Assembly (NCBI GenBank): GCA_903889915.1
Contig: CAISZK010000029.1
Coordinates: forward strand, 1-59,116
Direction: 5' to 3'
Length of the DNA: 59,116 bases
Source of the DNA: an uncultured Bacteroidota bacterium
Lineage (GTDB): Bacteria > Bacteroidota > Bacteroidia > Bacteroidales > CG2-30-32-10
The notes under the pieces are model-generated. The model searched no databases. It saw only the letters and a program-made list of their open reading frames with translations, and had not been told where the DNA came from. The position numbers and the translations under genes were made by a program. Shown in pieces: positions 1 through 59,116 of the stretch (positions within the stretch are counted from its first letter, which is position 1; the number at the start of each line of letters is the position of its first letter).

Positions 1-140
1 CCTTAATAGAAATGATGAAAAACCACGACATCCTAACCTTATTACCTTGTTTCGGGGTGAATAAGGTAATAAGGTTGAAATGTCTGTGTATCTGTTTTTC
101 TACTAAGGTTGAAGAGGTGGGAAATAAGGTTATTTTTGAA
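1..140 (+). repeat. Gene-less MITE-like copy of the IS200/IS605-like element at 1808-2412, truncated at the window edge. It carries the hairpin AACCTTATTACCTT-N14-AAGGTAATAAGGTT and the outer inverted repeat TTTCTACTAAGGT.
   Basis: Near-identical to 1587-1764 and to the two ends of the transposase-bearing copy. The inverted repeats are visible directly. Confidence 0.6.
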
Positions 141-507
141 ATATACCAGAAGGGAAACAGAGCGCGAATTTTTTTGATGAGAGCGAACTGGGTAAAATTA
201 ATAAATGTGTGAATTATGTAACTATAATCTAAAATTATGTAACTCTTCACTAAAATAATAACTGTCACTTTGCCTATATTAATTTCGCAATAAATGGTAC
301 ATCCAATTTCAATGGAATTACCCACGTATCAAAAAATAGAGTGAATTTTTTACACCCGAAATCAAAGAGTAGATAGATGTCTAATTTGTTTAATAATTGT
401 CGGATTACAAATCCTTATAGTAAAACGGAACGGATTGCAAATGCCGTTCCGACGCGCTGCAAATCCGGAGCGGCAGGCTTAAAAGTCCGTGCTTTATTTT
501 AATAGTT

Positions 508-1470
508 ATGAAAAAAATTACAATACTATGTTTGATATTAAATTCATCAATTTTATTTGGGCAGAATTTAGTGCCTAATCCTTCATTTGAATATCATACT
601 CGTTGCCCATTTGATACAACTTCTTTTCCAAGTGGATTTTTATTACTTGCTTATCCATGGCAAAATCCTAGCACTGTAGGTAATGGTGATTCCTCCCCTG
701 ATCTTTTTGACACTTGTAGTACAAATGTAGGATTTTCAGTACCGAATAATGCATGGGGAAATGAATACCCACATACTGGGAATGCTTATAGTGGTATTTA
801 TTGTTATTATAAGTGGATATTATCAAGGGAATACATACAGGTTCAGCTCATTGATAGTTTGCAAAAAAAAACACCCTATTGCGTTGAATTTTATGTGAGT
901 TTGGCAGATGTATCAACTTATGCTGCAAATAACATTGGGGCTTATTTTTCAGTAGATGCAATAAGTATGACCGGTTATTCAAATTTGCCATATATCCCTC
1001 AGGTTATCAATAGTAATAATAATTTACTTATAAATAAACATGGCTGGAAAAAAGTTTCAGGTTCGTTTATTGCTAATGGAGGTGAAAAATATATTACTAT
1101 TGGTAATTTTAATGATGATCCTTCAACGGACACAATTTTTGTTGATTCAACCGGTTGGGATGGGGGGATTGCATATTATTACATAGATGATGTTTCTATC
1201 ATGGATTGTAGAGACACAACCGGAATTGAAAATTATCAAAATTCAAGCACAATCAATATTTATCCAAACCCAACAAGCGATATACTGACAATTGTAACCC
1301 CAATTCAATCTACAATCCAAATTTCAAACATCCAAGGCCAGTTAATAAAAACCCTCATAACCACCGGCACCAAAACAAATAATGATGTTTCCTCATTACC
1401 AAGCGGAGTGTATATAGTGGAAGTGAAAACCGATAAAGGAGTGGCAGTAAAGAAGTTTGTGAAGGAATAA
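508..1470 (+). CDS. Secreted protein with an N-terminal 'QNLVPNPSFE' CBM/galactose-binding-like domain and a T9SS C-terminal sorting domain
   Basis: Signal peptide. C-terminus is ...INIYPNPTSDILTI...GVYIVEVKTDKGVAVKKFVKE, a Por secretion tail. Paralog of 2459-3478 and 3532-4494. Confidence 0.75.
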   Translation: MKKITILCLILNSSILFGQNLVPNPSFEYHTRCPFDTTSFPSGFLLLAYPWQNPSTVGNGDSSPDLFDTCSTNVGFSVPNNAWGNEYPHTGNAYSGIYCYYKWILSREYIQVQLIDSLQKKTPYCVEFYVSLADVSTYAANNIGAYFSVDAISMTGYSNLPYIPQVINSNNNLLINKHGWKKVSGSFIANGGEKYITIGNFNDDPSTDTIFVDSTGWDGGIAYYYIDDVSIMDCRDTTGIENYQNSSTINIYPNPTSDILTIVTPIQSTIQISNIQGQLIKTLITTGTKTNNDVSSLPSGVYIVEVKTDKGVAVKKFVKE

Positions 1471-1586
1471 TGATGCTAAAGCAAAAAGGAAGCAAATTTT
1501 TTTGTCAGTTCACTAAAGTGAAACTGTAATAGATGGCAGAAACAGAGCATTTATTGCATTCATTTTTTATTTAAAAAAGAAAAAAA

Positions 1587-1764
1587 ATGAACCTTATTTT
1601 TTAAGTTTTTTAACCTTAGTAGAAATGATTAAAAACCACGACATCCTAACCTTATTACCTTGTTTCGGGGAGAATAAGGTAATAAGGTTGAATTATCTGT
1701 GTATCTGTTTTTTCTACTAAGGTTGAAGAGGTGGGAAATAAGGTTATTTTCGAATAAAAATTTG
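1587..1764 (+). repeat. MITE-like non-autonomous derivative of the IS200/IS605-like element (left end and right end fused, no tnpA)
   Basis: 14-bp stem hairpin (aaccttattacctt / aaggtaataaggtt) flanked by the outer inverted repeat accttagtagaaa / tttctactaaggt. The same tail ...gaagaggtgggaaataaggttattttcgaataaaaattt occurs at 2365-2412. Confidence 0.6.
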
Positions 1765-1807
1765 CAAATTTGCGCTATGATAAAAAAAATATTTCGTAAA
1801 CATCATG

Positions 1808-2412
1808 ATCAAAAGAACCTTATTTTTTTAGTTTTTTAACCTTAGTAGAAATAATTAAAAACACAAAGATTTAACCTTATTACCTTATTTAAAAATGAAA
1901 ATTGATTACAACAACCTCTACATTCATTTTGTGTTTACGGTAATACACCGCCAGCCATTGATAAAGGAAAATAACAGAGAACGTATTGAAAAATACATCA
2001 CGGGTATTGTAAACAATAATGATTCGCATCTATATTCCATTTATGCCAATCCTGAGCATGTTCATTTTCTTGCTTCCCGTTCGCCTAAATTATCTGATGA
2101 GAAATTTGCAACAATTATTGCTGAAAGTTCTGAGAAATTTATTAATGATAACAAGCTTATAAAAGAATTTAAATGGCAAGAATCGGGATCAGCATTTTCA
2201 GTGTCCAAAAGCCATGTTGACAAAGTGTGTAAATATATTTTGAATCAGCCGGAACATCACAGGAAGGTAAGCTTCCAGGAAGAGGTTGATGAGTTCATTA
2301 AATATTATCAAAAAACATTGAAAAATAAATAAGGTAATAAGGTATAAAAGACTATTTATCTGCCTTTTCTACTAAGGTTGAAGAGGTGGGAAATAAGGTA
2401 ATTTTCGAATAA
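1808..2412 (+). mobile_element. IS200/IS605-family (REP-associated tyrosine transposase-like) insertion element with tnpA between a split hairpin
   Basis: Left end (1808-1890) equals the left half of the MITE. Right end (2330-2412) equals the right half. tnpA lies between the two arms of the hairpin. Confidence 0.6.
1895..2332 (+). CDS. tnpA: Y1 HUH transposase, IS200-like / RAYT family (TnpA)
   Basis: 145 aa. HUH motif HVHFL and a catalytic Tyr region ...KVCKYILNQPEHH. The size is typical of IS200 TnpA. Confidence 0.75.
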   Translation: MKIDYNNLYIHFVFTVIHRQPLIKENNRERIEKYITGIVNNNDSHLYSIYANPEHVHFLASRSPKLSDEKFATIIAESSEKFINDNKLIKEFKWQESGSAFSVSKSHVDKVCKYILNQPEHHRKVSFQEEVDEFIKYYQKTLKNK

Positions 2413-2458
2413 AAATTTATTAATAATTGCACAAATAGAGGGACTTTTAAAATAATTT

Positions 2459-3478
2459 ATGAAAAAACTGGTTTTCACATTTTCGCTTTTTGCTGTTTGT
2501 TATTCATTCAACATTTGTTTTTCTCAAAATCTAGTTCCAAATCCAAGTTTTGAAATTATATCCTCTTGTCCAACATCTGAAGGACAAATAAATTATGCTA
2601 CCCCTTGGTTCAGTCCAACTTTTTATGCTTCAATACCAATGTCAGATGAGTTTGATACGTGTGAACCTCAGTGGCCGAATGGTGCAATCGGTGTTCCTTT
2701 AAATGGTAAAGGTTATCAATTTCCAAGAACAGGTAATGCTTATGCGGGAATATATGTTTTTGCAGATTATGAGCAAGGGCGCGAATATATTTCTGTAAAA
2801 TTAATTAGTCCAATTGTAGCTGGCAAAAAATATTGTATCGGTTTTTATGTTTCATTATGCAATTTTGGAGATACTTTATTTGAGCCTAATTTAGGTTCTA
2901 CTTATGCAATAGACCGTTTAGGTGCTTATTTGTCAGATTCTATGATAAATTTGAACACAAAATATATAATTCCTGTATTGCCTCAAATTGAAAATCCAAA
3001 AGGTCATATTCTTTCTGATACATTGAATTGGATGCTAGTTTCAGGTACCTATTCTTCTAAAACAGGTGGGGAACAATATATAACTATTGGTAATTTTTAC
3101 GAAAATGATAGTACTAATTATTTGAAAGTTACAAATAGTCATTCACATCTATCATATTATTACATTGACGATGTTTATGTTTTAGATTGTAGTGATACCT
3201 TGGGAATTGAAAATTACCAAAATTCAACTAGTATCAATATTTTCCCAAACCCTGCATCTGATTATATTTCGGTACAATTCAGCAACGTTACAAATGATAA
3301 TTGCATTTTTGAACTCTATGATGCACTTGGTAATAATGTATTTTCAAAGGAAATTAATACAACTGAAAATTCAGTGAATATTTCATTTGATAATGTTGCA
3401 AAAGGTGTGTATATTTGCAGAATTTTAAATGCGGATAACTTAAGTATATACAACAGTAAACTTGTCATTATTAAATAA
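2459..3478 (+). CDS. Secreted 'QNLVPNPSFE' CBM-like domain protein with a T9SS C-terminal domain (paralog)
   Basis: Signal peptide. Shares YITIGNF and YYYIDDV motifs with 508-1470. C-terminal Por tail ...INIFPNPASDYISV... Confidence 0.7.
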   Translation: MKKLVFTFSLFAVCYSFNICFSQNLVPNPSFEIISSCPTSEGQINYATPWFSPTFYASIPMSDEFDTCEPQWPNGAIGVPLNGKGYQFPRTGNAYAGIYVFADYEQGREYISVKLISPIVAGKKYCIGFYVSLCNFGDTLFEPNLGSTYAIDRLGAYLSDSMINLNTKYIIPVLPQIENPKGHILSDTLNWMLVSGTYSSKTGGEQYITIGNFYENDSTNYLKVTNSHSHLSYYYIDDVYVLDCSDTLGIENYQNSTSINIFPNPASDYISVQFSNVTNDNCIFELYDALGNNVFSKEINTTENSVNISFDNVAKGVYICRILNADNLSIYNSKLVIIK

Positions 3479-3531
3479 ATCAAATACACTACACCTCAAA
3501 ATATAATTATTTTGGGGTGTAGTGTAAATTT

Positions 3532-4494
3532 ATGAAAAATCTGATTTTCATACTATTATTCTTCATTTTTCAAACTTTTCATTTTTCCATTCTTAAAGCT
3601 CAAAATTTAGTTCCAAATCCTGGATTTGAAGAAAAAAATGAATGTCCTTATTCACTAAATCAAATAAAATATACAAAATATTGGGTCGGTAGTAAAGATG
3701 CGGATTATTTTAATTCATGTGATTCTATTGTAAATGATACAATTAATTATATTTGGGTTGGAGTACCTCAAAATAAAGGAGGTTATCAATATGCACATTC
3801 TGGTAATGCTTATGCTGGTATGTATTTTTTTTGGTTTATTTATAATAATTATAGCGAATATCTTGAAGTTAAATTAAAAGATAGTTTAATAGCCAATGTA
3901 AAATATTGTATAAGTTTTTATGTTTCACTTGCTGATTCTGAAAGTTATGCTATTGATGCTATTGAGGCCTATTTATCAACAGATTCCACATCTACTTTGT
4001 CAAATCAAACTTTACCTTATCATCCACAAATTAGTAATTATGGACATGGTATCATTTCAGATAAAACAAACTGGCATTTAATATCCGGAAATTTTGTAGC
4101 ACAAGGAGGTGAAAAATATATTACAATCGGAAATTTTAGATTAAAGGACAGCTTAAATTATATAAATACCGGAACAGGCATAGAAGATTTGGCTTATTAT
4201 TACATTGATGATGTATCGGTAATAGCATGTTTAGACACAATAGGGATAGCTGAAATGGTAGGAAATGAAATTATTATTGAAATATTTCCAAATCCAGGAA
4301 ATAATAATATCACAATTGAAACTCCATACCAATCCACAATAAATATTTCCAACATTCAGGGCCAATTATTAAAAACCCTCACAACCACCGGCACTAAAAC
4401 AAATGTTGATGTTTCAGAATTTCCCAGTGGAGTTTATATTGTGGAAGTGAAAACAGAAAAAGGAATTGCCGTAAAGAAATTTATTAAAGAATAA
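3532..4494 (+). CDS. Secreted 'QNLVPNPGFE' CBM-like domain protein with a T9SS C-terminal domain (paralog)
   Basis: The C-terminal 70 aa are nearly identical to 508-1470 (…GVYIVEVKTEKGIAVKKFIKE). Confidence 0.75.
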   Translation: MKNLIFILLFFIFQTFHFSILKAQNLVPNPGFEEKNECPYSLNQIKYTKYWVGSKDADYFNSCDSIVNDTINYIWVGVPQNKGGYQYAHSGNAYAGMYFFWFIYNNYSEYLEVKLKDSLIANVKYCISFYVSLADSESYAIDAIEAYLSTDSTSTLSNQTLPYHPQISNYGHGIISDKTNWHLISGNFVAQGGEKYITIGNFRLKDSLNYINTGTGIEDLAYYYIDDVSVIACLDTIGIAEMVGNEIIIEIFPNPGNNNITIETPYQSTINISNIQGQLLKTLTTTGTKTNVDVSEFPSGVYIVEVKTEKGIAVKKFIKE

Positions 4495-4587
4495 ATTTGC
4501 AGCAGTGGCAGTAGCCGGAGCAGCAGGCAGAATTTAAGTCCTTCACAAATTTCTTACTTCAGTTAAAAGAAATATGTTTCTTTTAAA

Positions 4588-4628
4588 ATGTTCCACTCTT
4601 TAAAAAAAAGAGGAACATTTTTTTTGAT
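4588..4628 (+). terminator. Rho-independent terminator-like hairpin with a T-tract
   Basis: atgttccactcttt-A8-aaagaggaacat followed by TTTTTTTT. Confidence 0.5.
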
Positions 4629-4838
4629 AAGTAATGGATAAAAAGTATAAATTTCAATCAGCAATGCAAACACCAAAGGTAGTATTTTGTTGAAATATAA
4701 TTTTGTAAGCTATTCAGTGATTTTGAAAAAAGTTTATAAATTGACCTGTTTAAAACCCAACAAAAACATTTTTTTATTGAGTTATTAAATGGATTGTTAC
4801 TTTTGCTTCCTCATAATTTAATTAGTCATTAAAATACA

Positions 4839-7745
4839 TTGACCACCATGGGATACAGATCTACATTTAAAGGAATAATTTTACTTGCTCTCTTTTTGTT
4901 AAACCTCAATGCATCTTTTGCATGGACAACTCCAACCATGAGTTCGCCTTCAACCGGCAGCAGTACTACGGGCGGAGTTACAATAGACTGGAATGCCGTC
5001 ACCGGGTCAACTGCTTACCAATATCAATACGATACCATTTCAGGTTTTAGCTCTCCTGTGAAAGTTCAGGGGACATTGACCTACATCAACTCAAGTTCAG
5101 GCAATACGGACACCCAGTTTACCATTGCAAATAATTTCTTCTATGGCAAAACCTACTACTGGCGCGTTCGTGCTTATGTCAGCGGCGACACTTCATCTTG
5201 GAGCGCTACCTGGACATTTATTACACCAACTTTTGGACCTTCAATGGTTACACCATCAACAGGCACCACTGGCGTCAAAGCCGGAGTTACACTTGATTGG
5301 AACAGCCATTATTACGTGGTTGCTTACGACTGGCAGGCTGACACTGTTCCCACATTTAGTTCAGCGGCAAAAAAACAGGGCAGCAACACTTACATCAATA
5401 CTTCCTCCGGAAATACAGATACTCAGGTCACACTTTCTGATCTATTTTATGGAACAACTTATTACTGGAGGGTACGTTCCAGAACCACCGTTGACACTTC
5501 TGCATGGACAACTGCATGGACTTTTACTGTCACAGCAACAGGCCCCGCACTTTTATCACCATCAACCGGAACCACCAATGTGAAAGCAGGATTAACACTT
5601 GACTGGGATAGCCATTATTATGTTACAGCTTATGACTGGCAGCTTGATACCGTTGCCACTTTTACTTCCACCGCCAAAAGACAAGGAAACACAACCTATA
5701 TCAACACCTCAAATGGCAACAACGATACGCAGGTTACACTTGGCGATCTCTACTACGGAAAAACATATTACTGGAGGGTTCGCTCAAGAAACAATGTTGA
5801 TACTTCGGCCTGGACAACCGCATGGACTTTTACTGTTACAGCAGCAGGCCCCGCACTTTTATCACCATCAACCGGAACCACCAATGTGAAAGCAGGATTA
5901 ACACTTGACTGGGACAGCCATTATTATATTACAGCTTATGACTGGCAACTTGATACCGTTGCCACTTTTACTTCCACAGCCAAAAGACAAGGAAACACAA
6001 CCTATATCAACACCTCAAATGGCAACAACGATACGCAGGTTACACTTGGCGATCTTTACTACGGAAAAACATATTACTGGAGGGTTCGTTCAAGAAACAA
6101 TGTGGACACATCGGCATGGACAACCGCATGGACTTTTACTGTTACAGCAACAGGCCCCGCACTTTTATCACCATCAACCGGAACCACCAATGTGAAAGCA
6201 GGATTAACACTTGACTGGGACAGCCACTATTATGTTACAGCTTATGACTGGCAGCTTGATACCGTTGCCACTTTTACTTCCACAGCCAAAAGACAAGGAA
6301 ACACAACCTATATCAACACCTCAAATGGCAACAACGATACGCAGGTTACACTTGGCGATCTCTACTACGGAAAAACCTATTACTGGAGAGTTCGATCAAG
6401 AAACAATGTTGATACTTCGGAATGGACCACTCCATGGACTTACACTGTTACTTTATACGGGCCAACATTGTATTCTCCAACCAATGGTCAGATAAATGTA
6501 AGTACATCAGGAGTAACTTTAGATTGGGATTCCCATTATTACGTGCTCAAATACCAGGTCGAATCGGACACCACGCCTCACTTTAACTCAACACTGCTTG
6601 TTCATTCAGATAAAACCTACATCAACACGTCCGGCAGCAATACCGATACACAATCAAGCCTGACATCATTGTTGTCAAATACTGTTTATTACTGGCGTGT
6701 TCGTTCAATGAACAATGTTGATACATCAGAATGGACCCCTGTATGGGCCTTCAATACAGGCAGCGCTCCTGCCATTGCGCCAACTTTGATAAGCCCTTCA
6801 AATTATGCAACCAACATTGCAGTGGCAGGAACGACACTGCAATGGTCAACTGTTGTCAATGCCACACAATACATTTATCAGTTTGATGATAATTCCCAAT
6901 TCACAAGTCCTGCGTCAAACACACAGACATCCCTCACCCTCTCAACAGGGAGCTTGCTGTCAAGTACAACATATTACTGGAGAGTGAGAGCTGCCAATTC
7001 CTCGGGCAATTCCCCCTGGTCTGCAACATGGCAATTTACTACGCTATGTAACGCATCTATTCCACAATGCAGCGGCACTTCCGTATGTGACAGCGGAAGC
7101 GTGACGCTCAACGCTACCGGTTCCACAGCCTATAATTGGTATGATACTTCAACAGGAGGGAACCTCATTGGTTCATCATCCGGTTTTACAACTCCTCTTA
7201 TTCATGCAACAGATACATTCTACGTTGCAGGAACTGATGGCTCATGTGAAAGTAACAGAACGATGGTAATTGTAATAGTTTTGCCTTCTCCTTCAACACC
7301 TGTAATAACAGTAAATGGAAGTTCATTGCAGAGTACCCCCGGAAACAGCTACCAGTGGTTCCTGAACGGCAATCTGATTAGCAGCGGAGGAACATCACAA
7401 AATTATACACCTTTGGCAAATGGAAACTACACTGTCAGGGTGACCAATAGCAATGGCTGTTCTTCGTTATCCCAGCCATTCAATTATATTTGGGTAGGTA
7501 TTGCTGAAAATGCTGCTGACAATAGTTTGGAAATTTATCCAAATCCTGCATCCGGTCAGCTCAATATTGATGTGGCTCAAAAATCAGATATTGAAATTCT
7601 GAATATTGAAGGGCAAATAATAAACAGCATTAATGTTGTTCAAAACCACGCCATCGTTGATGTATCAGGCATTGCAAATGGATTGTATATTGTCAGAATA
7701 AGTAACAGCAACGGAATTGCTCAGAAAATGTTTGTGAAGGAATGA
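4839..7745 (+). CDS. Large T9SS-secreted adhesin-like protein with at least six ~100-aa FN3-like repeats (YYWRVR motif), a Cys-rich Ig-like region and a T9SS C-terminal domain
   Basis: Signal peptide. Repeated ...TYINTS.GN.DTQ...YYWRVRS... modules. C-terminus LEIYPNPASGQLNI...GLYIVRISNSNGIAQKMFVKE. Confidence 0.8.
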   Translation: MTTMGYRSTFKGIILLALFLLNLNASFAWTTPTMSSPSTGSSTTGGVTIDWNAVTGSTAYQYQYDTISGFSSPVKVQGTLTYINSSSGNTDTQFTIANNFFYGKTYYWRVRAYVSGDTSSWSATWTFITPTFGPSMVTPSTGTTGVKAGVTLDWNSHYYVVAYDWQADTVPTFSSAAKKQGSNTYINTSSGNTDTQVTLSDLFYGTTYYWRVRSRTTVDTSAWTTAWTFTVTATGPALLSPSTGTTNVKAGLTLDWDSHYYVTAYDWQLDTVATFTSTAKRQGNTTYINTSNGNNDTQVTLGDLYYGKTYYWRVRSRNNVDTSAWTTAWTFTVTAAGPALLSPSTGTTNVKAGLTLDWDSHYYITAYDWQLDTVATFTSTAKRQGNTTYINTSNGNNDTQVTLGDLYYGKTYYWRVRSRNNVDTSAWTTAWTFTVTATGPALLSPSTGTTNVKAGLTLDWDSHYYVTAYDWQLDTVATFTSTAKRQGNTTYINTSNGNNDTQVTLGDLYYGKTYYWRVRSRNNVDTSEWTTPWTYTVTLYGPTLYSPTNGQINVSTSGVTLDWDSHYYVLKYQVESDTTPHFNSTLLVHSDKTYINTSGSNTDTQSSLTSLLSNTVYYWRVRSMNNVDTSEWTPVWAFNTGSAPAIAPTLISPSNYATNIAVAGTTLQWSTVVNATQYIYQFDDNSQFTSPASNTQTSLTLSTGSLLSSTTYYWRVRAANSSGNSPWSATWQFTTLCNASIPQCSGTSVCDSGSVTLNATGSTAYNWYDTSTGGNLIGSSSGFTTPLIHATDTFYVAGTDGSCESNRTMVIVIVLPSPSTPVITVNGSSLQSTPGNSYQWFLNGNLISSGGTSQNYTPLANGNYTVRVTNSNGCSSLSQPFNYIWVGIAENAADNSLEIYPNPASGQLNIDVAQKSDIEILNIEGQIINSINVVQNHAIVDVSGIANGLYIVRISNSNGIAQKMFVKE
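5541..6458 (+). repeat. Three near-identical tandem 306-bp repeats inside the adhesin gene, encoding 102-aa modules
   Basis: The copy-start anchor ggccccgcacttttatcaccatcaaccggaaccaccaatgtgaaagcaggattaacacttgactggga recurs at 5541, 5847 and 6153. The copies differ at only a few bases. Confidence 0.85.
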
Positions 7746-7805
7746 TCAATGATTATTTTAAGCAGTAATTGATCTGTAATGGGCATTCTCTTGCGCTACT
7801 TCCGC

Positions 7806-7897
7806 CAATGACCAATGTCTCATTGACTATTGACTATTGACTATTGACAAATGACCAATGACTATTGACTATTGACTATTGACCAATGACCATTGAC
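7806..7897. repeat. Heptamer array (A/T)(A/T)TGAC(N) between convergent genes
   Basis: caatgaccaatgtctcattgactattgactattgactattgacaaatgaccaatgactattgac... Confidence 0.8.
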
Positions 7898-9571
7898 TTA
7901 TTTACAATGTTCTTCGTAAGCTGATTTCGCCTCATAATAGTTCAATTTCATTGCCTCTTCAAAATCCAGGCATGCTTCCGTTTTTTTGCCAAGAAGAATG
8001 CGCACAAAAGCACGTTTATAATAGGCTTCCGCCAAAGTTGAATCAAGTGCAACAGCTTTCGAAAAACTTAGATCAGATTTGTCGTATTGCTTATTGTACA
8101 TGTAGGCATAGCCCAGATCCATCTCTGTTTTGGCTAATTTGGGGTTAATGCTTAAAGCTTTATTGAGGTCCTGAATGGATGATTCATAATCCTCAAGAAT
8201 GTTATAATATTCAGATCTGGCAATATAGATTTGTATGCAGGCTGAATCAACCTTGATGGCTGCCTTGTAATCCGCAAAAGCTTTGGCGCTATCATCAAGC
8301 GCCCGGTAGAAATAGGCCTGAATCAGATAAGCCGGAATATATTTATTATTCAGTTCAAGGCTGTGAGCAATATCCGTTTGTGCACTGTCAATATTTTCTT
8401 TGCCTGCATAAGCCAACCCACGTAAATAGTAATAATTGCAATTATTCGGGTTTAGTTTCATTGCATCGGTATAGTCTCTTATAGCATCATTGAAATAACC
8501 TGTTTGAAGATAACAATTCCCCCTGCTGAATAAAATGAAACCTTCCGTTGGATTGAGTTCGGCAGCCCTGGTAAGATTATAAATTACACCCTGCAGATTT
8601 TTAAGTTTAATATTGATATAAGCACGTAACAGAAAAGACTGGCTGTCGTTGTTGTCAATTTTGATTGCCTTGCTCACATAGGTTATCGCTTTGTCATTTT
8701 CGCCAAGGACATAGTACATAAAAGCTTTGCTGTAAATGGCCGGGACGCTAAGCGAATCAATTTTTAAAGCGCTTTCAAAATCGTATTTCGCATATTCAAA
8801 TTGCTGCTGAAAACAATAGACATTCCCGCGGTAAACATAGGCCGGCAGATAGCCCGGGTTTATGGCAATCGCCTTCGTAAGATCATCGAGCGAACTGCTG
8901 AAATCTTCCATTGAATAGTATAGGATGCCCCGGTTTATAAGCGGGATGCAGTTCGTTGAATTCCCTGATTTGACAGCCGCCGAAAAATCGGCCAAAGCAG
9001 GTGTGCTTTTCTTCAAATTATAATTTACGATGCCCCTGTTATTATAAACATAAAGATCGCCATCGGTTTTTGAAAGATATTTCGTGAAAGCTTCAAGCGC
9101 CTTGTTGTAATTGCCGAGGCAGGTATATGCAAGTCCCAGGTTGTGGTAAGAATAAGTGTAATCAGAGTCGGTTTCAATGGCTATGAGCAGGTCGTGCAAA
9201 GCCTTTTCATGTTCACCAGTCATCAGATAAACATATCCCCGCAGGTTGTAAGCTTCCGCAAAATTAATGTCGGCAGCGATGGCATCAGTGATAGATGATT
9301 CTGCACGGGAATATTCCTTGTCACCGCACTGTTCAATTCCCTTTTCATAAAATTCTTTTGCTTTTTTTGAGACATGCGATTTTACTTCTTTTTCAAGTGA
9401 AACAGGAATATCCAACAAAATAAAGTTTGCTTTCCTTGTCATCCGCCAATTGAGTGTGTCCTGTGAAAAAAGAAGGGAGGGGAAAATGAGGACAATTGCA
9501 AACAGACAAACCCCGGGAAGATATTTTATTTTCCGGATTTTATAAAGGTTACTGTGTAAGCAAAAATGCAT
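7898..9571 (-). CDS. TPR repeat protein with an N-terminal membrane or signal segment
   Basis: Many 34-aa TPR motifs (…AEAYNLRGYVYL…, …YNNRGIVNY…). Confidence 0.75.
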   Translation of the reverse strand: MHFCLHSNLYKIRKIKYLPGVCLFAIVLIFPSLLFSQDTLNWRMTRKANFILLDIPVSLEKEVKSHVSKKAKEFYEKGIEQCGDKEYSRAESSITDAIAADINFAEAYNLRGYVYLMTGEHEKALHDLLIAIETDSDYTYSYHNLGLAYTCLGNYNKALEAFTKYLSKTDGDLYVYNNRGIVNYNLKKSTPALADFSAAVKSGNSTNCIPLINRGILYYSMEDFSSSLDDLTKAIAINPGYLPAYVYRGNVYCFQQQFEYAKYDFESALKIDSLSVPAIYSKAFMYYVLGENDKAITYVSKAIKIDNNDSQSFLLRAYINIKLKNLQGVIYNLTRAAELNPTEGFILFSRGNCYLQTGYFNDAIRDYTDAMKLNPNNCNYYYLRGLAYAGKENIDSAQTDIAHSLELNNKYIPAYLIQAYFYRALDDSAKAFADYKAAIKVDSACIQIYIARSEYYNILEDYESSIQDLNKALSINPKLAKTEMDLGYAYMYNKQYDKSDLSFSKAVALDSTLAEAYYKRAFVRILLGKKTEACLDFEEAMKLNYYEAKSAYEEHCK

Positions 9572-9596
9572 AAAGAATGCAAAATATAAATGCCAA

Positions 9597-10097
9597 TTAC
9601 TGTTTATCGTATTTCAACACTTCATCATTCACATATTCCAGCTTCACTCTTGCGGTCTTAAACATTTCTTCAGACTCAACACCTGCATGATATTTTTTTT
9701 CGCAAACCACACGAACGATCCCACAGTTGATGATCATCATTGCACAGGTGCGGCAGGGAGTCATCCGGCAATACAGTGTAGCATTTTGCAGGGATATCCC
9801 AAGTTTTGCAGCCTGGCAAATGGCATTCTGCTCGGCGTGTACTGTTCGCACACAATGTTGGGTGATGGTATCATCCTCATGTATCATTTTTTTTAACTGA
9901 TGCCCCACCTCGTCGCAATGAGGAAGGCCAACAGGAGAACCAACATAACCGCTTACCAGTAACTGTTTGTCGCGAGCGATCACACATCCGCTCCTGCCCC
10001 TGTCGCAAGTAGCACGTTTTGCAACAGTATTTGCAATTTCCATGAAGTATTCATCCCATGAAGGACGTTTGTAAGTTTCTTCAGTCATAAAATTCAT
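9597..10097 (-). CDS. comEB: Deoxycytidylate (dCMP) deaminase
   Basis: HAEQNAI zinc-binding motif and PCRTCAMMI. ~166 aa. Confidence 0.85.
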   Translation of the reverse strand: MNFMTEETYKRPSWDEYFMEIANTVAKRATCDRGRSGCVIARDKQLLVSGYVGSPVGLPHCDEVGHQLKKMIHEDDTITQHCVRTVHAEQNAICQAAKLGISLQNATLYCRMTPCRTCAMMIINCGIVRVVCEKKYHAGVESEEMFKTARVKLEYVNDEVLKYDKQ

Positions 10098-10555
10098 TAT
10101 TTTTTAAAAAGTCTTTCATCAAAAGTAAAGGGTTCAACTTTCAATATTTTCACACTCTTGATATCGCTATGCTTAGGGTTAATAAGATAATTAAATTCAC
10201 CCAGGACTACTACTGAAGGTACGCGAAAAATTAAATTTTTCCCCTTTGAAATTAAATTGTCACCTATTTTTTGAGTGGATTTTGAATGAGGAAAAGTTTT
10301 CCAGTCGAAGGGTAGATCAGCAGTATTAATATTAAGGATTAAAGGATCGGGAATTTCGAGTGTAACAAGTGAATAATCATCCGGCAAATTTCCCAGGGGA
10401 GTGTGAACAGCAATTTCAGTAGTACATAAGGCTCTCGATTCGCTGGTGTAGATCATTGCAACACCTTTGCTGTTCCATCTGCCACCACTTTTTTCGGCGC
10501 CCGTTCCGGATAAGTCATGAGCGTATTTTGCCTTGCACAGCCTGAAAACTTTCAT
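10097..10555 (-). CDS. RES domain toxin (type II TA)
   Basis: GGRWNSKGVAMIYTSESRALCTTE carries the R..E..S signature. Overlaps the upstream antitoxin gene by 4 bp. Confidence 0.75.
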   Translation of the reverse strand: MKVFRLCKAKYAHDLSGTGAEKSGGRWNSKGVAMIYTSESRALCTTEIAVHTPLGNLPDDYSLVTLEIPDPLILNINTADLPFDWKTFPHSKSTQKIGDNLISKGKNLIFRVPSVVVLGEFNYLINPKHSDIKSVKILKVEPFTFDERLFKK

Positions 10556-10983
10556 GCCAGGATTCCATTTTCTATTCTTGTCAGTTCGTCTTTAAGCAGG
10601 TTTATCCCAAATGAATTATCCAATAATTCCTTTGGCTTTACATGTCCCAAAGCAAGATTTTCCGTTTCAAGCCAACTATTAAATTTGATTTTATTGCCAA
10701 AAGTTTTTACACCGAAACTATACAATAATGCTATCTGCACTATCCTCTCCGATTGTTGTGAATCGAAAGTATGGCTTTCCTTTTTGTAGCGCTGCATCGT
10801 ACGTTCGGAGATATTCAAAAAATATGACCATTCAGGAATGGTAAAGGGACTTTTCTTCGCATAGTTTGTAAAAAAATTATACTTGATTCCTTCCCTTATT
10901 GCAGATATAAATTTTAAAATATCCATATCGCCAACTGAGTCGTAGGATATTTCTTTGCTTAAGATATTTGATGTCTTGCCCAT
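10552..10983 (-). CDS. Xre/MbcA/ParS-type antitoxin partner of the RES toxin (DUF2384-like)
   Basis: Lies immediately upstream of the RES gene with a 4-bp overlap. Size ~143 aa. C-terminal ...WLETENLALGHVKPKELL... is typical of RES-associated antitoxins. Confidence 0.65.
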   Translation of the reverse strand: MGKTSNILSKEISYDSVGDMDILKFISAIREGIKYNFFTNYAKKSPFTIPEWSYFLNISERTMQRYKKESHTFDSQQSERIVQIALLYSFGVKTFGNKIKFNSWLETENLALGHVKPKELLDNSFGINLLKDELTRIENGILA

Positions 10984-11106
10984 GATGCAATTGTTTTTAC
11001 AAAGGTATGAAATTTGTCATTACAATTACGACAAGTGTCATAAATAAATCTCAAAGTGTTGTGAAATATTAGAACACTCCTCTATTTTTGAACTATGAAA
11101 AGCATA

Positions 11107-11685
11107 TCAACCCTTCTTCTTTTGGTATCCGGCTATTATTTGCGATAATGACTTATCAACCTGCAACTGCAATTCTTCAATTGACTCTTTATTTTCAAAA
11201 AGAAAATCAGCCAATGCAATGCAACGTGATAAATTCTGTTTGTTCGGATCGTCCGACTGCATTTCTCTTTTTTCATTTTCGAGAAAGGTTTCAAACGACA
11301 CCTGATCGGTTTCTGATTGTCTTTTTAGTATTCGTTTATATCGGGTTTCAGCAGGTGCATTAACAGCCAGCAGATAAAAATCCCCTTTACTCTTTAGCGC
11401 TTCCACCTCACCGGGAGTTCTTATGCTTTCAATCACACAATTGTTTCCTGATTCAGCAGCCTGCTCGAATAATTGCTCCACAATGTAGCTTGATGTGTGC
11501 TTTGCCCTCAGATCATTTGCAACGATCACCATGCTGTCCCTGTTAACGGGAAGCCCGCGTTTATTTATTTCTTCTGTAATGAATGCCCTCACGGAAAAGT
11601 GTGCAAAGCCTTTTTCGTTCACCAGATAATCCACAATAGTTCCTTTGCCGGCGCCCAGAGTTCCTGTTATTCCTATAATGATCAT
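11107..11685 (-). CDS. P-loop nucleotide/nucleoside kinase family protein
   Basis: N-terminal Walker A GITGTLGAGKGT. ~190 aa. Kinase-like fold. Confidence 0.5.
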   Translation of the reverse strand: MIIIGITGTLGAGKGTIVDYLVNEKGFAHFSVRAFITEEINKRGLPVNRDSMVIVANDLRAKHTSSYIVEQLFEQAAESGNNCVIESIRTPGEVEALKSKGDFYLLAVNAPAETRYKRILKRQSETDQVSFETFLENEKREMQSDDPNKQNLSRCIALADFLFENKESIEELQLQVDKSLSQIIAGYQKKKG

Positions 11686-11693
11686 GATTGAAA

Positions 11694-12152
11694 TTATTTT
11701 TGTTCGTATGCGGCTTTTGATTTTTTTATGATTGAAACTATTGCATCATTCAATGCATCATTTCCTTTGCCATCAACAGAAAGACCGATCTGCATATCTC
11801 CTATGCTCAGGTCTTTTTCAGCAATTGTAACACAACCCGCTTTTTTGCAAATATAAAAATTCAGATCCAGAATAAGGTAATAATCCTTGTCCATTCCTCT
11901 CGCCCTGCTGTCAAAAAAGTGAAAATTAATCGTAGTCCTATCATCACTTTTAGTTACAGTTTTAAAAGTTTCACTGTTTGCAATTCCATTTAATTGCGGA
12001 TAGGTGGATTCAAGTTTTACAATATTGTTAATGATAGTATCAGCGATCGCAGAGTATTCCTGTATTTTCTGATCCGTTGATTGTGCACAACCCTGGTACA
12101 TGCATGATGTGATACAGAAAATAAAAATTACGAAGCATACCCTGCTTTTCAT
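11694..12152 (-). CDS. Hypothetical lipoprotein
   Basis: Start chosen at the internal Met MKSRVCFVIFIFCITSC (lipobox). The longer ORF would overlap the upstream gene. Confidence 0.45.
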   Translation of the reverse strand: MKSRVCFVIFIFCITSCMYQGCAQSTDQKIQEYSAIADTIINNIVKLESTYPQLNGIANSETFKTVTKSDDRTTINFHFFDSRARGMDKDYYLILDLNFYICKKAGCVTIAEKDLSIGDMQIGLSVDGKGNDALNDAIVSIIKKSKAAYEQK

Positions 12153-12156
12153 GTTT

Positions 12157-13317
12157 TTATCTGACAGACAAAATTTGTTCTGCGATCCCATAAAACATAG
12201 TGACACCTGTGGCAATAATCGCATCAGGAAAATCATATTTTTCTGTGTGCAGTGCAGGACAATCTTTCCCTGCTCCCAACCCGAACATTGCTCCTGTAAA
12301 GTCTGCTGTGTAGTTACCAAAATCTTCAGACCATCTGAAAGGATATGGAAGATGAAATATCCTTTCATGATTGATTATTGCAGCTTTCTCAATGATATCA
12401 ATAGCTTCAGGATGATTGAAAGTCTCATCAAATTCGTCGCACCATTCAATTGACAGCTTCAAACCGTGTTCCTTTGCTTTCTCTTCGGCAATTAAACGGC
12501 ACTCATGAACAAGCCGCTGCATATTGTGATTGTCGTAACTCCTGAGAGTAGTCATGATCACAGCTTCACCTGCTGCCATGCCAAAGGCAGGTTTGCCAAG
12601 AGAAGCATGTACAATGGTTGTCAGAATAAAATTGTCAAAGCTTTCCGAATACTCAGGAAGGATTTCAATACTTTGAATGATCTCGGTAAATGCTCTGGCA
12701 GGATTAATGCCGTTTTCAGGATAGGCGGCATGACATTCTTTGCCCTTCAATTTTATGATCATGCCTTTGGAAGCAGAAGCAAATTGTTCTTTCTTTATGA
12801 TGATAGTCCCTTCATCATAACCCGGAAGATTGTGCAATGCGAATACGAAATCAGGATTCAGGTTATCAAACAAAGGATCGGCAAGCATTTCCAAGGCACC
12901 TTTGCCTGTCTCTTCTGCCGGTTGAAAAAGTAAAACTATTTTTCCGGCAGAGGGTTTATGCTTTTGAAGCATGCAGGCCATACCGCAGAGGATAGTACTA
13001 TGCCCGTCATGCCCGCATTTGTGTGAAACATTCCCGTTCGTTGAAGCATTGGGAAAATCTTCTTCTTCCGCTATGGGCAATGCATCCGTATCAGCACGGA
13101 AAAGAATGACCGGACCATCTTTCCCGCTTTCGAATATCGCTGCCAGGCCTGTCTTTCCAACATCAATTAAGTTTCCTGAAGGAGCATGCATGAGAATAAA
13201 CTCGCGCAGAATAGCCCATGTCTGTAATTCATTTCCCGAAAGCTCCGCATGCTGATGAAGCTTTTTCCTCAAACTGATAAGTTCATCAAGTGGAATATCA
13301 CCTTGTCCTACTGTCAT
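12157..13317 (-). CDS. M20D family amidohydrolase (N-acyl-amino acid or hippurate hydrolase-like)
   Basis: HKCGHDGH motif. ~386 aa. Peptidase M20 and a dimerisation domain. Confidence 0.8.
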   Translation of the reverse strand: MTVGQGDIPLDELISLRKKLHQHAELSGNELQTWAILREFILMHAPSGNLIDVGKTGLAAIFESGKDGPVILFRADTDALPIAEEEDFPNASTNGNVSHKCGHDGHSTILCGMACMLQKHKPSAGKIVLLFQPAEETGKGALEMLADPLFDNLNPDFVFALHNLPGYDEGTIIIKKEQFASASKGMIIKLKGKECHAAYPENGINPARAFTEIIQSIEILPEYSESFDNFILTTIVHASLGKPAFGMAAGEAVIMTTLRSYDNHNMQRLVHECRLIAEEKAKEHGLKLSIEWCDEFDETFNHPEAIDIIEKAAIINHERIFHLPYPFRWSEDFGNYTADFTGAMFGLGAGKDCPALHTEKYDFPDAIIATGVTMFYGIAEQILSVR

Positions 13318-13364
13318 TGTATTTTGTTAAATTTGCAAAACGAAATCAAAGGTACTTAAAAATT

Positions 13365-14345
13365 ATGAACTCATTATATCCACTTAAATTCAAACCTATT
13401 TTCAAAGATAAAATCTGGGGCGGAGATAAAATTAAAACATTGTTTGGAAAAGATTTTTCCCCTCTTCCCAATTGCGGCGAAAGCTGGGAACTTTCGGGAG
13501 TGGAGAATAATTTATCTGTTGTAACGAATGGTTTTCTTGAAGGCAACACGCTTGAGGAGATCATTGAAGTTTATATGGCAGACCTTGTAGGCGAAAAGAT
13601 TTATGATAAATTTGGTTTGGAATTTCCAATACTTGTCAAGATAATTGACTCCAATGATTGGCTGTCAATTCAGGTACATCCTGACGATAAACTTGCAATG
13701 AAACGACATCAGCAAAACGGGAAATCGGAGATGTGGTATGTGTTGCAGGCTGATCAAAATGCTGAGCTGATCAATGGTTTCAGCCAGGAGGTAAACGAAA
13801 AAAAGTATCTCGATTATTTTAAAAATGGAAAACTGAAAGAGTTGTTGAATTTTGAAAAGGTTAAAGCAGGTGATGTTTTTGATATTCCCGCAGGCAGGGT
13901 TCATGCTTTGGGACCTGGTGTTTGCCTTGCGGAGATTCAGCAAACTTCCGATATCACTTACCGCATTTATGACTGGGACAGGGTTGACGACAAAGGCAAT
14001 TCACGCGAACTGCATGTTGATCTGGCGCTCGATGCCATTGATTTTAAATTCCACGATAGTTATAAAATAGATGGGAAGCCAACAGTAAATGCAAGCAGAA
14101 ACCTTGTAAAATCCACCCATTTCACAACAAACATTATCTCTATAAACAAACCTCTATTGCGGGATTATTACAGCCTTGATTCGTTCGTAATTCTTCTTTG
14201 TACAGAGGGGAATTTTACTATTGAATATGAAGGTGGCATTGAAAAAGTGACTAAAGGAGAAACTATTCTTATTCCCGCTGAACTCAATGACCTGAATCTT
14301 GTTCCGGATAAAACAGCGAATTTGCTTGAAGTTTATATGGAATAG
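13365..14345 (+). CDS. manA: Mannose-6-phosphate isomerase, type I
   Basis: QVHPDD...SEMWYVL cupin motif. Start taken at the internal ATG (MNSLYPLKF...). Confidence 0.75.
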   Translation: MNSLYPLKFKPIFKDKIWGGDKIKTLFGKDFSPLPNCGESWELSGVENNLSVVTNGFLEGNTLEEIIEVYMADLVGEKIYDKFGLEFPILVKIIDSNDWLSIQVHPDDKLAMKRHQQNGKSEMWYVLQADQNAELINGFSQEVNEKKYLDYFKNGKLKELLNFEKVKAGDVFDIPAGRVHALGPGVCLAEIQQTSDITYRIYDWDRVDDKGNSRELHVDLALDAIDFKFHDSYKIDGKPTVNASRNLVKSTHFTTNIISINKPLLRDYYSLDSFVILLCTEGNFTIEYEGGIEKVTKGETILIPAELNDLNLVPDKTANLLEVYME

Positions 14346-14623
14346 AGGCTAAATTTTCTTAGAAGATAAGGCAAGTGACGACAATTTAGAATGGAGAATT
14401 TGCAAAGGAATAAATGTTCAATGTGTTTTCAAATCAAAAATCTTAAATTTCAACAAGATCATTTTTTTTCAGTCGTTCCGGATTTGCATCCTCCGAAAAT
14501 ATTTGCAATCCTTTCGGTTTTAACCAGGGATTTTTAATCTCTTTCTCCATTTTCACTAATACTTTTTTCTCTGCATTTTATAAGTTTTGTTTGTTTTTTT
14601 TACCTTTGTAAAAAAGTTCGGTC

Positions 14624-14926
14624 ATGCCAAAACTATATGAATATTTCGGGTTGATATTTTTTTTTTATTCTAATGAACATGAACCAATTCATATTCATGG
14701 AAGATATCAGGGGAATGAAAGCAAAGCTGAAATTATCTTTGAGAATGGGAAATTTAAAGAGATAATAATAAAAGACATTTCGGGTAAAGCACCTTTGGAT
14801 GTGCAAAACCTGAAAAAGTTCAAAAAAATTATCACTCTATATCGCGATGATATTGTAAGAAAATGGATTGATTTCTTTGTTTATAATATTGAATTTCCAT
14901 CTGAAACAATTACAAAAAAATTATAA
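14624..14926 (+). CDS. DUF4160 family protein
   Basis: MPKLYEYFGLIFFFYSNEHEPIHIHGRY... matches the conserved DUF4160 N-terminus. Confidence 0.6.
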   Translation: MPKLYEYFGLIFFFYSNEHEPIHIHGRYQGNESKAEIIFENGKFKEIIIKDISGKAPLDVQNLKKFKKIITLYRDDIVRKWIDFFVYNIEFPSETITKKL

Positions 14927-14930
14927 AGTT

Positions 14931-15173
14931 ATGGTAATTTCGATTGAAAAAGCTGAGTATTTGGGAGAATATAAAATTAAATTTTCATTCTCCGATAGCG
15001 TTGAGAGAATAATAGATTTCTCCGATTTTTTAAGAAAAGCAAAAAACCCGATGACCAAAAAATATCTTGACAAACAATTGTTTAAAAAATATTCAATTGA
15101 GTATGGAGATATAATTTGGAACGATTACGAAATGTGTTTCCCGATATGGGATTTGCATGAAGGTGAAATATAA
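14931..15173 (+). CDS. DUF2442 family protein (partner of DUF4160)
   Basis: Follows the DUF4160 gene with a 4-bp gap. This pairing is typical. Confidence 0.5.
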   Translation: MVISIEKAEYLGEYKIKFSFSDSVERIIDFSDFLRKAKNPMTKKYLDKQLFKKYSIEYGDIIWNDYEMCFPIWDLHEGEI

Positions 15174-15196
15174 ATTCACATATAGCCTGACAGAAT

Positions 15197-15865
15197 TCAG
15201 ACATTCAATCGCTCCGGATTTATAGTGTCCGAACGTATTTGCAATCCTTCAAGTTCAAATAAGTTTATTTCAAAATTTGTTTTCAAATTATCAATAATTT
15301 CTTCCGTGTTTAAATGATATCCTTCTTTCCTGAGTGATGTCACAAACTCCGAATGCGAACGCCCATTCCTGTAATCGGGTTCTTTCACAGGATGCTTCAG
15401 ATAACGTTCAATGATATCCACATTCGCTGATAAATTCAGCACTGCGTGATAGAAATTTTTCGCTTTATTTCTGTAAAGAGCAGAGCCAAGAATTTTTTTA
15501 TCTGCAATGGCAATATCGCTTATCCCTTTATGTGAAAGTTGTTTTACTCCCAGTTGTTGCAATGACTGAATGATAAGGGAATTTATTTTTTGAAATAAAA
15601 CCTTTGGAGCCTTTAGTGAATTCTCTAGTTTAAGGACAGAAATAACGATAGTTTCGGGTGTCAAAACTACGGCTTGTCCTCCTGTCGGCCTTTTATAAAC
15701 AGCAATGTTATCAACGATGATATTTTCTGCTTTTAGTGAATCTTCAGGTTTATTGCTTGTGCCAATAACAACACAAGTGTTTTCAGGCTGCCATATACTG
15801 AAAGCGTTTTCACTCTTTGCATAGATATTAAAATCCGGAAGATTATATTCCTGAACTTTGATCAT
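15197..15865 (-). CDS. Lipoate-protein ligase / octanoyltransferase family protein (BPL/LPL catalytic domain)
   Basis: YKRPTGGQAVV motif. Lies immediately downstream of the 2-oxoacid dehydrogenase genes. Confidence 0.6.
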   Translation of the reverse strand: MIKVQEYNLPDFNIYAKSENAFSIWQPENTCVVIGTSNKPEDSLKAENIIVDNIAVYKRPTGGQAVVLTPETIVISVLKLENSLKAPKVLFQKINSLIIQSLQQLGVKQLSHKGISDIAIADKKILGSALYRNKAKNFYHAVLNLSANVDIIERYLKHPVKEPDYRNGRSHSEFVTSLRKEGYHLNTEEIIDNLKTNFEINLFELEGLQIRSDTINPERLNV

Positions 15866-15870
15866 TGAAT

Positions 15871-17214
15871 CTATTCCGAAAATAATCGGTACATTGCTTC
15901 AAAGCCGGCCTCTGTGAATATTTCCGATATTGTAGGATGTGCATGGATTATCTGGGTGATATCAAAAATACTTCCTTCATTCTGCATGATAGCGCTGGCT
16001 TCGGAAATCATATCCGAAGCATTGGCAGCAATGATCTGTGCACCCAAAACCTGTCCGTATTTTTTATCTGACAGAAAACGGACAAAACCCTCGGTGTTTC
16101 CTTCAATTAATGCTTTTCCATTGGAAGACAGTGGTAGCTGGGTAATTTTATATTCTATCCCCTCAGAAATTAGTTTTTGTTCGGTCATTCCTATCTGCGA
16201 AATCTCAGGCATGCTATAAAGATTCAGCGGATAGTTATTGACAGAGAAATCGGATTGAATTCCTTTAATTTTATTGATCACCAAGATTCCCTGTGCTGAG
16301 GCTATGTAGGAAAAATAACTCTTGCCATTTACATCACCTATTGCAAAGATATTGGGCTGGTTTGTTTCAAGATTCTTATCAACTTTGATATAGCCTTTTT
16401 CATCCAGATCAATATTTAATCTGCACTCCGGCAATATTGCTTTTCTCAGGCTGCAATTGACGATTTTATCACATTTTATTTTTTTGTCATTCACCAGAAG
16501 TTTTCCGTCTGCATAATTTTCAGAAGTTCCGGCGATGAATTGAATTCCGTTCTTTTTGAATTTGTCAATCATCCAGGACTGCAGGTATTCATCAAAACCG
16601 GGCAGGATTTTTTCATCATTGGATAACAGCGTAACTGATTTCCCAATAAGATTAAAAAACTGTGCCATCTCCACAGCGACGCCACCTTTTCCAATGACAA
16701 CAATGTTTTCGGGGATTTCCTTAAGTTCAAAAAGCTTGTCAATATTGATGATAATATCTTTGAACTTTTGATTGTTATTTTCAGCCGGACGGGAACCTGT
16801 TGCGATAACAACGTCAGTGGCGGTGAAGGATTTGTCACCCACACTCACTGATTTGTCAGCATTGATAATAGCTTCTCCCTGCATAATATCCACACCATGT
16901 TTCTTCAGCATACCTTCAATTCCTTTTGACAATTTATGGGTAATACCAATGGAACGTTCTTTCACTTTTTCCCAATTGAAAACAATTTTCAAGGGATCCA
17001 CTCCGTCAATGCCAAATTCATCAACCTTCTTTGTTTTTGAGAAAATTCTGGCACTTTCAATAATTGCCTTGGTTGGGATGCAGCCCCAGTTGATGCACAT
17101 GCCGCCAATGTGACTCTTTTCGATCAAAGCGGTTTTCATTCCAAGTTGTGAAGCCCTGAGTGCAGCTGCATATCCTGCAGGCCCTGCACCTATAATGATG
17201 ATATCGTATTCCAT
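15871..17214 (-). CDS. lpd: Dihydrolipoyl dehydrogenase (E3)
   Basis: YDIIIIGAGPAGY...GGMCINWGCIPTK redox-active disulfide motif. Confidence 0.92.
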   Translation of the reverse strand: MEYDIIIIGAGPAGYAAALRASQLGMKTALIEKSHIGGMCINWGCIPTKAIIESARIFSKTKKVDEFGIDGVDPLKIVFNWEKVKERSIGITHKLSKGIEGMLKKHGVDIMQGEAIINADKSVSVGDKSFTATDVVIATGSRPAENNNQKFKDIIINIDKLFELKEIPENIVVIGKGGVAVEMAQFFNLIGKSVTLLSNDEKILPGFDEYLQSWMIDKFKKNGIQFIAGTSENYADGKLLVNDKKIKCDKIVNCSLRKAILPECRLNIDLDEKGYIKVDKNLETNQPNIFAIGDVNGKSYFSYIASAQGILVINKIKGIQSDFSVNNYPLNLYSMPEISQIGMTEQKLISEGIEYKITQLPLSSNGKALIEGNTEGFVRFLSDKKYGQVLGAQIIAANASDMISEASAIMQNEGSIFDITQIIHAHPTISEIFTEAGFEAMYRLFSE

Positions 17215-17269
17215 TTTTTTAAAGTTTAAAGTGTTTGTTGCTTAAAGTGTTTATTGATCTTGGAAACTC

Positions 17270-18559
17270 TTATTCCATAAGCAATGAAACAGGGTCTTCC
17301 AGGTATCTCATAACCTGTAGTAAAAACCGTGTTACTTCACCACCATCAACGATGCGGTGGTCAACAGTGAGTGAAAGCGGAAGAATATTTCCGATAACTA
17401 TTTGGTCATTCTTAACTATGGGAGTTTTCAAAACTCTGCCTACACCCAGTATTCCTGCCTGTGGATAGTTGATCACAGGGACAGCAAAAATACCACCCAT
17501 GGAACCATAGTTGGTAATTGTGAAAGTCCCGTCTTTCAATTCATCCATTGTAAGTTTTCGGTCCCTGCCTTTCTCACTCAATTCGGTGATCTTTTGTGCA
17601 AGTTCAAAAATTGAAAGTTTATCCACATCATGGATCACAGGAACCACAAGTCCTTCGGGAGTGTCAACAGCAATGCCGATGTTATAATGCTTCATGTAAA
17701 TCATTCTGTTGTTCTCCATGTCAAGCTGAGAATTCAAAGCACGGTGAGTTTTCAATGCCATCGCTGTTGCTTTCAGAACGAAGGGCAGATAGGTTATCTT
17801 CACTTTCTTTTCTGCAAACAAAGCTTTGTGCTCTTCACGGACCTTTATCAACTCTGATATTTCAACCTCTTCATGCACCGACATACGTACTGCATTTTGC
17901 GCAGACAAAGTCATATTTTTCGCGATGGTTTTCCTTATTTGAGATAGCGGTTCATAAGTTGCCATTTCAGTAGGTTCAATCGGAGCCTGTGGTCTTACAA
18001 CCTGTGGCGTTTGTGCGGTACTCTCAAGATGTTTTTTTACATCAGCAATAGTAACTCTTCCGTTTGGTCCGGTGCCGGTTACTTTGTTGATTTTTACATT
18101 CACCTCTTTGGCATAAGCACGTGCAACAGGCGTGGAGAGGATTTTCCTGATAGTTTTTTCTGTTTCAACCGCTGGTTTATCAAAACCTTCGTTGCTGGCA
18201 GGCAGATATGCATTGTTTCCTGCAACCTCCATGGTTCCTACAACGCCTGCAGCCCCTTCTTCAATAGGTTCTGTTACTGTTTCTTTTTTCGCTTCTTCGA
18301 CTGCTTCTTTTCCGAAAACGCCTTCAATTTCTATTTCAACCAAAGGCGCACCAACATGTATCGTTTCTCCCGGTTCACCATAGATTGCAACAATGGCTCC
18401 TGTTTTCGGAGATGGAATATCAGTAACAACTTTATCGGTTTCCATTCTCACAAGCGCATCACCTGAATGTATCTGCTGTCCTTTTATGACATACCATTCC
18501 GCAATAGTACCTTCATCAAGTCCTTCGCCAATATCAGGAAAATTAAAAATAAATCTCAT
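17270..18559 (-). CDS. Dihydrolipoamide acyltransferase (E2) of a 2-oxoacid dehydrogenase complex
   Basis: Lipoyl domain (METDKV), E3-binding domain and catalytic DHRIVDG motif. Confidence 0.9.
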   Translation of the reverse strand: MRFIFNFPDIGEGLDEGTIAEWYVIKGQQIHSGDALVRMETDKVVTDIPSPKTGAIVAIYGEPGETIHVGAPLVEIEIEGVFGKEAVEEAKKETVTEPIEEGAAGVVGTMEVAGNNAYLPASNEGFDKPAVETEKTIRKILSTPVARAYAKEVNVKINKVTGTGPNGRVTIADVKKHLESTAQTPQVVRPQAPIEPTEMATYEPLSQIRKTIAKNMTLSAQNAVRMSVHEEVEISELIKVREEHKALFAEKKVKITYLPFVLKATAMALKTHRALNSQLDMENNRMIYMKHYNIGIAVDTPEGLVVPVIHDVDKLSIFELAQKITELSEKGRDRKLTMDELKDGTFTITNYGSMGGIFAVPVINYPQAGILGVGRVLKTPIVKNDQIVIGNILPLSLTVDHRIVDGGEVTRFLLQVMRYLEDPVSLLME

Positions 18560-18569
18560 ACTCTTCTTT

Positions 18570-19547
18570 TTAGAATTTTACCGTACGTTCAATTTCATAA
18601 AATATTTTTTCAGGTGATTGCATGTAAAAATGCTCACCCTTTGGTAAAGGAACTGCAGTATCAAAACCTGAAACTCTTCTGGGAGGAGCTTCAAGGTTGA
18701 GGAAAGCTTCTTCATTCACTATTGCTATCAGTTCAGCCCCGGCTCCAAAACTCAATGGTCCTTCCGTGACTGCAATAAATCTTCCTGTTTTCTGAACCGA
18801 TTTGGCAATGGTCTCCCTGTCTATAGGGAATATGCTGCGAAGGTCAATAAGCTCAACTGATATCCCGGCGCCTTTAGCCATTACGATTGCTTTCTGTGCT
18901 TCACGAACCATAGCTCCATAAGCAACCACTGTGACGTCATTTCCCTCAGCAAGTACTTTGGCTTTTCCAAGAGGAATTGAAAATTTTTCATCAGCCACTT
19001 CCTGCTTGATCGCCCTGTAAATTCTTTTTGGCTCCATGAATATAATGGTGTCATCACTTTCGATGGCAGAGATCAAAAGGCCTTTGGCATCGTGTGGCGT
19101 GGATGGTATCACAACTTTTAAACCCTGTATATGCCCGTAGATGGCTTCAGGGCTGTCGGAATGATGTTCCAGCGCATTGATGCCTCCGCCATAAGGTATC
19201 CTTATTACAATCGGAGTTTTATAACGTCCCCTCGAACGGTTGTGCATACGTGCAGCATGAGAGATTATTTGGTTTAACGCAGGATAAGAGAATCCGTCAA
19301 ACTGCATTTCAATCACAGGACGAAGCCCTGAAACAGCCATACCCACAGCAGTTCCGGCAATGGCAGCTTCTGCAAGAGGCGAATCAAACACACGCAGCTC
19401 ACCATATTTCTTCTGTAGTCCTTCAGTTACACGGAAAACACCGCCTTCGACTCCTACATCTTCTCCATAGACCACTACATTTTCATCATCACCAAGCTTT
19501 ATATCAAGTGCGTTGTTAATCGCATTTACCATAGTCATTACACTCAT
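18570..19547 (-). CDS. 2-oxoacid dehydrogenase E1 component beta subunit
   Basis: Transketolase-like pyrimidine-binding and C-terminal domains. Start at MSVMTM gives a 4-bp ATGA overlap with E1 alpha. Confidence 0.88.
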   Translation of the reverse strand: MSVMTMVNAINNALDIKLGDDENVVVYGEDVGVEGGVFRVTEGLQKKYGELRVFDSPLAEAAIAGTAVGMAVSGLRPVIEMQFDGFSYPALNQIISHAARMHNRSRGRYKTPIVIRIPYGGGINALEHHSDSPEAIYGHIQGLKVVIPSTPHDAKGLLISAIESDDTIIFMEPKRIYRAIKQEVADEKFSIPLGKAKVLAEGNDVTVVAYGAMVREAQKAIVMAKGAGISVELIDLRSIFPIDRETIAKSVQKTGRFIAVTEGPLSFGAGAELIAIVNEEAFLNLEAPPRRVSGFDTAVPLPKGEHFYMQSPEKIFYEIERTVKF

Positions 19548-20632
19548 TTTGCTACCTCCTTCCATTGCAGAAAATTTTCATATTCTTTCTTTTGTCTTTT
19601 CAATTCATCGGGCATATCAACAAACGTATATTTAAACACATCCTCAAGTTCGTATGGTGCATGTTGTTCTGCCTTTTCAAACTCTGCTTCTATGTCCTTT
19701 TTATACTGGGCTACAAGTTCATCTTCGTTTTCTTTCAGCAGATCTTTATCCTGCAAAAACTGCCTTAATCTTTTCAAAGGATCAGCCTTTGCCCAATATT
19801 CTTCTTCTTCTTTGCTGCGGTATTTTGTGGGGTCATCCGATGTAGTGTGTGCTCCTAGTCTGTATGTAAGTCCTTCAATCAACACAGGGCCTTTTCCTGA
19901 TTTTGCATATTCCAGCGCTTCTTTTAAAGCGGCATACATGGCAAACACATCATTGCCATCAACCTTGATACCTGGCATTCCAAAAGCAACCGACTTTACA
20001 GCAAGATTCATTGCACTGCTTTGTTTTTTCACAGGAACAGAAATAGCAAACTGGTTGTTCTGAACAACAAAAATTACCGGGACTTTCCACACTGCGGCAA
20101 AATTCAAAGCCTCATTAAATTCTCCAGTTGAAGTGCCTCCATCACCCACAAAAGTGAAGACCACTTCATCTTTCTTTTTGTATTTAATGGAATAGCCAAT
20201 GCCAACTGCATGCAACAATTGCGAGGCAATAGGAACTGCCATTGGAAGCATATTTTTAGCATCTTTAAAAACAGTTCCTTCCTCAAATCCCATGAAATAT
20301 AAAAACATTTCTCTGAGGGTCGCTCCCTTTGCCAGCCAGGCTGACATTTCACGGAATGCAGGGATCAGCCAATCATTTTCGCGCATCACCATTCCGGCAG
20401 CAACTCCAATGGCTTCCTGTCCATAATTTGGAGGATAAGTAAACATTCTTCCCTGCCGCTGAAAAGATACTGCCATAATGTCAGCAGTTCTGGCAAAAAG
20501 CATGGATTTGTATGCCTTTAAAATTGTATCGTTGTCAATTTCGGGCATTAATTCGGGATGCAAAACTTTTCCATCATTATCAATAATCTGGAAGAGTTTG
20601 TTCTCTATAGGGTTGTAATCATCAAAAATCAT
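19544..20632 (-). CDS. 2-oxoacid dehydrogenase E1 component alpha subunit (TPP-dependent)
   Basis: GDGGTSTGEFNEALNFAAVWKVPVIFVVQNN thiamine diphosphate binding motif. Confidence 0.88.
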   Translation of the reverse strand: MIFDDYNPIENKLFQIIDNDGKVLHPELMPEIDNDTILKAYKSMLFARTADIMAVSFQRQGRMFTYPPNYGQEAIGVAAGMVMRENDWLIPAFREMSAWLAKGATLREMFLYFMGFEEGTVFKDAKNMLPMAVPIASQLLHAVGIGYSIKYKKKDEVVFTFVGDGGTSTGEFNEALNFAAVWKVPVIFVVQNNQFAISVPVKKQSSAMNLAVKSVAFGMPGIKVDGNDVFAMYAALKEALEYAKSGKGPVLIEGLTYRLGAHTTSDDPTKYRSKEEEEYWAKADPLKRLRQFLQDKDLLKENEDELVAQYKKDIEAEFEKAEQHAPYELEDVFKYTFVDMPDELKRQKKEYENFLQWKEVAK

Positions 20633-21069
20633 AATTCTTTAAAATTAATTCAAGGTTGAATTTTTTGTGCATACTTAATTTACAATAATTGTTCCTTTAT
20701 TTTTTATTAACTGAGTTATACCTCAAACGGCATAAAATTCTGCGTTTTTTCATTATTGGTTTGTTGATTTCTGGTTAATGACTTCAGTTATCCACGCTGA
20801 TAACTCAATGAAGTAGCGAAGCTAATAAACCATGAAACAAATAAAATCCGGATACAGGGTTTTCAATTGTGTGAATCAGAATTTATTTGTCACTTGAAAT
20901 TTTCGGACAAAACGACAAACGGATGTATCCATGACAAAATGATCAGACCGTTCAAATAATGGATAAATCTATTAGCAAAGTTATACCCTATCAGCTTATA
21001 TTTCAGAAAAAAAATTACTAATTTTTGTTAATGAATAATTTTTATCACTGTTATGAATCATAATAGTTA

Positions 21070-21077
21070 TACTTTTG
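21070..21077 (+). promoter_or_regulatory. Candidate Bacteroidota -7 promoter box TAnnTTTG upstream of the MarR gene
   Basis: TACTTTTG lies 26 bp upstream of the ATG at 21103. Confidence 0.25.
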
Positions 21078-21102
21078 TAACCATTATTAAAAGTAACCAT
21101 TT

Positions 21103-21555
21103 ATGGAAATAGCAAAATTATCAATGATAACGGATGATATAATTTCATCAAAACCATTGTTCCATAAAGCATTTGGCAGACCTTTCTTTCCGAGTTCAAA
21201 CATTACTCCGGGAGCTTACTACGTGCTGCTACAGCTTTCAGGTGAAGGTGAATTGTCAATGTCGGAAATCGGGGAAAGACTTTCTATTTCAAAACCAAAT
21301 GTTACAACGCTTATAGATAAACTGATCGAGGAAGGTTTGACAGAAAGGCTTGCTGATAAGCAGGACAGGCGAATTGTAAAAATAAAACTGACTAAAAAAG
21401 GGTCTGCTTTTGTTGAAAAAAATAAAAAAATCTATCGTGATCAGATCAATGAAAAACTGCTGACACTTTCAGAAAAAGAACTGGAAAAATTTGTTGCATC
21501 ACTGCATAATATCAAAGCGATCTTAACCAAAATTTCAAAGAGCAAAAATCAATAG
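21103..21555 (+). CDS. MarR family transcriptional regulator
   Basis: 150 aa winged-HTH. ...LSMSEIGERLSISKPNVTTLIDKLIEEGL... Confidence 0.8.
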   Translation: MEIAKLSMITDDIISSKPLFHKAFGRPFFPSSNITPGAYYVLLQLSGEGELSMSEIGERLSISKPNVTTLIDKLIEEGLTERLADKQDRRIVKIKLTKKGSAFVEKNKKIYRDQINEKLLTLSEKELEKFVASLHNIKAILTKISKSKNQ

Positions 21556-21592
21556 AATTTTAAAAATACTAACTTTTAGAATCGAATTAATT

Positions 21593-22636
21593 ATGGAGAA
21601 TCAATCAAAATCTATGGAGAATCAGTCAGCGCCTGCCGGTAAAAAAAGAAAGAGAATGACGAGATACATACCGCTTGTTATAATAGTTCTCATCGTATTT
21701 ACCCTGGGATGGATGTGGTATAGAAACTACCTGAAATATATTTCAACTGATGATGCCTATATTCAGTCAGACAATGTTTCAGTCAGCTCAAAAATTCTCG
21801 GACGAATAGCCACTGAATATGCTGATGAAGGTGATTCTGTCAAGAAAGGTGAACTGATAGCCGTGCTCGACAGCACGGATCTGATAGCACAGGAAAACCA
21901 GGCGATAGCACTGAAAGATCAGTCAATTTCCACTAAAGCACAATCGGAAGCATCTTACAAATATGACGGCGAAAGTGTAAAGGTGTTGAAAGTTAGTCTT
22001 GACAAAGCACAGGAAGATTTTGACAGAGCGAAGATACAATATACAGGTAATGTGATCAGCAAAGAAACTTATGATCATTCCAAGAAAGCACTTGAATCAG
22101 CACAAGCTTTGTATGATGCTGCCAAGGTAGCCCTCGACGTATCAAAAGCTAAAATTGAAAGCGCCGCTGCTGCCATAAAAAGTGCTGAATCGCAGGTTGC
22201 ACTGATAGAAACACAAATTAAAAACACCAAATTATATGCTCCAATGGACGGCATCATTGCAAAAAGGTGGTTGCTGCCGGGAGATATAACTACTGCGGGT
22301 CAGTCAATTTTCACCATTACAAATAATCAGAAATTTTGGGTGCTGATCTATCTTGAAGAAACCAAAATTTCAAAACTTCATTTAGGTCAAAATGCAAAAT
22401 TCACTGTTGACGCTTTTGCAGGTACTACTTTCACCGGGAAAATAATCAGCATAGGATCAAACACTGCATCACAGTTTTCATTAATACCACCAAATAATGC
22501 ATCAGGTAATTTCACGAAAGTGACACAGCGTGTACCACTGAAAATTTCAATTGACGGAACAGAAGACGGAACAAAAATTTCTTCTTTCAGGTTTTTGGCC
22601 GGTATGTCAGTTGTCGTAAAAATCATCAAAGATTAA
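21593..22636 (+). CDS. HlyD/EmrA family efflux periplasmic adaptor
   Basis: Single N-terminal TM segment, long coiled-coil and a beta-barrel C-terminus. Lies upstream of an MFS pump. Confidence 0.8.
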   Translation: MENQSKSMENQSAPAGKKRKRMTRYIPLVIIVLIVFTLGWMWYRNYLKYISTDDAYIQSDNVSVSSKILGRIATEYADEGDSVKKGELIAVLDSTDLIAQENQAIALKDQSISTKAQSEASYKYDGESVKVLKVSLDKAQEDFDRAKIQYTGNVISKETYDHSKKALESAQALYDAAKVALDVSKAKIESAAAAIKSAESQVALIETQIKNTKLYAPMDGIIAKRWLLPGDITTAGQSIFTITNNQKFWVLIYLEETKISKLHLGQNAKFTVDAFAGTTFTGKIISIGSNTASQFSLIPPNNASGNFTKVTQRVPLKISIDGTEDGTKISSFRFLAGMSVVVKIIKD

Positions 22637-22637
22637 A

Positions 22638-24263
22638 ATGCGGAAAAGAAGAATTTCACCTTCGCATCGTATCCGCCGACTCGTCAGAAGCAGGGATTCC
22701 GCCTGGCATCCTCAAAGTGATAGTTATAAGTGGTGGTTACTGGCAACCGTCATGATAGGAACATTCATGGCTGTGCTTGATGCCACCATTGTGAATGTGG
22801 GGTTGCCAAAGATCATGGCGTCGTTTGGTATTGGCATAGACAAAGCTGAATGGGTCATCACAGCTTATATGTTGGCAATGGCAGTAATGTTGCCTACTTC
22901 AGGCTGGCTTGCCGATAAGTTTGGATACAAACGCATGTATTTTCTTGGCTTGTTCTTTTTTACACTTGGTTCATTTTTTTGCGGCGCTTCAAGCGATGAA
23001 AACATGCTTATTTTATCAAGGATTTTGCAGGGACTTGGCGCCGGTGTGATACAACCTTTGGGAATGGCTATCATTTCACGTGAGTTTCCTCCAAAACAAA
23101 GAGGAGTGGCGCTGGGATTCTGGGGCATTGCAGCTGCAGCTTCTGTTTCATTTGGGCCAATAATTGGCGGCTACCTTGTTGATAATTTCAACTGGCAGCT
23201 TATATTCGATGTCAATATTCCTGTTGGAATCATTGGTTTACTTGCTACAGTTATAATACAACAAGAATATAAAAATCCTAAAATAAGGAAATTCGATTAT
23301 ATCGGATTTATTTCAATCGTTACTTTCTTACCCCTGACATTATACGCACTATCAGAAGGAAACGCAGCAACCAATTCTGCGGGTTGGTCGGCGCCGTATA
23401 TTCTTATCTGTTTCGCTATTGCCATCATCTCACTTGCGGTATTTATTACTGCTGAATACACTGTTAAAGAACCATTGATAGATTTGCGACTATTGAATAA
23501 CCGCAATTTCGGGATCAGCACACTGGTAATACTTATCTTTGGAATGGGGATGTTTGGCAGCACATTTCTTTTACCAATTTATCTTCAGAATTCTCTTAGT
23601 TATACTGCCGTGCAGGCAGGCTCTGTTTTTCTGCCGGTTGGAATTATTCAGGGAATAATGTCTCCAATCTCAGGGAAAATCGCTGACAGAATAAATGCAA
23701 AAATACCGATCATGGTTGGTGTACTCCTACTTGCCATTAGCTTTTTCCTGAACTCATCCCTGTCGTTCCTTACAGAAAACCATTACATCATGCTGTCACT
23801 GTATATCAGGGGGTTTTCAATGGGATTACTTTTTACGCCATTACAAACCATCGCTCTGGTGCAAATTCCAAGGGAAAAAATGGCACAGGCGTCAGGAATC
23901 AGCAATACCATCAGGCAATTGGGCGGTAGTTTGGGAGTCGCCATTTTGGCTACGGTTTTATCATCAAGAGTGAATTTTCATTCTCAAACATACGGGCAGG
24001 CTATTCAGCCAAAATCACAAGTATTTATGAATACCACCCACAACCTTACTTATCAATTGGAGCATAATTCCGGAAGTTCATTGTCTGATGCAATGAAACA
24101 ATCGCAATACATCGTAGTTGCAAATGCAAATAAGCAGGCATACATTGAGGGTATTGATGATGATTTTCTGATAGCAGCCATGATTACGCTCGTAGGTGCT
24201 ATTCCAATATTATTATTAGTGGCAAAGAAAAAAAATCCCGCAGGATTAGGATCAAAAAAGTGA
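22638..24263 (+). CDS. MFS transporter, DHA2 (EmrB-like) family
   Basis: 14-TM pattern. ...GTFMAVLDATIVNVGLPKI... signature. Confidence 0.85.
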   Translation: MRKRRISPSHRIRRLVRSRDSAWHPQSDSYKWWLLATVMIGTFMAVLDATIVNVGLPKIMASFGIGIDKAEWVITAYMLAMAVMLPTSGWLADKFGYKRMYFLGLFFFTLGSFFCGASSDENMLILSRILQGLGAGVIQPLGMAIISREFPPKQRGVALGFWGIAAAASVSFGPIIGGYLVDNFNWQLIFDVNIPVGIIGLLATVIIQQEYKNPKIRKFDYIGFISIVTFLPLTLYALSEGNAATNSAGWSAPYILICFAIAIISLAVFITAEYTVKEPLIDLRLLNNRNFGISTLVILIFGMGMFGSTFLLPIYLQNSLSYTAVQAGSVFLPVGIIQGIMSPISGKIADRINAKIPIMVGVLLLAISFFLNSSLSFLTENHYIMLSLYIRGFSMGLLFTPLQTIALVQIPREKMAQASGISNTIRQLGGSLGVAILATVLSSRVNFHSQTYGQAIQPKSQVFMNTTHNLTYQLEHNSGSSLSDAMKQSQYIVVANANKQAYIEGIDDDFLIAAMITLVGAIPILLLVAKKKNPAGLGSKK

Positions 24264-25615
24264 AAAATATGAAAAAACAAAGAAACGGTCTTTTATTCAA
24301 ATTTGTTATTATCATTAGTGTGGTGTGCTGTTTTTCCGTTCACGGACAAATACGCACTGACACTGCAGGCAGTAAGATCGCTGGAGATTCCCTGACACTT
24401 TCAAAAATAATCAGCATCGTTGTGCAAAACCATCCTTCAGTAAAGGAGATGACCGAAGCTATCAATTATGCTGATGCTGCCATCGGTTTGGCTAAATCGG
24501 GATATTATCCCAATGTTGATGCCGAAGCCTCATACACCCGTCTTGGCCCTGCTGAAAAATTATCCATTCCGATGCTTGGTTCATTCGAACTCTACCCTGT
24601 CAATAATTATTCCGCATCTCTCAACTTTGTGCAAAGTCTCTATGATTTTGGTAAAACTGCTAAAAACGTTCAATATGCCAGTGAAGTCAAAAATCTCAAT
24701 GAACTTTCCATCGAACAGGTAAAGCAGAAACTCGCATCAACTGTTACCTCCCTGTATTACGCAGTAGTTTATTTGCAGGAAGCAATTTTGATCAATAAAG
24801 AACAACTATTAACACTGAACGGGCACCTCGATTTTATTCAAAAAAAGAAAGAATCGGGCTCGGCAACACAATATGAAATTCTCAGCACCAAAGTAAAAAT
24901 CTCGAAAGTTGAAAGTGATGGTATTGACCTGCAAACAACCCTCGATAACCAGCTTACCGAACTGAATTCGCTCATGGGACAGGCCTCAGCAAAGCGTTTC
25001 AATGTAAAAAAGGACCTTGAAATAAAATTGCCGGATCATCCATCTGATTCACTTATTCCTTATGCCTACAAACACCGTGATGAAACGATTATCCTGAATG
25101 AGAAAACAACTTTGGCAGGCATGAAATACAATCTGGTAAAAGCTCAGAATAATCCTGCATTTAACCTGTTTATTACCGGTGGCGGGAAAAACGGTTATTT
25201 CCCCGATCTGAATGCAATAAAGCCAAACTTTGTTGCAGGCGTAGGTTTTAAATATACCCTCTTCGATGGTACCAGAACGAAATTTGCATTGCTGCAGGTA
25301 AAGTCAGGTATGGAGACAACGTCCCTGGAAACTGAGCTTGAAAAAAGAACCATTTCCAGCGAGGTCACCGAAAATGAAGACAACCTGACATCGTCCATAA
25401 AAAAGGTTGAGCATAATGAACTGCAGCTAACACAAGCACAGGAAGCATTTTCTCTGGCACAGACCAATTACACTGCAGGAAACATAACCAACCTTGATCT
25501 TCTTGATGCAGCAACCACCGTTTCGGAAAGCAAGCTGCTTCTGCTGAAATCAAAGATTGGCTACATTATTAATGTGTATAAATTGAAGGCGGCTATTGGG
25601 GAGAGGTTGTATTAG
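24260..25615 (+). CDS. TolC family outer membrane efflux protein
   Basis: Signal peptide. Two repeated halves with coiled coils. Operonic with the HlyD and MFS genes. Confidence 0.8.
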   Translation: MKNMKKQRNGLLFKFVIIISVVCCFSVHGQIRTDTAGSKIAGDSLTLSKIISIVVQNHPSVKEMTEAINYADAAIGLAKSGYYPNVDAEASYTRLGPAEKLSIPMLGSFELYPVNNYSASLNFVQSLYDFGKTAKNVQYASEVKNLNELSIEQVKQKLASTVTSLYYAVVYLQEAILINKEQLLTLNGHLDFIQKKKESGSATQYEILSTKVKISKVESDGIDLQTTLDNQLTELNSLMGQASAKRFNVKKDLEIKLPDHPSDSLIPYAYKHRDETIILNEKTTLAGMKYNLVKAQNNPAFNLFITGGGKNGYFPDLNAIKPNFVAGVGFKYTLFDGTRTKFALLQVKSGMETTSLETELEKRTISSEVTENEDNLTSSIKKVEHNELQLTQAQEAFSLAQTNYTAGNITNLDLLDAATTVSESKLLLLKSKIGYIINVYKLKAAIGERLY

Positions 25616-25794
25616 AAAAAGACTTAAAGACCCAAGGCCCAAATTTCAAATTCCAAAACCCAAGTCAGTTTTCGACTATTCAAGGTGTTTTATTTTACAA
25701 TCTTGTTTAGTATAATTCGTTAGCTAACATTCCTAAAATTGTTATTTCTCCTTGCAAAATTGAATTCTTGCAATTACTTATGCTCGGTTGAACG

Positions 25795-25975
25795 GAATAC
25801 ATGTTATAGTGACTCTAACTCAAATTACAGACACTTTTCATCATGTAAAGTCGTCCCGAATACATGTTACAGTGACTATAACTCATATTACAGACACTTT
25901 TCATCGTGTAAAGTCGTCCCGAATACATAATACAGTGACTAAAACTCATAGTAGGGACAACTTTACAACTAGTAA
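25795..25975. repeat. 62-bp tandem repeat, ~3 copies
   Basis: gaatacatgttatagtgactctaactcaaattacagacacttttcatcatgtaaagtcgtccc is repeated, and the third copy has diverged. Confidence 0.8.
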
Positions 25976-26116
25976 AGCGGCTTTTACATCTTGCAAAGTC
26001 AATAATTCACTTAATAAGCGGGATTTAAGTGGTGATTATACATCCCATTATTAAATTGCGGCGGAGTGCGCTTCGAATCATCTTCAGGTACGTTGACCAG
26101 TTCCGCCACGACTTAA

Positions 26117-27415
26117 TTAAAAATTCCCAATTTCAGAAATTGCATACAGCGGCAAATTTATCAGCCAGTCCTCTTTCTTGTAATCAGACATTGAACTCCT
26201 GACAGCTATGACCGGGTTATACTTCTGGCAGAATACCTTTAAACTTTTAGCCTGCAAATTTTCTTCAGCTTTCACTTCTACCGGGATAACCTTTCCATTA
26301 TGCTGTATGATAAAATCAATTTCAGCAGTTGATTTTTCTGCTGACCAATAATAAACATTAAATTCTTTTTCAGAAACCAATTGCTGCAAAACATATTGTT
26401 CAGTGAGGGCTCCCTTAAACTCTTTAAAAATGGCATTACCTTCCAGTAATGTTTTGACATCAATGTTTCCCATTGCTGAAAGTAGTCCAATATCAACAAA
26501 AAATAATTTGAAAGAAGAAAAATCCAAATATGCTTTAAGCGGAATGGCACTGTTAGACACACGGCTGACTTTATGTATAAGACCACCGTCAATCAACCAA
26601 GCCATTGCTATTTCATAATCTTTTGCCCTGGTGCCTTCTTTAATGACACCATAAATAAACTTACGATTTTCTTTTGCCAATTGTGCAAGGACGGAGTTCC
26701 ATAACATTCTTACCTTAGGAACAATTTCATGAGGCGCATGTTTTGAAAAATCCAGTTCGTAAGCCTCCAAAATTTGTTTTTGTATCTCACGGACTTCTGC
26801 ATAATCATTACGCTCACGAAAGGCATTTACAACTTCTGGCATACCGCCGATAAAATAATATTGACGCAAAAGTTGAATATATTTTTGTTTAAAGGTTTTT
26901 ATTAAATCCCATTTTTTGTCCTCAAGAAGCGACACCAGATTTTTTTGCCCAAGAGCCGTCATAAATTCAGTAAGTCGCAATGGATGCAGATCCAGAAATT
27001 CCACTTTACCAACCGGGAAAGAGGTATGCCTGTGCAAAGCGACACCCAGTAAAGAGCCGGCAGCAAGTACATGATATCCGGGAGTGTTTTCATGAAAATA
27101 TTTTAGCGATGTGAGCGCTCCTTCTGCTTCCTGAATTTCATCAAGAATGATCAAGGTGTTGTTTTCATTGAATAATACGCCTGTTTCAATTTGCAAGGCT
27201 TCAACTATCCTGTCAATATTGAAATCCTCCTTAAAAATATTTTGAAGATGTTTGCTGCTCTCAAAATTGACATAAATACACTGTTCGTATTCCCGCTTTC
27301 CAAATTCTTTCATCAGCCAGGTTTTGCCGACCTGACGAGCACCTCTTAAAAGTAAGGGCTTTCTGGTTTTGGATCTTTTCCATCGTTTTAATATCTCTAT
27401 TTCGGCTCTTTCCAT
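26117..27415 (-). CDS. AAA family ATPase (AAA_14 + DUF4143 type)
   Basis: LLLRGARQVGKT Walker A and LIILDEIQ Walker B. Paralog of 39436-40773 and 42372-43499. Confidence 0.8.
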   Translation of the reverse strand: MERAEIEILKRWKRSKTRKPLLLRGARQVGKTWLMKEFGKREYEQCIYVNFESSKHLQNIFKEDFNIDRIVEALQIETGVLFNENNTLIILDEIQEAEGALTSLKYFHENTPGYHVLAAGSLLGVALHRHTSFPVGKVEFLDLHPLRLTEFMTALGQKNLVSLLEDKKWDLIKTFKQKYIQLLRQYYFIGGMPEVVNAFRERNDYAEVREIQKQILEAYELDFSKHAPHEIVPKVRMLWNSVLAQLAKENRKFIYGVIKEGTRAKDYEIAMAWLIDGGLIHKVSRVSNSAIPLKAYLDFSSFKLFFVDIGLLSAMGNIDVKTLLEGNAIFKEFKGALTEQYVLQQLVSEKEFNVYYWSAEKSTAEIDFIIQHNGKVIPVEVKAEENLQAKSLKVFCQKYNPVIAVRSSMSDYKKEDWLINLPLYAISEIGNF

Positions 27416-27816
27416 GACTTTTACTTAATAAGAAGTTGCAAATATACATTAAAATGAACAACTTTACGGTCAACTTAACATTTTATTGAACGACTTTTTG
27501 TGATTTAAAGCATTTTTTAGGATGACTTTTGATTTACAAACCTATATTACCGGAGTAATCGAGAAATATTAACAACACTCTATAAACTTATCAAAATAGA
27601 AGTGCATACAATTGAAATAGGCACCAACTACAAAAACAATATTGTATAGAATTTGAATTATGGAATATTAAAGGAACTCTTGAATAATGATTAGTGAAAA
27701 GGATTATTCTAAAAGGAAGGTTATTGTGAAATACATGTGAAAGTATGTTGGGAATAAAGATCAACTAAAGCGCCTGCAGTTTTACCAATGTTCATCCGGC
27801 GGCTAAATATTCACAA

Positions 27817-28863
27817 TTATTTTTTTCCTCCCGCAAGATCATATTCCAAATCAAATGGCTTTGCATACCGCGCCGAGGCTAATTTTAGTTTCTCTGCAAT
27901 TTTGTTCTTTAACCGCCGTGGAGCCAATACCTGCATAGATTCACCAAAGCCAAGTATCTCCCTTTCCAGTTCAAAATTCCATATTACCTTTATGGAAAAT
28001 ATCATTCCATTTTCATACTCTTTGACAATTTTTTGTGTAGAATGCAGGGGTTTTGTACAAATGTAAGGTGCGTTCACTTTGTCAACCCACAGAACAATGT
28101 TATAATCGCGTTGAGTGAGCCCTTTTGTGACGCCTATTACATCGTCATAATAAGTGTCAATATTGATGGTGGTGTTTTTTAAATATTTTTCCTTTGCTTC
28201 AGTGATGTCAATTATTCTGTCAAGAGCAAGTGTGAGTATGCTTTTGTTAGATTTTGCACCTAAAATAAACCAGCGGTTTCTGTATTCTTTCAGCAGGTAA
28301 GGGCTAAAGACAAACTTATTCGCTTCTCTTGCTTTGAATGATTTGTAGTTAATTTCGATGGCTTTGTTTGAAACGATAGCTTTGTGAATTGGGTCAATAA
28401 ATTCAAGGCCTTTCAGCAAATCGTTTTTCTCGAAATTGATATAAGCCTTTCCTTTGTGCTGCTGACTGAATAATTTATCTTCAAGTTTACTTACCATTAC
28501 TGTCAACTCCTGAAAGTATCCAAAACCCTTGAATTGCTTCAGCACAGCCACCACTTCATTGAGTGTGCCCAGATCCTGTTTTGTCAGTGGGACATTGCTA
28601 ATGCTGAATCCTTTTTCTGCATAAGTGTAGAATTTTTTATCTGTTACAATAATCGGTGCATTATAGCCCAGTTTCTCACTGCGCATATTTTGCAAATCAA
28701 GTTGTATTGCGCGTTTGCTCACACCCTGTGTGATTCCTTCATATTCGTACAACGCATCCGAACAAGCTTCGACAAGATCATCAAGGGTCCATTTGCGGAA
28801 ACGGTTTTGCAAACAGTTATCTATTGTTTTGTAGCGTATCAGTGCAAGTTTGTTTATTGACAT
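27817..28863 (-). CDS. WYL domain-containing transcriptional regulator (HTH-WYL)
   Basis: C-terminal ...NRWFILGAKSNKSILTLALDRI... WYL-type motif. N-terminal winged-helix-like region. Confidence 0.65.
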   Translation of the reverse strand: MSINKLALIRYKTIDNCLQNRFRKWTLDDLVEACSDALYEYEGITQGVSKRAIQLDLQNMRSEKLGYNAPIIVTDKKFYTYAEKGFSISNVPLTKQDLGTLNEVVAVLKQFKGFGYFQELTVMVSKLEDKLFSQQHKGKAYINFEKNDLLKGLEFIDPIHKAIVSNKAIEINYKSFKAREANKFVFSPYLLKEYRNRWFILGAKSNKSILTLALDRIIDITEAKEKYLKNTTINIDTYYDDVIGVTKGLTQRDYNIVLWVDKVNAPYICTKPLHSTQKIVKEYENGMIFSIKVIWNFELEREILGFGESMQVLAPRRLKNKIAEKLKLASARYAKPFDLEYDLAGGKK

Positions 28864-29319
28864 GGCTTTAATGTTTAGTATGAAGATTCAAAAAAGAGCG
28901 TAAAAAGCATTGCAATTATTTTAAAAATTTCCTGAAACCGGTTTCAATGAGTAAAAAAACACCTGTTTTTATTTGCCGGTTTTCTAAATCTACGCAATCT
29001 ACTTGCGCAATTGAAGGTATTTGACAAAAAACATGAAATTTTAATTTTACTAAAACCAATAGTTTAGCATGAAATATTCTGCAAAAGTAAAAATATTTTT
29101 CATTGCGCAATTCGGTTGCGCAGTACAGTATTTATTTTGCATCATCAAAATGATGAATCGTTCTTTGACTAAAAATATTTTCCTAAACAGGATAAAGATC
29201 TTCCTTTACCGGAAGGATATGAAATAATTTGAAAGGCCTCTGATGAGAGTTTCTTCAGGCTCCATAGTATCGTTAACCGTTGGTTTATGATATGCTGCCC
29301 GTAGATTTATCGCATATCA

Positions 29320-29550
29320 GTTTTGTTGTGTGTCGTGGGTTCGACTCCCACTCCGTGAAAGCGGATAACTCAGGCGGATAGAGTAACAACACTGCGCAGG
29401 TTCGAATCCTGCTCCCAATCAAAAATCGGGATAACTCAATTGGTAGAGTATTGGACTGTTAATCCAATGATGAAGAATGCCACTTCTGAAAAGGCAACCG
29501 GAAAAGAAAGGAATAATGTTGCTCTGTGGTTCAATCCACGATCAGGCCAT
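29320..29550 (+). other. Cluster of tRNA-derived fragments. No complete tRNA could be folded by eye; these may be pseudo-tRNAs or att remnants.
   Basis: T-arm plus acceptor-like segments GTGGGTTCGACTCCCAC, GCAGGTTCGAATCCTGCTCCCAATCA and GTGGTTCAATCCACGATCAGGCCA. D-arms ACTCAGGCGGATAGAGT and ACTCAATTGGTAGAGT. One anticodon arm TTGGA-CTGTTAA-TCCAA (GTT, Asn-like). Confidence 0.4.
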
Positions 29551-29878
29551 GGCTTGAGAGCATGCAGATACCGGCAGGAAAATTGCAAAATTGCAGATGG
29601 TCAGCAATTTCCTTTTACAACATTTCGTTTATCAAATGATGTAAAAGTAACAATGAAAAATCATAAAAAGTTTGTGCAATATTCCCGTCTTAAGCAGGCT
29701 TCCGCCACAGGAAGGATGAGCTTATTATTTCTTTCTTTATTAATGAAACCGAACAATCAGCATAGAAAAGCATAAGAAAAAAGATGTGAATTTATGCGGG
29801 TAACAAAAAAATAAAATGAAAAAAATTGATCAGCATAAGCAGTGCGGATCAGCGTAAAAACAACCTAAAAATAAAATT

Positions 29879-30985
29879 ATGAAAAGAGTAAGAATAGATG
29901 CCTACAATGTAGGCTTGGTTTTCAAGAAAAACAATTACAATAGAATTCTTCAACCGGGGGTTTACTGGCTTGGACTATCTGAAAGCATCAGTATTTTCAG
30001 CATGGCAAAACAATTCATTGCACCATGCAACCTCAACATTTTGCTTAATGATAAAGAATTCATGGATGCCACAATTTTCATAGAAATCAGGGATAACGAA
30101 ATCGCTCTGCAATATGAGAATGAACTTTTCGCTGGCGTTTTGACGCCGGGAAGATATGTTTTCTGGAAAGGACTTGTCAATTACAAATTCAATATTATTG
30201 ACCTGAACAATATTGAAATTGACAAGAACATTGAAAAATCCATTCTGTCAAGAAAGGAAGTAATTCCTTACATCAGGGTGGTCAATGTTGATTCTTATGA
30301 AAAATGTGTAATGTTCATTGATGGAAAATACGAAAAAACTCTTGAACCGGGAGCTTATCTTTTCTGGAAAAACATGACCACAATCAACGTTGCAAAAGTA
30401 GATATGAGAGCCATCCAGATGGAGATTTCAGGACAGGAAATTCTTACGAAGGATAAGGCAGCATTGAGGATCAATTTTTTTGTTCAATACAAAGTGGTTG
30501 ACGTAACAAAAGCGCTCGTGAACAACAAGGAATTCGAAAAACAACTTTATGTTTTGAATCAGTTAGCGCTTAGGGAATTTATCGGTGGTTACACGCTGGA
30601 TGAATTGCTTGAAAAGAAAGAGAACATCTCGCAATATGTTGTAGGTTCACTGAATGAAAAAGCCAAAGGGCTGGGAGTTTCAATAATTGGCTCGGGTATC
30701 AGGGATATTATTTTACCGGGCGATGTGAAAGATATCATGAATCAGGTGCTCGTAGCCGAAAAGAAAGCACAAGCCAACATTATCATGAGAAGGGAAGAAA
30801 CAGCCTCAACCAGAAGTTTGCTAAACACTGCCAAACTGATGGAAGAAAATTCAATGCTTTTCAAGTTAAAAGAAATGGAGTATGTTGAAAAAATTGCCGA
30901 GAAGATCAACAACATCTCTCTTTCAGGAAACAGCCTTCTGGTGGATCAGTTAAAACAAATTTTTGTTCCTGTGAAAAAACAATAA
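29879..30985 (+). CDS. SPFH/band-7 domain protein with three N-terminal ~45-aa beta-repeats
   Basis: C-terminal half (…ILTKDKAALRINFFVQYKVVDVTKAL…) is stomatin/HflK-like. N-terminal repeats end in PGxYxFW. Confidence 0.65.
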   Translation: MKRVRIDAYNVGLVFKKNNYNRILQPGVYWLGLSESISIFSMAKQFIAPCNLNILLNDKEFMDATIFIEIRDNEIALQYENELFAGVLTPGRYVFWKGLVNYKFNIIDLNNIEIDKNIEKSILSRKEVIPYIRVVNVDSYEKCVMFIDGKYEKTLEPGAYLFWKNMTTINVAKVDMRAIQMEISGQEILTKDKAALRINFFVQYKVVDVTKALVNNKEFEKQLYVLNQLALREFIGGYTLDELLEKKENISQYVVGSLNEKAKGLGVSIIGSGIRDIILPGDVKDIMNQVLVAEKKAQANIIMRREETASTRSLLNTAKLMEENSMLFKLKEMEYVEKIAEKINNISLSGNSLLVDQLKQIFVPVKKQ

Positions 30986-31050
30986 AAGTTCCAAGCTCCA
31001 AATTCCAAGCTCTCTCGCTTCCCTGGAATTTGGATTCTGGATCTTGTAAC

Positions 31051-31086
31051 TAGTGACTAATGACTATTGACTAATGACTGATGACA
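31051..31086. repeat. Heptamer (A/T)ATGAC(N) array
   Basis: tagtgactaatgactattgactaatgactgatgaca. Confidence 0.7.
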
Positions 31087-31096
31087 TTTCTCACAA

Positions 31097-32545
31097 ATGA
31101 TTAATTTTACAAACATGAAGAAGAATAAAATAAGCGGTGAAGACTTGTTGGCGATTGGCTATCCTGAGTTAAAAGTTATAGGGATCGCTTTGCAAATGAT
31201 TGATGAAAAATTCGGGGATTACGACAATGAAGATGTGCTGTCGTTGCTTACAGAGGTTCTGAAAGAACCACTGATTTTTGCAGACAGTGAAACATTTTCT
31301 CCGATCGCTACTGCTCTTATTGAATATAATGAAGCAAAATCCAGTGCAGAAGAGCTGGCGCTTAAAGACAACCCTATCCCCTATTCAATTTTCGGTAAAG
31401 AAAACATCGAAGAGGGAGCAATCATTCAGATGAATACTGCCATGAGCCTTCCTGTGACAGTTGCAGGAGCTTTAATGGCCGATGCACATCAGGGATATGG
31501 ATTGCCGATAGGCGGAGTACTTGCTGCGAACAATGCTGTTATTCCTTATGGTGTGGGTGTTGATATAGGCTGCAGAATGTGTCTGAGTATATACGATATT
31601 CCTGAAAATTTTTATTTCGACAATCAAAGTAAGTTCAAAAGAGAGCTGATAGCTTATACAAAATTTGGAGCAGGAGCAGGCTGGCATGGTAAAGATAAAG
31701 CGGATCATGCCATTCTTGAAAGAGAAGAATTCAGATCATTTCCACTGGTTAAAAATTTATTTGATAAGGCTGCTTCACAATTGGGAACTTCCGGAGGAGG
31801 AAACCATTTTGTTGAATGGGGAATTATTGAAATGAATGTAGAGGACGAAGTTCTTAAAGTTCCTAAAGGGAAATATCTGGCTTTGCTTTCGCATTCCGGT
31901 TCCAGAGGCTTTGGTGCAATGCTTGCAAACCACTACACCAGGCTTGCAAAAGAACTTTGTGCTTTGCCACAATCAGCAAAAAATCTGGCTTATCTCAGCC
32001 TCGATACAAGTGAGGGGCTGGAATATTGGCTGGCAATGAATCTTGCGGGAGATTATGCCTCGGCTTGTCATGAAATCATTCACAGCAGAATTACAAAGGC
32101 TATTGGAGGTACAGTTCTTGCAAAAGTGGAAAATCACCACAATTTTGCCTGGAAAGAAAAATACAACGATCAGGAAGTAATTGTGCACAGGAAAGGTGCG
32201 ACTCCTGCATCCAAAGGTACATTCGGCATCATTCCCGGTTCAATGACCGCTCCCGGATTTCTTGTAAAAGGTAAAGGAGAACCATCATCCATCAATTCAG
32301 CTTCACACGGAGCAGGAAGGCAGATGAGCAGAACACAGGCAATAAAAACTTTTACAAAAAACGATATGAGAGCCATACTTAAAGAACATGGAGTTACATT
32401 GATAGGTTCAGGTATTGATGAAGTGCCGATGGCATATAAAAATATAGAGGCTGTAATGTCAGCACAGTCGGGATTGGTTGATATCATTGCCAAATTCACA
32501 CCAAAAATGGTGAGAATGGCTGATGATGGATCGAGGGAAGATTGA
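31097..32545 (+). CDS. rtcB: RtcB family RNA 3'-phosphate ligase
   Basis: Signature motifs HQGYGLPIGGV, GGGNHFVEWG, HSGSRGFG and ENHHNFAW, with GAGRQMSR. Confidence 0.9.
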   Translation: MINFTNMKKNKISGEDLLAIGYPELKVIGIALQMIDEKFGDYDNEDVLSLLTEVLKEPLIFADSETFSPIATALIEYNEAKSSAEELALKDNPIPYSIFGKENIEEGAIIQMNTAMSLPVTVAGALMADAHQGYGLPIGGVLAANNAVIPYGVGVDIGCRMCLSIYDIPENFYFDNQSKFKRELIAYTKFGAGAGWHGKDKADHAILEREEFRSFPLVKNLFDKAASQLGTSGGGNHFVEWGIIEMNVEDEVLKVPKGKYLALLSHSGSRGFGAMLANHYTRLAKELCALPQSAKNLAYLSLDTSEGLEYWLAMNLAGDYASACHEIIHSRITKAIGGTVLAKVENHHNFAWKEKYNDQEVIVHRKGATPASKGTFGIIPGSMTAPGFLVKGKGEPSSINSASHGAGRQMSRTQAIKTFTKNDMRAILKEHGVTLIGSGIDEVPMAYKNIEAVMSAQSGLVDIIAKFTPKMVRMADDGSRED

Positions 32546-32912
32546 TTAATATTAATGAACTTCCCTATTCACCTCTATCATATTTTATCTTCATTACTTT
32601 CTGATCCCATTCCATCAATGACCATCAATGAGGGTGTGCATGTGGCGGGATAAACGCGGCAATGACCTTCAATTTTAATTGCAGAATTGTTTCAATTGCT
32701 TTTTGATTACTTTGTTTCCTAATTCAATTTTCGTACTATTTTTTCTCACTTTCACTTTTTGCTGTAAGCAATAAAGAAATGATTGTTGACAATTATTTCT
32801 AAGAAAGTAAGCCTGGAATCTGAAAATTATTTAATTTAGCCTATTCTTAGTTGGATTAATTTTTGTTACAAACCCAAGAAATCATTGTATTCAACACAAC
32901 TTAACCTTAAAG

Positions 32913-35075
32913 ATGAAAAAAGAATCCCCCAGGCAAAATAAGTCCGGCCAAATTGAAAACAATATATTGCGGCCAAAAGATCATGAAGGAGAAGAATTAA
33001 ATGGTCCCATAAGGGAGTTAAAGCAGAGCCTCTATAAAGCAAAAAATAAAAAGGGTGAAATTACACCGGGAAAGCCGGTGGAAAACGACCACCGTTTATT
33101 TAATTACCTTTTGCGTTTTAATGAAAAGGGTGCCAAAATTGAGGAACAAAGGATAGAAAATAATTCTGTAAAGTATCATCTCTTCTACAATGAATTTGGA
33201 AAAACTTCAAAAGAGATATACTATGAAAAATCAGGTGAGATAAATTTTATTGCCCATCATACATTTAATGATATAGGCTTGCAACTGGAAACCAATGTTG
33301 TTAAAGCTGACGGCACATGGATGTGGAAAGAGGTGCATGAATACAATGAGAAAAACCTGTTGATTTCAATAAAACATAGTTATCCCAATGAAAAAATGAA
33401 CAGGTTAAACACATACGGCTATGATGAACGTGGCAACAAAACAGAATCAAAAGGTATTAATGCAGACGGGAAAGTTTGGTCGTGGGACATCTGGAAATAT
33501 GATAGTCACAATAATGCCACCGAATTGAAAAGGATGAATTATGATGGGAAATGGGAAACATCTTATTTCCCCAGGGAATATGACGGAAATGGGGAATTAG
33601 TAAAACAAAATTATTTTGTACCGAAAAAGGATTCCGAAATTTACGAATTCAGTTGTGAAAGGGATAACCACGGTAACTGGATTGAAAAAGTTGAATATTA
33701 CAAAAATCTTCCTGTAAACTTTTATGTGAGGGAAATTTGTTATTTCGGTGAAGAGCCGAAGAAGAGTTCAATAAACAAAGTTGAAACGTCAGAAAAACTA
33801 TCAAACATGGAAAATAATTTGGATAATGCAAATGATAACACTGTTCATTCAGAGGAAACTGTAGGAAATGCTTCATACCCTCAATTGAGTTATGAGCAGG
33901 CTAAGTGGTTGGCAGAGGGAAGTTCCCAGGATTTTAATTCGCTGCGCTATTATATCATTATCAACAACGACATGCCTTCATCCTACACCTATGTAGGTAC
34001 GGATATTGAAGCAATAGCGCTGCTTGAAGAATTGAAGGAGAACATGGATGCACAATGCCTTCACACAAATATTTTGAATTATAGCGAGGATCGTGAAGAC
34101 CGTCTAATACGCTACACATTGTCATTCCCTGACAAGGGTTATCTGCTGAATGCAATTCAAATTCAAGCACGTGATGAGTATGAATATGATGTGCCTTCTT
34201 TTATTAAGAGTTACCACAAATTCAATGATGATAATGTTTACACAAGTCAGATAGCATTACTACGACCGGCAGACGCCTCCGGTAAAAGGAATAAGGATTT
34301 TGAAGAAGAACTACAGGAGTATATTGATAAATGTACTTTAGAGAAAGTCCCGGAGAAACCCTCAATATACATGGTTGAATCTGGTGGCAATGGCTACTGT
34401 CTGCGTTCACATGCCATCAATGATGATTTCGAAATAAAAAGTCTGGATACAAATTATGGCTATGGGTTTGAAAAGTTTCATAACGAGTTAATGGGGCGTT
34501 TTAAGTCAGAAACTAAAGGACTGATTCTTTTTCATGGTGAACCGGGAACAGGCAAAACCTATTATATTCGCCACCTGTTGCGCACCATGACAAGCAATGG
34601 TAAAGTGGTTATTTATATGCCGCCAAACATGGTTGACTACCTTATAGAACCTGGCTTTATGACATTTCTTTCCTCTGAAATTTCCAACTTTTCCGATGAG
34701 GGATATTTTTGCGCTCTGCTTATTGAAGACGCCGAACCTCTGCTTGCAGCACGTCAGGGTGATGTTCGCATTCAGGGGGTTTCAAACCTTTTGAATATGA
34801 CCGATGGATTGTTGAACGACATGCTCGATCTGCAGATAATTTGCACATTCAACGTAAAACTGAAAGAATTGGATAAGGCTCTGCTTCGTCCCGGAAGGCT
34901 TCTTGCCCGCAAAGAGTTCAAACGGCTGAGTGCCCTTGATGCAAATATACTGGGGCAGCAGTTAGGAGTGAAACATCATTTTACTGCACCTGCAACTATA
35001 GCCGAAGTATATGCAATGCTCAACAACAAAGGCACGGTTTTGCACGGAGTTGGGGATAGGGATGAAGAGGAATAA
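32913..35075 (+). CDS. AAA+ ATPase (classic clade, RPGRL) with a ~480-aa N-terminal repeat-containing domain of unknown function
   Basis: C-terminal Walker A FHGEPGTGKTY and Walker B LLIEDAEPLL, with ...ALLRPGRLLARKEF. The N-terminal domain has repeated ...DGK.W.W..YD..GN... modules. Confidence 0.75.
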   Translation: MKKESPRQNKSGQIENNILRPKDHEGEELNGPIRELKQSLYKAKNKKGEITPGKPVENDHRLFNYLLRFNEKGAKIEEQRIENNSVKYHLFYNEFGKTSKEIYYEKSGEINFIAHHTFNDIGLQLETNVVKADGTWMWKEVHEYNEKNLLISIKHSYPNEKMNRLNTYGYDERGNKTESKGINADGKVWSWDIWKYDSHNNATELKRMNYDGKWETSYFPREYDGNGELVKQNYFVPKKDSEIYEFSCERDNHGNWIEKVEYYKNLPVNFYVREICYFGEEPKKSSINKVETSEKLSNMENNLDNANDNTVHSEETVGNASYPQLSYEQAKWLAEGSSQDFNSLRYYIIINNDMPSSYTYVGTDIEAIALLEELKENMDAQCLHTNILNYSEDREDRLIRYTLSFPDKGYLLNAIQIQARDEYEYDVPSFIKSYHKFNDDNVYTSQIALLRPADASGKRNKDFEEELQEYIDKCTLEKVPEKPSIYMVESGGNGYCLRSHAINDDFEIKSLDTNYGYGFEKFHNELMGRFKSETKGLILFHGEPGTGKTYYIRHLLRTMTSNGKVVIYMPPNMVDYLIEPGFMTFLSSEISNFSDEGYFCALLIEDAEPLLAARQGDVRIQGVSNLLNMTDGLLNDMLDLQIICTFNVKLKELDKALLRPGRLLARKEFKRLSALDANILGQQLGVKHHFTAPATIAEVYAMLNNKGTVLHGVGDRDEEE

Positions 35076-35196
35076 AAGACCAAAGTCTCAAGTCTCAAGT
35101 CTCAAGTCTCAAATTCCAAATTCCAAGAGTCCGTGAGAAGAAGTGATCGGAGGAAGGATATAGAGAAGGAATAATTTGTCGTAAAATTGACTTGAG

Positions 35197-35310
35197 GTCA
35201 CAATTTATGACTTCAAAGAGAAACAAAGCTTATCACAATTTGTGACAACCACTTTTCTAATGTCACACATTGTGTCTTAGAAAAAAACAACTATCATAAA
35301 ATGTGATAAG
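35197..35310. promoter_or_regulatory. Three palindromic operator-like sites (TCACAAT-n-TGTGA type) upstream of the ORF6N gene
   Basis: ggtcacaatttatgac, tatcacaatttgtgacaa and tatcataaaatgtgataag. Confidence 0.35.
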
Positions 35311-35325
35311 ATAAAATGAGAAACT

Positions 35326-35835
35326 ATGAATGAACTTGTAACTAAAAAAGAAATCATCTCTCAAATCTTTTTTATCAGGGACGTGAAAGCGATGCTCGAT
35401 TTTCATTTGGCATCACTGTACGAAGTTGAGACAAAATAGTTAAAGCGTGCTGTAAGGCGTAATATAGAAAGGTTTCCTGAAGATTTTATGTTTGTTTTAA
35501 GCCAAAATGAACTTCAAAACTTGAGGCGTCAATTTGGCACCTCAAGTTGGGGTGGTTCCCGTTATTTGCCAATGGCATTTACCGAACAGGGAGTAGCAAT
35601 GCTCAGCAGTGTCTTACGAAGTGAAAGATCCGTGAAAATAAACATTGCAATTATGCGGGCATTCGTGAAAATGCGCGAATTGATTGATGATAATAAAGAA
35701 CTGAAAATGCGACTTGATAAAATGGAAGGCAAATACGACAAGCAGTTTCAGATAGTTTTTGAAGCGTTGCGGTCTATAATTGAAAAGAAAAATGAACCCC
35801 GGAAAGCTATAGGGTATAAAACCGTAAAAGAATGA
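35326..35835 (+). pseudogene. ORF6N domain protein (KilA-N-like) interrupted by a single in-frame TAG at 35437-35439
   Basis: [64 protein letters not shown]... is one continuous frame. The downstream ORF 35488-35835 carries the conserved ...WGGSRYLPMAFTEQGVAMLSSVL... core. Confidence 0.7.
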
Positions 35836-35933
35836 ACTTGTAAATTACACAGTATTGCAATTAATGGTATCAAATACGACCATGCATTAAACGAAGAAAA
35901 AATAAGAAATAATAATTGCCATGATAAAGAAAA

Positions 35934-36581
35934 TTGATATTGCAAAATTTGGACGTTTCAATAATTACCAGTGGGATAAAATCATTGGAAAATATGAAAG
36001 ACAATAAAAAACTTTACAAGATCAACCTCAACAATGATGAAGATGGCAGTATTTGGAACCTCCTTGTTTCAATGGTGATTGACAAAGCAAATTTCTTTAA
36101 ATTTCATTCGGTATTTACTAATCAGGGTGATTGGGTCTCTTCTGCAGTTTTGCATGCGCGTGAACATGCAAGAGAGTTAGGTTTTTCAAAGACCATTGCT
36201 GTGATATATCCTATGGAAAAAAAGCAACCTGATGGAGGTCATATTTATCAAATAATTGTAAAGATTGCTTTAGACCCCGAAATCAGGGCAAAGATCCGTT
36301 CTTATAAAACATTAACTGACATGGTTACTAAAAACGATGATGATATTTATAATCCATCATTCTTTTTTCATGGTATTACTTTGTTGAGTTCAGTTACCAG
36401 CATGGGCTTTGCGAAGATTTTACTTTCACCTGATGAAAAGAAAATACTGGATGGGAAAATTAGTTCCCTGAAAAGTAAAATGAAAGCAAAACCAATGAAT
36501 GACAGATATTTTATTCCGGCTAAAGAACTAATGAAAGAGTTTACGATAAAAGGAAGATTTTACAAATATGGGGAAGCATAA
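35934..36581 (+). CDS. Hypothetical protein
   Basis: 215-aa ORF with no recognisable motif. The true start is possibly the internal MKDNKK. Confidence 0.4.
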   Translation: MILQNLDVSIITSGIKSLENMKDNKKLYKINLNNDEDGSIWNLLVSMVIDKANFFKFHSVFTNQGDWVSSAVLHAREHARELGFSKTIAVIYPMEKKQPDGGHIYQIIVKIALDPEIRAKIRSYKTLTDMVTKNDDDIYNPSFFFHGITLLSSVTSMGFAKILLSPDEKKILDGKISSLKSKMKAKPMNDRYFIPAKELMKEFTIKGRFYKYGEA

Positions 36582-36593
36582 TGCCGGTCATTA

Positions 36594-37175
36594 TTGACTA
36601 TTGTCGCAAAGGATTACTATGAAAAAAAGCTAAAGGCCTTATTGGTTATAATGCTTAATCCCGGAAATTCCCGTCCGGTTGACAAAACCTATAAACCTGT
36701 ACAATTGAAAAATATTGCAATGGACACTTCCATTGATTTAATTGCCGCAACACCTGATAACACCCAATATCAAATCATGAGAGTGATGAAAGAATTAGGA
36801 TATACACTCGCTGCTATCATCAATATTCTTGATGTAAGGGAAACAGATAGCAGGAAACTGGCGAAAATGTCCGTGAATTTTGAAAAAGAAGAAACATCAA
36901 TTTTTCATAAAAACAGGAAAAAAGAACTCAAAGACAATTTGTGTTTTAAACAAGATGTGATTGTTGCATGGAGTTGTAAAATAGGAAAAGAAGCAACAGA
37001 CCTATTGTTGGATCGCATTAAAATCAATAATAACAGAATCTTTAGCAAAATAAATAAAGAAGGATTGGTGTGGCATGCAAATCCCAGGAACAAAAAACTA
37101 CAATGTGAGTGGCTTAATGAAATAATTACAGATATAAAGAAGTCGAAGTTGATGGATGATTTGCCCAGATATTGA
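36594..37175 (+). CDS. DUF1643-like protein
   Basis: ...LLVIMLNPGNSRPVD... and ...VIVAWSCKIG... resemble the DUF1643 LNPS...AWG signature. Confidence 0.4.
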   Translation: MTIVAKDYYEKKLKALLVIMLNPGNSRPVDKTYKPVQLKNIAMDTSIDLIAATPDNTQYQIMRVMKELGYTLAAIINILDVRETDSRKLAKMSVNFEKEETSIFHKNRKKELKDNLCFKQDVIVAWSCKIGKEATDLLLDRIKINNNRIFSKINKEGLVWHANPRNKKLQCEWLNEIITDIKKSKLMDDLPRY

Positions 37176-37723
37176 AAGATAAAAAAAAGTGGCTAAGAGG
37201 AAAGTAAGGTAAGCTTTGCTCTAAGTGGTATTTCAGTTATTATCTTTTCAGATATTTTTAAATATTTTTTTCAAAACATGTATTTGGAATAAAATTTTCT
37301 TATTAATTTTGCACCTTTCGATTTAAGTTATTAACCCCTACTCATAAGTGATAAACATAACTTGGATCTAGTCGATGTTTCATTTTTATGGAACATTCCC
37401 ATAGCTTGGATAACCAGCCATTCCCTGGTGCATTAAATGCATGGTCACCTATAGTGACTCCTCTTTGTGATAATTCGATTTCATAAACCCAAATCGAGTG
37501 ACTCTACTCTTTCCAAAAGAATTTCTTTTGCCTTGAGTAACTATGATCCTTATCCAAAATTAATTTGGAGCAGATGATGTGCGAATTTGTTCGCTATTCT
37601 CCACATGTAATTCGTTTCTATTTCCCGCCCCCTTACTCCCTTCACTTTTACCTGATAGAGGGATAAGGTTAGGGTAAATAAGAAACTGCCTTTTAAAAAC
37701 AATCTTTTAAAAAATTATTTACT

Positions 37724-38635
37724 ATGAAAAATTCAAGTTATGATTATTTCCAGGAAGAACTGGATAATCATGCAAATCAATTAAATCAAATCCCATCTCT
37801 CAACTTCCACCTAACCGGCTCCTGCAACATGCGCTGCCGTTACTGTTTTTCTCATTATGAGAAAGACCATGCTGAACTTGCTATGTCTATGCCCGAACAG
37901 GCACAGATAAAGCTTATCAGAGAATTGTTCACCATTGGCTTTCGCAAGATATCTTTTGCCGGTGGTGAGCCTACCTTGTGCAGACACCTGCCACGGTTGG
38001 TCCAGTTTTCAAAAAATATTGGTTTCACAACCATGCTTGTCACCAATTCATCCCGAATTGATGATGCGTTATTACGAAGTTTTCATGGAAGTCTCGATTG
38101 GCTTTGCATCAGCATTGACAGCCTGAAAACTTCAACAAATCTAGAGATAGGGCGCTGCCTGTCCAATGGTTTTGTTCTATGCGAGGATTATTACAAGCAA
38201 ATTATTGAGCTTGCCAGAGAGCATGGTTTGCGCTTAAAAATAAACACTGTGCTAAGCCGGTTCAACCTCCATGAAAACTTTACCGGTTTCCTGTTGTGGG
38301 CAAAACCCGAACGATGGAAGGTGTTCCAGGTACTGCCTGTTGTTGGGCAAAATGAAACTGCTTTCAATGAATGTTCCATCACTGAGGATGAAATGAGTCT
38401 GTTTCTGACAAAGCATGCATCACTGCAAAAACTGTTCGATATAATTCCGGAAAGAAACAATGACATGAAAGGCTCTTATGTGATGGTAAATCCTTCCGGA
38501 AGATTCTACTGCAACATCAACGGGCAGCATACCTACAGCGATCAGGTACTTGAAGCAGGAGCAAAAATGGCGATTGCTCAAATGTCTTATGATTTCGCGA
38601 AATTCATCAATCGTCAGGGTCTTTATAAATGGTAA
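37724..38635 (+). CDS. Prokaryotic viperin (pVip), a radical SAM enzyme that synthesises ddhNTP
   Basis: CNMRCRYCF (CxxxCxxC). ISFAGGEPTL, LKINTVLSRFN, RWKVFQVLPV and DMKGSYVMVN...LYKW align along the full length to the RSAD2 core. Confidence 0.85.
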   Translation: MKNSSYDYFQEELDNHANQLNQIPSLNFHLTGSCNMRCRYCFSHYEKDHAELAMSMPEQAQIKLIRELFTIGFRKISFAGGEPTLCRHLPRLVQFSKNIGFTTMLVTNSSRIDDALLRSFHGSLDWLCISIDSLKTSTNLEIGRCLSNGFVLCEDYYKQIIELAREHGLRLKINTVLSRFNLHENFTGFLLWAKPERWKVFQVLPVVGQNETAFNECSITEDEMSLFLTKHASLQKLFDIIPERNNDMKGSYVMVNPSGRFYCNINGQHTYSDQVLEAGAKMAIAQMSYDFAKFINRQGLYKW

Positions 38636-38646
38636 CCAATAAACTT

Positions 38647-39183
38647 ATGAAACACAAAATCACTATCAGCGGAAAAGCCGGTTCCGGTAAAAGTACAGTC
38701 TGAAAATTGCTTGCAGAAAAACTTCAGGTTCCATTCCATTCTGTTGGCAACACCACACGCGGGTATGCAAAAAGAAACTTCGGACTTGGCATCATAGAAT
38801 TTCAGCAGTATTGCCTGTCACATCCTGAAGTGGATAAAAAACTGGATGAATATTTCAGTAAAATGGGGCATGAAATGGATGGCTTTGTAATGGACTACAG
38901 GCTGGGATTTCATTTTATTCCTGAGGCATTTCATGTCTTGCTTACGGTGCCTGATGAAATAACTGCTCACCGAGTATTGGCAGCCAAAAGAAATGACGAG
39001 TTTACAACAACTGATTATGAAACGATATTGCTAGAACTAAAGACCAGGAATGCTAAGATGCGCGAGAGGTTTATTAATCAATATAGCGTGGATTACGAAG
39101 ACAAGGTCAATTACAATCTGGTATTAGATGCATCCAAAATAGACCCATTTGAATTAGTTCGCAAGATCAAGGATTCTTTTTAA
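38647..39183 (+). pseudogene. Cytidylate (CMP/nucleotide) kinase-like gene associated with pVip, interrupted by one in-frame TGA at 38701-38703
   Basis: MKHKITISGKAGSGKSTV-TGA-KLLAEKLQVPFHSVGNTTRGY... P-loop and lid are in one frame. The ORF track resumes at TTG 38707. Confidence 0.7.
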
Positions 39184-39189
39184 TGATCT

Positions 39190-39310
39190 GTTTGTGATTT
39201 ATTGGACGCTGATTGTTGCGGATAATGCGGATTTTATTGACTATTGACGTAATGACCAATGACTATGAATGACGCGTAACAAAATGACAATAAATGGCCA
39301 ATGACTTTCG
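39190..39310. repeat. Composite intergenic repeat: core GGACGCTGATTGTTGCGGATAATGCGGATT followed by (A/T)ATGAC heptamers
   Basis: The same module recurs at 40812, 42044, 42152, 43524 and 45975. Confidence 0.85.
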
Positions 39311-39435
39311 ACAACAACAAACTCTTTAAACAATAAACATTTTAAACTACATAGAACTGTTACAAAAAAAGACAATTTTTACCTTGGTTTTAATACATAA
39401 ATTAGTATTTTTGCATTTGGATTTATTACAAAATC

Positions 39436-40773
39436 ATGTTCGATAGGTTAATTATTAGCAGTTTGAAAACCTGGGCTGACAGCAGTCCCTGCAAACCACT
39501 TGTGCTAAGGGGGGCACGACAGGTTGGAAAAACAACATTGGTCAAAGAATTTGCCAAAGAGTTTTCAGTTTTTATTCATCTCAATCTGGAAAAAGAAGAA
39601 CAAAGACGAATCTTTTCCTCAGGCAAAAACTTCCCTGAACTACTTGATGCCATTTTTTATTTGAGCGGAAAAGAGAGGAATAAAGGCAAAACTTTGATAT
39701 TTATTGATGAAATTCAGAACTCGCCAGAAGCTATCGGTTACTTGCGCTATTTTTACGAAGAAGCGCCCGAATTATTTGTCATAGCTGCCGGATCCCTGCT
39801 TGAAAGCATGCTCAACCGGAATATTTCTTTTCCTGTGGGCAGAGTTGACTATATGGCTTTACGTCCATGCTCATTTCTGGAATTTATAGGAGCCTTGGGT
39901 GAACAAGTATCTGCCGAAATGATCACCAGCGGCGCTGTTCCTGGCTTTGCACATGAGAAACTCAAATCATTGTTTCATCGTTATGCACTGATTGGAGGCA
40001 TGCCCGAAATAGTAGCGGTTTATGCTGCTACCGGTGACCTGATCCGGCTGAAAAAGACGTACCAAAGCCTGCTTGCCGGCTTCAGCGATGATGTGGAAAA
40101 GTATGCAAGTAACAATGCAATGATTCACTACATCAGGCATATATTCAAAACAGGGTTTTCTTTTGCCGGGCAAAGGATAAAGTTTGCGAATTTCGGCGTT
40201 TCCGATTATCGCTCGCGTGAAATGGGAGAAGCATTTCGCACACTTGAAAAGACTATGCTGCTCGAATTGATCTATCCTGCCTCGTCTGTCAGCATTCCCA
40301 TCCTGTCTAATTATCGTAAATCACCGAGATTACAATGGGTTGATACAGGACTGGTAAACTATGCTGCAGGCGTACAGCATGAGATATTCACTTCACCAAG
40401 CATAATGACAGCATGGAAGGGCATCATAGCCGAGCATATTACAGGGCAGGAACTATTGGCTTATGATAATGATGTATTGAGCAAAAGACATTTCTGGACC
40501 CGCGAAGAAAAAAACTCAATGGCTGAAATTGATTTCATTTTTAATTATAATGGTATCATCATTCCCGTTGAAGTGAAGTCAGGCGATACTGGCAGGTTGA
40601 GGTCACTACATTTGTTTATGGATGCCGCATCACATAAAATTGCTGTAAGAATTTGCCAGGAGAAGTTTGCTGTAATTGATTTAAAAACCATAAAAGGAAA
40701 ACCATTCCGGCTTATCAGTATTCCTTTTTACCAAATTTCGCAAATCAGTCAAATTTTGGATAAATACGTGTAA
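39436..40773 (+). CDS. AAA family ATPase (AAA_14 + DUF4143 type)
   Basis: LVLRGARQVGKTTL and LIFIDEIQ. Paralog of 26117-27415. Confidence 0.8.
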   Translation: MFDRLIISSLKTWADSSPCKPLVLRGARQVGKTTLVKEFAKEFSVFIHLNLEKEEQRRIFSSGKNFPELLDAIFYLSGKERNKGKTLIFIDEIQNSPEAIGYLRYFYEEAPELFVIAAGSLLESMLNRNISFPVGRVDYMALRPCSFLEFIGALGEQVSAEMITSGAVPGFAHEKLKSLFHRYALIGGMPEIVAVYAATGDLIRLKKTYQSLLAGFSDDVEKYASNNAMIHYIRHIFKTGFSFAGQRIKFANFGVSDYRSREMGEAFRTLEKTMLLELIYPASSVSIPILSNYRKSPRLQWVDTGLVNYAAGVQHEIFTSPSIMTAWKGIIAEHITGQELLAYDNDVLSKRHFWTREEKNSMAEIDFIFNYNGIIIPVEVKSGDTGRLRSLHLFMDAASHKIAVRICQEKFAVIDLKTIKGKPFRLISIPFYQISQISQILDKYV

Positions 40774-40811
40774 AGTGGAAACATTGAACCCTTTTAATGA
40801 CCCAATGAACC

Positions 40812-40926
40812 AAAAAGATTTTTGATTTAAGATTTATAGGACGCTGATTGTTGCAGATAATGCGGATTTTAATAACTATTGACCAATGACAATCAATGAC
40901 TATTGACTTAATGACCAATGACTAAT
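40812..40926. repeat. Composite intergenic repeat (TTTGATTTAAGATTT… core plus heptamers)
   Basis: aaaaagatttttgatttaagatttataggacgctgattgttgcagataatgcggatttt…. Confidence 0.85.
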
Positions 40927-40952
40927 TTTTCAACAACCTAAAAATTAAAACA

Positions 40953-42029
40953 ATGCAAGCAGTTTACATCAACCGTCCTTCGAACCCGGATCAGAAGATA
41001 GAGGAACCAATGGTTTTATACATTCTATGCCTTATTGCAGAAAAGTTTTCGTATTGCTGTGAACTTTCTCTTTTCATTAATATCTGGCAAATGCAGAAAG
41101 TTTGGAATGATAAAACAATATTTAATTTGTACTATAATAACATACCGCCCCGGGCATTTTTTCTTGAGAGAGAAAAGGCTGAGGATATTATGAATGGAGT
41201 CAGAAATGCAAAAAAACATAAGCATAAAAATAAAGATGACCTGGAGGTTATACATTTAGGGATGAAACTTATCAACGACATGAAAGAAGACCTGCTGAGT
41301 TACTTCAAAAGTCATTTAAAAAGAGTCCATATTTACGAAATGATTGATCTGCTTGATGAGAAAATTGCAACAATACTTCCATATATTTTACCTAAAGACA
41401 AAGAATATTACACCAACAACGAGTTATTCCAGTTTCTTCATGAAGTAATTGTTGACAGCGAAGAAATAATGTTTTTCCATTGTTTCCCTGAAGTTTTCAC
41501 TAAAGGAAATGCCCTAAATATTGAAGAGAACAAGCCGGTAATTGACAACAGTAAACAGAATTTTATTTCATTACCACTTTTTAAAATTCCAGGTTGCTCT
41601 GATTTAAGCGCCGCCAATATGAAATACATACGTTCAAAAATGCTCCCATACATTAAACCACTTTCAGAATTAATCTACGAATTGAAGGAAATGGCTGCCG
41701 GTGAAGTTTTTGGTTTGGAATTGTTCAGGAAAGTTCAGGAAATTTATTCCAAAATAAGCATTGAATCACAAAAAATACAAGACCTGATCAAAAATGAAAT
41801 TTATTTTCAGCAATTTATCAATTCAAAAGAAAAGTACATTGATTTTTTTCTATACGCAGGAGTTGGTTCTCTCGATACCCTGATTTACTTATTCCAACGC
41901 AATAAGGTAATTGAAGACTTTTCAGCCACAGCACTCAGGAAAAACATTGAAAGGCAATATGACCTTCAATCATGCGATGCTTTCCTTTATTGGGACATTC
42001 GCGATATGGAAGGGAATATTATAGAGTGA
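40953..42029 (+). CDS. Hypothetical protein
   Basis: 358-aa ORF with no recognisable motif. Flanked by the composite repeats. Confidence 0.45.
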   Translation: MQAVYINRPSNPDQKIEEPMVLYILCLIAEKFSYCCELSLFINIWQMQKVWNDKTIFNLYYNNIPPRAFFLEREKAEDIMNGVRNAKKHKHKNKDDLEVIHLGMKLINDMKEDLLSYFKSHLKRVHIYEMIDLLDEKIATILPYILPKDKEYYTNNELFQFLHEVIVDSEEIMFFHCFPEVFTKGNALNIEENKPVIDNSKQNFISLPLFKIPGCSDLSAANMKYIRSKMLPYIKPLSELIYELKEMAAGEVFGLELFRKVQEIYSKISIESQKIQDLIKNEIYFQQFINSKEKYIDFFLYAGVGSLDTLIYLFQRNKVIEDFSATALRKNIERQYDLQSCDAFLYWDIRDMEGNIIE

Positions 42030-42043
42030 CTTATGACCTTATA

Positions 42044-42286
42044 AAGATTTAAGATTTTGACTTATTTGACGCAGATTGTTGGGATAATGCGGATTTTAAT
42101 GACTATTGGCTCAATGACTAATGACTATCAATGACGTAAAACAAATGACCTAAAAAGATTTGAGATTTTTGATTTAAGATTTTTTGAACGCTGATTGTTG
42201 CGGATACCGCGAATTCAATGACTATTGACCAATGACAATGAATGACGTGAAACAAATGACACGAAGTAAATGACTATTGACATAAT
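42044..42286. repeat. Two tandem copies of the composite intergenic repeat
   Basis: Copies at 42044-42150 and 42152-42286. Confidence 0.85.
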
Positions 42287-42371
42287 GTCTTAAAATAATA
42301 GCGTTTTTTCCTGACTGATTTAACAAAAAATATCTATCTTTGCTGACTGAATTTATAAAAATTGAGTCAGC

Positions 42372-43499
42372 ATGATAACCCGATTTATAAAAAAACAGAT
42401 ACTTGATTCGGTTGCAAAACCAAATAAAGTGACAGGAATTTTTGGCGCCCGCCGAACAGGAAAAACATTCCTGATGGAGGAAATAAGAAAAGAACTTAAG
42501 CGTGAAAAGATCCTGATGGTACAAGGCGAAAATCTTGATGTGGCTGAAATACTCTCAAGTCGCCGGCTTAGCCTGTTGCAACAAATGGTGCAGGGTTACA
42601 AATACCTCTTCATTGACGAAGCCCAGAAAATTCCTGATATTGGTACTAACCTAAAACTAATGGTTGATTCCATCAAAGGACTGCACATCCTTGTTTCAGG
42701 CTCTTCATCTTTCGATCTGAAAAACAAAATCGGCGAACCGTTGACCGGAAGGAGTAAATACTTTTATTTATATCCCATCGCACAGTTGGAATTGGACGAG
42801 GATTTCTTCACAGCAAAAACTTCACTTGAGAACCGGCTGATATATGGCAGCTATCCACAGGTACTCACAGCCACCAATAATAAAGAACGCATGGAAATTC
42901 TAACATCTTTGCGTGATGGTTATTTGCTGAAAGACATGCTGGAATTGGACAATCAGAAGGACACTATTTTCGTTTTTAACCTGCTTCGGTTAATTGCTTT
43001 CCAGGTTGGCAATGATATTTCCTTCACCGAACTTGCTTCAAATTTGAATGTGAACAAACTTACTGTGATGCGTTACCTTGACCTGCTTGAAAAATGTTAT
43101 GTGCTCTTTTCTCTGAGGGGTTTCAGCCGTAACCTGCGCAAAGAATATACGAAAAGTCCACGCTATTACTTTTGGGACAACGGCATCAGGAATATTTTAA
43201 TTGCAAATTTAAACCCACCCAATATCAGAGATGATATCGGTAAACTATGGGAAAACTACTGCATTTCCGAGCGGTTGAAGAAGTGTCATTACACACGAAA
43301 AACTGTAAACCATTATTTCTGGAGGACCTACGATCAGAAAGAAATAGACCTTGTTGAGGAAGGTTCCGGCAAACTAAAAGGGTATGAAATAAAATGGACA
43401 AAATCGAAAGTAAAGCCACCAAAGGATTTTCTGGAAGCATACGGCAATGCTTCATTTCACGTGATCAACAGGGATAATTACCTTGATTTTATTACTTAA
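42372..43499 (+). CDS. AAA family ATPase (AAA_14 + DUF4143 type)
   Basis: GIFGARRTGKTFL and LFIDEAQK. Confidence 0.8.
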   Translation: MITRFIKKQILDSVAKPNKVTGIFGARRTGKTFLMEEIRKELKREKILMVQGENLDVAEILSSRRLSLLQQMVQGYKYLFIDEAQKIPDIGTNLKLMVDSIKGLHILVSGSSSFDLKNKIGEPLTGRSKYFYLYPIAQLELDEDFFTAKTSLENRLIYGSYPQVLTATNNKERMEILTSLRDGYLLKDMLELDNQKDTIFVFNLLRLIAFQVGNDISFTELASNLNVNKLTVMRYLDLLEKCYVLFSLRGFSRNLRKEYTKSPRYYFWDNGIRNILIANLNPPNIRDDIGKLWENYCISERLKKCHYTRKTVNHYFWRTYDQKEIDLVEEGSGKLKGYEIKWTKSKVKPPKDFLEAYGNASFHVINRDNYLDFIT

Positions 43500-43523
43500 T
43501 ATTTACAATAAATACGGTTAAAA

Positions 43524-43735
43524 AAATTTGAGATTTTTGATTTAAGATTTTTGATTTATTGAACGCTAATTGTTGCAGATAATGCGGATTCAATGACTAT
43601 TGACTATTGACTATTGACTCAATGACTATAAATGACGCCCCGCATTTGGCGGAATAGACTCCGCAAATGACGTACAACAAATGACTATAAATGACGCGCA
43701 GCAAATGACTTAATGACCAATGACTATTGACTATC
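43524..43735. repeat. Composite intergenic repeat with an extended heptamer array
   Basis: ...tttgatttaagatttttgatttattgaacgctaattgttgcagataatgcggattcaatgactattgactattgac... Confidence 0.85.
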
Positions 43736-45845
43736 AATTTTCCGGCATATTCAGCTTTTGCATAGCCATCGTATTTTCGGGGTCAAGGTCGAGGGTTTTG
43801 CGATAGTGGAAGTCGGCGGCGTAAGGCATTTTCAGGTTGTTGTAACATTCGGCAGCAGCAATATGATAATCTTTGTTAAGGGGGTAATAGAATGCGCATA
43901 TTTCATAACAAAGAACTGCATACTGGTAATTTTTCGATTGTGCGAACGCTTCGCCGGCATCGAACATATCAGTATAATTCTCTGAAGGATCCAGGTTGAA
44001 CGATTTCTCAAATTCCTGTGCGGCTTTAAAATATTCCTTTTTCTCCATCAGCAAACGCCCCTTCATCCTGAAGCCTTCTGCATTATCAGGATCTTTATCA
44101 AGGACAGCTTTTGTGGCTTCTTCAACTTCTCTGACCATACCCAGCTTCATATAAAAATCGCATAGTCGCGATACCAGCGATTCATCTTCAGGGTTGGCTT
44201 CTATCAACTCCTTAATGATGGGGATGCAATTATCATAATCATTCTGTTTCTCGTAGTTATCAAGCAGGCAGTAACGCGCCCTTTCATAAAAAGGCTCAAG
44301 TCCGTAACCTTTCAGCGAAAGCACCTTTTTGTATAAAGGAATTGCCTGTTCAGGTGCGTGCATCTGGTTGAATATATCCGCTTTGATAAAATAGAGGTTA
44401 GGATGATAAGGCTGACCCTTTGCTTCGGCACGTTTAACAAGTTCGCTCGCTTTCTGGTATTCGTGCCTGTTTATCTCTTCCTGTGCTTTTCGCAGCAGCA
44501 GTGTTGCATCATCAGGATGCTGGGTCAGGGCTTTTTCAAGCGCTTCAGTTTTGCCTTTCTCATCACGCTTTTCGTTGAAATGATCCATGATGATATGCCA
44601 GTCGTCAACATCAAAGAAAGGGCTTCCCATACCGCTAAGATAATTATGTATGGTCTCTTCACGCAGGTCGTCAGTTTCTGAAAAATCGTCATTAAATGTT
44701 TCGTCGGGTTTGTCAATGTCAGTTGTTTCATCTTTCCCGTCTTTGAACTTCAGATTGAGGTATTCCACAAAATGGTCGTAAAGATCATTGATCACATTGA
44801 ATTCATCAGCCATAGCATCAAAGCCGGCTTCGAACTCTTTACGCATATCGCTGTAAGAACCCAGGTATTCCTGGTGATCGCTATCAACCTGGGTGGTATC
44901 TAATGAATAGCCGCTCCAGTCAGAATTCATATCATGAACCATTTCACTGATCTCATCATAAAGCGGGAAAGTGCTCTCTTTCTCTCTCTCCTCTTCTTCT
45001 TTTTCATCATCCACACCAAGATATCCATTATATCTTGCCGAGTATAAACGATTATATTCATAGTTCAGATCATTCAGCTCCTCTACAAACTCCTTCATGT
45101 AGTTATTAAAATCGTCAGTAAGTTGTTGCTGTTCTTCAGCAGAAGGCACTTTAAAACATACAACCGGGCTGAACTCACCTTTCATTTGTGCAGGGGGAAT
45201 ATAAATGGTGTTTGTAGCAAGATCTGCTTTATCTTTTGCAACGTAAAAACGGCTCCATAATTCTGGTAACGCCTCATGCAGTTCTTTTGTCCGTTTACAC
45301 AGATCACTGTAATATCCGGGCGTTGCTTCATGCAATGCAATGTATTTTTCAATAAACTTTTTTTCAGTATCGTTTAATGGTTGGCGTTTCTCATACAGCA
45401 GATGTATGGTACGCAAAGGAGTTTCATGAATGATCTTGTCTGTTTGATGTCCGAAGACCTCGCGGTCCACACCATAAGTCTTGTCGCACGTAGTAAAGCG
45501 TTCAGATATGCCTTGCTTTTCGTCCCAGGCAGCACACGCGGCAATGTTTTCATCCAGTTGCTTCTTAAGGCTATCGCATTCTTTACCTTTAGCCTCTTTA
45601 TATCGGGTATAAAGTTCGTCGTTGTGCTTTCTGAACTGCGACCACTGCTTCATTTCCTCCTTGGTCCATCCCAGGAATTGCCACACAGGCTCGCTTACTT
45701 CTTTTTTATCATTGCTTGAATGATCCGGAATACCTTCGGCGTCACGGGGATATTCCGTGCGGTTCCGTATGGTTTGTAAATGATCGTCTGTGCATCTAAT
45801 GAATTTATTGAATTCTTCGATGTCAAAAGGAATGAGGTGTACCAT
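43734..45845 (-). CDS. Hypothetical protein with an acidic central region and C-terminal TPR repeats
   Basis: 703-aa ORF. The C-terminal ~250 aa have a TPR-like periodicity. Confidence 0.55.
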   Translation of the reverse strand: MVHLIPFDIEEFNKFIRCTDDHLQTIRNRTEYPRDAEGIPDHSSNDKKEVSEPVWQFLGWTKEEMKQWSQFRKHNDELYTRYKEAKGKECDSLKKQLDENIAACAAWDEKQGISERFTTCDKTYGVDREVFGHQTDKIIHETPLRTIHLLYEKRQPLNDTEKKFIEKYIALHEATPGYYSDLCKRTKELHEALPELWSRFYVAKDKADLATNTIYIPPAQMKGEFSPVVCFKVPSAEEQQQLTDDFNNYMKEFVEELNDLNYEYNRLYSARYNGYLGVDDEKEEEEREKESTFPLYDEISEMVHDMNSDWSGYSLDTTQVDSDHQEYLGSYSDMRKEFEAGFDAMADEFNVINDLYDHFVEYLNLKFKDGKDETTDIDKPDETFNDDFSETDDLREETIHNYLSGMGSPFFDVDDWHIIMDHFNEKRDEKGKTEALEKALTQHPDDATLLLRKAQEEINRHEYQKASELVKRAEAKGQPYHPNLYFIKADIFNQMHAPEQAIPLYKKVLSLKGYGLEPFYERARYCLLDNYEKQNDYDNCIPIIKELIEANPEDESLVSRLCDFYMKLGMVREVEEATKAVLDKDPDNAEGFRMKGRLLMEKKEYFKAAQEFEKSFNLDPSENYTDMFDAGEAFAQSKNYQYAVLCYEICAFYYPLNKDYHIAAAECYNNLKMPYAADFHYRKTLDLDPENTMAMQKLNMPEN

Positions 45846-45974
45846 ATTAAAAGGTTTTTATCAATATTGGATGAGCAAAGGTACAAATATTTTCAATTGA
45901 CCAAAGTCAATTGCTATTGATAAATTTTCACCAAACTTTATCAATATCCTCTATCTTCAGTCAAGGGGTTTATG

Positions 45975-46037
45975 GACAAATTTTTGATTTTTAAGATTTT
46001 TGATTTATAGGACGCTGATTGTTGCGGATACCACTCA
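45975..46037. repeat. Composite intergenic repeat core without a heptamer tail
   Basis: tttttgatttttaagatttttgatttataggacgctgattgttgcggatacc. Confidence 0.8.
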
Positions 46038-46257
46038 AAAATAGATAAATTATTGTGTAGGATTAAAAATAATTTTTAGAAAAATATAAAAAGAGTGATC
46101 CTCCTTGCCCGAATTTTCAATTCAAAATCACAATCCTTCCCACTCTCCACAAGCTTTTAAAACACACTCTCCCCAAAACATCAAATTCGACTTCATTTGT
46201 TAAGAACCCTGCAATTGATTGTTGAATAATTCAATGCCTCTGGTAAAATTATTGATA

Positions 46258-46530
46258 GAGACCTCTTGCTGAGTAAATGAAACCTTTCGCTGAGCGAATG
46301 AAACCTTTCACTAAGTGAATGAGACTTCTCACTGAGTAAATGAAACCTCTCGCTGAGTGAATGAGATCTCTCACTGAGTGAATGAAACCTCTCGCTGAGT
46401 GAATGAAACCTCTCACTGAGTGAATGAAACCTCTCGCCGAGTGAATGAAACCTCTCGCTGTGTGAATGAGACTTCTCACTGAAGGAATGAATACTCTCAC
46501 TGAGTGAATGAGACCTCTCACTAAGTGAAT
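46258..46530. repeat. 21-bp direct tandem repeat, ~13 copies, with no spacers
   Basis: Consensus CTGAGTGAATGAAACCTCTCG. On the minus strand it reads as the heptad peptide repeat SVRGFIH inside ORF 46249-46596. Confidence 0.85.
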
Positions 46531-46757
46531 GGTCTCTTTCCCTTTGGCAACATAATTATTCAACAGAGACATGTATAATGTTATTTTTCGAGTCAATGAT
46601 TTGCAAAAATATTTAAGATGAAATTTGAAATAGAAAGACTATTAATGAACGGAAATAAAAAAACGGATTCTCTTCGATGTGTTGAATTCAACCCGTTTTA
46701 TTGAAATTTCTAAATTGAAAAACTATTTCATGAGGTTTCTGAATTTACGTCAAAACA

Positions 46758-47489
46758 CTATTTAACCCTCACTGTAATCACATCCGACCACTGTCCGGGT
46801 CCGTATTTGGATATCACACGACTTTTAAAATAATATTCCTTTCCTGAAATAAGGCCTGTAATGGTAGTCTCAGCAGCCAACGTTGGTGGTACACGAACAA
46901 GGTTCCAGTTTGCCGGATCGCCCAAATCACCGCAAAATACCCATTCCGTTGCCTGCCGTCTGTACTGAACCAGGCCTTTTAGATCAACCTCGCTGGTCCT
47001 GGTAGAAGCACCGGTAATTTTTTGTTTGCCATGATGACCTTTCCCTTTAATCACCATGTGAGCATCAGCGGCCATCGTTTCAGCATTTGCCGGGTCCAAA
47101 CGACACAATTTTTGGACATAGTTGCACAATCCCTGTGCCCCCTCATAAGCGGTGTACCAAATAGGTTTTCTGTTGTCCACTGCATTAGGTTTTTTAATTG
47201 CCACATCCCTCATAGCATCATCAAAGTTATTGACCATAATGAGGAAATTTGGCAATGTAGGATCGGTTGGCCCCGTTGCAAAAAAGCCATGCTCATCGGT
47301 ATGAATTCCGTCATAGATCTCATGAAGCTTTTTCTGGCGTTCAAGCCATTTGGTGGGGAATTTCAATACCACAACAATCGCCGGTGTGAGTGATGCATTT
47401 ATAAAAAGCACCCTTTTCTTAGGAGAATAAAGATACTTTAAATTTTTAGGCACGGTGCCTTTTACTTGTACATAGATTGTTTCTTTCAT
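46758..47489 (-). CDS. Hypothetical protein with a C-terminal FN3-like domain
   Basis: 243-aa ORF. C-terminal ...GLISGKEYYFKSRVISKYGPGQWSDVITVRV is FN3-like. Confidence 0.5.
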   Translation of the reverse strand: MKETIYVQVKGTVPKNLKYLYSPKKRVLFINASLTPAIVVVLKFPTKWLERQKKLHEIYDGIHTDEHGFFATGPTDPTLPNFLIMVNNFDDAMRDVAIKKPNAVDNRKPIWYTAYEGAQGLCNYVQKLCRLDPANAETMAADAHMVIKGKGHHGKQKITGASTRTSEVDLKGLVQYRRQATEWVFCGDLGDPANWNLVRVPPTLAAETTITGLISGKEYYFKSRVISKYGPGQWSDVITVRVK

Positions 47490-48209
47490 AATTGAAAAAT
47501 TTTATTGATTAATGATGTAAAATTACTTCAGAAAAAACTTCTGTGGAGAACTGTTCCCGTACTGTTCCCGTACTGTTCCTGTACTGTTCCTTTTTTGTTT
47601 TTTCGGAATTTCACGAAACCCTTAATGGCAGCGGTGTTGAAGGGTGTTGCAGTCAAATCATTTTTCCGGGTTTTTTTTAAATTTATTTTTATTTTTTTTA
47701 AAAAATGACATTAATAAAATTGAATATCCGTTATTGTGTCTGTATAATTTCTTAGGAAATGACTATTAAAATTAATTATTGATATAAAGTTGCCACAAAT
47801 TATTCACGAAAGCTACAATTTAAAAAAAGTGTTCATGAGCTTCGCAATGTTCACAGATTTCAAAATCTCAAAACAGATTTCCTCAGATTGGAAAATATAA
47901 ATTGTAAAAAGAATTTTTATCCCAAAGTTTCGGGATTCTGTGAACATCATTATTTTTTTTCTTAATCTTTGAATTTGTGGCATCCTGTTCCATGGCATCA
48001 AAGTTAATTTTTGAAAACTTACCGTCTTTTTCATAAAGGTATAATTGCGGATATTCAAAATGCATAATAACATCTCTATCGGAAAATCTTGCATGATATA
48101 GCAATCCTATTTTCCCAAACATTTATAAAAAACACCTCTCTAATGCAATATTCATTCAATTATTACGATATTTGCATTCTGATTTGAGCATTGGAATAAC
48201 CCAACATCA

Positions 48210-49088
48210 TTGGAAAAGAAGAAGAAAAACAGTTTTTTAAAAACACTTAAGATCAAGTATCGGTTGGTGCTGATAGACGACGACAATTTCGAAGAGAAGA
48301 TGTCGCTGAGGCTTTCGCGTCTTAATGTTTTTATTGTGCTGGGGACTATTGTTATTCTTTTGATAGTGATCACTACTTTTATTATTGCTTTTACTCCCCT
48401 GCGTGAATACATTCCCGGTTATGGCAGCAGTCAGACGAATCGCAGCCTCAGGGAACTTGTGCTGAAATCGGATTCGCTGGAAGCAGACCTGAATAACAAA
48501 AACCTATACCTGCTGAATATCCGCAATGTTATGGAGGGAAAAGAAATGGTTGACAAGCTTCCTGATAAGCCGGATTCTTCGCACGTCAATTATAGCAAAC
48601 TTGATTTCAGCCGCTCAAAAGAAGATAGTACCTTACGTCTTGAAATGGAAAAGCAGGATCAGTTTAACATTGCTGTTACTGACAATTCATCAGGTTCGTC
48701 AATTTCATCAATTGCAGGGTTCTTATTTTTTACTCCTTTGAAAGGCATTATAACCAATAATTATAATCCCGCTGGAGGACATTACGGACTTGATATCGTT
48801 GCTGCAAAAAATGCAGCTATTAAAAGCACGCTCGATGGCACTGTGATCTTCTCGGAATGGACACTTCAAACAGGATATACTATCGCCATACAGCATCAGG
48901 ACAACCTTATTTCTGTTTACAAACATAACTCTGTACTTTTGAAAAAAGAAGGTGAATCGGTGAAAGCCGGAGAGGTTGTAGCTATCATTGGAGAGACCGG
49001 TGAGCTTTCAAGTGGACCGCATCTTCACTTTGAATTATGGTATGATGGAACGCCTATCAACCCGAGAGATTATATGGTTTTTCAGTAA
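48210..49088 (+). CDS. M23 family metallopeptidase
   Basis: GGHYGLDIV and ...GPHLHFELW... motifs. N-terminal TM segment. TTG start at 48210, or an internal ATG at ~48300. Confidence 0.8.
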   Translation: MEKKKKNSFLKTLKIKYRLVLIDDDNFEEKMSLRLSRLNVFIVLGTIVILLIVITTFIIAFTPLREYIPGYGSSQTNRSLRELVLKSDSLEADLNNKNLYLLNIRNVMEGKEMVDKLPDKPDSSHVNYSKLDFSRSKEDSTLRLEMEKQDQFNIAVTDNSSGSSISSIAGFLFFTPLKGIITNNYNPAGGHYGLDIVAAKNAAIKSTLDGTVIFSEWTLQTGYTIAIQHQDNLISVYKHNSVLLKKEGESVKAGEVVAIIGETGELSSGPHLHFELWYDGTPINPRDYMVFQ

Positions 49089-49209
49089 GAAGTGCACTAA
49101 AGTGTCTAAAGTTTGGAGTGTCTAAAGTTAGACGAAGATTTTAAAAAAAGTTACAGGAAGTAGTGGCAAGAAGAAACTTCATATTATAACCACGAATGAT
49201 AGACCAGCG

Positions 49210-49245
49210 TAATGACTAATGACCACTGACTAATGACCACTGACA
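49210..49245. repeat. Heptamer array overlapping the dxr start
   Basis: taatgactaatgaccactgactaatgaccactgaca. Confidence 0.7.
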
Positions 49246-50393
49246 TAAAAAAAAGAATAGCCATTTTAGGTTCGACAGGTTCCATTGGGATACAGGCTTT
49301 GGATGTCATCAGGCAACACCCAGATCATTTCATAGCGGAAGTTCTCACTGCAAATAATAATGCCGATATTCTAATCAAACAAGCCCTGGAATTCAAGCCG
49401 GACTCAGTAGTTATCTCCGATGAAAAGCAATATCAAAAAGTAAAAGATGCGCTGGACCCGCAACAGATCAAAGTTTATACCGGAGCAAATGTTTTGTCGC
49501 AGGTAGTTGAACTGGATAATATAGACATGGTGCTCACAGCGCTTGTTGGCTTTGCCGGATTAGAACCTACACTGAAAGCGATAGAAGCGGGCAAACAGAT
49601 AGCCCTTGCAAATAAAGAAACATTGGTCGTTGCAGGCGAACTTGTCACTGCTGCAGCGAAGGAAAAAGGAGTGAATATTTATCCCGTTGACTCGGAACAT
49701 TCGGCAATTTTCCAATGCCTTGCCGGCGAATTTCATAACCCTGTTGAAAAGATTTACCTCACTGCATCAGGTGGTCCGTTCAGAGGAATGACACTTGAGG
49801 CTTTAAAAAATGTTACAAAAAATGAAGCTTTAAAGCACCCCAACTGGTGCATGGGTGCTAAGATCACCATTGATTCGGCAAGCCTGATGAACAAAGGACT
49901 TGAGGTCATTGAAGCGCATTGGTTGTTTGGATTGAAAGCTGATCAGATTGATGTGATCGTACATCCGCAGTCAGTGATTCATTCCATCGTTCAGTTTGCT
50001 GATGGGAGTATGAAAGCACAGATGGGATTGCCCGACATGAAACTGCCGATTCAATATGCCCTGAGTTATCCGCAGAGATTGAAATCAAATTTTAAGCGCT
50101 TCAGTTTTTTGGATTACCCTCAACTGACATTTGAACAACCGGACCTGAAAATATTCAGAAACCTGACACTTGCTTTTGAGGCTATGAAAAAGGGAGGCAA
50201 CATGCCCTGCATCATGAATGCCGCCAATGAGGTTGTAGTGGCCGCTTTTCTTGAGGACAAAATATCATTTCTGGGGATGCCTGCGATTATTGAAAAGTGC
50301 ATGGAAAAGGTTCATTTTATCCGGAAGCCAGGGCTTGATGATTATATTAAAACAGATTTGGAAACACGTCTTTTTGCAAAGAGTATCATTTAA
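49233..50393 (+). CDS. dxr: 1-deoxy-D-xylulose 5-phosphate reductoisomerase
   Basis: IAILGSTGSIG, LANKETLV and DSEHSAIFQCL motifs. Confidence 0.95.
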   Translation: MTTDIKKRIAILGSTGSIGIQALDVIRQHPDHFIAEVLTANNNADILIKQALEFKPDSVVISDEKQYQKVKDALDPQQIKVYTGANVLSQVVELDNIDMVLTALVGFAGLEPTLKAIEAGKQIALANKETLVVAGELVTAAAKEKGVNIYPVDSEHSAIFQCLAGEFHNPVEKIYLTASGGPFRGMTLEALKNVTKNEALKHPNWCMGAKITIDSASLMNKGLEVIEAHWLFGLKADQIDVIVHPQSVIHSIVQFADGSMKAQMGLPDMKLPIQYALSYPQRLKSNFKRFSFLDYPQLTFEQPDLKIFRNLTLAFEAMKKGGNMPCIMNAANEVVVAAFLEDKISFLGMPAIIEKCMEKVHFIRKPGLDDYIKTDLETRLFAKSII

Positions 50394-50580
50394 GACTTAC
50401 GTTTATGTTGGGTGTCACAACGAAAAAATATTCTATGGTCGTTGAAGATGTTTTGGAAAAAGCTCAGGATAGCCATAATAGAGCCACTTTAGGTGTCATG
50501 AAAAGGTACTGATGCAGATTTCTTTTTTGTTCATTACCAAATAAATTGCTTGTTTTGCAAATTAATTGAATTAAATTTTA

Positions 50581-51966
50581 ATGGAAATATTAGTAAAAGC
50601 AGCTCAGCTTATAATGAGCTTATCAATACTCGTGATACTTCACGAACTTGGTCATTTTATCCCTGCCAAAATTTTCAAAACACGCGTTGAGAAGTTTTTT
50701 TTGTTTTTCGATGCATGGTTTTCAATAGTGAAATTCAGAAAAGTTGATGGCAAATGGCGTGCATGGTTCTTTGCGAAGAACAAAAAAGGAACAGACCTCT
50801 CATCAGGTGTTACGGAAATAGGTGTTGGCTGGATACCACTTGGCGGATATGTGAAAATATCGGGGATGATTGATGAATCAATGGACAAGGAGCAGATGAA
50901 ACAACCTGCCCAACCCTGGGAATTCCGCGCAAAACCGGCATGGCAGCGCCTGATCATTATGCTTGGAGGCGTAACTGTTAATGTACTTCTAGCAATACTT
51001 ATTTACATTGTGATGCTCGCAGCATGGGGTGATGAATATCTGCCAACCAAAAACGTAAAATATGGTATAGCCTGCGATTCTCTCGGTCTGCAAATGGGGC
51101 TGAAGAACGGGGACAAAATAATTTCTGTTGATAACAAACAAGTAGAGGACTTCCAAAAGATCCCATCCGAGATCATACTTGAACAGGCAAGTACCGTACA
51201 GGTGAACCGTGATGGCAAACCAGTAAACGTCATGATACCGGAAGGGTTTATTGGCAAACTGATAAAATACAAATCTGCTGACTTTATAGATTTCCGTTTT
51301 CCTTTTGAGATAGCTGATTTCCCTAAGAATTCGGCAGCAAAAGAAGCCGGACTTAAAGTGAATGATAAGATCATCGGGCTGAACGGAAAATGGATGAATT
51401 ATTTTGATGAGTTCCATAATGAAGTTGTCAAGTATAAAAGCCAAACGGTAAAAGTTGCTGTGCTTCGTGGAAAAGACACTCTGCAGTTGCCGGTGCATGT
51501 TACAGATGAAGGCACAATTGGTGTTCAGACAAAAGACCGGACAACTTATTTTGAACTGAAAAAACACGAGTACAATATCCTGACCGCAATACCTGCCGGA
51601 GCAGTGAAAGCGTATAAAACTTTCGGAAATTACCTGAAACAGTTAAAGCTTATTTTCTCGCCGGGTACCAAGGCATATGAATCTGTCGGAGGTTTTATTA
51701 CTATCGGGAAAATATTCCCTTCTCAGTGGGACTGGATGGCTTTCTGGAATCTTACTGCATTTTTGTCAATCATACTTGCGATCATGAACGTACTTCCTAT
51801 TCCTGCATTGGATGGAGGGCATGTGTTGTTTCTCTTATACGAGATCATCACACGCAGAAAACCAAGTGAGAAATTTATGGAGTATGCTCAGTATGCAGGC
51901 ATGGTTTTCCTTCTGGCCTTGTTGTTACTTGCCAATGGGAATGATGTGGTAAAACTTTTCAAATAG
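50581..51966 (+). CDS. rseP: RIP metalloprotease RseP (site-2 protease)
   Basis: HELGHF zinc motif, PDZ domains and the LDGG motif (NVLPIPALDGGH). Confidence 0.9.
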   Translation: MEILVKAAQLIMSLSILVILHELGHFIPAKIFKTRVEKFFLFFDAWFSIVKFRKVDGKWRAWFFAKNKKGTDLSSGVTEIGVGWIPLGGYVKISGMIDESMDKEQMKQPAQPWEFRAKPAWQRLIIMLGGVTVNVLLAILIYIVMLAAWGDEYLPTKNVKYGIACDSLGLQMGLKNGDKIISVDNKQVEDFQKIPSEIILEQASTVQVNRDGKPVNVMIPEGFIGKLIKYKSADFIDFRFPFEIADFPKNSAAKEAGLKVNDKIIGLNGKWMNYFDEFHNEVVKYKSQTVKVAVLRGKDTLQLPVHVTDEGTIGVQTKDRTTYFELKKHEYNILTAIPAGAVKAYKTFGNYLKQLKLIFSPGTKAYESVGGFITIGKIFPSQWDWMAFWNLTAFLSIILAIMNVLPIPALDGGHVLFLLYEIITRRKPSEKFMEYAQYAGMVFLLALLLLANGNDVVKLFK

Positions 51967-52287
51967 TTTCTTAAAATTATTTAAAATAACTTGACTTCCG
52001 GTCATCTTTATAGTACCTTTGTAATGCCGTAGGTTTTAAGTTTTAATTAATAGTGAATTCAGAAAAACCGTTCTTGGAAAAGGACGGTTTTCTGTTTTTA
52101 TGACTTTCTGCTATCTGTCTCCAACTACAAAGCTCATGGGGCTTGCCCTTCACAAGGACTTTTTGTAAATGTGATGTGGCTATTTCACAACGTTTTTAAT
52201 TTTTCTGAGAATTTCCTTTCCGTTCATAAACAATAAAAACAGTAATTTTACCGTTCATTAACGCACCATATTTAATTACATTTTCGT

Positions 52288-53760
52288 TTGAATCCAATAA
52301 AACAACTTGCAGGACAAACCGCTATTTACGGGCTAAGCAGCATCATTGGCCGTGTGATAGGTTACCTCCTTGTACCGCTTTATACACGTGTGTTCATACC
52401 GTCAGAATACGGAATATCCAATGAACTTTATGCTTATAGTTCTCTTCTATTGGTGTTGCTTACCTATGGACTTGAGACTGCTTTTTTCAGATTCACAAGT
52501 ATTGAAAAAGACAAGCCGCGGGTTTATAGTACGGCATTAATATCCATACTTTGCACCACTGCTCTATTTATAATACTCGCCGTTTCCTGCTCCCGCCCTA
52601 TTGCTGTTTTGATAAGGTACCCGAAGCATTTGGAATATATTATCTGGTTTATTCTGATCGTTTCAATGGACGCTCTTACCGCCATTCCTTTTGCTCATTT
52701 GCGTGCCGTCAACAAAGCGAAACGATTTGCCACTGTCAAGTTGATCAACATATTTTTCTACATCGGACTTAACCTTTTTTTCATTCTACTGTGTCCTTAT
52801 CTGCTTGAAAAGGGATGGCTCACCGGATTTGTAAATCTTGTGTACAGCAAAGAGATTGGTGTGGGTTATATTTTTATTTCAAATCTTATTGCCAGTGCAC
52901 TTACAATTGTTCTGCTGCTTCCGGAATATCTCAGTATTAAGTATGATTTTGATCGAGTATTGTGGAAAAGAATGATGCGTTATGCACTTCCATTGCTCAT
53001 AGTTGGATTTGCCGGTATCATCAACGAAACGATGGACAGGATTTTCCTGAAGTTTTTATTGCCTGAAAAGATAGCAATGGATCAGGTGGGGATATACGGA
53101 GCCTGTTATAAAATCTCACTTATCCTGACAATATTTATTCAGGCTTTTCGGTTTGCTGCCGATCCTTTTTTCTTTTCAAAAGCCAATGAAAAAAATGCAA
53201 AGCAGATCTATGCCGATGTGATGAAATATTTCGTCATCATCTGTGCCTTTATTTTCCTGACAGTAATGCTCTATATTGATGTTGTAAAATATTTTGTCGG
53301 TAGTGATTATTACAAAGGGCTTCCTATTGTGCCAATTCTGCTGTTAGCGAATATGTGCCTGGGGATTTACTACAATCTTTCGATATGGTACAAACTTACT
53401 GACAAGACAACTTTTGGCGCTTACATTTCCATTTTCGGTGCGGTGTTGACAATTATTCTCAATGTAATTTGGATACCTATCATTGGCTATATGGGCTCGG
53501 CATGGGCAACGCTGATCTGTTATGCTTCGATGATGATTGTTTCATTCATCTACGGACAGAAACACTACTATGTAAATTACAACATGAAAAGGATACTTGG
53601 TTATATTGCTCTGGCGTTAGCATTGTTTTTTGTGAAAAAATATCTCACTTTTGATTCTGCAATTCTCAGATACACTTTAAGCACTCTGCTGTTATTGATC
53701 TTTAGTGGTGTAGTATTTTATTTTGAAAAATCATCTCTTCTTTGGAAAAAAGAGCAATAG
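52288..53760 (+). CDS. Oligosaccharide flippase/polysaccharide biosynthesis protein (Wzx-like, MOP superfamily)
   Basis: Profile of ~14 TM helices and a Polysacc_synt-like N-terminus. TTG start. Confidence 0.65.
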   Translation: MNPIKQLAGQTAIYGLSSIIGRVIGYLLVPLYTRVFIPSEYGISNELYAYSSLLLVLLTYGLETAFFRFTSIEKDKPRVYSTALISILCTTALFIILAVSCSRPIAVLIRYPKHLEYIIWFILIVSMDALTAIPFAHLRAVNKAKRFATVKLINIFFYIGLNLFFILLCPYLLEKGWLTGFVNLVYSKEIGVGYIFISNLIASALTIVLLLPEYLSIKYDFDRVLWKRMMRYALPLLIVGFAGIINETMDRIFLKFLLPEKIAMDQVGIYGACYKISLILTIFIQAFRFAADPFFFSKANEKNAKQIYADVMKYFVIICAFIFLTVMLYIDVVKYFVGSDYYKGLPIVPILLLANMCLGIYYNLSIWYKLTDKTTFGAYISIFGAVLTIILNVIWIPIIGYMGSAWATLICYASMMIVSFIYGQKHYYVNYNMKRILGYIALALALFFVKKYLTFDSAILRYTLSTLLLLIFSGVVFYFEKSSLLWKKEQ

Positions 53761-53853
53761 TGAAATCCATTAACTGCAAAAAATATGAATTTGTGAAAAT
53801 GATTTTTAGATAGTAATGTAATTGTAAAAAATTATCAGGATGGAAAGGGAAAA

Positions 53854-54120
53854 TTAGGGAAATCTTTTATAAATATCTTTCCTGTGAAGAAATCTGATAA
53901 ACTCTGCAGTATTGCCATCAATAGTTAGTCCTGCTCTATAATTGCCGATGCGAATTCTGAAATAATTTTTGTAACCTTTTATCTTTTTAATGTTTTTAAT
54001 TGCATCAATACTTATAGCCTTACTTACATCTTCAATCATGCGATAAATTTGAATTTTCACTTTCGCATCCCGGAGAATAGAAATATCTTTATCAAAAGAG
54101 TGGTCAATTTTTACAATCAT
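53854..54120 (-). CDS. Type II TA toxin, RelE/ParE family
   Basis: ...FRIRIGNYRAGLTIDGNTAEFIRFLHRKDIYK... 4-bp overlap with the upstream antitoxin. Confidence 0.75.
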   Translation of the reverse strand: MIVKIDHSFDKDISILRDAKVKIQIYRMIEDVSKAISIDAIKNIKKIKGYKNYFRIRIGNYRAGLTIDGNTAEFIRFLHRKDIYKRFP

Positions 54121-54344
54121 TTACTCTTAAGTTTTTTTAAGAAATTGTCTGTATCAACATATTCTCCCGTACGACCTTCGTCCATAAGTTTGGCTAACGT
54201 CGAATCTTCCATTTCTTCAAGTTCATCAGGATTTAGAAACGTAACCACATTATCCTGTTTTTTGCGTGATTTAAACTCTTTAAGTAAATTTAAAAGAAGC
54301 TTCCCGCTTGGTAAAGCATCATTTATAGATACAATATGTTGCAT
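54117..54344 (-). CDS. Antitoxin partner of the RelE/ParE toxin
   Basis: 75 aa. Lies immediately upstream with an overlap. The ...LAKLMDEGRTGEYVDTDNFLKKL tail is typical of Bacteroidota ParE-associated antitoxins. Confidence 0.6.
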   Translation of the reverse strand: MQHIVSINDALPSGKLLLNLLKEFKSRKKQDNVVTFLNPDELEEMEDSTLAKLMDEGRTGEYVDTDNFLKKLKSK

Positions 54345-54727
54345 GATTTTATTTTTTACAAAATTACAAAATATTATGAAGAAAATAAAAATTAGAATTC
54401 AGAAACATTGAACCTTGAGCCTACTCCGAAAAGTAAAAAACACAAAATTGCCGCTAAGGCACGAAGACACCAAGAAACGCAATGTATTGAAAAGCAATCA
54501 TAACTTTTTTGCGAAACTTCGAGTCTTTGAGCCTTCGCGGCAAGAAAAAGACTTATCGGAGCAGCCTCAACCTTAAAGCTTAAACTTTGAACAAAACCAC
54601 GAACCACAAACCACAAACAACAAACTCTCCAACACTTTCTTTATTCACAATCCATTACTCATAACTTCCAATTTTCACGGGTAAATATTTTGCGGATTTT
54701 AGTACTTTTGCTCTGAAAATAGAATTT

Positions 54728-55162
54728 ATGCAAATTAAAATTGTCAATCATTCCGGGCATCCGCTGCCGGTTTATGAAACCATTCATTCAGCCGGAATGG
54801 ATCTGAGGGCAAACCTCGATAAGCCTGTTGCCCTAAAAACTCTTGAACGCGCTTTGATACCAACAGGTTTATTTATTGAATTGCCGGTAGGGTATGAAGC
54901 CCAGATTCGCCCAAGAAGCGGTCTTGCTTTTAAAAAAGGAATCTCCGTGCTGAATACTCCCGGTACCATTGATGCTGATTACAGGGGTGAGATAAAAGTG
55001 ATACTGATCAACCTTTCAAATGAAGAATTCATTGTTGAAAATGGTGAACGGATAGCACAGATGATCATCAGCAGTCATGAAAGAGCAGAGCTTATTGAAG
55101 TCAAAGAATTGGCAGAAACAGAAAGAGGAGCCGGAGGCTTCGGACATACAGGAACAAAATAA
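54728..55162 (+). CDS. dut: dUTP diphosphatase
   Basis: [22 protein letters not shown] and RIAQMI motifs. Confidence 0.95.
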
Positions 55163-55256
55163 ATGAAGTGTCTAAAGTGTGCCAGAGTGACTAAAGTACT
55201 TCTTGCACCATCAACTTTAGACACTTTATTACACTTATAACTATAGACACTTTTTT

Positions 55257-56258
55257 ATGAAAATAATAATTCCAATGGCCGGTATGGGAAAACGTATGCG
55301 GCCGCATACATTGACAATTCCCAAACCTCTTATAAAGGTTGCAGGAAAACCTATAGTGCAGAGACTTGTTGAGGATATTGGCAAGGTCTGCAATGAGAAG
55401 ATTGATGAAATAGCTTTTGTTATTGGTGATTTTGGAAAAGAAACAGAGGATATGTTGCTTTCCATCGCCTCTGCTGTTGGCGCAAAAGGGAAAATCTATT
55501 ACCAGGATGTTCCGTTGGGTACAGCACATGCAGTATTGTGTGCCAAAGAGTCTTTGAGCGGAAAAATTGTTGTTGCTTTTGCCGACACATTGTTTAAGGC
55601 AGATTTCACACTTGATGAATCGCAAAACGGGATCATCTGGGTACACAAGGTTGAAGATCCAAGCGCTTTTGGTGTGGTAAAAACCAATGAGAATAATGAA
55701 ATAACCGACTTTATTGAAAAGCCACAGACTTTCATAACCGACCTTGCGATTATTGGGATCTATTATTTCCGGGATGGAGATTCTCTGAAGAAGGAACTTC
55801 AGTATCTCATTGATCATGATCTTCAGAAAAACGGGGAGTATCAGATCACCGATGCATTGGCAAATATGCAGAAGCATGGGACGGTATTTTATGCCGGCAA
55901 GGTGAATGAATGGCTTGACTGCGGAAATAAAGATGCAACAGTATATACCAATCAGAGGATTTTGGAGTTTACTAAAAATGAAAAACTGACATCAGACACT
56001 GTGAATCTTGAAAATTCAATTATTATCCAGCCCTGTTTTTTGGGTGAGAATGTGAAAATCATCAATTCCATTATTGGTCCGCATGTGTCTGTTGGCGAAA
56101 ATACGGTTATTGATTATTCTGTAATTACAAACAGCATTATCCAATCTGATTCAAAAATTTCAAATATCAACATTGATAACTCCATGATCGGAAGTCATGT
56201 TGAATATTATGGTGAAAACAGGGAAGTCAGCGTTGGAGATTATACTGAAATAAAATGA
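55257..56258 (+). CDS. Sugar-phosphate nucleotidyltransferase with a C-terminal left-handed beta-helix
   Basis: MKIIIPMAGMGKRMRP is a G-x-G-x-R NTP_transferase motif. C-terminal hexapeptide repeats. Confidence 0.7.
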   Translation: MKIIIPMAGMGKRMRPHTLTIPKPLIKVAGKPIVQRLVEDIGKVCNEKIDEIAFVIGDFGKETEDMLLSIASAVGAKGKIYYQDVPLGTAHAVLCAKESLSGKIVVAFADTLFKADFTLDESQNGIIWVHKVEDPSAFGVVKTNENNEITDFIEKPQTFITDLAIIGIYYFRDGDSLKKELQYLIDHDLQKNGEYQITDALANMQKHGTVFYAGKVNEWLDCGNKDATVYTNQRILEFTKNEKLTSDTVNLENSIIIQPCFLGENVKIINSIIGPHVSVGENTVIDYSVITNSIIQSDSKISNINIDNSMIGSHVEYYGENREVSVGDYTEIK

Positions 56259-56261
56259 CAC

Positions 56262-56378
56262 CAGTCAAAAGTCATTAGTCAATAGTCATTGGTCAATAGT
56301 CATATGATCCTTGCAAATAACCAATGACTGCTGACTAATAACTAATGACTACTGACCATTGACAAATGACAATTAATA
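56262..56378. repeat. Inverted heptamer array (GTCATT×n then AATGAC×n)
   Basis: gtcattagtcaatagtcattggtcaatagtcat ... aatgactgctgactaataactaatgactactgaccattgacaaatgac. Confidence 0.8.
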
Positions 56379-56379
56379 A

Positions 56380-58101
56380 ATGAAACAAAAAACCCCGATA
56401 ATATTATTCTTCTTTATCCTCATTCTCTTTTCATCTTGTGGGATATTTAAGCATTCTAAGAAATCAGCGCTTACACAGGATCAGAAATTAGAAAATACTG
56501 CTGAATTTATTGATGGTTGCAGGGAGAAAGCTCTTCTGGATTATGATAAAGCAATTACATGTTTTTTAAAATGTATCAAAACCGATCCCTCCAATGCTGC
56601 TGCAATGTATGAGGTGGCCGGGATTTATTATTTGCAGAAAAAGAGTAAAGATGCAATGCCGTTGGCTGAAAAAGCAGTTAAACTTGATCCTGACAATAAC
56701 TGGTACCAGATGCTTTATGCAAACCTTTTAATTGATGCCTTGCGATACAAGGAAGCCAGGGCTATTTATGAAAAGTTAGCCAAAGCCAATCCCGGCAATG
56801 TTGAATACTATTTCGACTGGGCCGACGGATGTATCTATATGGGAAAATACCAGGAAGCTATTGATGTGTACGATGAGGTTGAGAAAAAACTGGGCGTTAG
56901 TGAAGAGTTGTCTTTGCAGAAAGAAAAAATCTATCTTGAATTAAAGAAAACAGATAAGGCAATTGAAGAAATTCAAAAGCTCGTTGATGCGTTTCCGACC
57001 GAAACAAGCTATTATAATTACCTTGCAGACCTGTATCTGAAAACCGGTAATACCAGCAAAGCTTATGAAATTTACAAGAAGATTCTTGAAATTAATCCTG
57101 CCGATGCGAATGTGCACTTATCTCTGGCTGATTATTACCGTAAGGTAAATGAGAAAGATAAATCTTTTGATGAACTGAAGCTTGCCTTTTCTAACCCCGG
57201 TCTGGATATTGATGCCAAGGTAAAAATACTTTTGTCCTACTACACCCTTACTGAAAAATCGGATGAACTCAAGGAGCAGGCTTATGCTTTGCTGGATCTG
57301 ATGATGAAGTCTGATTCAAATGAAGCCAAAGCACATTCCATCTACGCCGATTTTTTGTATCGTGATAAAAAAGTGAAGGAAGCCCGTGATCAATATTTAA
57401 AGGTTGTAGCCATTGATAGCAGCAAATTTGCAGTGTGGAAAGAATTATTGGCATTGGAAGCTGAATTGAATGATAATGCCGGCCTGGAAAAGCAAAGCAA
57501 ACGAGCCATCAGTATGTTTCCTGAACAGTACATATTGTACTTGTATAATGGGATTGCTGAATATTCGCTGAAAAAATATGATGAGGCCATTACCTCCCTG
57601 AACAAGGGAGTTGCGCTTGTGGTTTATGATGATGCCATGCTCGAAGAGTTCTACACCTACCTTGGCAACTGCTATTATGAAAAGAAAAATTACAAAGACG
57701 CTTATCTCGCATTTGACAAAGTTCTGGATATTGATCCTAAAAATGTTCTTGTCCTGAACAACTATGCATACTATCTTTCAGAGCAGGGTGAAGACCTTGA
57801 CAAAGCTGAAAAGATGGCAAAGAAAGCCGTTGATGCCAGCCCCGACAGTTCGTCATATCTCGACACTTATGGCTGGGTGTTTTATGTGGAAAAGAAATAT
57901 TCTAATGCAGAGACGTGGATAAAAAAGGCAATTGACAAAGGAGGAAGCTCCAATTCCACGATTCTCGAACATTACGGTGATGTTCAATACCGGTTGGGCA
58001 ACGTGGATAAAGCCCTTGAATACTGGAAATCCGCAAAAGAAAAAGGCACAGGGTCTGACTCGTTGGATAAGAAAATAACTGATAAAAAAATTGGTGAGTA
58101 G
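56380..58101 (+). CDS. TPR repeat lipoprotein
   Basis: Lipobox LFSSCG. Many TPR units. Confidence 0.7.
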   Translation: MKQKTPIILFFFILILFSSCGIFKHSKKSALTQDQKLENTAEFIDGCREKALLDYDKAITCFLKCIKTDPSNAAAMYEVAGIYYLQKKSKDAMPLAEKAVKLDPDNNWYQMLYANLLIDALRYKEARAIYEKLAKANPGNVEYYFDWADGCIYMGKYQEAIDVYDEVEKKLGVSEELSLQKEKIYLELKKTDKAIEEIQKLVDAFPTETSYYNYLADLYLKTGNTSKAYEIYKKILEINPADANVHLSLADYYRKVNEKDKSFDELKLAFSNPGLDIDAKVKILLSYYTLTEKSDELKEQAYALLDLMMKSDSNEAKAHSIYADFLYRDKKVKEARDQYLKVVAIDSSKFAVWKELLALEAELNDNAGLEKQSKRAISMFPEQYILYLYNGIAEYSLKKYDEAITSLNKGVALVVYDDAMLEEFYTYLGNCYYEKKNYKDAYLAFDKVLDIDPKNVLVLNNYAYYLSEQGEDLDKAEKMAKKAVDASPDSSSYLDTYGWVFYVEKKYSNAETWIKKAIDKGGSSNSTILEHYGDVQYRLGNVDKALEYWKSAKEKGTGSDSLDKKITDKKIGE

Positions 58102-58924
58102 ATTGAAAAAAATAAGCTTGAATGGTTTGATTGCAGGACTTGTTGTATGTGCAATCATATTTGGATGCAATCCTCAGAAAAAAATCATCAGAGAACCTCT
58201 CAAAGAAAAAGGTGCAGATTATCTTGTCGGACAATTGAAAAAAAATGAATTTCATTTCAAATGTTTAAACATCAAATTTGACGCAGAGGTTAAATACAAT
58301 AAGAAAAGCAATTCTTTCAGTGGCAATGCAAGGATCAGGAAAGACAGCGCTATATGGCTTGCCATTTATCCCCTGCTTGGAATTGAGGCTGCCAGGATTG
58401 TGATCACCACAGACTCTATTAAATTATTGAATCGGGTGGCGCAAACGTATTACTGTGGCAGCATTAAATACATCAATACTCTTTTGGGAACAACCCTGGA
58501 TTTCGATATGCTGCAGTCATTATTGATAGGAAATGATTTTAGCTCTTATGAAAATGATGTTTTTAAAGCATCCGTTGATGGAAAGCAATATTTGCTGAGC
58601 ACTATCGGGAGAAGAAAACTGAAAAAGCCTTTAAAGAATACAAATGATACACTGATGTTGATGCAGGACATTTGGTTAGATCCTGATAATTTCAAAATAG
58701 TAAAAGTTCATATCAAACAGATGAGGGAAATGCAAAAACTTGATGTTGCTTATTCGGATTTCATAAAAGTTGACTCTTTGCTTTTCCCAAAGACTATTCA
58801 GTATGTTGCAGTAAATGATAAAAACAAAATTGAGATAAATATTGATAATTCAAAAGTCACTACCAATGGAACAATTTCATTTCCGTTTATTGTCAGTGAT
58901 AAATACGATAGAATAAAGTATTGA
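58091..58924 (+). CDS. DUF4292-like (LolB-like) lipoprotein
   Basis: Lipobox IIFGCN. The arrangement after the TPR lipoprotein is conserved in Bacteroidota. Confidence 0.4.
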   Translation: MVSRLKKISLNGLIAGLVVCAIIFGCNPQKKIIREPLKEKGADYLVGQLKKNEFHFKCLNIKFDAEVKYNKKSNSFSGNARIRKDSAIWLAIYPLLGIEAARIVITTDSIKLLNRVAQTYYCGSIKYINTLLGTTLDFDMLQSLLIGNDFSSYENDVFKASVDGKQYLLSTIGRRKLKKPLKNTNDTLMLMQDIWLDPDNFKIVKVHIKQMREMQKLDVAYSDFIKVDSLLFPKTIQYVAVNDKNKIEINIDNSKVTTNGTISFPFIVSDKYDRIKY

Positions 58925-59116
58925 AATTGTCATTAGTCATTAGTCAGTAGTCATTAGTCAATAGTCAGTAGTCAGTAGTCAATAGTGACGAATGACCAAA
59001 TAACGAATGACCAAATGACGTATGACAAATGACGTATGACAAATGACGTATGACAAATGACGTATGACAAATGACTAATGACCCCAATGACAAATGACTA
59101 TTGACAAATGACTCAA
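58925..59116. repeat. Long inverted heptamer array (GTCATTA/GTCAGTA repeats then AATGAC/GACGTAT repeats)
   Basis: gtcattagtcattagtcagtagtcattagtcaatagtcagtag...gaatgaccaaatgacgtatgacaaatgacgtatgacaaatgac... Confidence 0.8.

What the first reader, a model, noticed from the sequence alone, without database searches (positions are those of the whole stretch)
27817..35075. Candidate new stress/defence module: a divergent WYL regulator beside a cluster of a triple-beta-repeat SPFH protein, RtcB RNA ligase and an N-terminal-repeat AAA+ ATPase
Three co-directional genes (SPFH 29879-30985, RtcB 31097-32545, repeat-domain AAA+ 32913-35075) sit divergently from a WYL-domain regulator (27817-28863). The spacer between them is filled with tRNA-derived fragments. 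RtcB repairs cleaved RNA (2',3'-cP or 3'-P ends). SPFH/band-7 proteins scaffold membrane protease and ATPase complexes. Known WYL regulators (BrxR, CapW, PafBC, DriD, WYL1) are nucleic-acid-fragment sensors that gate defence or damage-response operons. The canonical rtcBA regulator RtcR, a sigma54 activator with a CARF domain, is absent here. The cluster sits in a defence-island context (pVip, AAA/DUF4143 ATPases, ORF6N). I am not aware of a described defence or repair system that combines SPFH, RtcB and a classic-clade AAA+ protein bearing a ~480-aa repeat domain. A WYL-controlled RNA-repair or abortive-infection module is a plausible reading.
Basis: partly seen in the sequence, partly recalled or inferred. 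Interest (0 to 1): 0.8.

Follow-up and report, generated by a model that had tools for sequence, protein, structure and literature searches.

The report
WYL-gated SPFH–RtcB RNA-repair module with tRNA-like RNA
This is a conserved Bacteroidota RNA-repair unit (a WYL regulator, a structured tandem tRNA-like RNA, a soluble SPFH protein and the RNA ligase RtcB) of a kind already predicted in 2016, and the neighbouring 720-aa AAA+ gene is not a conserved part of it.

Summary
All four ORFs and their domains are real. The proposed four-gene system is only partly real.

**Conserved unit.** It comprises a divergent WYL/WCX regulator, a structured non-coding RNA, an SPFH protein and RtcB. Among 80 related Bacteroidota loci:
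- the RNA is present in about 74;
- RtcB is present in 52;
- a WYL orthologue is present in 28.

**The spacer.** It is not tRNA debris. It encodes a tandem, permuted tRNA-like (YrlA-like) RNA plus a pseudoknot, with strong covariation (26 of 37 pairs compensatory). A TGCGCA-N7-TGCGCA operator tracks the WYL gene (21/28 loci with WYL against 5/52 without).

**The 720-aa AAA+.** It is an RHS/YD-like repeat domain fused to a roughly 395-aa core. That family occurs as solo genes or tandem paralogue arrays and is never beside SPFH or RtcB (0/10 contexts; 0/80 SPFH loci). A distant paralogue of about 360 aa does accompany SPFH in 24/80 loci.

**Verdict.** Band-7/RtcB/tRNA-like RNA repair systems were predicted by Burroughs & Aravind (2016), so this is a new member of a known, experimentally untested kind.

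The parts
27817..28863 (-). WYL-WCX transcription regulator (348 aa), divergent from the RNA/SPFH/RtcB unit
   Evidence: Pfam WYL 42 bits and WCX 44 bits. PADLOC WYL models score 85 bits. Full-length orthologues (50-68% identity) sit in the same divergent position in 28/80 SPFH loci. Similarity to solved WYL-domain regulators is weak, E about 0.005. No HTH was detected by Pfam.
28991..29009 (.). Candidate WYL operator 1: TACGCA-N7-TGCGCA, on the regulator-proximal side
   Evidence: The motif [AG]CGCA-N7-TGCG[CT]A occurs only twice in the 59-kb window, both times in this spacer. It is found in 21/28 WYL loci against 5/52 non-WYL loci, always upstream of SPFH or of rtcB.
29104..29122 (.). Candidate WYL operator 2: TGCGCA-N7-TGCGCA, about 14 nt upstream of a conserved TTTG...CATC element (29136-29146) that looks like a Bacteroidota -7 promoter box
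   Evidence: The position relative to the TTTG element is conserved across WYL-type loci. The promoter assignment is inferred, not shown.
29322..29469 (+). Tandem permuted tRNA-like (YrlA-like) ncRNA core. Outer stem 29326-29329/29386-29389 encloses T-arm1 29335-29351, closed acceptor-like hairpin1 29352-29365 and D-arm1 29368-29384. These are followed by T-arm2 29396-29412, closed acceptor-like hairpin2 29413-29431, D-arm2 29434-29449 and an anticodon-like arm 29451-29467 (loop CUGUUAA).
   Evidence: Sub-threshold Rfam YrlA hits (37 and 27 bits, gathering score 69) and a tRNA hit of 35 bits. RNAalifold gives 21/33 pairs compensatory. The hand-written structure has 99.4% of cells paired, 26/37 pairs compensatory and 0/500 shuffles reaching it; slid controls pair 35-47%. 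The covariance model R1 scores 142 bits here and finds the RNA at the same position in about 74/80 loci.
29472..29496 (+). Hairpin GAAG-AAUGCCA-CUUC (29472-29486) whose loop UGCC pairs with GGCA (29493-29496) across an A-rich linker: candidate H-type pseudoknot at the 3' side of the RNA
   Evidence: Loop and tail covary across loci (CACC/GGTG, CAGC/GCTG, CATC/GATG, CGCC/GGCG, AACC/GGTT, GATT/AATC). Own-locus pairing of at least 4 bp occurs in 87% of loci against 40% for cross-locus pairs.
29879..30985 (+). Soluble SPFH/Band-7 ('slipin family') protein, 368 aa: two extra N-terminal beta units, the SPFH domain and long C-terminal helices
31097..32545 (+). RtcB RNA ligase (482 aa), catalytically intact
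   Evidence: Pfam RtcB 268 bits. Metal-ligand and nucleophile motifs align with P. horikoshii RtcB: DxH...GYG, DIgC, GNHF, SHSGSRG, HHN, HGAGR. It lies downstream of SPFH in 52/80 loci.
32913..35075 (+). 720-aa AAA+ protein: a neighbour whose membership in the module is doubtful. RHS/YD-like repeat domain aa 33-277, disordered linker aa 287-330, conserved core aa 328-720.
   Evidence: Only 16 full-length homologues were found. The core is 68% identical to the stand-alone 414-aa protein P0137. The N-domain model matches Rhs, teneurin and Tc-toxin YD repeats at E about 1e-7. 0/10 homologue contexts contain SPFH, RtcB or WYL, and the five held as DNA contain no tRNA and no R1 match. 0/80 SPFH loci carry this type. 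There is a 367-nt gap after rtcB and no operator upstream. It is nevertheless homologous over its full length to the SPFH-linked short AAA+ family (hhalign probability 100%, E 7e-53).

Best explanation
**What it is.** The locus is an RNA-damage or translational-stress response unit. Its parts are a WYL-WCX regulator, a tandem tRNA-like non-coding RNA, a soluble cage-type SPFH protein and the RtcB ligase.

**How it most likely works.**
1. The WYL protein binds two TGCGCA-N7-TGCGCA operators in the divergent promoter region. It holds the RNA-SPFH-rtcB transcript in check and probably regulates its own gene. *The operator association is shown; the binding and its sign are inferred.*
2. RNA becomes damaged. 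Possible causes are tRNA or rRNA cleaved by anticodon nucleases, ribotoxins, toxin RNases or translation-blocking antibiotics. A nucleic-acid ligand then binds the WYL domain and releases expression. *Inferred from other WYL regulators and from the analogous RtcR.*
3. The tRNA-like RNA associates with the oligomeric SPFH protein to form a ribonucleoprotein scaffold. This would be analogous to Ro60 with Y RNA, or to vault protein with vault RNA. *Inferred from near-universal co-occurrence.*
4. The scaffold presents or protects broken tRNA-like substrates, and RtcB reseals 3'-P or 2',3'-cyclic-P ends to 5'-OH ends. *RtcB's catalytic motifs are shown; its substrates are inferred.*

**The AAA+ gene.** The 720-aa AAA+ downstream is a separate island gene from a polymorphic AAA+ family. 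It is at most an optional accessory.
For: - **Core co-occurrence in 80 SPFH loci.** The RNA sits at a fixed position upstream of SPFH in about 74 loci (57 at >=80 bits; 8 of these were used to build the model). RtcB is in 52 loci and WYL in 28.
- **RNA structure.** 99.4% of cells are paired and 26/37 pairs are compensatory. Shuffled and slid controls fall far below. The pseudoknot covaries.
- **Operator.** It is found in 21/28 WYL loci against 5/52 non-WYL loci, and only two copies exist in the 59-kb window. Extra copies lie just upstream of rtcB in L007, L010, L011 and L046.
- **Related loci add classic RNA-repair parts.** These are two RlaP nucleotidyltransferases, a YkuK-type RNaseH-like protein, a short AAA+ and tRNA arrays.
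- **RtcB active-site motifs are intact**.
- **SPFH fold.** It matches cage-forming stomatin, HflK/C and prohibitin, and has no membrane helix.
- **Citrobacter parallel.** It has rtcR, a spacer, a slipin gene and a nucleotidyltransferase in the same layout.
- **Literature.** Band-7 + RtcB + tRNA-like RNA was predicted as a repair system (10.1101/312249). In Anabaena a tRNA array, rtcB, a slipin gene and an AAA ATPase are co-derepressed under translational stress (PMC10272220 and PMC8421152).
Against: - There are no expression, binding or ligation data; every functional step is inferred.
- Pfam did not detect an HTH in the WYL protein, and its similarity to solved WYL regulators is weak (E about 0.005).
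- Whether WYL represses or activates cannot be told from sequence.
- At least about 14 SPFH loci with enough downstream sequence lack RtcB in cis, so the SPFH-RNA pair may have a role that does not need RtcB.
- The RNA might be a cis leader or a nuclease decoy instead of an SPFH cofactor.
- The AAA+ is a full-length paralogue of the AAA+ that does accompany SPFH elsewhere, so a functional tie here cannot be excluded.
- All 80 comparison loci are the best-scoring Bacteroidota relatives, which makes this a biased sample.
Confidence: 0.6

Rival explanations
1. WYL, SPFH, RtcB and the 720-aa repeat-domain AAA+ form one new four-gene defence or abortive-infection system, and the AAA+ is an integral effector or remodeller.
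For: - The four genes are adjacent, and three are co-directional in a defence-island context.
- The AAA+ core is homologous over its full length to the short AAA+ found beside SPFH in 24/80 loci.
- PADLOC has no model for SPFH, RtcB or this AAA+.
Against: - 0/80 SPFH loci carry a 720- or 414-type AAA+.
- 0/10 contexts of that family contain SPFH, RtcB or WYL; the five held as DNA also lack tRNAs and R1 matches. The family instead forms solo genes or tandem paralogue arrays.
- There is a 367-nt gap after rtcB and no WYL operator upstream of the AAA+.
- The system kind was already predicted in 2016.
- No toxin or effector that would kill the cell is present.
Confidence: 0.12
2. The tRNA-like RNA is not an SPFH cofactor. 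It would be either a decoy or sponge that soaks up anticodon nucleases, or a cis-acting leader that senses tRNA-related signals and controls downstream SPFH-rtcB expression.
For: - The RNA lies in the 5' region upstream of SPFH, about 300-480 nt from the start codon, in nearly all loci.
- It keeps an anticodon-like arm.
- Related loci carry whole arrays of real tRNAs at the same place.
- A decoy role has been proposed for YrlA (PMC7790460) and for array tRNAs (PMC8421152).
- In the window, a hairpin followed by a U-tract at about 29577-29622 could end or attenuate the transcript (read directly from the sequence).
Against: - The RNA co-occurs with SPFH much more tightly (about 74/80) than with RtcB (52/80) or tRNA arrays (37/80). 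This points to an SPFH-specific partnership.
- The closed acceptor-like hairpins and the pseudoknot are conserved although a simple decoy would not need them.
- No riboswitch-like expression platform was identified.
Confidence: 0.2
3. The spacer is decayed remains of a former tRNA array with no function of its own, and WYL, SPFH and RtcB are adjacent by chance in a variable island.
For: ARAGORN finds no tRNA in the window. Many related loci have real tRNA arrays at that position.
Against: - Compensatory changes occur in 26/37 pairs, with 99.4% of cells paired across loci.
- The same architecture is found at the same position in about 74/80 loci.
- WYL synteny holds in 28 loci and the operator co-varies with the WYL gene.
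Confidence: 0.03

Closest known systems
[quoted passage not shown]
   Same: An SPFH/Band-7 protein is encoded next to RtcB and next to a tRNA-like non-coding RNA. Related loci add RlaP nucleotidyltransferases. The proposed role is an RNP scaffold for RNA repair.
   Different: - Here the RNA is a tandem of two permuted tRNA-like modules plus a pseudoknot, not a single tRNA look-alike.
- A WYL regulator with a defined operator sits divergently upstream.
- I could not read the original paper, so I cannot say how much of this it already describes.
- The system has never been validated experimentally.
rsr-yrlBA-rtcBA operon of Salmonella (Ro60 + Y RNAs + RtcB/RtcA, activated by RtcR)
   Same: It has RtcB with a tRNA-mimicking ncRNA (a T-arm, acceptor and D-arm module enclosed by a stem), a putative RNA-binding scaffold protein, and a divergent ligand-sensing regulator. 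It is induced by damaged tRNA (PMC7790460).
   Different: - The window has no Ro60/TROVE, RtcA or RtcR.
- SPFH replaces Ro60, and WYL replaces the CARF-sigma54 activator.
- The RNA reaches only 37 bits against Rfam YrlA (gathering score 69) and lacks the Ro-binding helix.
Anabaena PCC 7120 TrcR translational-stress regulon and tRNA L-arrays (PMC10272220, PMC8421152)
   Same: The gene families match: tRNA array, rtcB, a slipin family protein and an AAA family ATPase. All are co-derepressed when translation is inhibited. This parallels the clustered tRNA array / AAA+ / SPFH / RtcB loci seen here in Bacteroidota.
   Different: - The genes are dispersed in Anabaena but clustered here.
- The regulator is a ribbon-helix-helix repressor, not a WYL protein.
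- I could not test whether the Anabaena slipin and AAA proteins are orthologous to these.
- The window itself has no real tRNA genes.
WYL-domain transcription regulators (PafBC, DriD, BrxR, CapW)
   Same: The protein has WYL + WCX domains, is encoded divergently from the genes it presumably controls, and has repeat operators in the shared promoter region. Its closest solved sequences are deposited only as 'WYL domain-containing protein', 'DeoR-family transcriptional regulator' and 'Transcriptional regulator-like protein'. From memory these are DriD (7u02, 7tzv, 8tp8) and PafBC (7p5x, 9fnd).
   Different: - Sequence similarity is very weak (E about 0.005).
- Pfam detects no HTH.
- The controlled genes are for RNA repair, not DNA-damage or phage-defence functions.
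- The ligand is unknown.
Eukaryotic vault particle (major vault protein + vault RNA)
   Same: The domain order matches: beta-repeat units, then an SPFH-like domain, then a long helix. The protein is also paired with a small structured RNA. MVP is the hit that aligns the most residues of the model.
   Different: - There are only 2-3 beta units, against nine in MVP.
- No evidence of cage formation exists.
- This is a resemblance, not membership.

Membership tests
Band-7/SPFH-RtcB-tRNA-like RNA repair system (Burroughs & Aravind 2016) | SPFH/Band-7 gene adjacent to an RtcB ligase gene, recurring across genomes | tested here: met
   The two genes are 111 nt apart in the window. RtcB lies downstream of SPFH in 52/80 loci.
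Band-7/SPFH-RtcB-tRNA-like RNA repair system (Burroughs & Aravind 2016) | A tRNA-like non-coding RNA encoded next to the Band-7 gene | tested here: met
   A covarying tandem tRNA-like RNA lies at 29322-29496 and is present upstream of SPFH in about 74/80 loci.
Band-7/SPFH-RtcB-tRNA-like RNA repair system (Burroughs & Aravind 2016) | Actual RNA repair activity and an RNA-protein complex | not testable with these tools
   This needs biochemistry. According to 10.1101/312249, the b7a-tRNA itself had not been validated experimentally.
RtcB RNA ligase family | Conserved metal ligands and the histidine nucleophile motif | tested here: met
   MaDaHqGYG, GVDIgC, GGGNHF, SHSGSRG, HHN and HGAGR align with P. 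horikoshii and T. thermophilus RtcB. Pfam scores 268 bits.
Canonical rtcBA/RtcR operon | RtcR (CARF + sigma54 activator) and RtcA cyclase present | tested here: not met
   Neither was found among the window ORFs scanned with Pfam.
SPFH / stomatin-type ('slipin') proteins | Band_7 domain and SPFH fold followed by an oligomerising helix | tested here: met
   [not shown]
SPFH / stomatin-type ('slipin') proteins | N-terminal membrane anchor (hydrophobic hairpin or TM helix) | tested here: not met
   The model is beta-strand from residue 2, with two extra beta units instead of a hydrophobic helix. No dedicated TM predictor was run.
WYL-domain transcription regulators | WYL domain followed by a WCX domain | tested here: met
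   PF13280 42 bits and PF25583 44 bits.
WYL-domain transcription regulators | N-terminal (winged) helix-turn-helix DNA-binding domain | tested here: inconclusive
   Pfam gives no HTH hit at E<=0.01 for aa 1-150. That region is conserved in orthologues. No structure was predicted.
WYL-domain transcription regulators | Specific operator near the controlled genes | tested here: met
   TGCGCA-N7-TGCG(C/T)A is in 21/28 WYL loci against 5/52 without WYL, and only in the relevant spacers. Binding itself was not tested.
Rfam YrlA (RF02553) / bacterial Y RNA | Reaches the family gathering score; Ro60-binding helix; adjacent rsr (TROVE) gene | tested here: not met
   It scores 37.1 and 27.3 bits against a gathering score of 69, and only model positions 23-86 match. 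No TROVE protein is in the window.
Genuine tRNA | Cloverleaf whose 5' and 3' ends pair in an open acceptor stem | tested here: not met
   ARAGORN finds none. The Rfam tRNA hit (35 bits) lacks a normal T-arm. The acceptor-like stems are closed hairpins placed between a T-arm and a D-arm.
Known anti-phage defence systems (PADLOC-DB v2) | Any component matching a defence-system model | tested here: not met
   SPFH and RtcB have no hit. The AAA+ has only a 19-bit P-loop match. The WYL protein matches generic CRISPR-associated WYL models.
SPFH-linked short AAA+ (about 360 aa) of Chitinophagaceae-type loci | Same architecture and a position next to SPFH, the YkuK-like gene or tRNA arrays | tested here: not met
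   The 720-aa protein is only 42% identical over the ATPase domain and carries an extra RHS/YD-like domain. Its own family is never beside SPFH (0/10 contexts). It is, however, homologous over its full length.

The most novel reading that the evidence does not exclude
The soluble SPFH protein has a vault-protein-like order of domains (beta-repeats, SPFH, long helix). It may assemble with the tandem tRNA-like RNA into a bacterial vault-like or Ro/Y-like ribonucleoprotein cage. That cage would capture cleaved tRNAs for RtcB and would be switched on by a WYL sensor of damaged RNA. The RNA would be a new structured RNA family that is absent from Rfam and widespread in Bacteroidota.
Probability: 0.2. 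Interest if true: 0.75.

Novelty: new member of a known kind. Interest (0 to 1): 0.4.

Why it matters
- **An untested prediction becomes testable.** Band-7/RtcB/tRNA-like RNA systems were predicted a decade ago and have not been tested. This analysis supplies a concrete Bacteroidota model with exact coordinates for the RNA, a covariation-backed secondary structure including a pseudoknot, a candidate operator and a candidate regulator.
- **Links to other systems.** The same SPFH-RNA core is tied to large tRNA arrays, RlaP enzymes and a dedicated AAA+ in related genomes. The closest experimentally studied parallels are the translational-stress regulon of Anabaena and the RtcR operon of enterobacteria.
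- **What SPFH might be doing.** If the SPFH-RNA partnership is real, it would give the SPFH fold a cytoplasmic, RNA-linked role outside membranes. It would also offer a bacterial analogue for thinking about vault particles.
- **A correction for catalogues.** The 720-aa AAA+ should not be entered in defence-system catalogues as part of this module.

Tried and rejected
- **Defence catalogues.** PADLOC has no model for SPFH, RtcB or the AAA+.
- **'tRNA debris' reading.** Rejected because of covariation and positional conservation.
- **AAA+ as a conserved partner.** Rejected after 10 homologue contexts and 80 SPFH loci.
- **'Generic unrelated AAA'.** Also rejected. hhalign shows full-length homology to the SPFH-linked AAA+ family, so the two are sister families.
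- **Promoter and terminator scans.** Sigma70-type sites were no more frequent than in shuffles, so the scan was uninformative for this organism.
- **Single-sequence folding.** It gave only z = -1.65 and mispaired the two D-arms with each other. I relied on the comparative evidence instead.
- **Enterobacterial slipin loci.** Model R1 and Rfam gave only a weak T-arm-like match (10-11 bits), so they do not carry the same RNA family.
- **Phage collection.** No full-length SPFH homologue was found.
- **Burroughs & Aravind 2016.** The paper could not be read because it is not held.
- **RlaP preprint and Makarova 2014.** Neither added anything on Band-7 or on WYL with RtcB.
- **A paralogue BLAST script** failed on a file path and was not repeated.

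Full report

Pfam confirms the following assignments:

| Coordinates | Strand | Assignment |
|---|---|---|
| 27817-28863 | - | WYL + WCX |
| 29879-30985 | + | Band_7/SPFH |
| 31097-32545 | + | RtcB |
| 32913-35075 | + | classic AAA domain at aa 538-668 |

The surroundings are Bacteroidota chromosome, with T9SS sorting domains, a 2-oxoacid dehydrogenase complex, Dxr and RseP. A variable island runs from about 26 to 43.5 kb. It holds three DUF4143/PDC-S01 ATPases, an ORF6N fragment, DUF1643, and pVip with a kinase-like gene. No RtcR, RtcA or Ro60/TROVE gene was found among the ORFs scanned. The descriptive part of the finding therefore holds, subject to the corrections in sections 2 and 5.

**2. 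The spacer holds a structured RNA, not tRNA debris**

ARAGORN finds no tRNA anywhere in the window. Rfam gives a tRNA hit at 29425-29491 (35 bits). It also gives two sub-threshold hits to YrlA, the bacterial Y-RNA-like family, at 29327-29389 and 29395-29449.

BLASTN shows that 29325-29450 is conserved at a fixed distance upstream of SPFH in dozens of genomes. Alignment reveals this architecture:
- A 4-bp outer stem encloses T-arm 1, a closed acceptor-like hairpin and D-arm 1.
- These are followed by T-arm 2, a second closed acceptor-like hairpin, D-arm 2 and an anticodon-like arm.

The evidence for this structure is strong:
- RNAalifold finds 21 of 33 pairs with compensatory changes.
- My full hand-written structure has 99.4% of cells paired and 26 of 37 pairs compensatory.
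- None of 500 shuffles reaches it, and slid controls pair only 35-47%.
- Directly 3' lies a hairpin (29472-29486) whose loop pairs with 29493-29496 across an A-rich linker. Loop and tail covary across loci, and pairing of at least 4 bp occurs in 87% of own-locus comparisons against 40% of cross-locus ones.

A covariance model (R1) finds this RNA at the canonical position in about 74 of 80 SPFH loci. 57 score at least 80 bits, and 8 of those were training sequences. R1 finds no match in the seven AAA+ homologue loci searched (L001-L006 and L087). No Rfam family reaches its gathering score except the misleading tRNA hit.

**3. Which genes travel together?**

The SPFH protein belongs to a large 'slipin family' clade that is 58-72% identical over its full length. 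I fetched 80 genomic loci and scored them by tblastn and ORF clustering.

| Feature | Loci out of 80 |
|---|---|
| Tandem tRNA-like RNA upstream of SPFH | about 74 |
| RtcB downstream of SPFH | 52 |
| Full-length WYL orthologue, divergent upstream | 28 |
| YkuK-type RNaseH-like protein (PF04308) | 30 |
| Short AAA+ of about 360 aa | 24 |
| Two RlaP 'RNA repair pathway' nucleotidyltransferases, downstream of SPFH (between SPFH and RtcB where RtcB is present) | 8-9 |
| Radical SAM protein | 7 |
| At least one tRNA gene | 55 |
| Three or more tRNA genes (up to 20, co-oriented) | 37 |

The window belongs to the compact WYL-type variant that has no genuine tRNA.

**4. The regulator**

In WYL-type loci the spacer carries two palindromic hexamers 13 bp apart, TGCGCA-N7-TGCG(C/T)A. 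They lie about 14 nt upstream of a conserved TTTG...CATC element that resembles a Bacteroidota -7 box.
- The motif is in 21/28 loci with WYL against 5/52 without it.
- It always lies upstream of SPFH, and in four loci also just upstream of rtcB.
- In the whole 59-kb window it occurs only at 28991-29009 and 29104-29122.

This is good comparative evidence that the WYL protein controls the RNA-SPFH-rtcB unit. Whether it represses or activates cannot be read from the sequence.

The protein is only weakly similar to solved WYL-domain regulators (E about 0.005). Their deposited names are generic; from memory they are DriD- and PafBC-type. Pfam sees no HTH.

In Citrobacter freundii a full-length slipin homologue (33% identical) sits divergently from rtcR and is followed by a nucleotidyltransferase. 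That is the same layout, with the CARF/sigma54 activator in the position of WYL.

**5. The 720-aa AAA+**

Only 16 full-length homologues exist among 5.8 billion clusters. The protein has three parts:
- **aa 33-277:** beta-hairpin repeats. The model has pLDDT 76.8. Foldseek matches Rhs, teneurin and Tc-toxin YD repeats at E about 1e-7. Pfam RHS_repeat is sub-threshold.
- **aa 287-330:** a disordered linker.
- **aa 328-720:** a conserved core, 68% identical to the stand-alone 414-aa protein P0137. The family is large, with 1,683 hits at E<=1e-10.

I examined ten distinct contexts of this family. Seven were 720-type and three were 414-type. None contains SPFH, RtcB or WYL, and the five held as DNA (L001, L002, L005, L006, L087) have no tRNA and no R1 match. 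Six are tandem arrays of paralogues with different N-termini, some beside GmrSD or HEPN/MNT genes. A further, solo context is phage-like. No SPFH locus has this type. In the window the gene follows rtcB after 367 nt and has no operator upstream.

There is a complication. A profile-profile comparison shows that the core is homologous over its full length to the short AAA+ that does accompany SPFH (probability 100%, E 7e-53). The two are sister families. I conclude that the adjacency here is most likely incidental within the island, and I leave about 10-25% for a functional tie.

**6. The proteins of the core**

RtcB keeps every catalytic motif aligned with P. horikoshii RtcB.

**7. Mechanism**

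*Shown by the data:*
- the gene and RNA composition of the module;
- its conservation across loci;
- the RNA secondary structure;
- the association between the operator and the WYL gene;
- an intact RtcB active site.

*Inferred:*
- WYL senses a nucleic-acid signal of RNA damage and gates transcription.
- The tRNA-like RNA binds the oligomeric SPFH protein to form a scaffold, as Y RNA does with Ro60.
- RtcB reseals cleaved tRNA or rRNA.

The main rival is that the RNA acts as a nuclease decoy or as a cis leader.

**8. Comparison with what is known**

Burroughs & Aravind (2016) predicted RNA-repair systems that combine Band-7, RtcB and a tRNA-like RNA. They noted that YrlA-like RNAs occasionally sit beside Band-7 genes. 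I take this from 10.1101/312249, because the original paper is not held. A later review cites that paper for WYL domains in the context of 2',3'-cyclic RNA ends, so the WYL link may also have been anticipated.

In Anabaena a tRNA L-array, rtcB, a slipin gene and an AAA ATPase are co-derepressed under translational stress by a different (RHH) repressor.

The locus is therefore a new member of a known, computationally predicted kind. The features that may be additions are the tandem RNA architecture with its pseudoknot, the operator, and the tight SPFH-RNA coupling.

**9. Verdict**

Novelty: new member of a known kind. Interest: 0.4.

Noticed in passing
L008, L009, L078, L081, L037, L038, L023, L066 and others (upstream of SPFH at about 6001): SPFH-RtcB loci in Bacteroidota often carry co-oriented arrays of up to 20 tRNA genes. 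37/80 loci have at least 3. Recurrent anticodons are Asp, Gln, His, Arg-ACG, Lys-UUU, Asn, Tyr, Phe, Ser and Trp. From my own knowledge, many of these are classic anticodon-nuclease targets. The usual gene order is tRNAs, YkuK-like RNaseH, short AAA+, the RNA, SPFH, (RlaP x2), RtcB.
   Followed up: partly
window 32913-35075; L005 1026-9167; L087 4305-12486; L090 1061-5362: The 720-aa protein belongs to a polymorphic AAA+ family. A conserved core of about 395 aa is fused to variable N-terminal domains, often RHS/YD-like repeats. The family commonly forms tandem arrays of 2-4 paralogues, some next to GmrSD or HEPN/MNT genes, and one solo member lies in phage-like DNA. Its function is unknown, and it could be a defence-related family in its own right.
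   Followed up: partly
L007 7164-7181, L010 7316-7333, L011 3431-3448, L046 7195-7212: A further copy of the TGCGCA-N7-TGCG(C/T)A operator lies between SPFH and rtcB in some WYL-type loci. This suggests a separately regulated internal promoter for rtcB. The window has no such copy.
   Followed up: no
L088 (Citrobacter freundii NZ_CP151862.1) 4960-8913; L089 (E. coli CP061233.1) 6998-8922: Enterobacteria carry a full-length homologue of this soluble slipin followed by a nucleotidyltransferase. In Citrobacter it sits divergently from rtcR. The spacer holds a T-arm-like GGGUUCGAUUCCC element, but neither Rfam nor R1 matches it.
   Followed up: partly
window 29525-29541 and 29577-29622: Downstream of the conserved RNA there is another T-arm-like hairpin (GUGGUUCAAUCCAC), which the 14-sequence spacer alignment does not show as conserved. 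Further on, a long hairpin is followed by a U-tract. Related loci also have a U-rich tract there. It may terminate or attenuate transcription before SPFH.
   Followed up: no
window 29440-29775 (+): A 111-aa TTG-start ORF overlaps the 3' part of the structured RNA and has no Pfam hit. It is most likely spurious.
   Followed up: partly
window 26117-27415(-), 39436-40773(+), 42372-43499(+): Three paralogous AAA_14/DUF4143 ATPases lie in one island. The one tested against PADLOC (26117-27415) matches PDC-S01 at up to 606 bits. They flank the RNA-repair unit and the pVip gene.
   Followed up: no
window 37724-39183 (+): A prokaryotic viperin (pVip; NCBIfam viperin_w_prok 281 bits) is followed by a small protein with a sub-threshold match to the cytidylate-kinase-like family (26.3 bits against a cutoff of 28).
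   Followed up: no
window 508-1470, 2459-3478, 3532-4494, 4839-7745 (+): A run of secreted proteins carries T9SS C-terminal sorting domains (Por_Secre_tail). Two of them are exactly 320 aa. This supports the Bacteroidota origin of the window.
   Followed up: no
SPFH model of window 29879-30985: The domain order (beta units, SPFH, long helix) together with a partner RNA echoes the major vault protein with vault RNA. MVP aligns the most residues of any PDB hit, although with a modest score.
   Followed up: partly

What the first reader, a model, noticed from the sequence alone, without database searches (positions are those of the whole stretch)
37724..39183. Prokaryotic viperin (pVip) with a downstream nucleotide kinase: a known antiviral architecture in a repeat-punctuated locus
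The 303-aa radical SAM protein aligns along its whole length with the viperin/RSAD2 core: CNMRCRYCF, ISFAGGEPTL, LKINTVLSRFN, RWKVFQVLPV, MKGSYVMVN…LYKW. pVips make 3'-deoxy-3',4'-didehydro-NTP chain terminators. They are commonly encoded next to a CMP/UMP-type nucleotide kinase that supplies the substrate. The gene 12 bp downstream is exactly such a cytidylate-kinase-like P-loop protein.
Basis: partly seen in the sequence, partly recalled or inferred. Interest (0 to 1): 0.7.

Follow-up and report, generated by a model that had tools for sequence, protein, structure and literature searches.

The report
Bacterial viperin with a broken partner kinase
This is an ordinary, intact bacterial viperin (an antiviral enzyme that makes chain-terminating nucleotides) in a Bacteroidales defence island, but the nucleotide kinase gene beside it is cut by a premature stop codon and is most likely a recent pseudogene.

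Summary
The 303-aa ORF at 37724-38635 is a genuine prokaryotic viperin (pVip). It scores 281 bits against NCBIfam viperin_w_prok (cutoff 180) and 317 bits against the PADLOC pVip-kinase model. It aligns end to end with solved viperins, and its AlphaFold model matches mouse viperin at TM 0.84-0.88. MoaA and PqqE score far lower. The CxxxCxxC and GGEP motifs, the beta8-loop Asn264 (the 'promiscuous pocket' class) and the terminal Trp are all present.

The downstream cytidylate-kinase-like gene (ATG 38647 to TAA 39183) is real, and a kinase of this family directly beside a pVip, in either order, is a recurrent arrangement. Relatives carry Gly there (GGA or GGT), so one G-to-T change explains it. 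The genome uses TGA as a normal stop. The TGA is present in five assemblies and two haplotypes. There is no SECIS element or hairpin downstream. A nearby ORF6N gene carries an in-frame TAG, and two other genomes hold decayed kinase remnants next to pVips.

Best reading: a working stand-alone pVip with a recently inactivated helper kinase. The 'repeat-punctuated' aspect is mostly a genome-wide heptamer feature. This is a known architecture of low novelty.

The parts
37724..38635 (+). pVip gene (303 aa), a prokaryotic viperin and radical-SAM ddhNTP synthase. The ORF is intact.
   Evidence: ORF listed. NCBIfam NF038283 viperin_w_prok scores 281 bits against a cutoff of 180. PADLOC pVip models score 317, 269 and 251 bits. 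Solved viperins align at E about 1e-37 over residues 18-303. The AlphaFold model has pLDDT 90.6; the top 30 PDB fold hits are all viperins, with TM 0.84-0.88 to mouse viperin 6q2p/6q2q. All 58 invariant columns of a 39-sequence alignment are retained.
37823..37846 (+). Codons 34-41, CNMRCRYC: the CxxxCxxC motif that binds the [4Fe-4S] cluster.
   Evidence: Position found. C34, C38 and C41 are invariant in alignment A3.
38513..38530 (+). Codons 264-269 of the beta8 loop (N-I-N-G-Q-H). Asn264 aligns with mouse viperin Cys314 and His269 with Lys319; these are the nucleobase-pocket residues.
   Evidence: Alignments to 9dfw and 7n7h. N264 is found in 84 of 84 sequences and H269 in 76 of 84. The pocket classes come from Shomar et al., bioRxiv 10.1101/2023.09.13.557418.
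38647..39183 (+). Cytidylate-kinase-like, viperin-associated kinase gene of 178 codons, interrupted by one nonsense codon. It is most likely a recent pseudogene.
   Evidence: Translation. Pfam Cytidylate_kin2 scores 48.7 bits, the PADLOC pVip-kinase model (kinase half) 172 bits and VakA 86 bits. The closest intact relative is 49% identical.
38647..38700 (+). First 18 codons of the kinase, which include the Walker A P-loop (GKAGSGKST).
   Evidence: G9, A11, G12, S13, G14 and K15 are invariant in alignment A1.
38701..38703 (+). In-frame TGA at kinase codon 19. Relatives have Gly here (GGA or GGT), or Ala in archaeal sequences.
   Evidence: The TGA is present with no mismatches in five assemblies. 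TGA ends 16 of 50 long ORFs in the window.
38707..39183 (+). Residual 158-aa ORF (TTG start) without a P-loop. This is what gene callers annotate.
   Evidence: Gene calls on L001 and L003. P0121.
37176..37723 (+). 548-nt non-coding stretch upstream of pVip. It holds one TAnnTTTG match (37304-37311), the Bacteroidota -7 promoter consensus recalled from my own knowledge. This match is not significant on its own.
   Evidence: No ORF of 60 aa or more and no Rfam family at a meaningful score. The motif occurs 38 times on the + strand of the window.
39191..39288 (+). First of five copies of a local intergenic repeat (core GACGCTGATTGTTGCGGATAATGCGGATT followed by ATTGACT/AATGAC heptamers). It bounds the pVip-kinase pair on the right.
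   Evidence: There is no hairpin: DNA folding z-scores are +0.65 and -0.81 for two copies.

Best explanation
The locus encodes a functional-looking stand-alone prokaryotic viperin. By analogy with characterised viperins (inferred), it uses a [4Fe-4S] cluster and S-adenosylmethionine to convert a ribonucleoside triphosphate into a 3'-deoxy-3',4'-didehydro-NTP. That product terminates RNA chains made by phage polymerases. Its nucleobase pocket is the Asn type found in most prokaryotic viperins, which is associated with promiscuous CTP/UTP/GTP use, so the product cannot be narrowed further from sequence.

The gene immediately downstream is the remnant of a cytidylate-kinase-like helper. In relatives this helper is co-encoded or fused with the viperin, and it presumably feeds NMP to NDP to raise the NTP substrate supply (inferred from the vertebrate RSAD2-CMPK2 pair). 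Here a single GGA-to-TGA nonsense change at codon 19 separates the ATP-binding P-loop from the rest of the enzyme. The kinase is therefore not made as a working protein.

The change is recent: the rest of the frame is intact. It is shared by every sampled copy of this Bacteroidales population. The viperin would now rely on the cell's normal NTP pools, as the majority of bacterial viperins do.
For: pVip identity:
- Curated HMMs score above cutoff.
- The protein aligns over its full length to solved viperins.
- The fold match to mouse viperin has TM 0.84-0.88 and rmsd 2.0-2.3 A, against TM 0.65 or lower for the non-viperin radical-SAM enzymes below them, including MoaA, PqqE and SkfB.
- All invariant residues are retained.

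Pocket class: N264 and H269 align to mouse C314 and K319. The interpretation follows Shomar et al..

Kinase family and arrangement:
- HMM hits are, and the family profile matches bacterial cytidylate kinases best (1q3t, E 3.5e-13).
- Three independent relatives have pVip followed by the kinase with spacers of 2-335 nt.
- 26 of the 120 top pVip hits are fusions.
- 30 of 80 genomic pVip loci have an adjacent kinase.

Nonsense codon:
- The TGA is at 38701-38703.
- Homologous codons are GGA or GGT, and the position is Gly or Ala in 16 relatives.
- TGA is a normal stop in this genome (16 of 50 long ORFs) and GGA is its commonest Gly codon.
- The same allele occurs in five assemblies and in two haplotypes that differ by about 10 SNPs in 20 kb.
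- There is no SECIS or other Rfam hit and no unusual RNA structure downstream (z = +0.67).

Decay context:
- The ORF6N/PDC-S05 gene 2.3 kb upstream has an in-frame TAG at 35437-35439.
- Decayed kinase remnants lie beside intact pVips in Aequorivita xiaoshiensis (L039) and Postechiella marina (L037).

Dispensability: only 12% of bacterial viperins have a kinase nearby (Shomar et al.). The closest pVip relative with readable flanks (P0003, 59% identical) and P0005 (48%) have none.
Against: - Apart from the TGA, the kinase frame has no other stop or frameshift and keeps all 22 invariant residues of its family. This would also fit a gene that is still used. The argument is weak, because the sampled haplotypes differ by 0.1% or less and show no differences at all between 35.3 and 45.7 kb, so secondary lesions are not yet expected.
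- No expression, enzymatic or phage data exist.
- The pVip itself differs from the 90% consensus of 83 relatives at 30 of 119 conserved columns. On a recount that left its two closest relatives out of the consensus there were 32 such columns, 14 of them not shared with those relatives, including Gly109 to Ser in the conserved NGS motif. Full activity is therefore assumed, not shown.
Confidence: 0.8

Rival explanations
1. The kinase is still produced. The UGA at codon 19 is decoded at a useful rate by near-cognate readthrough or a programmed recoding event, giving low or conditional amounts of full-length kinase that tune substrate supply.
For: The frame is otherwise intact with every invariant residue kept. 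The TGA allele is the only one seen in all assemblies. From general knowledge, UGA is the leakiest stop codon in bacteria.
Against: There is no SECIS or other Rfam hit and no stable structure downstream of the UGA. TGA is used as an ordinary terminator throughout the window. A second nearby gene is interrupted by a different stop, TAG, which points to plain decay. The population is too young for intactness to be informative. Kinase remnants decay next to pVips elsewhere.
Confidence: 0.08
2. The whole cassette is decaying. The pVip is also non-functional despite an open frame, and the locus is a relic in a degrading defence island.
For: Two neighbouring genes carry nonsense codons. The pVip has window-specific substitutions at otherwise conserved columns, for example G109S, A96S and F116L.
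Against: All 58 invariant columns are retained, including the cluster cysteines, GGEP, the RWK motif, N264 and the C-terminal W. Most deviations are conservative or shared with the closest relatives (18 of 32). The structure model is confident (pLDDT 90.6).
Confidence: 0.08
3. The TGA is a sequencing or assembly artefact and the real gene is intact.
For: It is a single-base difference from a Gly codon.
Against: The sequence is identical in contigs from JGI, two ENA projects and Logan, which cover at least two haplotypes. Gene callers split the gene in each of them.
Confidence: 0.03
4. The TGA encodes glycine because the cassette came from, or is read in, a code-25 organism (Gracilibacteria/SR1).
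For: The interrupted position is Gly in all bacterial relatives.
Against: The host is a Bacteroidales-like genome that ends 16 of 50 long ORFs in TGA. GGA is its commonest Gly codon, and it is used three times each in the pVip and the kinase. There is only one in-frame TGA in 481 codons of the pair.
Confidence: 0.01

Closest known systems
Prokaryotic viperins (pVips; Bernheim et al. 2021, Nature 589:120; NCBIfam NF038283, PADLOC PDLC02903-02905)
   Same: The domain organisation, the radical-SAM and SAM-binding motifs, the C-terminal extension with the Asn-type nucleobase pocket, the fold and the defence-island setting all match.
   Different: It belongs to a small, divergent sub-branch. Only three database relatives are 59-61% identical, and everything else is 48% or less. 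It has a three-residue deletion near position 54 and several clade-specific substitutions. No product or phenotype is known.
pVip-kinase operons and fusions (PADLOC 'Viperin-kinase fusion' PDLC02905; VakA PDLC02911)
   Same: The kinase family and gene order match. Relatives show pVip followed by the kinase as adjacent genes or as one polypeptide.
   Different: Here the kinase is cut by a nonsense codon after the P-loop. Comparable decay appears in only 2 of 30 kinase-associated genomic loci examined.
Vertebrate RSAD2 (viperin) - CMPK2 gene pair
   Same: A viperin is genetically linked to a pyrimidine NMP kinase that boosts substrate supply (Shomar et al.).
   Different: The window kinase family matches bacterial Cmk-type cytidylate kinases best (E 3.5e-13) and thymidylate-kinase-type enzymes only marginally (E about 6e-4). 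From my own knowledge, CMPK2 is thymidylate-kinase-like. The partnership therefore looks analogous rather than orthologous; no kinase tree was built to test this.

Membership tests
Prokaryotic viperin (pVip) | Radical-SAM CxxxCxxC cluster motif and GGE SAM-binding motif | tested here: met
   C34, C38 and C41 and G80-G81-E82-P83 are present and invariant in alignment A3.
Prokaryotic viperin (pVip) | Score above the curated cutoff of a viperin-specific HMM, and better than other radical-SAM families | tested here: met
   NF038283 scores 281 bits (cutoff 180). The next non-viperin family, MoaA, scores 71 bits (its own cutoff is 284). PADLOC pVip models score 251-317 bits.
Prokaryotic viperin (pVip) | Viperin fold, including the C-terminal extension that closes the NTP site | tested here: met
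   The model (pLDDT 90.6) matches mouse viperin with CTP or UTP bound at TM 0.84-0.88. The top 30 hits are all viperins. The sequence alignment runs to the terminal Trp.
Prokaryotic viperin (pVip) | Conserved beta8-loop Asn at the mouse Cys314 position (the prokaryotic 'promiscuous' pocket) | tested here: met
   N264 is present in 84 of 84 aligned sequences. The class definition comes from Shomar et al..
Prokaryotic viperin (pVip) | Produces a ddhNTP and protects against phage | not testable with these tools
   This needs expression, LC-MS and a phage challenge.
Prokaryotic viperin (pVip) | Located among defence genes | tested here: met
   The neighbours are three PDC-S01 ATPases, a PDC-S05/ORF6N gene and a WYL regulator. 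The PDC families are candidates, not validated systems.
Viperin-associated nucleotide kinase (VakA / pVip-kinase) | NMP-kinase domain homologous to kinases fused or adjacent to pVips | tested here: met
   The PADLOC fusion model (kinase half) scores 172 bits, VakA 86 bits and Pfam PF13189 48.7 bits. The window kinase is 38-46% identical to the kinase domains of fusions.
Viperin-associated nucleotide kinase (VakA / pVip-kinase) | Same strand and directly adjacent to the viperin | tested here: met
   The spacer is 11 nt on the same strand. Relatives share the arrangement.
Viperin-associated nucleotide kinase (VakA / pVip-kinase) | Uninterrupted ORF that joins the Walker A P-loop to the NMP-binding and lid regions | tested here: not met
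   An in-frame TGA sits at codon 19. The remaining 158-aa ORF lacks the P-loop.
(d)CMP kinase, equivalog level (NCBIfam TIGR02173 / TIGR00017) | Score above the curated equivalog cutoff | tested here: not met
   TIGR02173 scores 72.3 bits (cutoff 102.1) and TIGR00017 37.1 bits (cutoff 135.6). The gene is cytidylate-kinase-like, not a housekeeping Cmk.
Integron cassette array (attC-bounded) | Repeats that fold as imperfect hairpins, plus an integrase | tested here: not met
   Two of the three repeat copies folded no better than shuffled sequence (z = +0.65 and -0.81), and the third stretch (z = -2.81) gave only short separate stems rather than one hairpin spanning the unit. No integrase domain was found among the roughly 40 window ORFs scanned against Pfam.

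The most novel reading that the evidence does not exclude
The UGA at the conserved Gly19 codon is not a dead end but a leaky or conditional gate. Low-level readthrough would produce just enough kinase to support ddhNTP synthesis, or the kinase was inactivated under selection because constitutive nucleotide-pool distortion is costly. Together with the Aequorivita and Postechiella remnants, the locus would then document recurrent, possibly selected, shedding of the viperin helper kinase in Bacteroidota.
Probability: 0.07. Interest if true: 0.45.

Novelty: new member of a known kind. Interest (0 to 1): 0.2.

Why it matters
The locus adds one more uncharacterised pVip, from a thinly populated sub-branch, to a well-described antiviral family. 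The only non-routine point is a natural knockout of the helper kinase, caught at its first step, with later stages visible in two other genomes. This is consistent with the helper being dispensable for bacterial viperins, and it offers a ready-made pair for testing what the kinase contributes: the native TGA allele against a repaired GGA allele. For annotation, it warns that the 158-aa 'hypothetical protein' called by pipelines is a kinase fragment.

Tried and rejected
- Alternative genetic code (4 or 25): rejected. TGA terminates 16 of 50 long ORFs and GGA is the commonest Gly codon.
- Selenocysteine or a structured recoding signal: no Rfam hit and no stable hairpin.
- Assembly error: rejected, because five assemblies and two haplotypes are identical at the site.
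- Search for an intact allele: a DNA pattern with N at the mutated base found nothing in genome contigs or metagenome contigs, not even the window allele, so these collections do not hold this population.
- Integron or attC reading of the intergenic repeats: rejected for lack of hairpin structure and integrase.
- ncRNA or small gene in the 548-nt upstream gap: nothing credible. The single TAnnTTTG match is not significant.
- Predicting the ddhNTP product by phylogeny against tested pVips: not possible. Bernheim et al. 2021 is not held in the library and I have no reference sequences with measured products. Only the pocket class could be assigned.
- dN/dS on the kinase: not attempted. The closest relative is 49% identical, so synonymous sites are saturated.

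Full report
**Observation.** Every quoted motif is present. Eleven bases after its TAA, an ATG at 38647 opens a frame that ends at TAA 39181-39183. It reads MKHKITISGKAGSGKSTV*KLLAEKLQVPFHS..., so an in-frame TGA lies at 38701-38703, directly after the Walker A P-loop. The mechanical ORF list, and the gene callers of public assemblies, therefore report only a 158-aa ORF from TTG 38707 that has no P-loop.

**The radical-SAM protein is a viperin.**
- It passes NCBIfam's equivalog model viperin_w_prok (281 bits, cutoff 180). MoaA models reach only 54-71 bits against cutoffs of 231-325.
- PADLOC's three pVip models score 317, 269 and 251 bits. The best is the 'viperin-kinase fusion' model.
- phmmer against the PDB aligns residues 18-303 with fungal, cnidarian and mouse viperins at E about 1e-37 to 1e-34, through to the C-terminal Trp. 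PqqE and MoaA follow at E about 1e-7.
- An AlphaFold2 model built on 39 sequences has mean pLDDT 90.6. Its 30 best PDB matches are all viperins. Mouse viperin with CTP or UTP bound matches at TM 0.84-0.88 and rmsd 2.0-2.3 A. The other radical-SAM enzymes below them stay at TM 0.65 or lower.
- All 58 invariant columns of the alignment are retained. These include C34/C38/C41, GGEP 80-83, S130/D132/S133, K172/N174, R197-W198-K199, Y271/S272, R297, G299, Y301 and W303.
- The protein differs from the 90% consensus of 83 relatives at 30 of 119 conserved columns. On a recount that left its two closest relatives out of the consensus there were 32 such columns, and 18 of them are shared with those relatives (P0002 and P0003, 58-61% identical). 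These shared differences are clade-specific. The window-specific ones are mostly conservative; G109S in the NGS motif is the one worth noting.

**Product.** Shomar et al. (bioRxiv 10.1101/2023.09.13.557418) tie nucleobase selectivity to the beta8-loop residues equivalent to mouse Cys314 and Lys319. Cys plus Lys gives CTP selectivity. A fungal Arg gives UTP selectivity. A conserved Asn at the Cys314 position marks the pocket of most prokaryotic viperins, which is associated with promiscuous CTP/UTP/GTP use. In alignments to 9dfw and 7n7h, the window protein has Asn264 at the Cys314 position and His269 at the Lys319 position. Asn264 is present in 84 of 84 aligned sequences and His269 in 76 of 84. 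The enzyme therefore falls in the Asn class. The exact ddhNTP cannot be predicted here, and I could not read Bernheim et al. 2021 or obtain reference sequences with measured products.

**The kinase family and its arrangement.**
- With the stop masked, the 178-codon frame matches Pfam Cytidylate_kin2 (48.7 bits, cutoff 28), the kinase half of PADLOC's fusion model (172 bits) and VakA (86 bits).
- It stays below the equivalog cutoffs for housekeeping (d)CMP kinases.
- A profile of the family finds bacterial cytidylate kinases first in the PDB (1q3t at E 3.5e-13; 2h92; 1kdo). Thymidylate kinases are only marginal at E about 6e-4.
- Its closest intact relatives are 41-49% identical. Three were looked up, and each lies directly downstream of a pVip with spacers of 2-335 nt.
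- Among the 120 best pVip hits, 26 are pVip-kinase fusions. Most have the kinase at the C-terminus, which is the same order as here.
- A scan of 185,579 species genomes found 344 pVip relatives. Of the 80 best loci, 30 have this kinase directly adjacent: 21 downstream and 9 upstream.

The architecture is thus a known, recurrent one. Shomar et al. report a kinase near 12% of bacterial viperins.

**The stop codon.**
- At the interrupted position, the bacterial relatives in the alignment have Gly and the three Nanoarchaeota-labelled sequences have Ala (GSGKSTVGKLLAEKL).
- The homologous codons in the closest loci are GGA, GGA and GGT, so a single G-to-T transversion explains the TGA.
- The genome uses the standard code. 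TGA ends 16 of 50 long ORFs, GGA is its commonest Gly codon, and GGA is used three times in each of the two genes.
- The TGA is not an assembly error. Contigs from JGI 3300009175, ENA ERZ27245846, Logan SRR5581337 and two BUCK21 samples are identical to the window over the kinase.
- Two of these contigs represent a second haplotype that differs by about ten SNPs in 20 kb, with none between 35.3 and 45.7 kb. Some of these records may be re-assemblies of the same sample, but at least two haplotypes and several biosamples carry the allele.
- No SECIS or other Rfam family is found nearby. The RNA downstream of the UGA folds no better than shuffled sequence (z = +0.67).
- The rest of the frame has no further lesion and keeps all 22 family-invariant residues. 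Given how little the sampled population has diverged, this says only that the lesion is young.

**Context favours decay.**
- The window is a chromosomal contig of an uncultured Bacteroidales-like bacterium. It carries T9SS sorting domains, the pyruvate dehydrogenase complex, Dxr and RseP. Its Dxr is 81% identical to that of a 'Bacteroidales bacterium' MAG.
- The pVip sits in a defence-type island from about 26 to 43.5 kb. The island holds three PDC-S01 (AAA_14/DUF4143) ATPases, a WYL/WCX regulator, Band_7-RtcB-AAA genes, a DUF1643 gene and a PDC-S05/ORF6N gene.
- The ORF6N gene (ATG 35326 to TGA 35835) is itself interrupted by an in-frame TAG at 35437-35439. Two nonsense codons of different kinds within 3.3 kb argue for ordinary mutational decay rather than recoding.
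- Kinase decay beside an intact pVip is seen elsewhere. Aequorivita xiaoshiensis (L039) keeps a remnant with several stops and no P-loop. Postechiella marina (L037) keeps only the last 61 or so residues.
- The closest pVip relative with readable flanks (P0003, 59% identical) and the next one looked up (P0005, 48%) have no kinase at all.

**Repeats.** The heptamer arrays (TGACTAT, TGACCAA, TGACTAA) occur in intergenic DNA across the whole contig, including next to housekeeping genes at 7.8, 49.2, 56.3 and 59 kb. They are a genome-wide feature. A longer unit (core GACGCTGATTGTTGCGGATAATGCGGATT plus heptamers) occurs five times in one orientation. These copies follow the kinase, the first PDC-S01 gene, the 358-aa ORF (twice) and the second PDC-S01 gene. 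No copy lies upstream of the pVip. The units do not fold into hairpins and no integrase is present, so they are not attC sites. Their role is unknown.

**Mechanism.**
- Shown: an intact viperin gene with all catalytic and substrate-site hallmarks, and a kinase gene cut after the P-loop.
- Inferred from the family: the viperin converts CTP, UTP or GTP into ddhNTP chain terminators that block phage transcription. In relatives, the kinase raises the substrate supply, as CMPK2 does for vertebrate viperin.
- Inferred here: the kinase is inactive and the viperin works from normal NTP pools.

I put 0.8 on this combined reading, about 0.08 on functional readthrough, about 0.08 on the viperin also being dead, and very little on an artefact or an alternative genetic code.

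**Verdict.** This is a correct family call with an overlooked pseudogene. It is a new member of a known kind and of low interest (0.2). The modest value lies in the natural kinase knockout and in the evidence that such loss recurs.

Noticed in passing
window 35326-35835 (+): The ORF6N / PADLOC PDC-S05-like gene is interrupted by an in-frame TAG at 35437-35439 (…LYEVETK*LKRAVRRNIERFPEDF…). Gene callers split it into 37-aa and 115-aa pieces. It is a second nonsense-interrupted gene in the same island.
   Followed up: partly
window 29327-29491 (+): Tandem tRNA-like modules lie in the gap between a divergent WYL/WCX regulator gene (27817-28863, - strand) and a Band_7-RtcB-AAA(720 aa) gene row. Rfam tRNA scores 35.3 bits (gathering score 29) at 29425-29491. 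Sub-threshold YrlA (Y RNA-like) hits score 37 and 27 bits (gathering score 69) at 29327-29389 and 29395-29449. ARAGORN calls no tRNA. This resembles the Y-RNA-like/RtcB RNA-repair operons, but no Ro/TROVE gene is present.
   Followed up: partly
window 39191-43640 (+), five copies: A local intergenic repeat of about 43-90 nt (core GACGCTGATTGTTGCGGATAATGCGGATT) occurs in one orientation after four consecutive genes: the kinase, a PDC-S01 gene, the 358-aa unknown ORF and a second PDC-S01 gene. It has no hairpin, no Rfam match in the copy that was scanned (39191-39288) and no known function.
   Followed up: partly
window 7805-7907, 31049-31085, 49210-49244, 56263-56383, 58929-59112 and elsewhere: Tandem heptamer arrays (TGACTAT, TGACCAA, TGACTAA, TGACAAA) fill many intergenic regions of this contig, including between housekeeping genes. 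They appear to be a genome-wide short tandem repeat feature.
   Followed up: partly
window 46261-46531: A 21-nt tandem repeat (about 12.9 copies, unit ACCTCTCACTGAGTGAATGAA) lies in intergenic DNA. The haplotype in L001 has one extra 21-nt unit, so the copy number varies within the population.
   Followed up: no
window 26117-27415 (-), 39436-40773 (+), 42372-43499 (+): Three paralogous AAA_14/DUF4143 ATPases (PADLOC candidate family PDC-S01) lie within 17 kb. Two of them flank a 358-aa ORF (40953-42029) that has no family match.
   Followed up: no
window 5251-6451 (+): A 306-nt tandem repeat (3.9 copies, 89% matches) lies inside the 968-aa T9SS-sorted surface protein gene (4839-7745). It corresponds to repeated Ig/fn3-like domains.
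   Followed up: no
L039 3480-3990 (Aequorivita xiaoshiensis F64183) and L037 3845-4027 (Postechiella marina JCM 17630): Decayed remnants of the same kinase family lie directly upstream of apparently intact pVip genes. L039 has several stops and no P-loop. L037 keeps only the C-terminal 61 or so residues.
   Followed up: partly

What the first reader, a model, noticed from the sequence alone, without database searches (positions are those of the whole stretch)
38647..38710. A single in-frame TGA breaks the pVip-associated kinase right after the P-loop
From the ATG at 38647 the frame reads MKHKITISGKAGSGKSTV, then TGA (38701-38703), then KLLAEKLQVPFHSVGNTTRGY…, matching the cytidylate kinase layout GxGKGT-x-x-KxLAExL. 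Only one codon is affected and the rest of the gene (to 39183) is intact. TGA is used as an ordinary stop elsewhere in this window, for example at 7743-7745. The possibilities are a very recent nonsense mutation, a sequencing error, programmed readthrough or recoding, or a split gene translated from the TTG at 38707 while the P-loop peptide is made separately. The last case would leave the kinase without a P-loop.
Basis: seen in the sequence. Interest (0 to 1): 0.55.

Follow-up and report, generated by a model that had tools for sequence, protein, structure and literature searches.

The report
Nonsense-broken kinase beside a bacterial viperin
A helper kinase gene next to an antiviral viperin gene in a Bacteroidota-type genome carries one genuine premature stop codon, most likely an ordinary recent loss-of-function mutation (Gly GGA to TGA) and not a special decoding trick.

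Summary
The frame opens at ATG 38647 and encodes MKHKITISGKAGSGKSTV. It then hits TGA at 38701-38703 and continues without further lesions to TAA 39181-39183. Profile matches (Pfam cytidylate-kinase families; PADLOC pVip-kinase E=4.8e-51 and VakA) and 48 homologues align straight across the stop.

The TGA is not an assembly error. Five other metagenome contigs from several studies carry it. They are 99.98-100% identical to the window, so they represent one clonal population.

All 48 homologues have a small residue at that position (Ala 27, Gly 15, Ser 5, Cys 1). The nearest Bacteroidota relatives have Gly, often encoded GGA. A single G-to-T change explains the stop.

No evidence supports recoding:
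- TGA ends RtcB, DUF1643 and a T9SS cargo gene in the same window.
- No hairpin follows the stop (z=+0.83).
- No suppressor or Sec tRNA lies in the window.
- No homologue has a stop there.

The kinase keeps 16 of 16 columns invariant among 22 homologues, so the lesion is young.

The viperin gene upstream is intact. Only 12% of bacterial viperins have a kinase, and the nearest viperin relative whose neighbouring genes could be read (59% identical) has none. The loss is therefore tolerable.

A second gene 3.3 kb upstream (ORF6N) has an in-frame TAG.

Verdict: an ordinary recent pseudogene, or at best a weak hypomorph. Low interest.

The parts
37724..38635 (+). Prokaryotic viperin (pVip) gene, a radical-SAM enzyme of 303 aa. 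It is intact and ends in TAA, 11 nt before the kinase ATG.
   Evidence: Pfam Radical_SAM E=6.6e-16. PADLOC pVip and pVip-kinase profiles E=1e-75 to 7e-95 with near-full coverage. CNMRCRYC motif. 1298 homologues at E<=1e-30.
38647..38700 (+). First 18 codons of the viperin-associated NMP kinase: strand beta-1 plus the Walker A / P-loop (GKAGSGKST).
   Evidence: Aligns to the N-termini of all homologues.
38701..38703 (+). In-frame TGA at kinase codon 19. Homologues have a small residue here (Ala/Gly/Ser/Cys) and the nearest relatives have Gly, often GGA. Inferred GGA to TGA transversion.
   Evidence: (same base in L001-L005).
38704..39183 (+). Remainder of the kinase (159 codons plus TAA): NMP-binding and LID regions with no further stop or frameshift. 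All deeply conserved residues are retained.
   Evidence: 16 of 16 columns invariant among 22 homologues are retained.
38707..38709 (+). TTG two codons after the stop. It is a possible re-initiation codon, giving a 158-aa product without a P-loop. Gene callers in public data annotate this ORF (P0001).
   Evidence: That it serves as a start is inference only.
35326..35835 (+). Second nonsense-interrupted gene of the same island: an ORF6N-domain protein (PADLOC candidate PDC-S05) with an in-frame TAG at 35437-35439.
   Evidence: With X at the stop the ORF6N domain is complete (1-86 of 86, E=5.7e-33), against E=1.2e-11 and profile positions 44-86 for the truncated ORF. No base differs from the window at 35437-35439 in L001-L003.

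Best explanation
The TGA is a genuine point mutation, present in every sampled copy. It most likely arose as GGA (Gly19) to TGA, in the first turn of the helix that follows the Walker A loop of a viperin-associated NMP kinase (VakA / CMPK2-like accessory gene). Ribosomes that start at ATG 38647 terminate after 18 residues, so essentially no functional kinase is made. The gene is a young pseudogene. At most it is a weak hypomorph through background near-cognate UGA readthrough. The pVip gene upstream has its own stop 11 nt before the kinase ATG and is intact, so it can still be translated. The system has thus been reduced from 'viperin plus substrate-supplying kinase' to 'viperin alone, drawing on the cellular NTP pool', which is the arrangement of most bacterial viperins. 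Shown: the stop, its reproducibility, the ancestral residue class, the absence of recoding signals, and the integrity of the rest of the gene and of pVip. Inferred: the direction of the mutation, loss of kinase activity, and continued pVip function.
For: The stop lies inside a conserved domain. The identical TGA occurs in contigs from JGI 3300025316 and 3300009175, Logan SRR5581337, and ENA ERZ18625109 and ERZ18625277. Two of these differ from the window at 2-3 other positions in 12.9 kb, so at least three haplotypes share the stop. The position is Ala 27, Gly 15, Ser 5, Cys 1 in 48 homologues. It is Gly in the 13 closest. The codon is GGA in 5 of the 10 nearest genome loci. No homologue among 48 proteins and about 70 genome loci has a stop there. 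TGA terminates RtcB, DUF1643 and a T9SS cargo gene in the window. The 81 nt starting 6 nt upstream of the TGA (38695-38775) fold no better than shuffles (z=+0.83). ARAGORN finds no tRNA in the window, and the only Rfam tRNA hit is a Y-RNA-like module with a GUU-type loop. The kinase is dispensable: 12% of bacterial viperins have an associated kinase (bioRxiv 10.1101/2023.09.13.557418). The nearest pVip relative with readable context (59% identity, L087) has none. A neighbouring gene also carries a nonsense codon, but a different one (TAG). That fits sporadic decay and not one decoding mechanism.
Against: No other degenerative lesion is present in the 537-nt gene. That is expected for a very recent event, but equally for a gene still under selection. 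No intact allele and no close orthologue was found. The mutation's direction and age are therefore inferred from relatives at 49% identity or less. All contigs carrying it are near-identical, so persistence over evolutionary time is not shown. E. coli reads through UGA at about 2-4% (PMC10570021), so some full-length protein may exist.
Confidence: 0.76

Rival explanations
1. Leaky hypomorph kept in use. Background near-cognate decoding of UGA, mainly by tRNA-Trp, yields a few per cent of full-length kinase. That level is enough, or even preferable, for feeding pVip, so the allele is tolerated or mildly selected.
For: UGA readthrough of about 2% (37 C) to 4% (25 C) was measured in wild-type E. 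coli, through competition between Trp-tRNA and RF2 (PMC10570021). The stop is followed by A; I recall this being a comparatively weak UGA context in E. coli, but I did not check it here. The rest of the ORF is undamaged.
Against: The position accepts only Ala, Gly, Ser or Cys in 48 homologues, so a Trp product would carry a bulky residue next to the P-loop. There is no stimulatory structure. The stop is not conserved in any relative. Readthrough rates in Bacteroidota are unknown.
Confidence: 0.12
2. Split or re-initiated gene. After terminating at TGA, ribosomes restart at TTG 38707 and make a 158-aa protein without beta-1 and the P-loop. That protein has a non-catalytic role (for example NMP binding), or is complemented by the 18-aa peptide.
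For: TTG lies 3 nt after the stop. Public gene callers annotate this 158-aa ORF (P0001).
Against: In P-loop NMP kinases, the Walker A loop binds the ATP phosphates and beta-1 is a core strand of the sheet (established knowledge of the fold, not tested here). No naturally N-truncated homologue appears among 48 relatives (lengths 155-206; the only short one is cut at the C-terminus). There is no precedent for an 18-aa P-loop peptide acting in trans.
Confidence: 0.04
3. Artefact: a consensus or assembly error at position 38701.
For: Metagenome-derived sequence. Raw reads could not be inspected.
Against: The same base is found in five further contigs from JGI, Logan and ENA assemblies of different samples, on at least three haplotypes.
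Confidence: 0.02
4. Programmed recoding of UGA, either as selenocysteine or under a UGA-sense code (table 4 Trp, table 25 Gly).
For: Under table 25, TGA would be Gly, which is exactly the residue of the closest homologues. One of 48 homologues has Cys at the position.
Against: TGA terminates genes in the same cluster at their profile-supported ends. There is no SECIS-like hairpin, no tRNA-Sec in the window and no other in-frame TGA in pVip or its neighbours. GGA to TGA is a single step, which explains the Gly coincidence.
Confidence: 0.01
5. Suppressor-gated defence genes. The in-frame TGA (kinase) and TAG (ORF6N) keep two island genes silent until a phage that encodes stop-codon suppressor tRNAs infects, which then restores the full-length proteins.
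For: Two different in-frame stops lie 3.3 kb apart in one defence island of a Bacteroidota-type genome. Many crAss-like phages of Bacteroidetes encode UGA (Trp) or UAG (Gln) suppressor tRNAs (PMC7886860).
Against: Neither stop is conserved in any homologue. Trp would land on a position restricted to small residues. Two distinct suppressors would be required. A literature search found no precedent. Sporadic nonsense mutations explain both more simply.
Confidence: 0.02

Closest known systems
Prokaryotic viperin with associated nucleotide kinase (PADLOC pVip / VakA; the analogue of vertebrate viperin-CMPK2)
   Same: A radical-SAM pVip with the CxxxCxxC motif sits directly next to a co-oriented cytidylate-kinase-like NMP kinase. 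Both match the dedicated PADLOC profiles. The same pairing is seen in 9 related genome loci.
   Different: Here the kinase ORF is cut by TGA after the Walker A loop. Sequence identity to the nearest relatives is low (kinase 49%, pVip 61%). The gene order is pVip then kinase, whereas the Flavobacteriaceae and Saprospiraceae relatives (L007, L008, L010-L012, L014) and the fusion proteins have kinase then pVip.
Stand-alone pVip systems (no kinase)
   Same: Functionally this is what the locus has probably become. 88% of bacterial viperins lack a kinase. The nearest pVip relative with readable context (L087) has a TPR protein upstream, a type I restriction-modification system downstream and no kinase.
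   Different: A nearly perfect kinase reading frame is still present.
Ordinary nonsense pseudogenes in defence islands
   Same: A single premature stop in a non-essential accessory gene, with another nonsense-interrupted gene (ORF6N, TAG) nearby.
   Different: There is no accumulated secondary damage yet.
Bacterial selenoprotein genes and UGA-sense genetic codes (tables 4 and 25)
   Same: An in-frame UGA in a conserved enzyme.
   Different: No SECIS hairpin is present, TGA is used as a terminator in neighbouring genes, and the homologous position is Gly/Ala and not Cys/Sec.

Membership tests
pVip + viperin-associated kinase defence system | Radical-SAM viperin with CxxxCxxC that matches pVip profiles | tested here: met
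pVip + viperin-associated kinase defence system | Adjacent, co-oriented NMP kinase homologous to viperin-associated kinases | tested here: met
   PADLOC pVip-kinase E=4.8e-51 and VakA E=7e-25. Homologues sit next to pVips in 9 genome loci.
pVip + viperin-associated kinase defence system | Kinase encoded as one uninterrupted ORF joining the Walker A loop to the NMP-binding and LID regions | tested here: not met
   TGA at codon 19, reproduced in 5 other contigs.
pVip + viperin-associated kinase defence system | Production of ddh-nucleotides and protection against phage | not testable with these tools
   Needs biochemistry and phage assays.
Nonsense pseudogene | Premature stop within a domain that is continuous in all homologues, and not an assembly artefact | tested here: met
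Nonsense pseudogene | Further degenerative changes or relaxed constraint downstream | tested here: not met
   No other stop or frameshift. 16 of 16 deeply invariant columns are retained. This is compatible with a very recent event, so it bears on the age of the lesion and not on its identity.
Programmed stop-codon readthrough | Stop codon conserved at the same site in relatives | tested here: not met
   None of 48 proteins and about 70 genome loci has it.
Programmed stop-codon readthrough | Stimulatory RNA structure 3' of the stop | tested here: not met
   MFE -12.8 kcal/mol against a shuffle mean of -15.05, z=+0.83. No Rfam family there.
Bacterial selenoprotein | SECIS hairpin immediately downstream of UGA | tested here: not met
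Bacterial selenoprotein | Cys or Sec at the homologous position in relatives | tested here: not met
   Ala 27, Gly 15, Ser 5, Cys 1.
Bacterial selenoprotein | selA, selB, selC and selD present in the genome | not testable with these tools
   Only the 59-kb window is available. It holds no tRNA-Sec.
UGA-sense genetic code (table 4 or 25) | TGA not used as a terminator, and in-frame TGAs common in conserved genes | tested here: not met
   16 of the 50 stop-to-stop open frames of at least 150 codons end in TGA. RtcB, DUF1643 and a T9SS cargo gene end in TGA; for RtcB and the T9SS cargo gene the Pfam profile runs to within a few residues of the stop.

The most novel reading that the evidence does not exclude
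The two in-frame stops in this defence island (TGA in the viperin-associated kinase, TAG in the ORF6N gene) are not decay. They act as a sensor: the genes are translated to full length only when an infecting Bacteroidota phage brings UGA or UAG suppressor tRNAs, as many crAss-like phages do. That would turn the phage's own recoding machinery into the trigger for boosting viperin substrate supply.
Probability: 0.02. Interest if true: 0.85.

Novelty: new member of a known kind. Interest (0 to 1): 0.14.

Why it matters
As it stands, the finding matters little. It documents that an accessory kinase of a viperin system can be lost by a single nonsense mutation while the viperin stays intact. That agrees with the kinase being optional in most bacterial viperin loci.

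It has practical value for annotation. The 158-aa ORF that gene callers report here (P0001) is a truncated, P-loop-less fragment and should not be used as a kinase representative.

Only the unlikely suppressor-gated or functional-readthrough readings would be of wider interest.

Tried and rejected
- **Exact-pattern scan of metagenome contigs.** I used NNN at the stop codon to look for an intact allele. It gave 0 hits. The collection does not appear to hold these contigs, so the result is uninformative.
- **The search for related loci in metagenome contigs with the post-stop kinase fragment.** No relatives.
- **Genome-contig scan with the 24-sequence alignment.** The repeat with 9 sequences did not find the species itself. 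One of its two search patterns required Gly at the stop position, so the Gly count is biased.
- **Suppressor or Sec tRNA search.** ARAGORN found none. The Rfam tRNA hit at 29425-29491 turned out to be a module of a Y-RNA-like element with a GUU-type loop.
- **SECIS or readthrough structure.** None.
- **Second kinase copy or upstream kinase remnant.** Only a weak hit to an unrelated AAA_18 P-loop gene at 11107-11745.
- **Possible fusion of 35934-36581 with DUF1643 (36594-37175).** They share a frame and are separated by TAA. No profile spans the junction, so I rejected the fusion.
- **Systematic listing of ORF pairs bridged by a single stop.** Dominated by chance pairs. Only the ORF6N and kinase cases have homology support.
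- **Dating the mutation from population variation.** Not possible. There are only 3 SNPs in 12.9 kb and none in the kinase.
- **PDB sequence search.** It gave only distant AK6 matches (E about 5e-4), so I attempted no structural argument about residue 19.

Full report
**1. The observation**

The sequence reads exactly as described.
- ATG at 38647 opens a frame that encodes MKHKITISGKAGSGKSTV.
- TGA sits at 38701-38703.
- The same frame then runs for 159 more sense codons to TAA at 39181-39183.
- A TTG lies two codons after the stop, at 38707. The mechanical ORF list starts the 158-aa ORF there.

The interruption lies inside a real domain and is not a chance juxtaposition.
- With X at the stop, Pfam Cytidylate_kin matches residues 5-40 across it. 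Cytidylate_kin2, AAA_18 and AAA_17 also match.
- The PADLOC 'pVip-kinase' profile matches residues 1-175 at E=4.8e-51, and VakA matches at E=7e-25.
- tblastn alignments of 48 homologous proteins run across the stop without a break.

**2. The surroundings**

The gene directly upstream (37724-38635) is a prokaryotic viperin.
- It matches Pfam Radical_SAM and three PADLOC pVip profiles at E=1e-75 to 7e-95.
- It carries a CNMRCRYC cluster motif.
- It ends 11 nt before the kinase ATG.

The pair sits in a co-directional block on the + strand:
- SPFH/Band7 and RtcB;
- a 720-aa AAA ATPase;
- an ORF6N protein;
- an unknown gene and DUF1643;
- pVip and the kinase;
- two AAA_14/DUF4143 ATPases (PADLOC candidate PDC-S01).

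Housekeeping genes flank the block: a 2-oxoacid dehydrogenase complex, Dxr, RseP and dUTPase. Several proteins carry T9SS C-terminal sorting domains. This is a chromosomal defence island of a Bacteroidota-type organism. The organism itself was not found among GTDB species representatives.

**3. Is the TGA real?**

An exact-sequence look-up of the pVip protein returned contigs from JGI samples 3300025316 and 3300009175, Logan SRR5581337, and three ENA assemblies.
- Five of them cover the site and all read TGA. The three that cover the whole kinase are identical to the window over all 540 nt.
- These contigs are 99.98-100% identical to the window.
- L001 and L002 differ at two nonsynonymous sites in the AAA ATPase gene, and L002 differs at one further intergenic site.
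- At least three haplotypes of one clonal population therefore share the stop.

An assembly or sequencing error is effectively excluded. The population is too uniform to date the mutation from polymorphism.

**4. What was there before?**

A search of 5.8 billion protein clusters found only the truncated 158-aa ORF (P0001) at 99% identity. The next hit is at 49%. No intact allele or close orthologue is on record.

Residue at the stop position:
- Among 48 homologues it is Ala 27, Gly 15, Ser 5, Cys 1.
- In the 13 closest bacterial homologues it is always Gly.
- In the ten nearest genome loci the Gly codon is GGA in five. Those loci are eight Bacteroidota (Olleya, Lacinutrix, Gelidibacter, Dysgonamonadaceae, Saprospiraceae, Bacteroidales and others), one MAG titled only 'uncultured Bacteroidetes bacterium' and one Prosthecobacter.

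One G-to-T change, GGA to TGA, is thus sufficient. None of about 70 related genome loci has a stop inside the kinase. No other homologue is truncated at the N-terminus.

**5. Recoding alternatives**

- TGA is a normal terminator here. 16 of the 50 stop-to-stop open frames of at least 150 codons end in TGA.
- These include the T9SS cargo gene at 7743-7745, whose sorting domain ends three residues earlier, and RtcB and DUF1643 in the same cluster. This rules out a UGA-sense code.
- The 81 nt from 38695 to 38775, which start 6 nt upstream of the TGA, fold no better than shuffled sequence (-12.8 against -15.05 kcal/mol, z=+0.83). There is no SECIS-like or readthrough-stimulating structure.
- Rfam reports nothing at the site.
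- ARAGORN finds no tRNA in the window.
- The one Rfam tRNA hit (29425-29491) belongs to a Y-RNA-like element and has a GUU-type anticodon loop, not a suppressor one.
- No repeat tract at the site could drive phase variation (read directly).

**6. State of the rest of the gene**

The kinase keeps all 16 columns that are invariant among 22 diverse homologues, and 17 of 18 columns conserved at 80% or more. There is no second stop or frameshift. The TGA is the only lesion.

This fits a recent inactivation. On its own it cannot exclude continuing selection on a readthrough product.

**7. Consequence for the system**

The reasoning here is partly inference. In P-loop NMP kinases, the Walker A loop binds the phosphates of ATP and strand beta-1 is part of the core sheet. 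This is established knowledge of the fold and was not tested here. An 18-residue peptide and a 158-residue remainder are therefore not expected to be active.

Background UGA readthrough in E. coli is about 2% at 37 C and 4% at 25 C, mainly through tRNA-Trp (PMC10570021). Trp would fall on a position that accepts only small residues.

The viperin needs no kinase to be translated, and the kinase is optional in nature.
- A survey reports associated kinases for only 12% of bacterial viperins. It describes the kinase's role, by analogy with CMPK2, as raising the supply of the NTP substrate (bioRxiv 10.1101/2023.09.13.557418).
- The closest relatives of this pVip are 59-61% identical. The one with readable context (L087) has a TPR protein upstream, a type I restriction-modification system downstream and no kinase.

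The most likely reading is that the locus has just changed from viperin-plus-kinase to viperin-alone.

**8. A second broken gene**

About 3.3 kb upstream, the ORF6N gene (ATG 35326) has an in-frame TAG at 35437-35439.
- With X there, the ORF6N domain is complete (positions 1-86 of 86, E=5.7e-33).
- The truncated ORF matches only profile positions 44-86.
- L001-L003, which cover this site, show no base difference from the window there.
- Phage-borne homologues have Ala, Val, Thr, Leu, Lys or Gln at this position.

Two different stop codons in two unrelated genes are more simply explained as independent nonsense mutations in dispensable island genes than by one decoding mechanism.

**9. Rival readings and a speculative one**

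- Functional leaky readthrough and re-initiation at TTG 38707 cannot be excluded without expression data. They have no positive support.
- The most novel reading not excluded is that the TGA and TAG gate expression on phage-encoded suppressor tRNAs. Many crAss-like phages of Bacteroidetes carry such tRNAs (PMC7886860).
- Against it: neither stop is conserved in relatives, there is a size mismatch for Trp, two suppressors would be needed, and my literature search found no precedent. I put it at about 2%.

**10. Comparison and verdict**

The locus is a previously uncharacterised, divergent member of the known pVip-plus-kinase arrangement. It fails one defining feature, an uninterrupted kinase. 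It is best explained as an ordinary, recent nonsense pseudogene.

Interest is low (0.14). Novelty: a new member of a known kind.

Noticed in passing
window 35326-35835 (+), TAG at 35437-35439: An ORF6N-domain gene (PADLOC candidate PDC-S05) is interrupted by one in-frame TAG. Reading through it restores a complete ORF6N domain (E=5.7e-33). L001-L003 show no base difference from the window at this position. Homologues in viral contigs have A/V/T/L/K/Q at the position.
   Followed up: yes
window 29327-29545 (+): Tandem tRNA-like modules: three GGTTCGA/GGTTCAA T-arm-like hairpins and two D-arm-like segments. Rfam YrlA (Y RNA-like) scores 37 and 27 bits, below the gathering score of 69. Rfam tRNA scores 35.3 bits at 29425-29491, where ARAGORN finds nothing. 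The modules sit between a divergent WYL/WCX regulator (27817-28887, -) and SPFH/Band7 (29858-30985) plus RtcB (31085-32545). No Ro60/TROVE gene was seen in the window. Possibly a Y-RNA-like element of an RtcB RNA-repair operon.
   Followed up: partly
window 26117-27424 (-), 39436-40773 (+), 42372-43499 (+): Three paralogous AAA_14/DUF4143 ATPases, with strong matches to the PADLOC candidate system PDC-S01 (E down to 8e-177), flank the viperin region. An unannotated 358-aa gene (40953-42029) lies between two of them.
   Followed up: no
window 33769 and 33781 (AAA ATPase gene 32913-35075): Apart from one intergenic site (35207), the only differences between the window and contigs L001 and L002 over 12.9 kb are two nonsynonymous changes 12 nt apart (S286L, V290A) in the 720-aa AAA ATPase.
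   Followed up: partly
window 37176-37723: A 548-nt stretch with no convincing ORF directly upstream of pVip. The promoter and terminator pattern scans there gave counts no higher than in shuffled sequence. Its content was not examined further.
   Followed up: no
window 1859-2332 (+) and 424-7745: An IS200-like Y1 transposase is embedded in a run of four genes that carry T9SS C-terminal sorting domains. These point to a Bacteroidota host.
   Followed up: no
window 10097-11016 (-): A RES toxin with an Xre/MbcA/ParS-type antitoxin, next to a cytidine/dCMP deaminase gene (9597-10103) and an AAA_18 P-loop kinase-like gene (11107-11745).
   Followed up: no
window 35934-36581 and 36594-37175 (+): An unknown 215-aa gene and the DUF1643 gene share a reading frame, separated only by TAA plus 12 nt. 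No profile spans the junction, so I treated them as two genes.
   Followed up: partly

Follow-up and report, generated by a model that had tools for sequence, protein, structure and literature searches.

Six copies of a composite repeat module, five full and one truncated, lie on the + strand between positions 39184 and 46034 of the window (the whole 59,116-bp contig analyzed here), where they occupy five consecutive intergenic regions of a defence island. The reading tentatively favoured here is that the module derives from a satellite and was spread by homologous recombination, which may have given the island a cassette-like turnover of genes. If so, Bacteroidota, which to our knowledge largely lack integrons, would have a route by which their defence islands trade defence genes one at a time, using short repeats that are lineage-specific and come from a heptamer satellite, with no dedicated integrase; furthermore, intergenic heptamer arrays, long known but functionally obscure, would gain a concrete genomic role. 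If the module is merely a local satellite variant, it is a matter of routine repeat annotation with a practical effect limited to assembly.

Architecture of the Repeat Module

The module comprises, in this order, an A-rich linker, a head of three to five GATTTNN heptads, a core of approximately 30 bp, and a tail of in-register TGACNNN heptamers. The core consists of three 9-mers, GCTGATTGT, TGCGGATAA, and TGCGGATTT, which, together with the preceding heptads, bears out the direct sub-repeat core proposed in a preliminary description of this DNA. The copies are as follows.

39184–39307, + strand: M1, directly 3′ of the kinase stop codon; degenerate head, TGAC tail
40806–40926, + strand: M2, after AAA1 (PDC-S01); head of GATTT heptads, core at 40839–40868
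42040–42150, + strand: M3, after the gene for the 358-aa protein; core the most degenerate of all (GACGCAGATTGTTG-GGATAATGCGGATT)
42151–42296, + strand: M4, in tandem with M3 and upstream of AAA2; core variant GCGGATACCGCGAATT
43520–43733, + strand: M5, after AAA2; head the longest of all, long tail running up to the TPR stop codon (convergent gene)
45975–46034, + strand: M6, truncated; head and core-left, breaking off at GCGGATACC, tail absent

The core anchor ACGC[T/A][G/A]ATTGTTG starts at 39206, 40841, 42069, 42188, 43563, and 46012, each time on the + strand, and a head+core profile run with nhmmer over the 59,116-bp window returned exactly six sites (E values of 7.5e-13 to 1.6e-19), the next-best match having an E value of 1.6; the six sites named in the preliminary description are thus all present at their places and on that strand. 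Searches with a 30-mer (three mismatches or fewer) and with a 19-mer gave three and five matches, against 0.00 and 0.02 expected in shuffled sequences, respectively. There are six copies within 6.9 kb and zero in the remaining 52 kb of the window. Of its intergenic regions, 33 exceed 40 bp, and combinatorics on this list gives a chance of about 1e-4 that the five occupied regions are consecutive.

The tails align in register across copies and carry a common AATGACGYRWAACAAATGAC motif, which implies that the entire unit was copied and sets the homologous unit at ~100–135 bp, in place of the ~60 bp given earlier. By inspection, TGAC-type units are located on both flanks of every full copy; GAT units beyond the head are irregularly spaced. 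The M1 core is GGACGCTGATTGTTGCGGATAATGCGGATT (39204–39233), the M2 tail is devoid of the ATGACGYRWAACAAATGAC motif and ends 27 nt ahead of the ATG of the 358-aa gene, and M3 and M4, between which there is no gene, have a start-to-start spacing of 119 bp. M6 closes the module cluster on the right and lies upstream of the start of the TPR gene. Modules start 1–40 nt past a stop codon and point the same way as the + strand genes upstream of them. Pairwise identity among the copies is 70–90%, with no invariant stretch beyond ~12 nt; at this level of divergence, any spread is old.

Genes of the Defence Island

The genes between the modules constitute a defence island, arranged as follows.

37724–39183, + strand: viperin (pVip, 37724–38635) and a cytidylate-kinase-like partner (38647–39183)
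39436–40773, + strand: AAA1, an AAA_14 + DUF4143 ATPase, defence candidate PDC-S01 (7.9e-177)
40953–42029, + strand: open reading frame for a 358-aa protein of an uncharacterised family
42372–43499, + strand: AAA2, a second PDC-S01 ATPase (1.2e-139)
43734–45845, − strand: TPR protein of 703 aa, between M5 and M6 and opposite in orientation to the modules

The pVip–kinase pair is recognised with E values of 6.6e-95 and 4.5e-41, and the kinase gene is broken by an in-frame TGA at 38701. The 358-aa protein has no match in Pfam, NCBIfam, or PADLOC; its homologs form 137 representative clusters at 17–33% identity, except for one fragment that is 100% identical, and its structure is predicted at a pLDDT of 89.5, for which a fold search gave no convincing match. 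AAA1 and AAA2 are just 27% identical over 136 aa, and the repeats are therefore no remnants of a gene duplication. Homologs of AAA2 at 64–79% identity are found in Bacteroidota and Elusimicrobiota, against 54% for the closest relative of the TPR protein, and on these sequence comparisons AAA2 appears to behave as a mobile single-gene unit.

Five of the six genes are on the + strand, the TPR gene being the exception. TAnnTTTG-like motifs, recognised by inspection from the Bacteroides promoter consensus, lie 23–31 nt upstream of the ATGs of AAA1, AAA2, and the 358-aa gene, and the island apparently consists of unrelated genes, each with its own putative promoter. The earlier claim that every gene is individually bracketed goes slightly too far: no module lies upstream of the pVip–kinase pair, which has one common module on its 3′ side only, and the TPR gene is oppositely oriented.

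The Heptamer Satellite of the Genome

Tandem Repeats Finder (TRF) locates TGAC heptamer arrays in 9 of the 33 intergenic regions and none in coding regions. The following arrays have neither head nor core.

7805–7898, + strand: TGAC array
31049–31085: TGAC array
49210–49244: TGAC array
56263–56383: TGAC array
58929–59112: TGAC array

Forward arrays reach the start codons at 31097, 49233, 56380, and ~59124. The TGAC tail is therefore a generic satellite of this genome, one of the intergenic heptamer satellites of a kind already described, and not part of a dedicated site. The heptamer tail previously assigned to the element is indeed present in five of the six copies, but M6 is tailless and the tail is not specific to the element.

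Related Loci and Strains

The module is lineage-specific. Exact-pattern scans of genome, metagenome, and viral collections gave chance matches only, the source being covered by the 59-kb contig and ~15 kb of overlapping assemblies, and the sole related locus found to carry the module is L044. Its AAA2 ortholog (97% identity in amino acids, 92% in nucleotides) is followed by a module and preceded by a variant of it; the upstream gene differs from that in the window, and the downstream neighbour differs through an IS1634 insertion. Core-right is replaced in L044, and in its upstream copy the entire core is replaced. Divergence between the window and L044 is 12% in head and core-left and 32.5% at synonymous positions in the neighbouring gene (P = 0.002); the low value for head and core-left would fit purifying selection on a function and concerted evolution equally.

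In an unrelated lineage (L068), an AAA2 homolog follows tRNA-Ala and lies between direct repeats of ~180 bp, 87% identical over their first 92 nt and 81% overall, which are built on that lineage's own 8-mer satellite. The context of AAA2 differs in every lineage examined, and in two of the four that have an AAA2 homolog no repeats flank it. Four metagenome assemblies of the present strain are identical over all modules, including the arrays within them, and no gene presence/absence polymorphism was found across these four. The comparison of gene content envisaged earlier yields a changed upstream neighbour in L044 but no gain or loss within the strain.

Proposed Spread and Gene Turnover by Homologous Recombination

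In the tentatively favoured reading, the head+core segment would have spread locally via homologous recombination or gene conversion, for which the TGAC arrays on either side would provide the homology; a spread of this kind would leave the module always inside arrays, in the orientation of the arrays, clustered, and mosaic. The direct repeats would then serve as portable homology between modules, through which single defence genes could be inserted, deleted, or swapped by RecA-type (Campbell-like) recombination. The island would be cassette-like by homology rather than by a site-specific integrase, and a dedicated biochemical function would not be required. Within ~50 bp, 24 of the 45 pairs of informative sites fail the four-gamete test. 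Furthermore, the most similar pairs of copies flank gene blocks: M4 and its most similar copy, M5 (85%), enclose AAA2, and M1 and its closest paralog M3 (90% over head and core) enclose the block of AAA1, M2, and the 358-aa gene. Campbell-type insertion predicts just such a pattern. Against this reading, recombination was never directly observed, the four same-strain assemblies being identical over the modules; the module recurs at a single related locus, whose changed downstream neighbour is simply an IS1634 insertion, and flanking repeats are missing in two of the four AAA2-bearing lineages. Head and core-left are conserved more strongly than synonymous sites, which suggests that this part of the module is also read by something, probably a protein.

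A bolder version, which we regard as quite unlikely, takes the modules and the satellite-based repeats around the AAA2 homolog of L068 as landing pads of an unrecognised, integrase-free cassette system of Bacteroidota, in which single defence genes, those for the PDC-S01 ATPase-nucleases among them, would leave and re-enter the genome by recombination at such lineage-specific repeats; the genes' own PD-(D/E)XK nuclease domain or an unidentified recombinase might assist.

Alternative Explanations

An operator-like, protein-binding role, as proposed in the preliminary description, is possible, and we give a minor share of probability to the module being cis-regulatory DNA, in which heptad head and 9-mer core would form binding arrays (silencer, insulator, or operator) that control or insulate the defence genes. 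The direct, hairpin-free sub-repeats are consistent with this, as is the finding that head and core-left changed less than synonymous sites did between two lineages, and heptamer repeats influence recF/recO expression in Nostoc (10.1101/2022.06.06.494920). Moreover, rotating the head unit GATTTTT gives the TTTTGAT heptad, of which 3–8 tandem units form an array bound by the regulators ToxR and H-NS in the ctxAB promoter of Vibrio cholerae (10.1101/2021.05.14.444153). By contrast with that promoter array, the heptads here follow stop codons, a ToxR/H-NS-type partner was not identified, and the island encodes no candidate binding protein. The modules lie not at operators but right after stop codons, with the apparent −7 promoter motifs downstream of them, the GAT units lose their regular spacing beyond the head, and in L044 core-right, or the whole core of the upstream copy, is replaced. 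The iteron function also proposed finds no support: iterons are direct repeats of about 17–22 bp beside a replication initiator gene or an origin, a context missing in the window, as no Rep/DnaA-type initiator gene occurs there, and the module is unmatched in plasmid and phage collections.

The common polarity of copies and upstream + strand genes, the distance of 1–40 nt from the stop codon, and the abutment of other TGAC arrays in the window on start codons, as in TAACTGA repeats (MacGregor 2015, PMC4679880), would also suit an element acting at the RNA level, either a U-rich 3′-UTR element (non-canonical termination, processing, or stabilisation) or the leader of the downstream gene, a role already suggested for other heptamer repeats. 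This is unlikely, however, as no + strand gene precedes M6, the gene that M5 abuts is convergent, and in three cases a promoter-like TAnnTTTG, again by inspection, stands between the module and the next ATG. When either strand of the six copies was folded with RNA parameters, z-scores lay between −1.67 and +0.86, inverted-repeat arms were not found inside any module, and no Rfam 15 covariance model matched. Terminator-like sites in the window number 6 against 5.7 expected, with none on the + strand of the modules; one on the − strand coincides with a small GC hairpin in the M5 tail (43654–43638). The earlier statement that the element has no hairpin and is not terminator-like thus holds. Both an intrinsic terminator, which would need a GC-rich hairpin followed by a U tract, and a REP/REPIN palindromic unit were rejected, the latter from the fold z-scores and the inverted-repeat search.

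That head and core together form a MITE-like non-autonomous mobile element preferring TGAC heptamer arrays is very unlikely. Head and core are always inside such arrays and in one orientation, and the contig carries a Y1 (IS200-type, RAYT-like) transposase gene at 1895–2332; however, this gene is flanked by its own, separate family of palindromic repeats, terminal inverted repeats and subterminal hairpins are absent from the modules, and target-site duplications were not seen in the flanks by inspection. In-register tail homology is not expected from insertion into pre-existing arrays, and the strong local clustering is atypical. Least probable of all are site-specific recombination sites, i.e., an integron-like array with its recombinase beyond the contig, for which same-orientation repeats after each gene, the "empty" tandem M3–M4, and the defence-type genes speak. 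The modules have no inverted repeats, foldable bottom strand, or attC R/L boxes: GTTRRRY and RYYYAAC are absent by inspection, the only GTT of the core being in GTTGCGG or GTTGCAG, with C at an R position and no RYYYAAC partner. In the 59-kb contig, Pfam (open reading frames of at least 100 aa over 7.9–59 kb and precomputed matches for 0.5–11.7 kb) detected no tyrosine recombinase (Phage_integrase) and no DDE transposase, and no integrase was found within 39 kb upstream or 13 kb downstream. Copies 70–90% identical leave an invariant crossover core of ~12 nt at most, and the genes have promoter-like motifs, with one gene inverted. What stands of the cassette idea is the cassette-like layout, together with the L044 AAA2 gene that keeps its modules beside another upstream gene; the integron or site-specific reading finds no support.

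Comparison With Known Repeat Systems

Integron cassettes are mostly promoterless and in one orientation. The module resembles attC sites and the VCR of Vibrio cholerae in that an element of 60–130 bp recurs in one orientation behind successive small genes that are unrelated and accessory, often with a defence role; it differs in having no imperfect palindrome or R″/L″–L′/R′ boxes, with no IntI or attI/Pc in the 59-kb contig, and in the genes' own promoter-like motifs and one inverted gene. REP, BIME, and REPIN elements are likewise short, located between genes, and mostly just past stop codons, but REPs are palindromic hairpins, which the module is not, and the RAYT-like transposase of the contig has another, palindromic repeat family around it. 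REPs are dispersed over a genome in tens to hundreds of copies with a cognate RAYT. In Neisseria, NIME (dRS3 and RS blocks) are mosaics that separate accessory genes, are assembled from short direct repeats, and have been credited with aiding recombination-driven gene exchange, and dRS3 is also the phage integration site of a dedicated recombinase. The module is similarly mosaic and situated between accessory genes, although its sequence is unrelated, the phylum is different, and no dRS3-like integration-site role was found here.

Cyanobacterial STRR and the "long simple sequence repeats" (LSSR) of Mrazek et al. 2007 are intergenic arrays of heptamer direct repeats. TAACTGA repeats occur in Beggiatoaceae, Cyanobacteria, and five Bacteroidetes (MacGregor 2015, PMC4679880). 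As in STRR, LSSR, and TAACTGA repeats, the units here are tandem, 7 nt long, strictly intergenic, present at many loci, orientation-biased, and often abutting start or stop codons, with sometimes inverted pairs of arrays and with lengths that vary between strains; the array at 58986–59112 is 28 bp (2 × 14) shorter in assembly L052 than in L051, L053, and the window. By contrast, the TGACNNN and GATTTNN units are not the described ones, and here a non-satellite core of ~30 bp is copied along with the arrays beside it, making a unit of ~120 bp that is confined to the defence island. Several different heptamers adjoin in one spacer both in the TAACTGA-type literature (PMC4679880) and in L064. Contigs of this genome break at heptamer arrays.

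Structure and Distribution of the Module

Sequence reading of the region between 38.4 and 46.6 kb, together with a repeat finder, identified one element in six copies, all on the + strand.

Module copies M1 to M6
39184-39307, +, M1; core anchor starts at 39206
40806-40926, +, M2; core anchor starts at 40841; GATTTNN heptads (TRF) at 40815
42040-42150, +, M3; core anchor starts at 42069
42151-42296, +, M4; core anchor starts at 42188; GATTTNN heptads (TRF) at 42155
43520-43733, +, M5; core anchor starts at 43563; GATTTNN heptads (TRF) at 43532
45975-46034, +, M6; core anchor starts at 46012; GATTTNN heptads (TRF) at 45980

Briefly, the 5′ part of the module consists of an A-rich linker and three to five GATTTNN heptads (the head), followed by a core of approximately 30 bp that is readable as three 9-mers, GCTGATTGT, TGCGGATAA, and TGCGGATTT, and the TGACNNN heptamers (the tail) come last. 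Tails of different copies align in register and have the motif AATGACGYRWAACAAATGAC in common, which puts the copied unit at approximately 100–135 bp; the preliminary description was correct in its architecture of repeat plus heptamers but not in its size of approximately 60 bp. A degenerate ATGAC unit precedes every module, and the head and core are thus embedded in a TGAC array. M3 and M4 form a tandem pair with no intervening gene, and M6 ends after GCGGATACC without a tail.

The module is a real and statistically solid repeat, as had been claimed for these consecutive spacers. The 30-mer originally proposed as the core has three matches at ≤3 mismatches and a 19-mer has five, where shuffled sequences are expected to yield 0.00 and 0.02, and a head-plus-core profile HMM (nhmmer) recovered exactly the six copies in 59,116 bp (E 7.5e-13 to 1.6e-19; next match, E = 1.6). 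The five module-bearing intergenic regions are consecutive among 33. No secondary structure is predicted on either strand of any copy (fold z −1.67 to +0.86), in agreement with the reported lack of a hairpin, and no Rfam family matches the module at gathering or E-value thresholds. Intrinsic terminator tests were negative and scans revealed no excess of sigma-70 promoter-like or terminator-like sites, which upholds the earlier view that the module is not a terminator.

The TGAC heptamers also occur in arrays without head or core:

7805-7898, TGAC heptamer array
31049-31085, TGAC heptamer array
49210-49244, TGAC heptamer array
56263-56383, TGAC heptamer array
58929-59112, TGAC heptamer array

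TGAC arrays are present in 9 of the 33 intergenic regions of the window and in none of the coding regions; two are inverted array pairs, and several abut start codons. One ENA assembly (L052, approximately 11290-11360) lacks 28 bp (two 14-bp units) of the array at 58986-59112, which precedes the downstream M23 peptidase gene and within which the window contig terminates; this is a slippage polymorphism between metagenome samples. The module tail is hence a generic satellite, belonging to the class of intergenic heptamer direct repeats known in cyanobacteria, Beggiatoaceae, and a few Bacteroidetes (MacGregor, 2015, PMC4679880), for which a regulatory role has been proposed (10.1101/2022.06.06.494920). 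An 8-kb viral contig (IMGVR_UViG_3300001580_001303, L064), encountered as a chance match in viral scans for the head and tail motifs, is dense in often adjoining heptamer arrays (GATTTAG, GATTTGA, TCACTGT, CTGGTTG, AATTCAA, and TTGTTAC) and has a multi-heptamer intergenic architecture as in the window, here in a viral setting.

Head-plus-core identity between copies is 70–90%. The closest pair, M1/M3 (90%), brackets the block AAA1–M2–358-aa gene, and the next, M4/M5 (85%), brackets AAA2. Among pairs of informative sites, 24 of 45 fail the four-gamete test, a pattern that indicates exchange between copies or recurrent mutation.

Matches to the core pattern ACGCTRATTGTTGCRGATA number 16 among species-representative genomes, 16 among metagenome contigs, and 4 among viral contigs; each is an isolated chance match whose flanks are unrelated, and the source genome is absent from these collections. 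A blastn search with M4 returned nothing from plasmid or phage collections, the head and tail motifs had no more than chance matches among viral sequences, and loci with TPR-gene relatives (≤54% identity; L041–L043) share neither synteny nor module with the window. Exact-protein look-ups led to the same strain only, with invariant modules: the same-strain assemblies (n = 4) are 99.8–99.9% identical, every module is unchanged, and no recombination event was seen. Lake samples from which this MAG is available are JGI 3300009175 and 3300025316 and ENA ERZ27245846.

Genes Associated with the Module

The modules lie among genes of defense type. A prokaryotic viperin (37724-38635) is followed by its kinase partner (38647-39183), which is broken by an in-frame TGA. 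This codon (38701-38703) is located directly behind the P-loop of the cytidylate-kinase-like protein (GSGKSTV*KLL); the gene calls are likewise shortened in three other metagenome assemblies (102 or 158 aa), and neighboring genes use TGA as an ordinary stop. Either the interrupted kinase gene has become a pseudogene or the TGA is recoded. AAA1 (39436-40773, +) and AAA2 (42372-43499, +) encode AAA_14 + DUF4143 proteins matching the defense candidate PDC-S01; DUF4143 is reportedly of the PD-(D/E)XK nuclease class. The intervening 358-aa protein (40953-42029, +) has no family assignment, yet its relatives make up a real family (137 representative clusters), and its confident structure model (pLDDT 89.5) has no convincing structural match. 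Further defense-type genes on the left comprise a third PDC-S01, a WYL regulator, Band_7-RtcB, PDC-S05, and a RES-Xre pair.

Homologs of AAA2 with 64–79% identity are found in many Bacteroidota and Elusimicrobiota, and because the neighborhood is different each time, AAA2 behaves as a mobile single-gene unit. One close relative was found (L044, from ERZ19049208; AAA2 97% identical in amino acids and 92% in nucleotides), and it is the only related module-bearing locus that the searches recovered. Downstream of its AAA2 is a module with a 27-nt insertion (nhmmer E 7e-10), and upstream is a variant module with a tail as in the window and a different core; the upstream gene differs from that of the window, and an IS1634 transposase is located downstream. 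Between the window and L044, AAA2 has diverged by 32.5% at synonymous sites (dS 0.43, dN/dS 0.036), whereas the head and the left part of the core differ by 12% (5/42, P = 0.002); the whole aligned module differs by 17.7%, with many indels. Directly before the AAA2 start codon, a 13-bp near-perfect inverted repeat, GCTGACTGAATTT ... AAATTGAGTCAGC (42341-42371), is 100% conserved at L044 445-475 despite divergence of the upstream sequence, and is a candidate for an operator or a 5′-UTR hairpin.

In an unrelated lineage (Bacteroidota MAG GCA_026391855.1, L068 2576-4340), the AAA2 homolog comes after tRNA-Ala and lies between direct repeats of approximately 180 bp (87% identity over the first 92 nt, 81% overall), which begin with an 8-mer satellite of its own genome (TCTTGCCT-type tandem arrays). 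Two other lineages with AAA2 homologs have no flanking repeats; a PDC-S01 gene is thus flanked by direct repeats (at least 80 bp, local satellite) in two of four lineages. Similar 8-mer arrays, in inverted orientation, surround a 23S_rRNA_IVP gene at another locus (L045 3540-4277).

Origin and Possible Role of the Module

The preliminary description likened the region to an integron-like cassette array or a set of site-specific recombination or iteron sites. The module has no palindrome and no attC boxes, and no integrase was found in the contig, so the integron or site-specific reading fails its defining tests; nor was a DDE transposase found there. The comparison with iterons likewise failed, the defining tests being negative, as were those for REPs and MITEs. 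Since AAA1 and AAA2 share only 27% identity over 136 aa, segmental duplication was rejected as the source of the modules. A tRNA-linked island was also rejected: ARAGORN calls no tRNA anywhere in the window, and the Rfam "tRNA" match at 29425 belongs to a Y-RNA-like, tRNA-like region to which the core bears no relation.

The reading that fits best is that a satellite-derived composite repeat may have spread locally via homologous recombination or gene conversion between TGAC arrays, and that the resulting set of direct repeats could allow gain, loss, or exchange of single defense genes. This reading draws on architecture and mosaicism, on the way in which similar copies pair around gene blocks, on the L044 locus, and on the L068 parallel. 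A cassette-like role of the module is suggestive but unproven. The head and the left part of the core are conserved above the synonymous rate, and a sequence-specific role for them, through protein binding or at the RNA level, is a real possibility. The TTTTGAT heptads of the ctxAB promoter are reported to bind regulators (10.1101/2021.05.14.444153); the GATTTTT of the module head is the same unit in rotation, which is an analogy only.

Other Features of the Contig

The contig has a single transposase gene, of the Y1 (IS200) type, at 1895-2332, and it is accompanied by palindromic repeats of its own. Around this 145-aa IS200/IS605-type, RAYT-like gene are copies of a palindromic repeat of approximately 140 bp (1-140, 1617-1755, 1848-1890, and 2330-2400) with the hairpin AACCTTATTACCTT...AATAAGGTAATAAGGTT; the whole looks like a REPIN/RAYT system with no relation to the module. 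A run of tRNA-like modules at 29200-29560, upstream of Band_7-RtcB and beside the divergent WYL-domain regulator, has sub-threshold YrlA (Y RNA-like) matches (37 and 27 bits), and Rfam, unlike ARAGORN, reports a tRNA there. The region is probably a Y-RNA-like RNA-repair locus of the RtcB type.

Furthermore, several tandem repeats were identified. A 306-bp unit (3.9 copies, 89% matches) at 5251-6451 lies within a 968-aa Ig-like/Por_Secre_tail gene, and a 63-bp unit (2.5–3 copies) at 25795-25983 lies approximately 130 bp past the 3′ end of the third PDC-S01 paralog (26117-27415, −). A 21-bp array at 46261-46531 (12.9 copies, consensus ACCTCTCACTGAGTGAATGAA) overlaps a 115-aa − strand ORF and has one additional unit in two JGI same-strain assemblies. 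An assembly or strain breakpoint is located at approximately 47600-47720 (L037 16640-16830): two assemblies run from approximately 47705 into other genes via a TGAC heptamer array, most others start or stop a contig within approximately 0.3 kb of it, and the junction of the window at approximately 47705 is backed by another contig of the same JGI sample.
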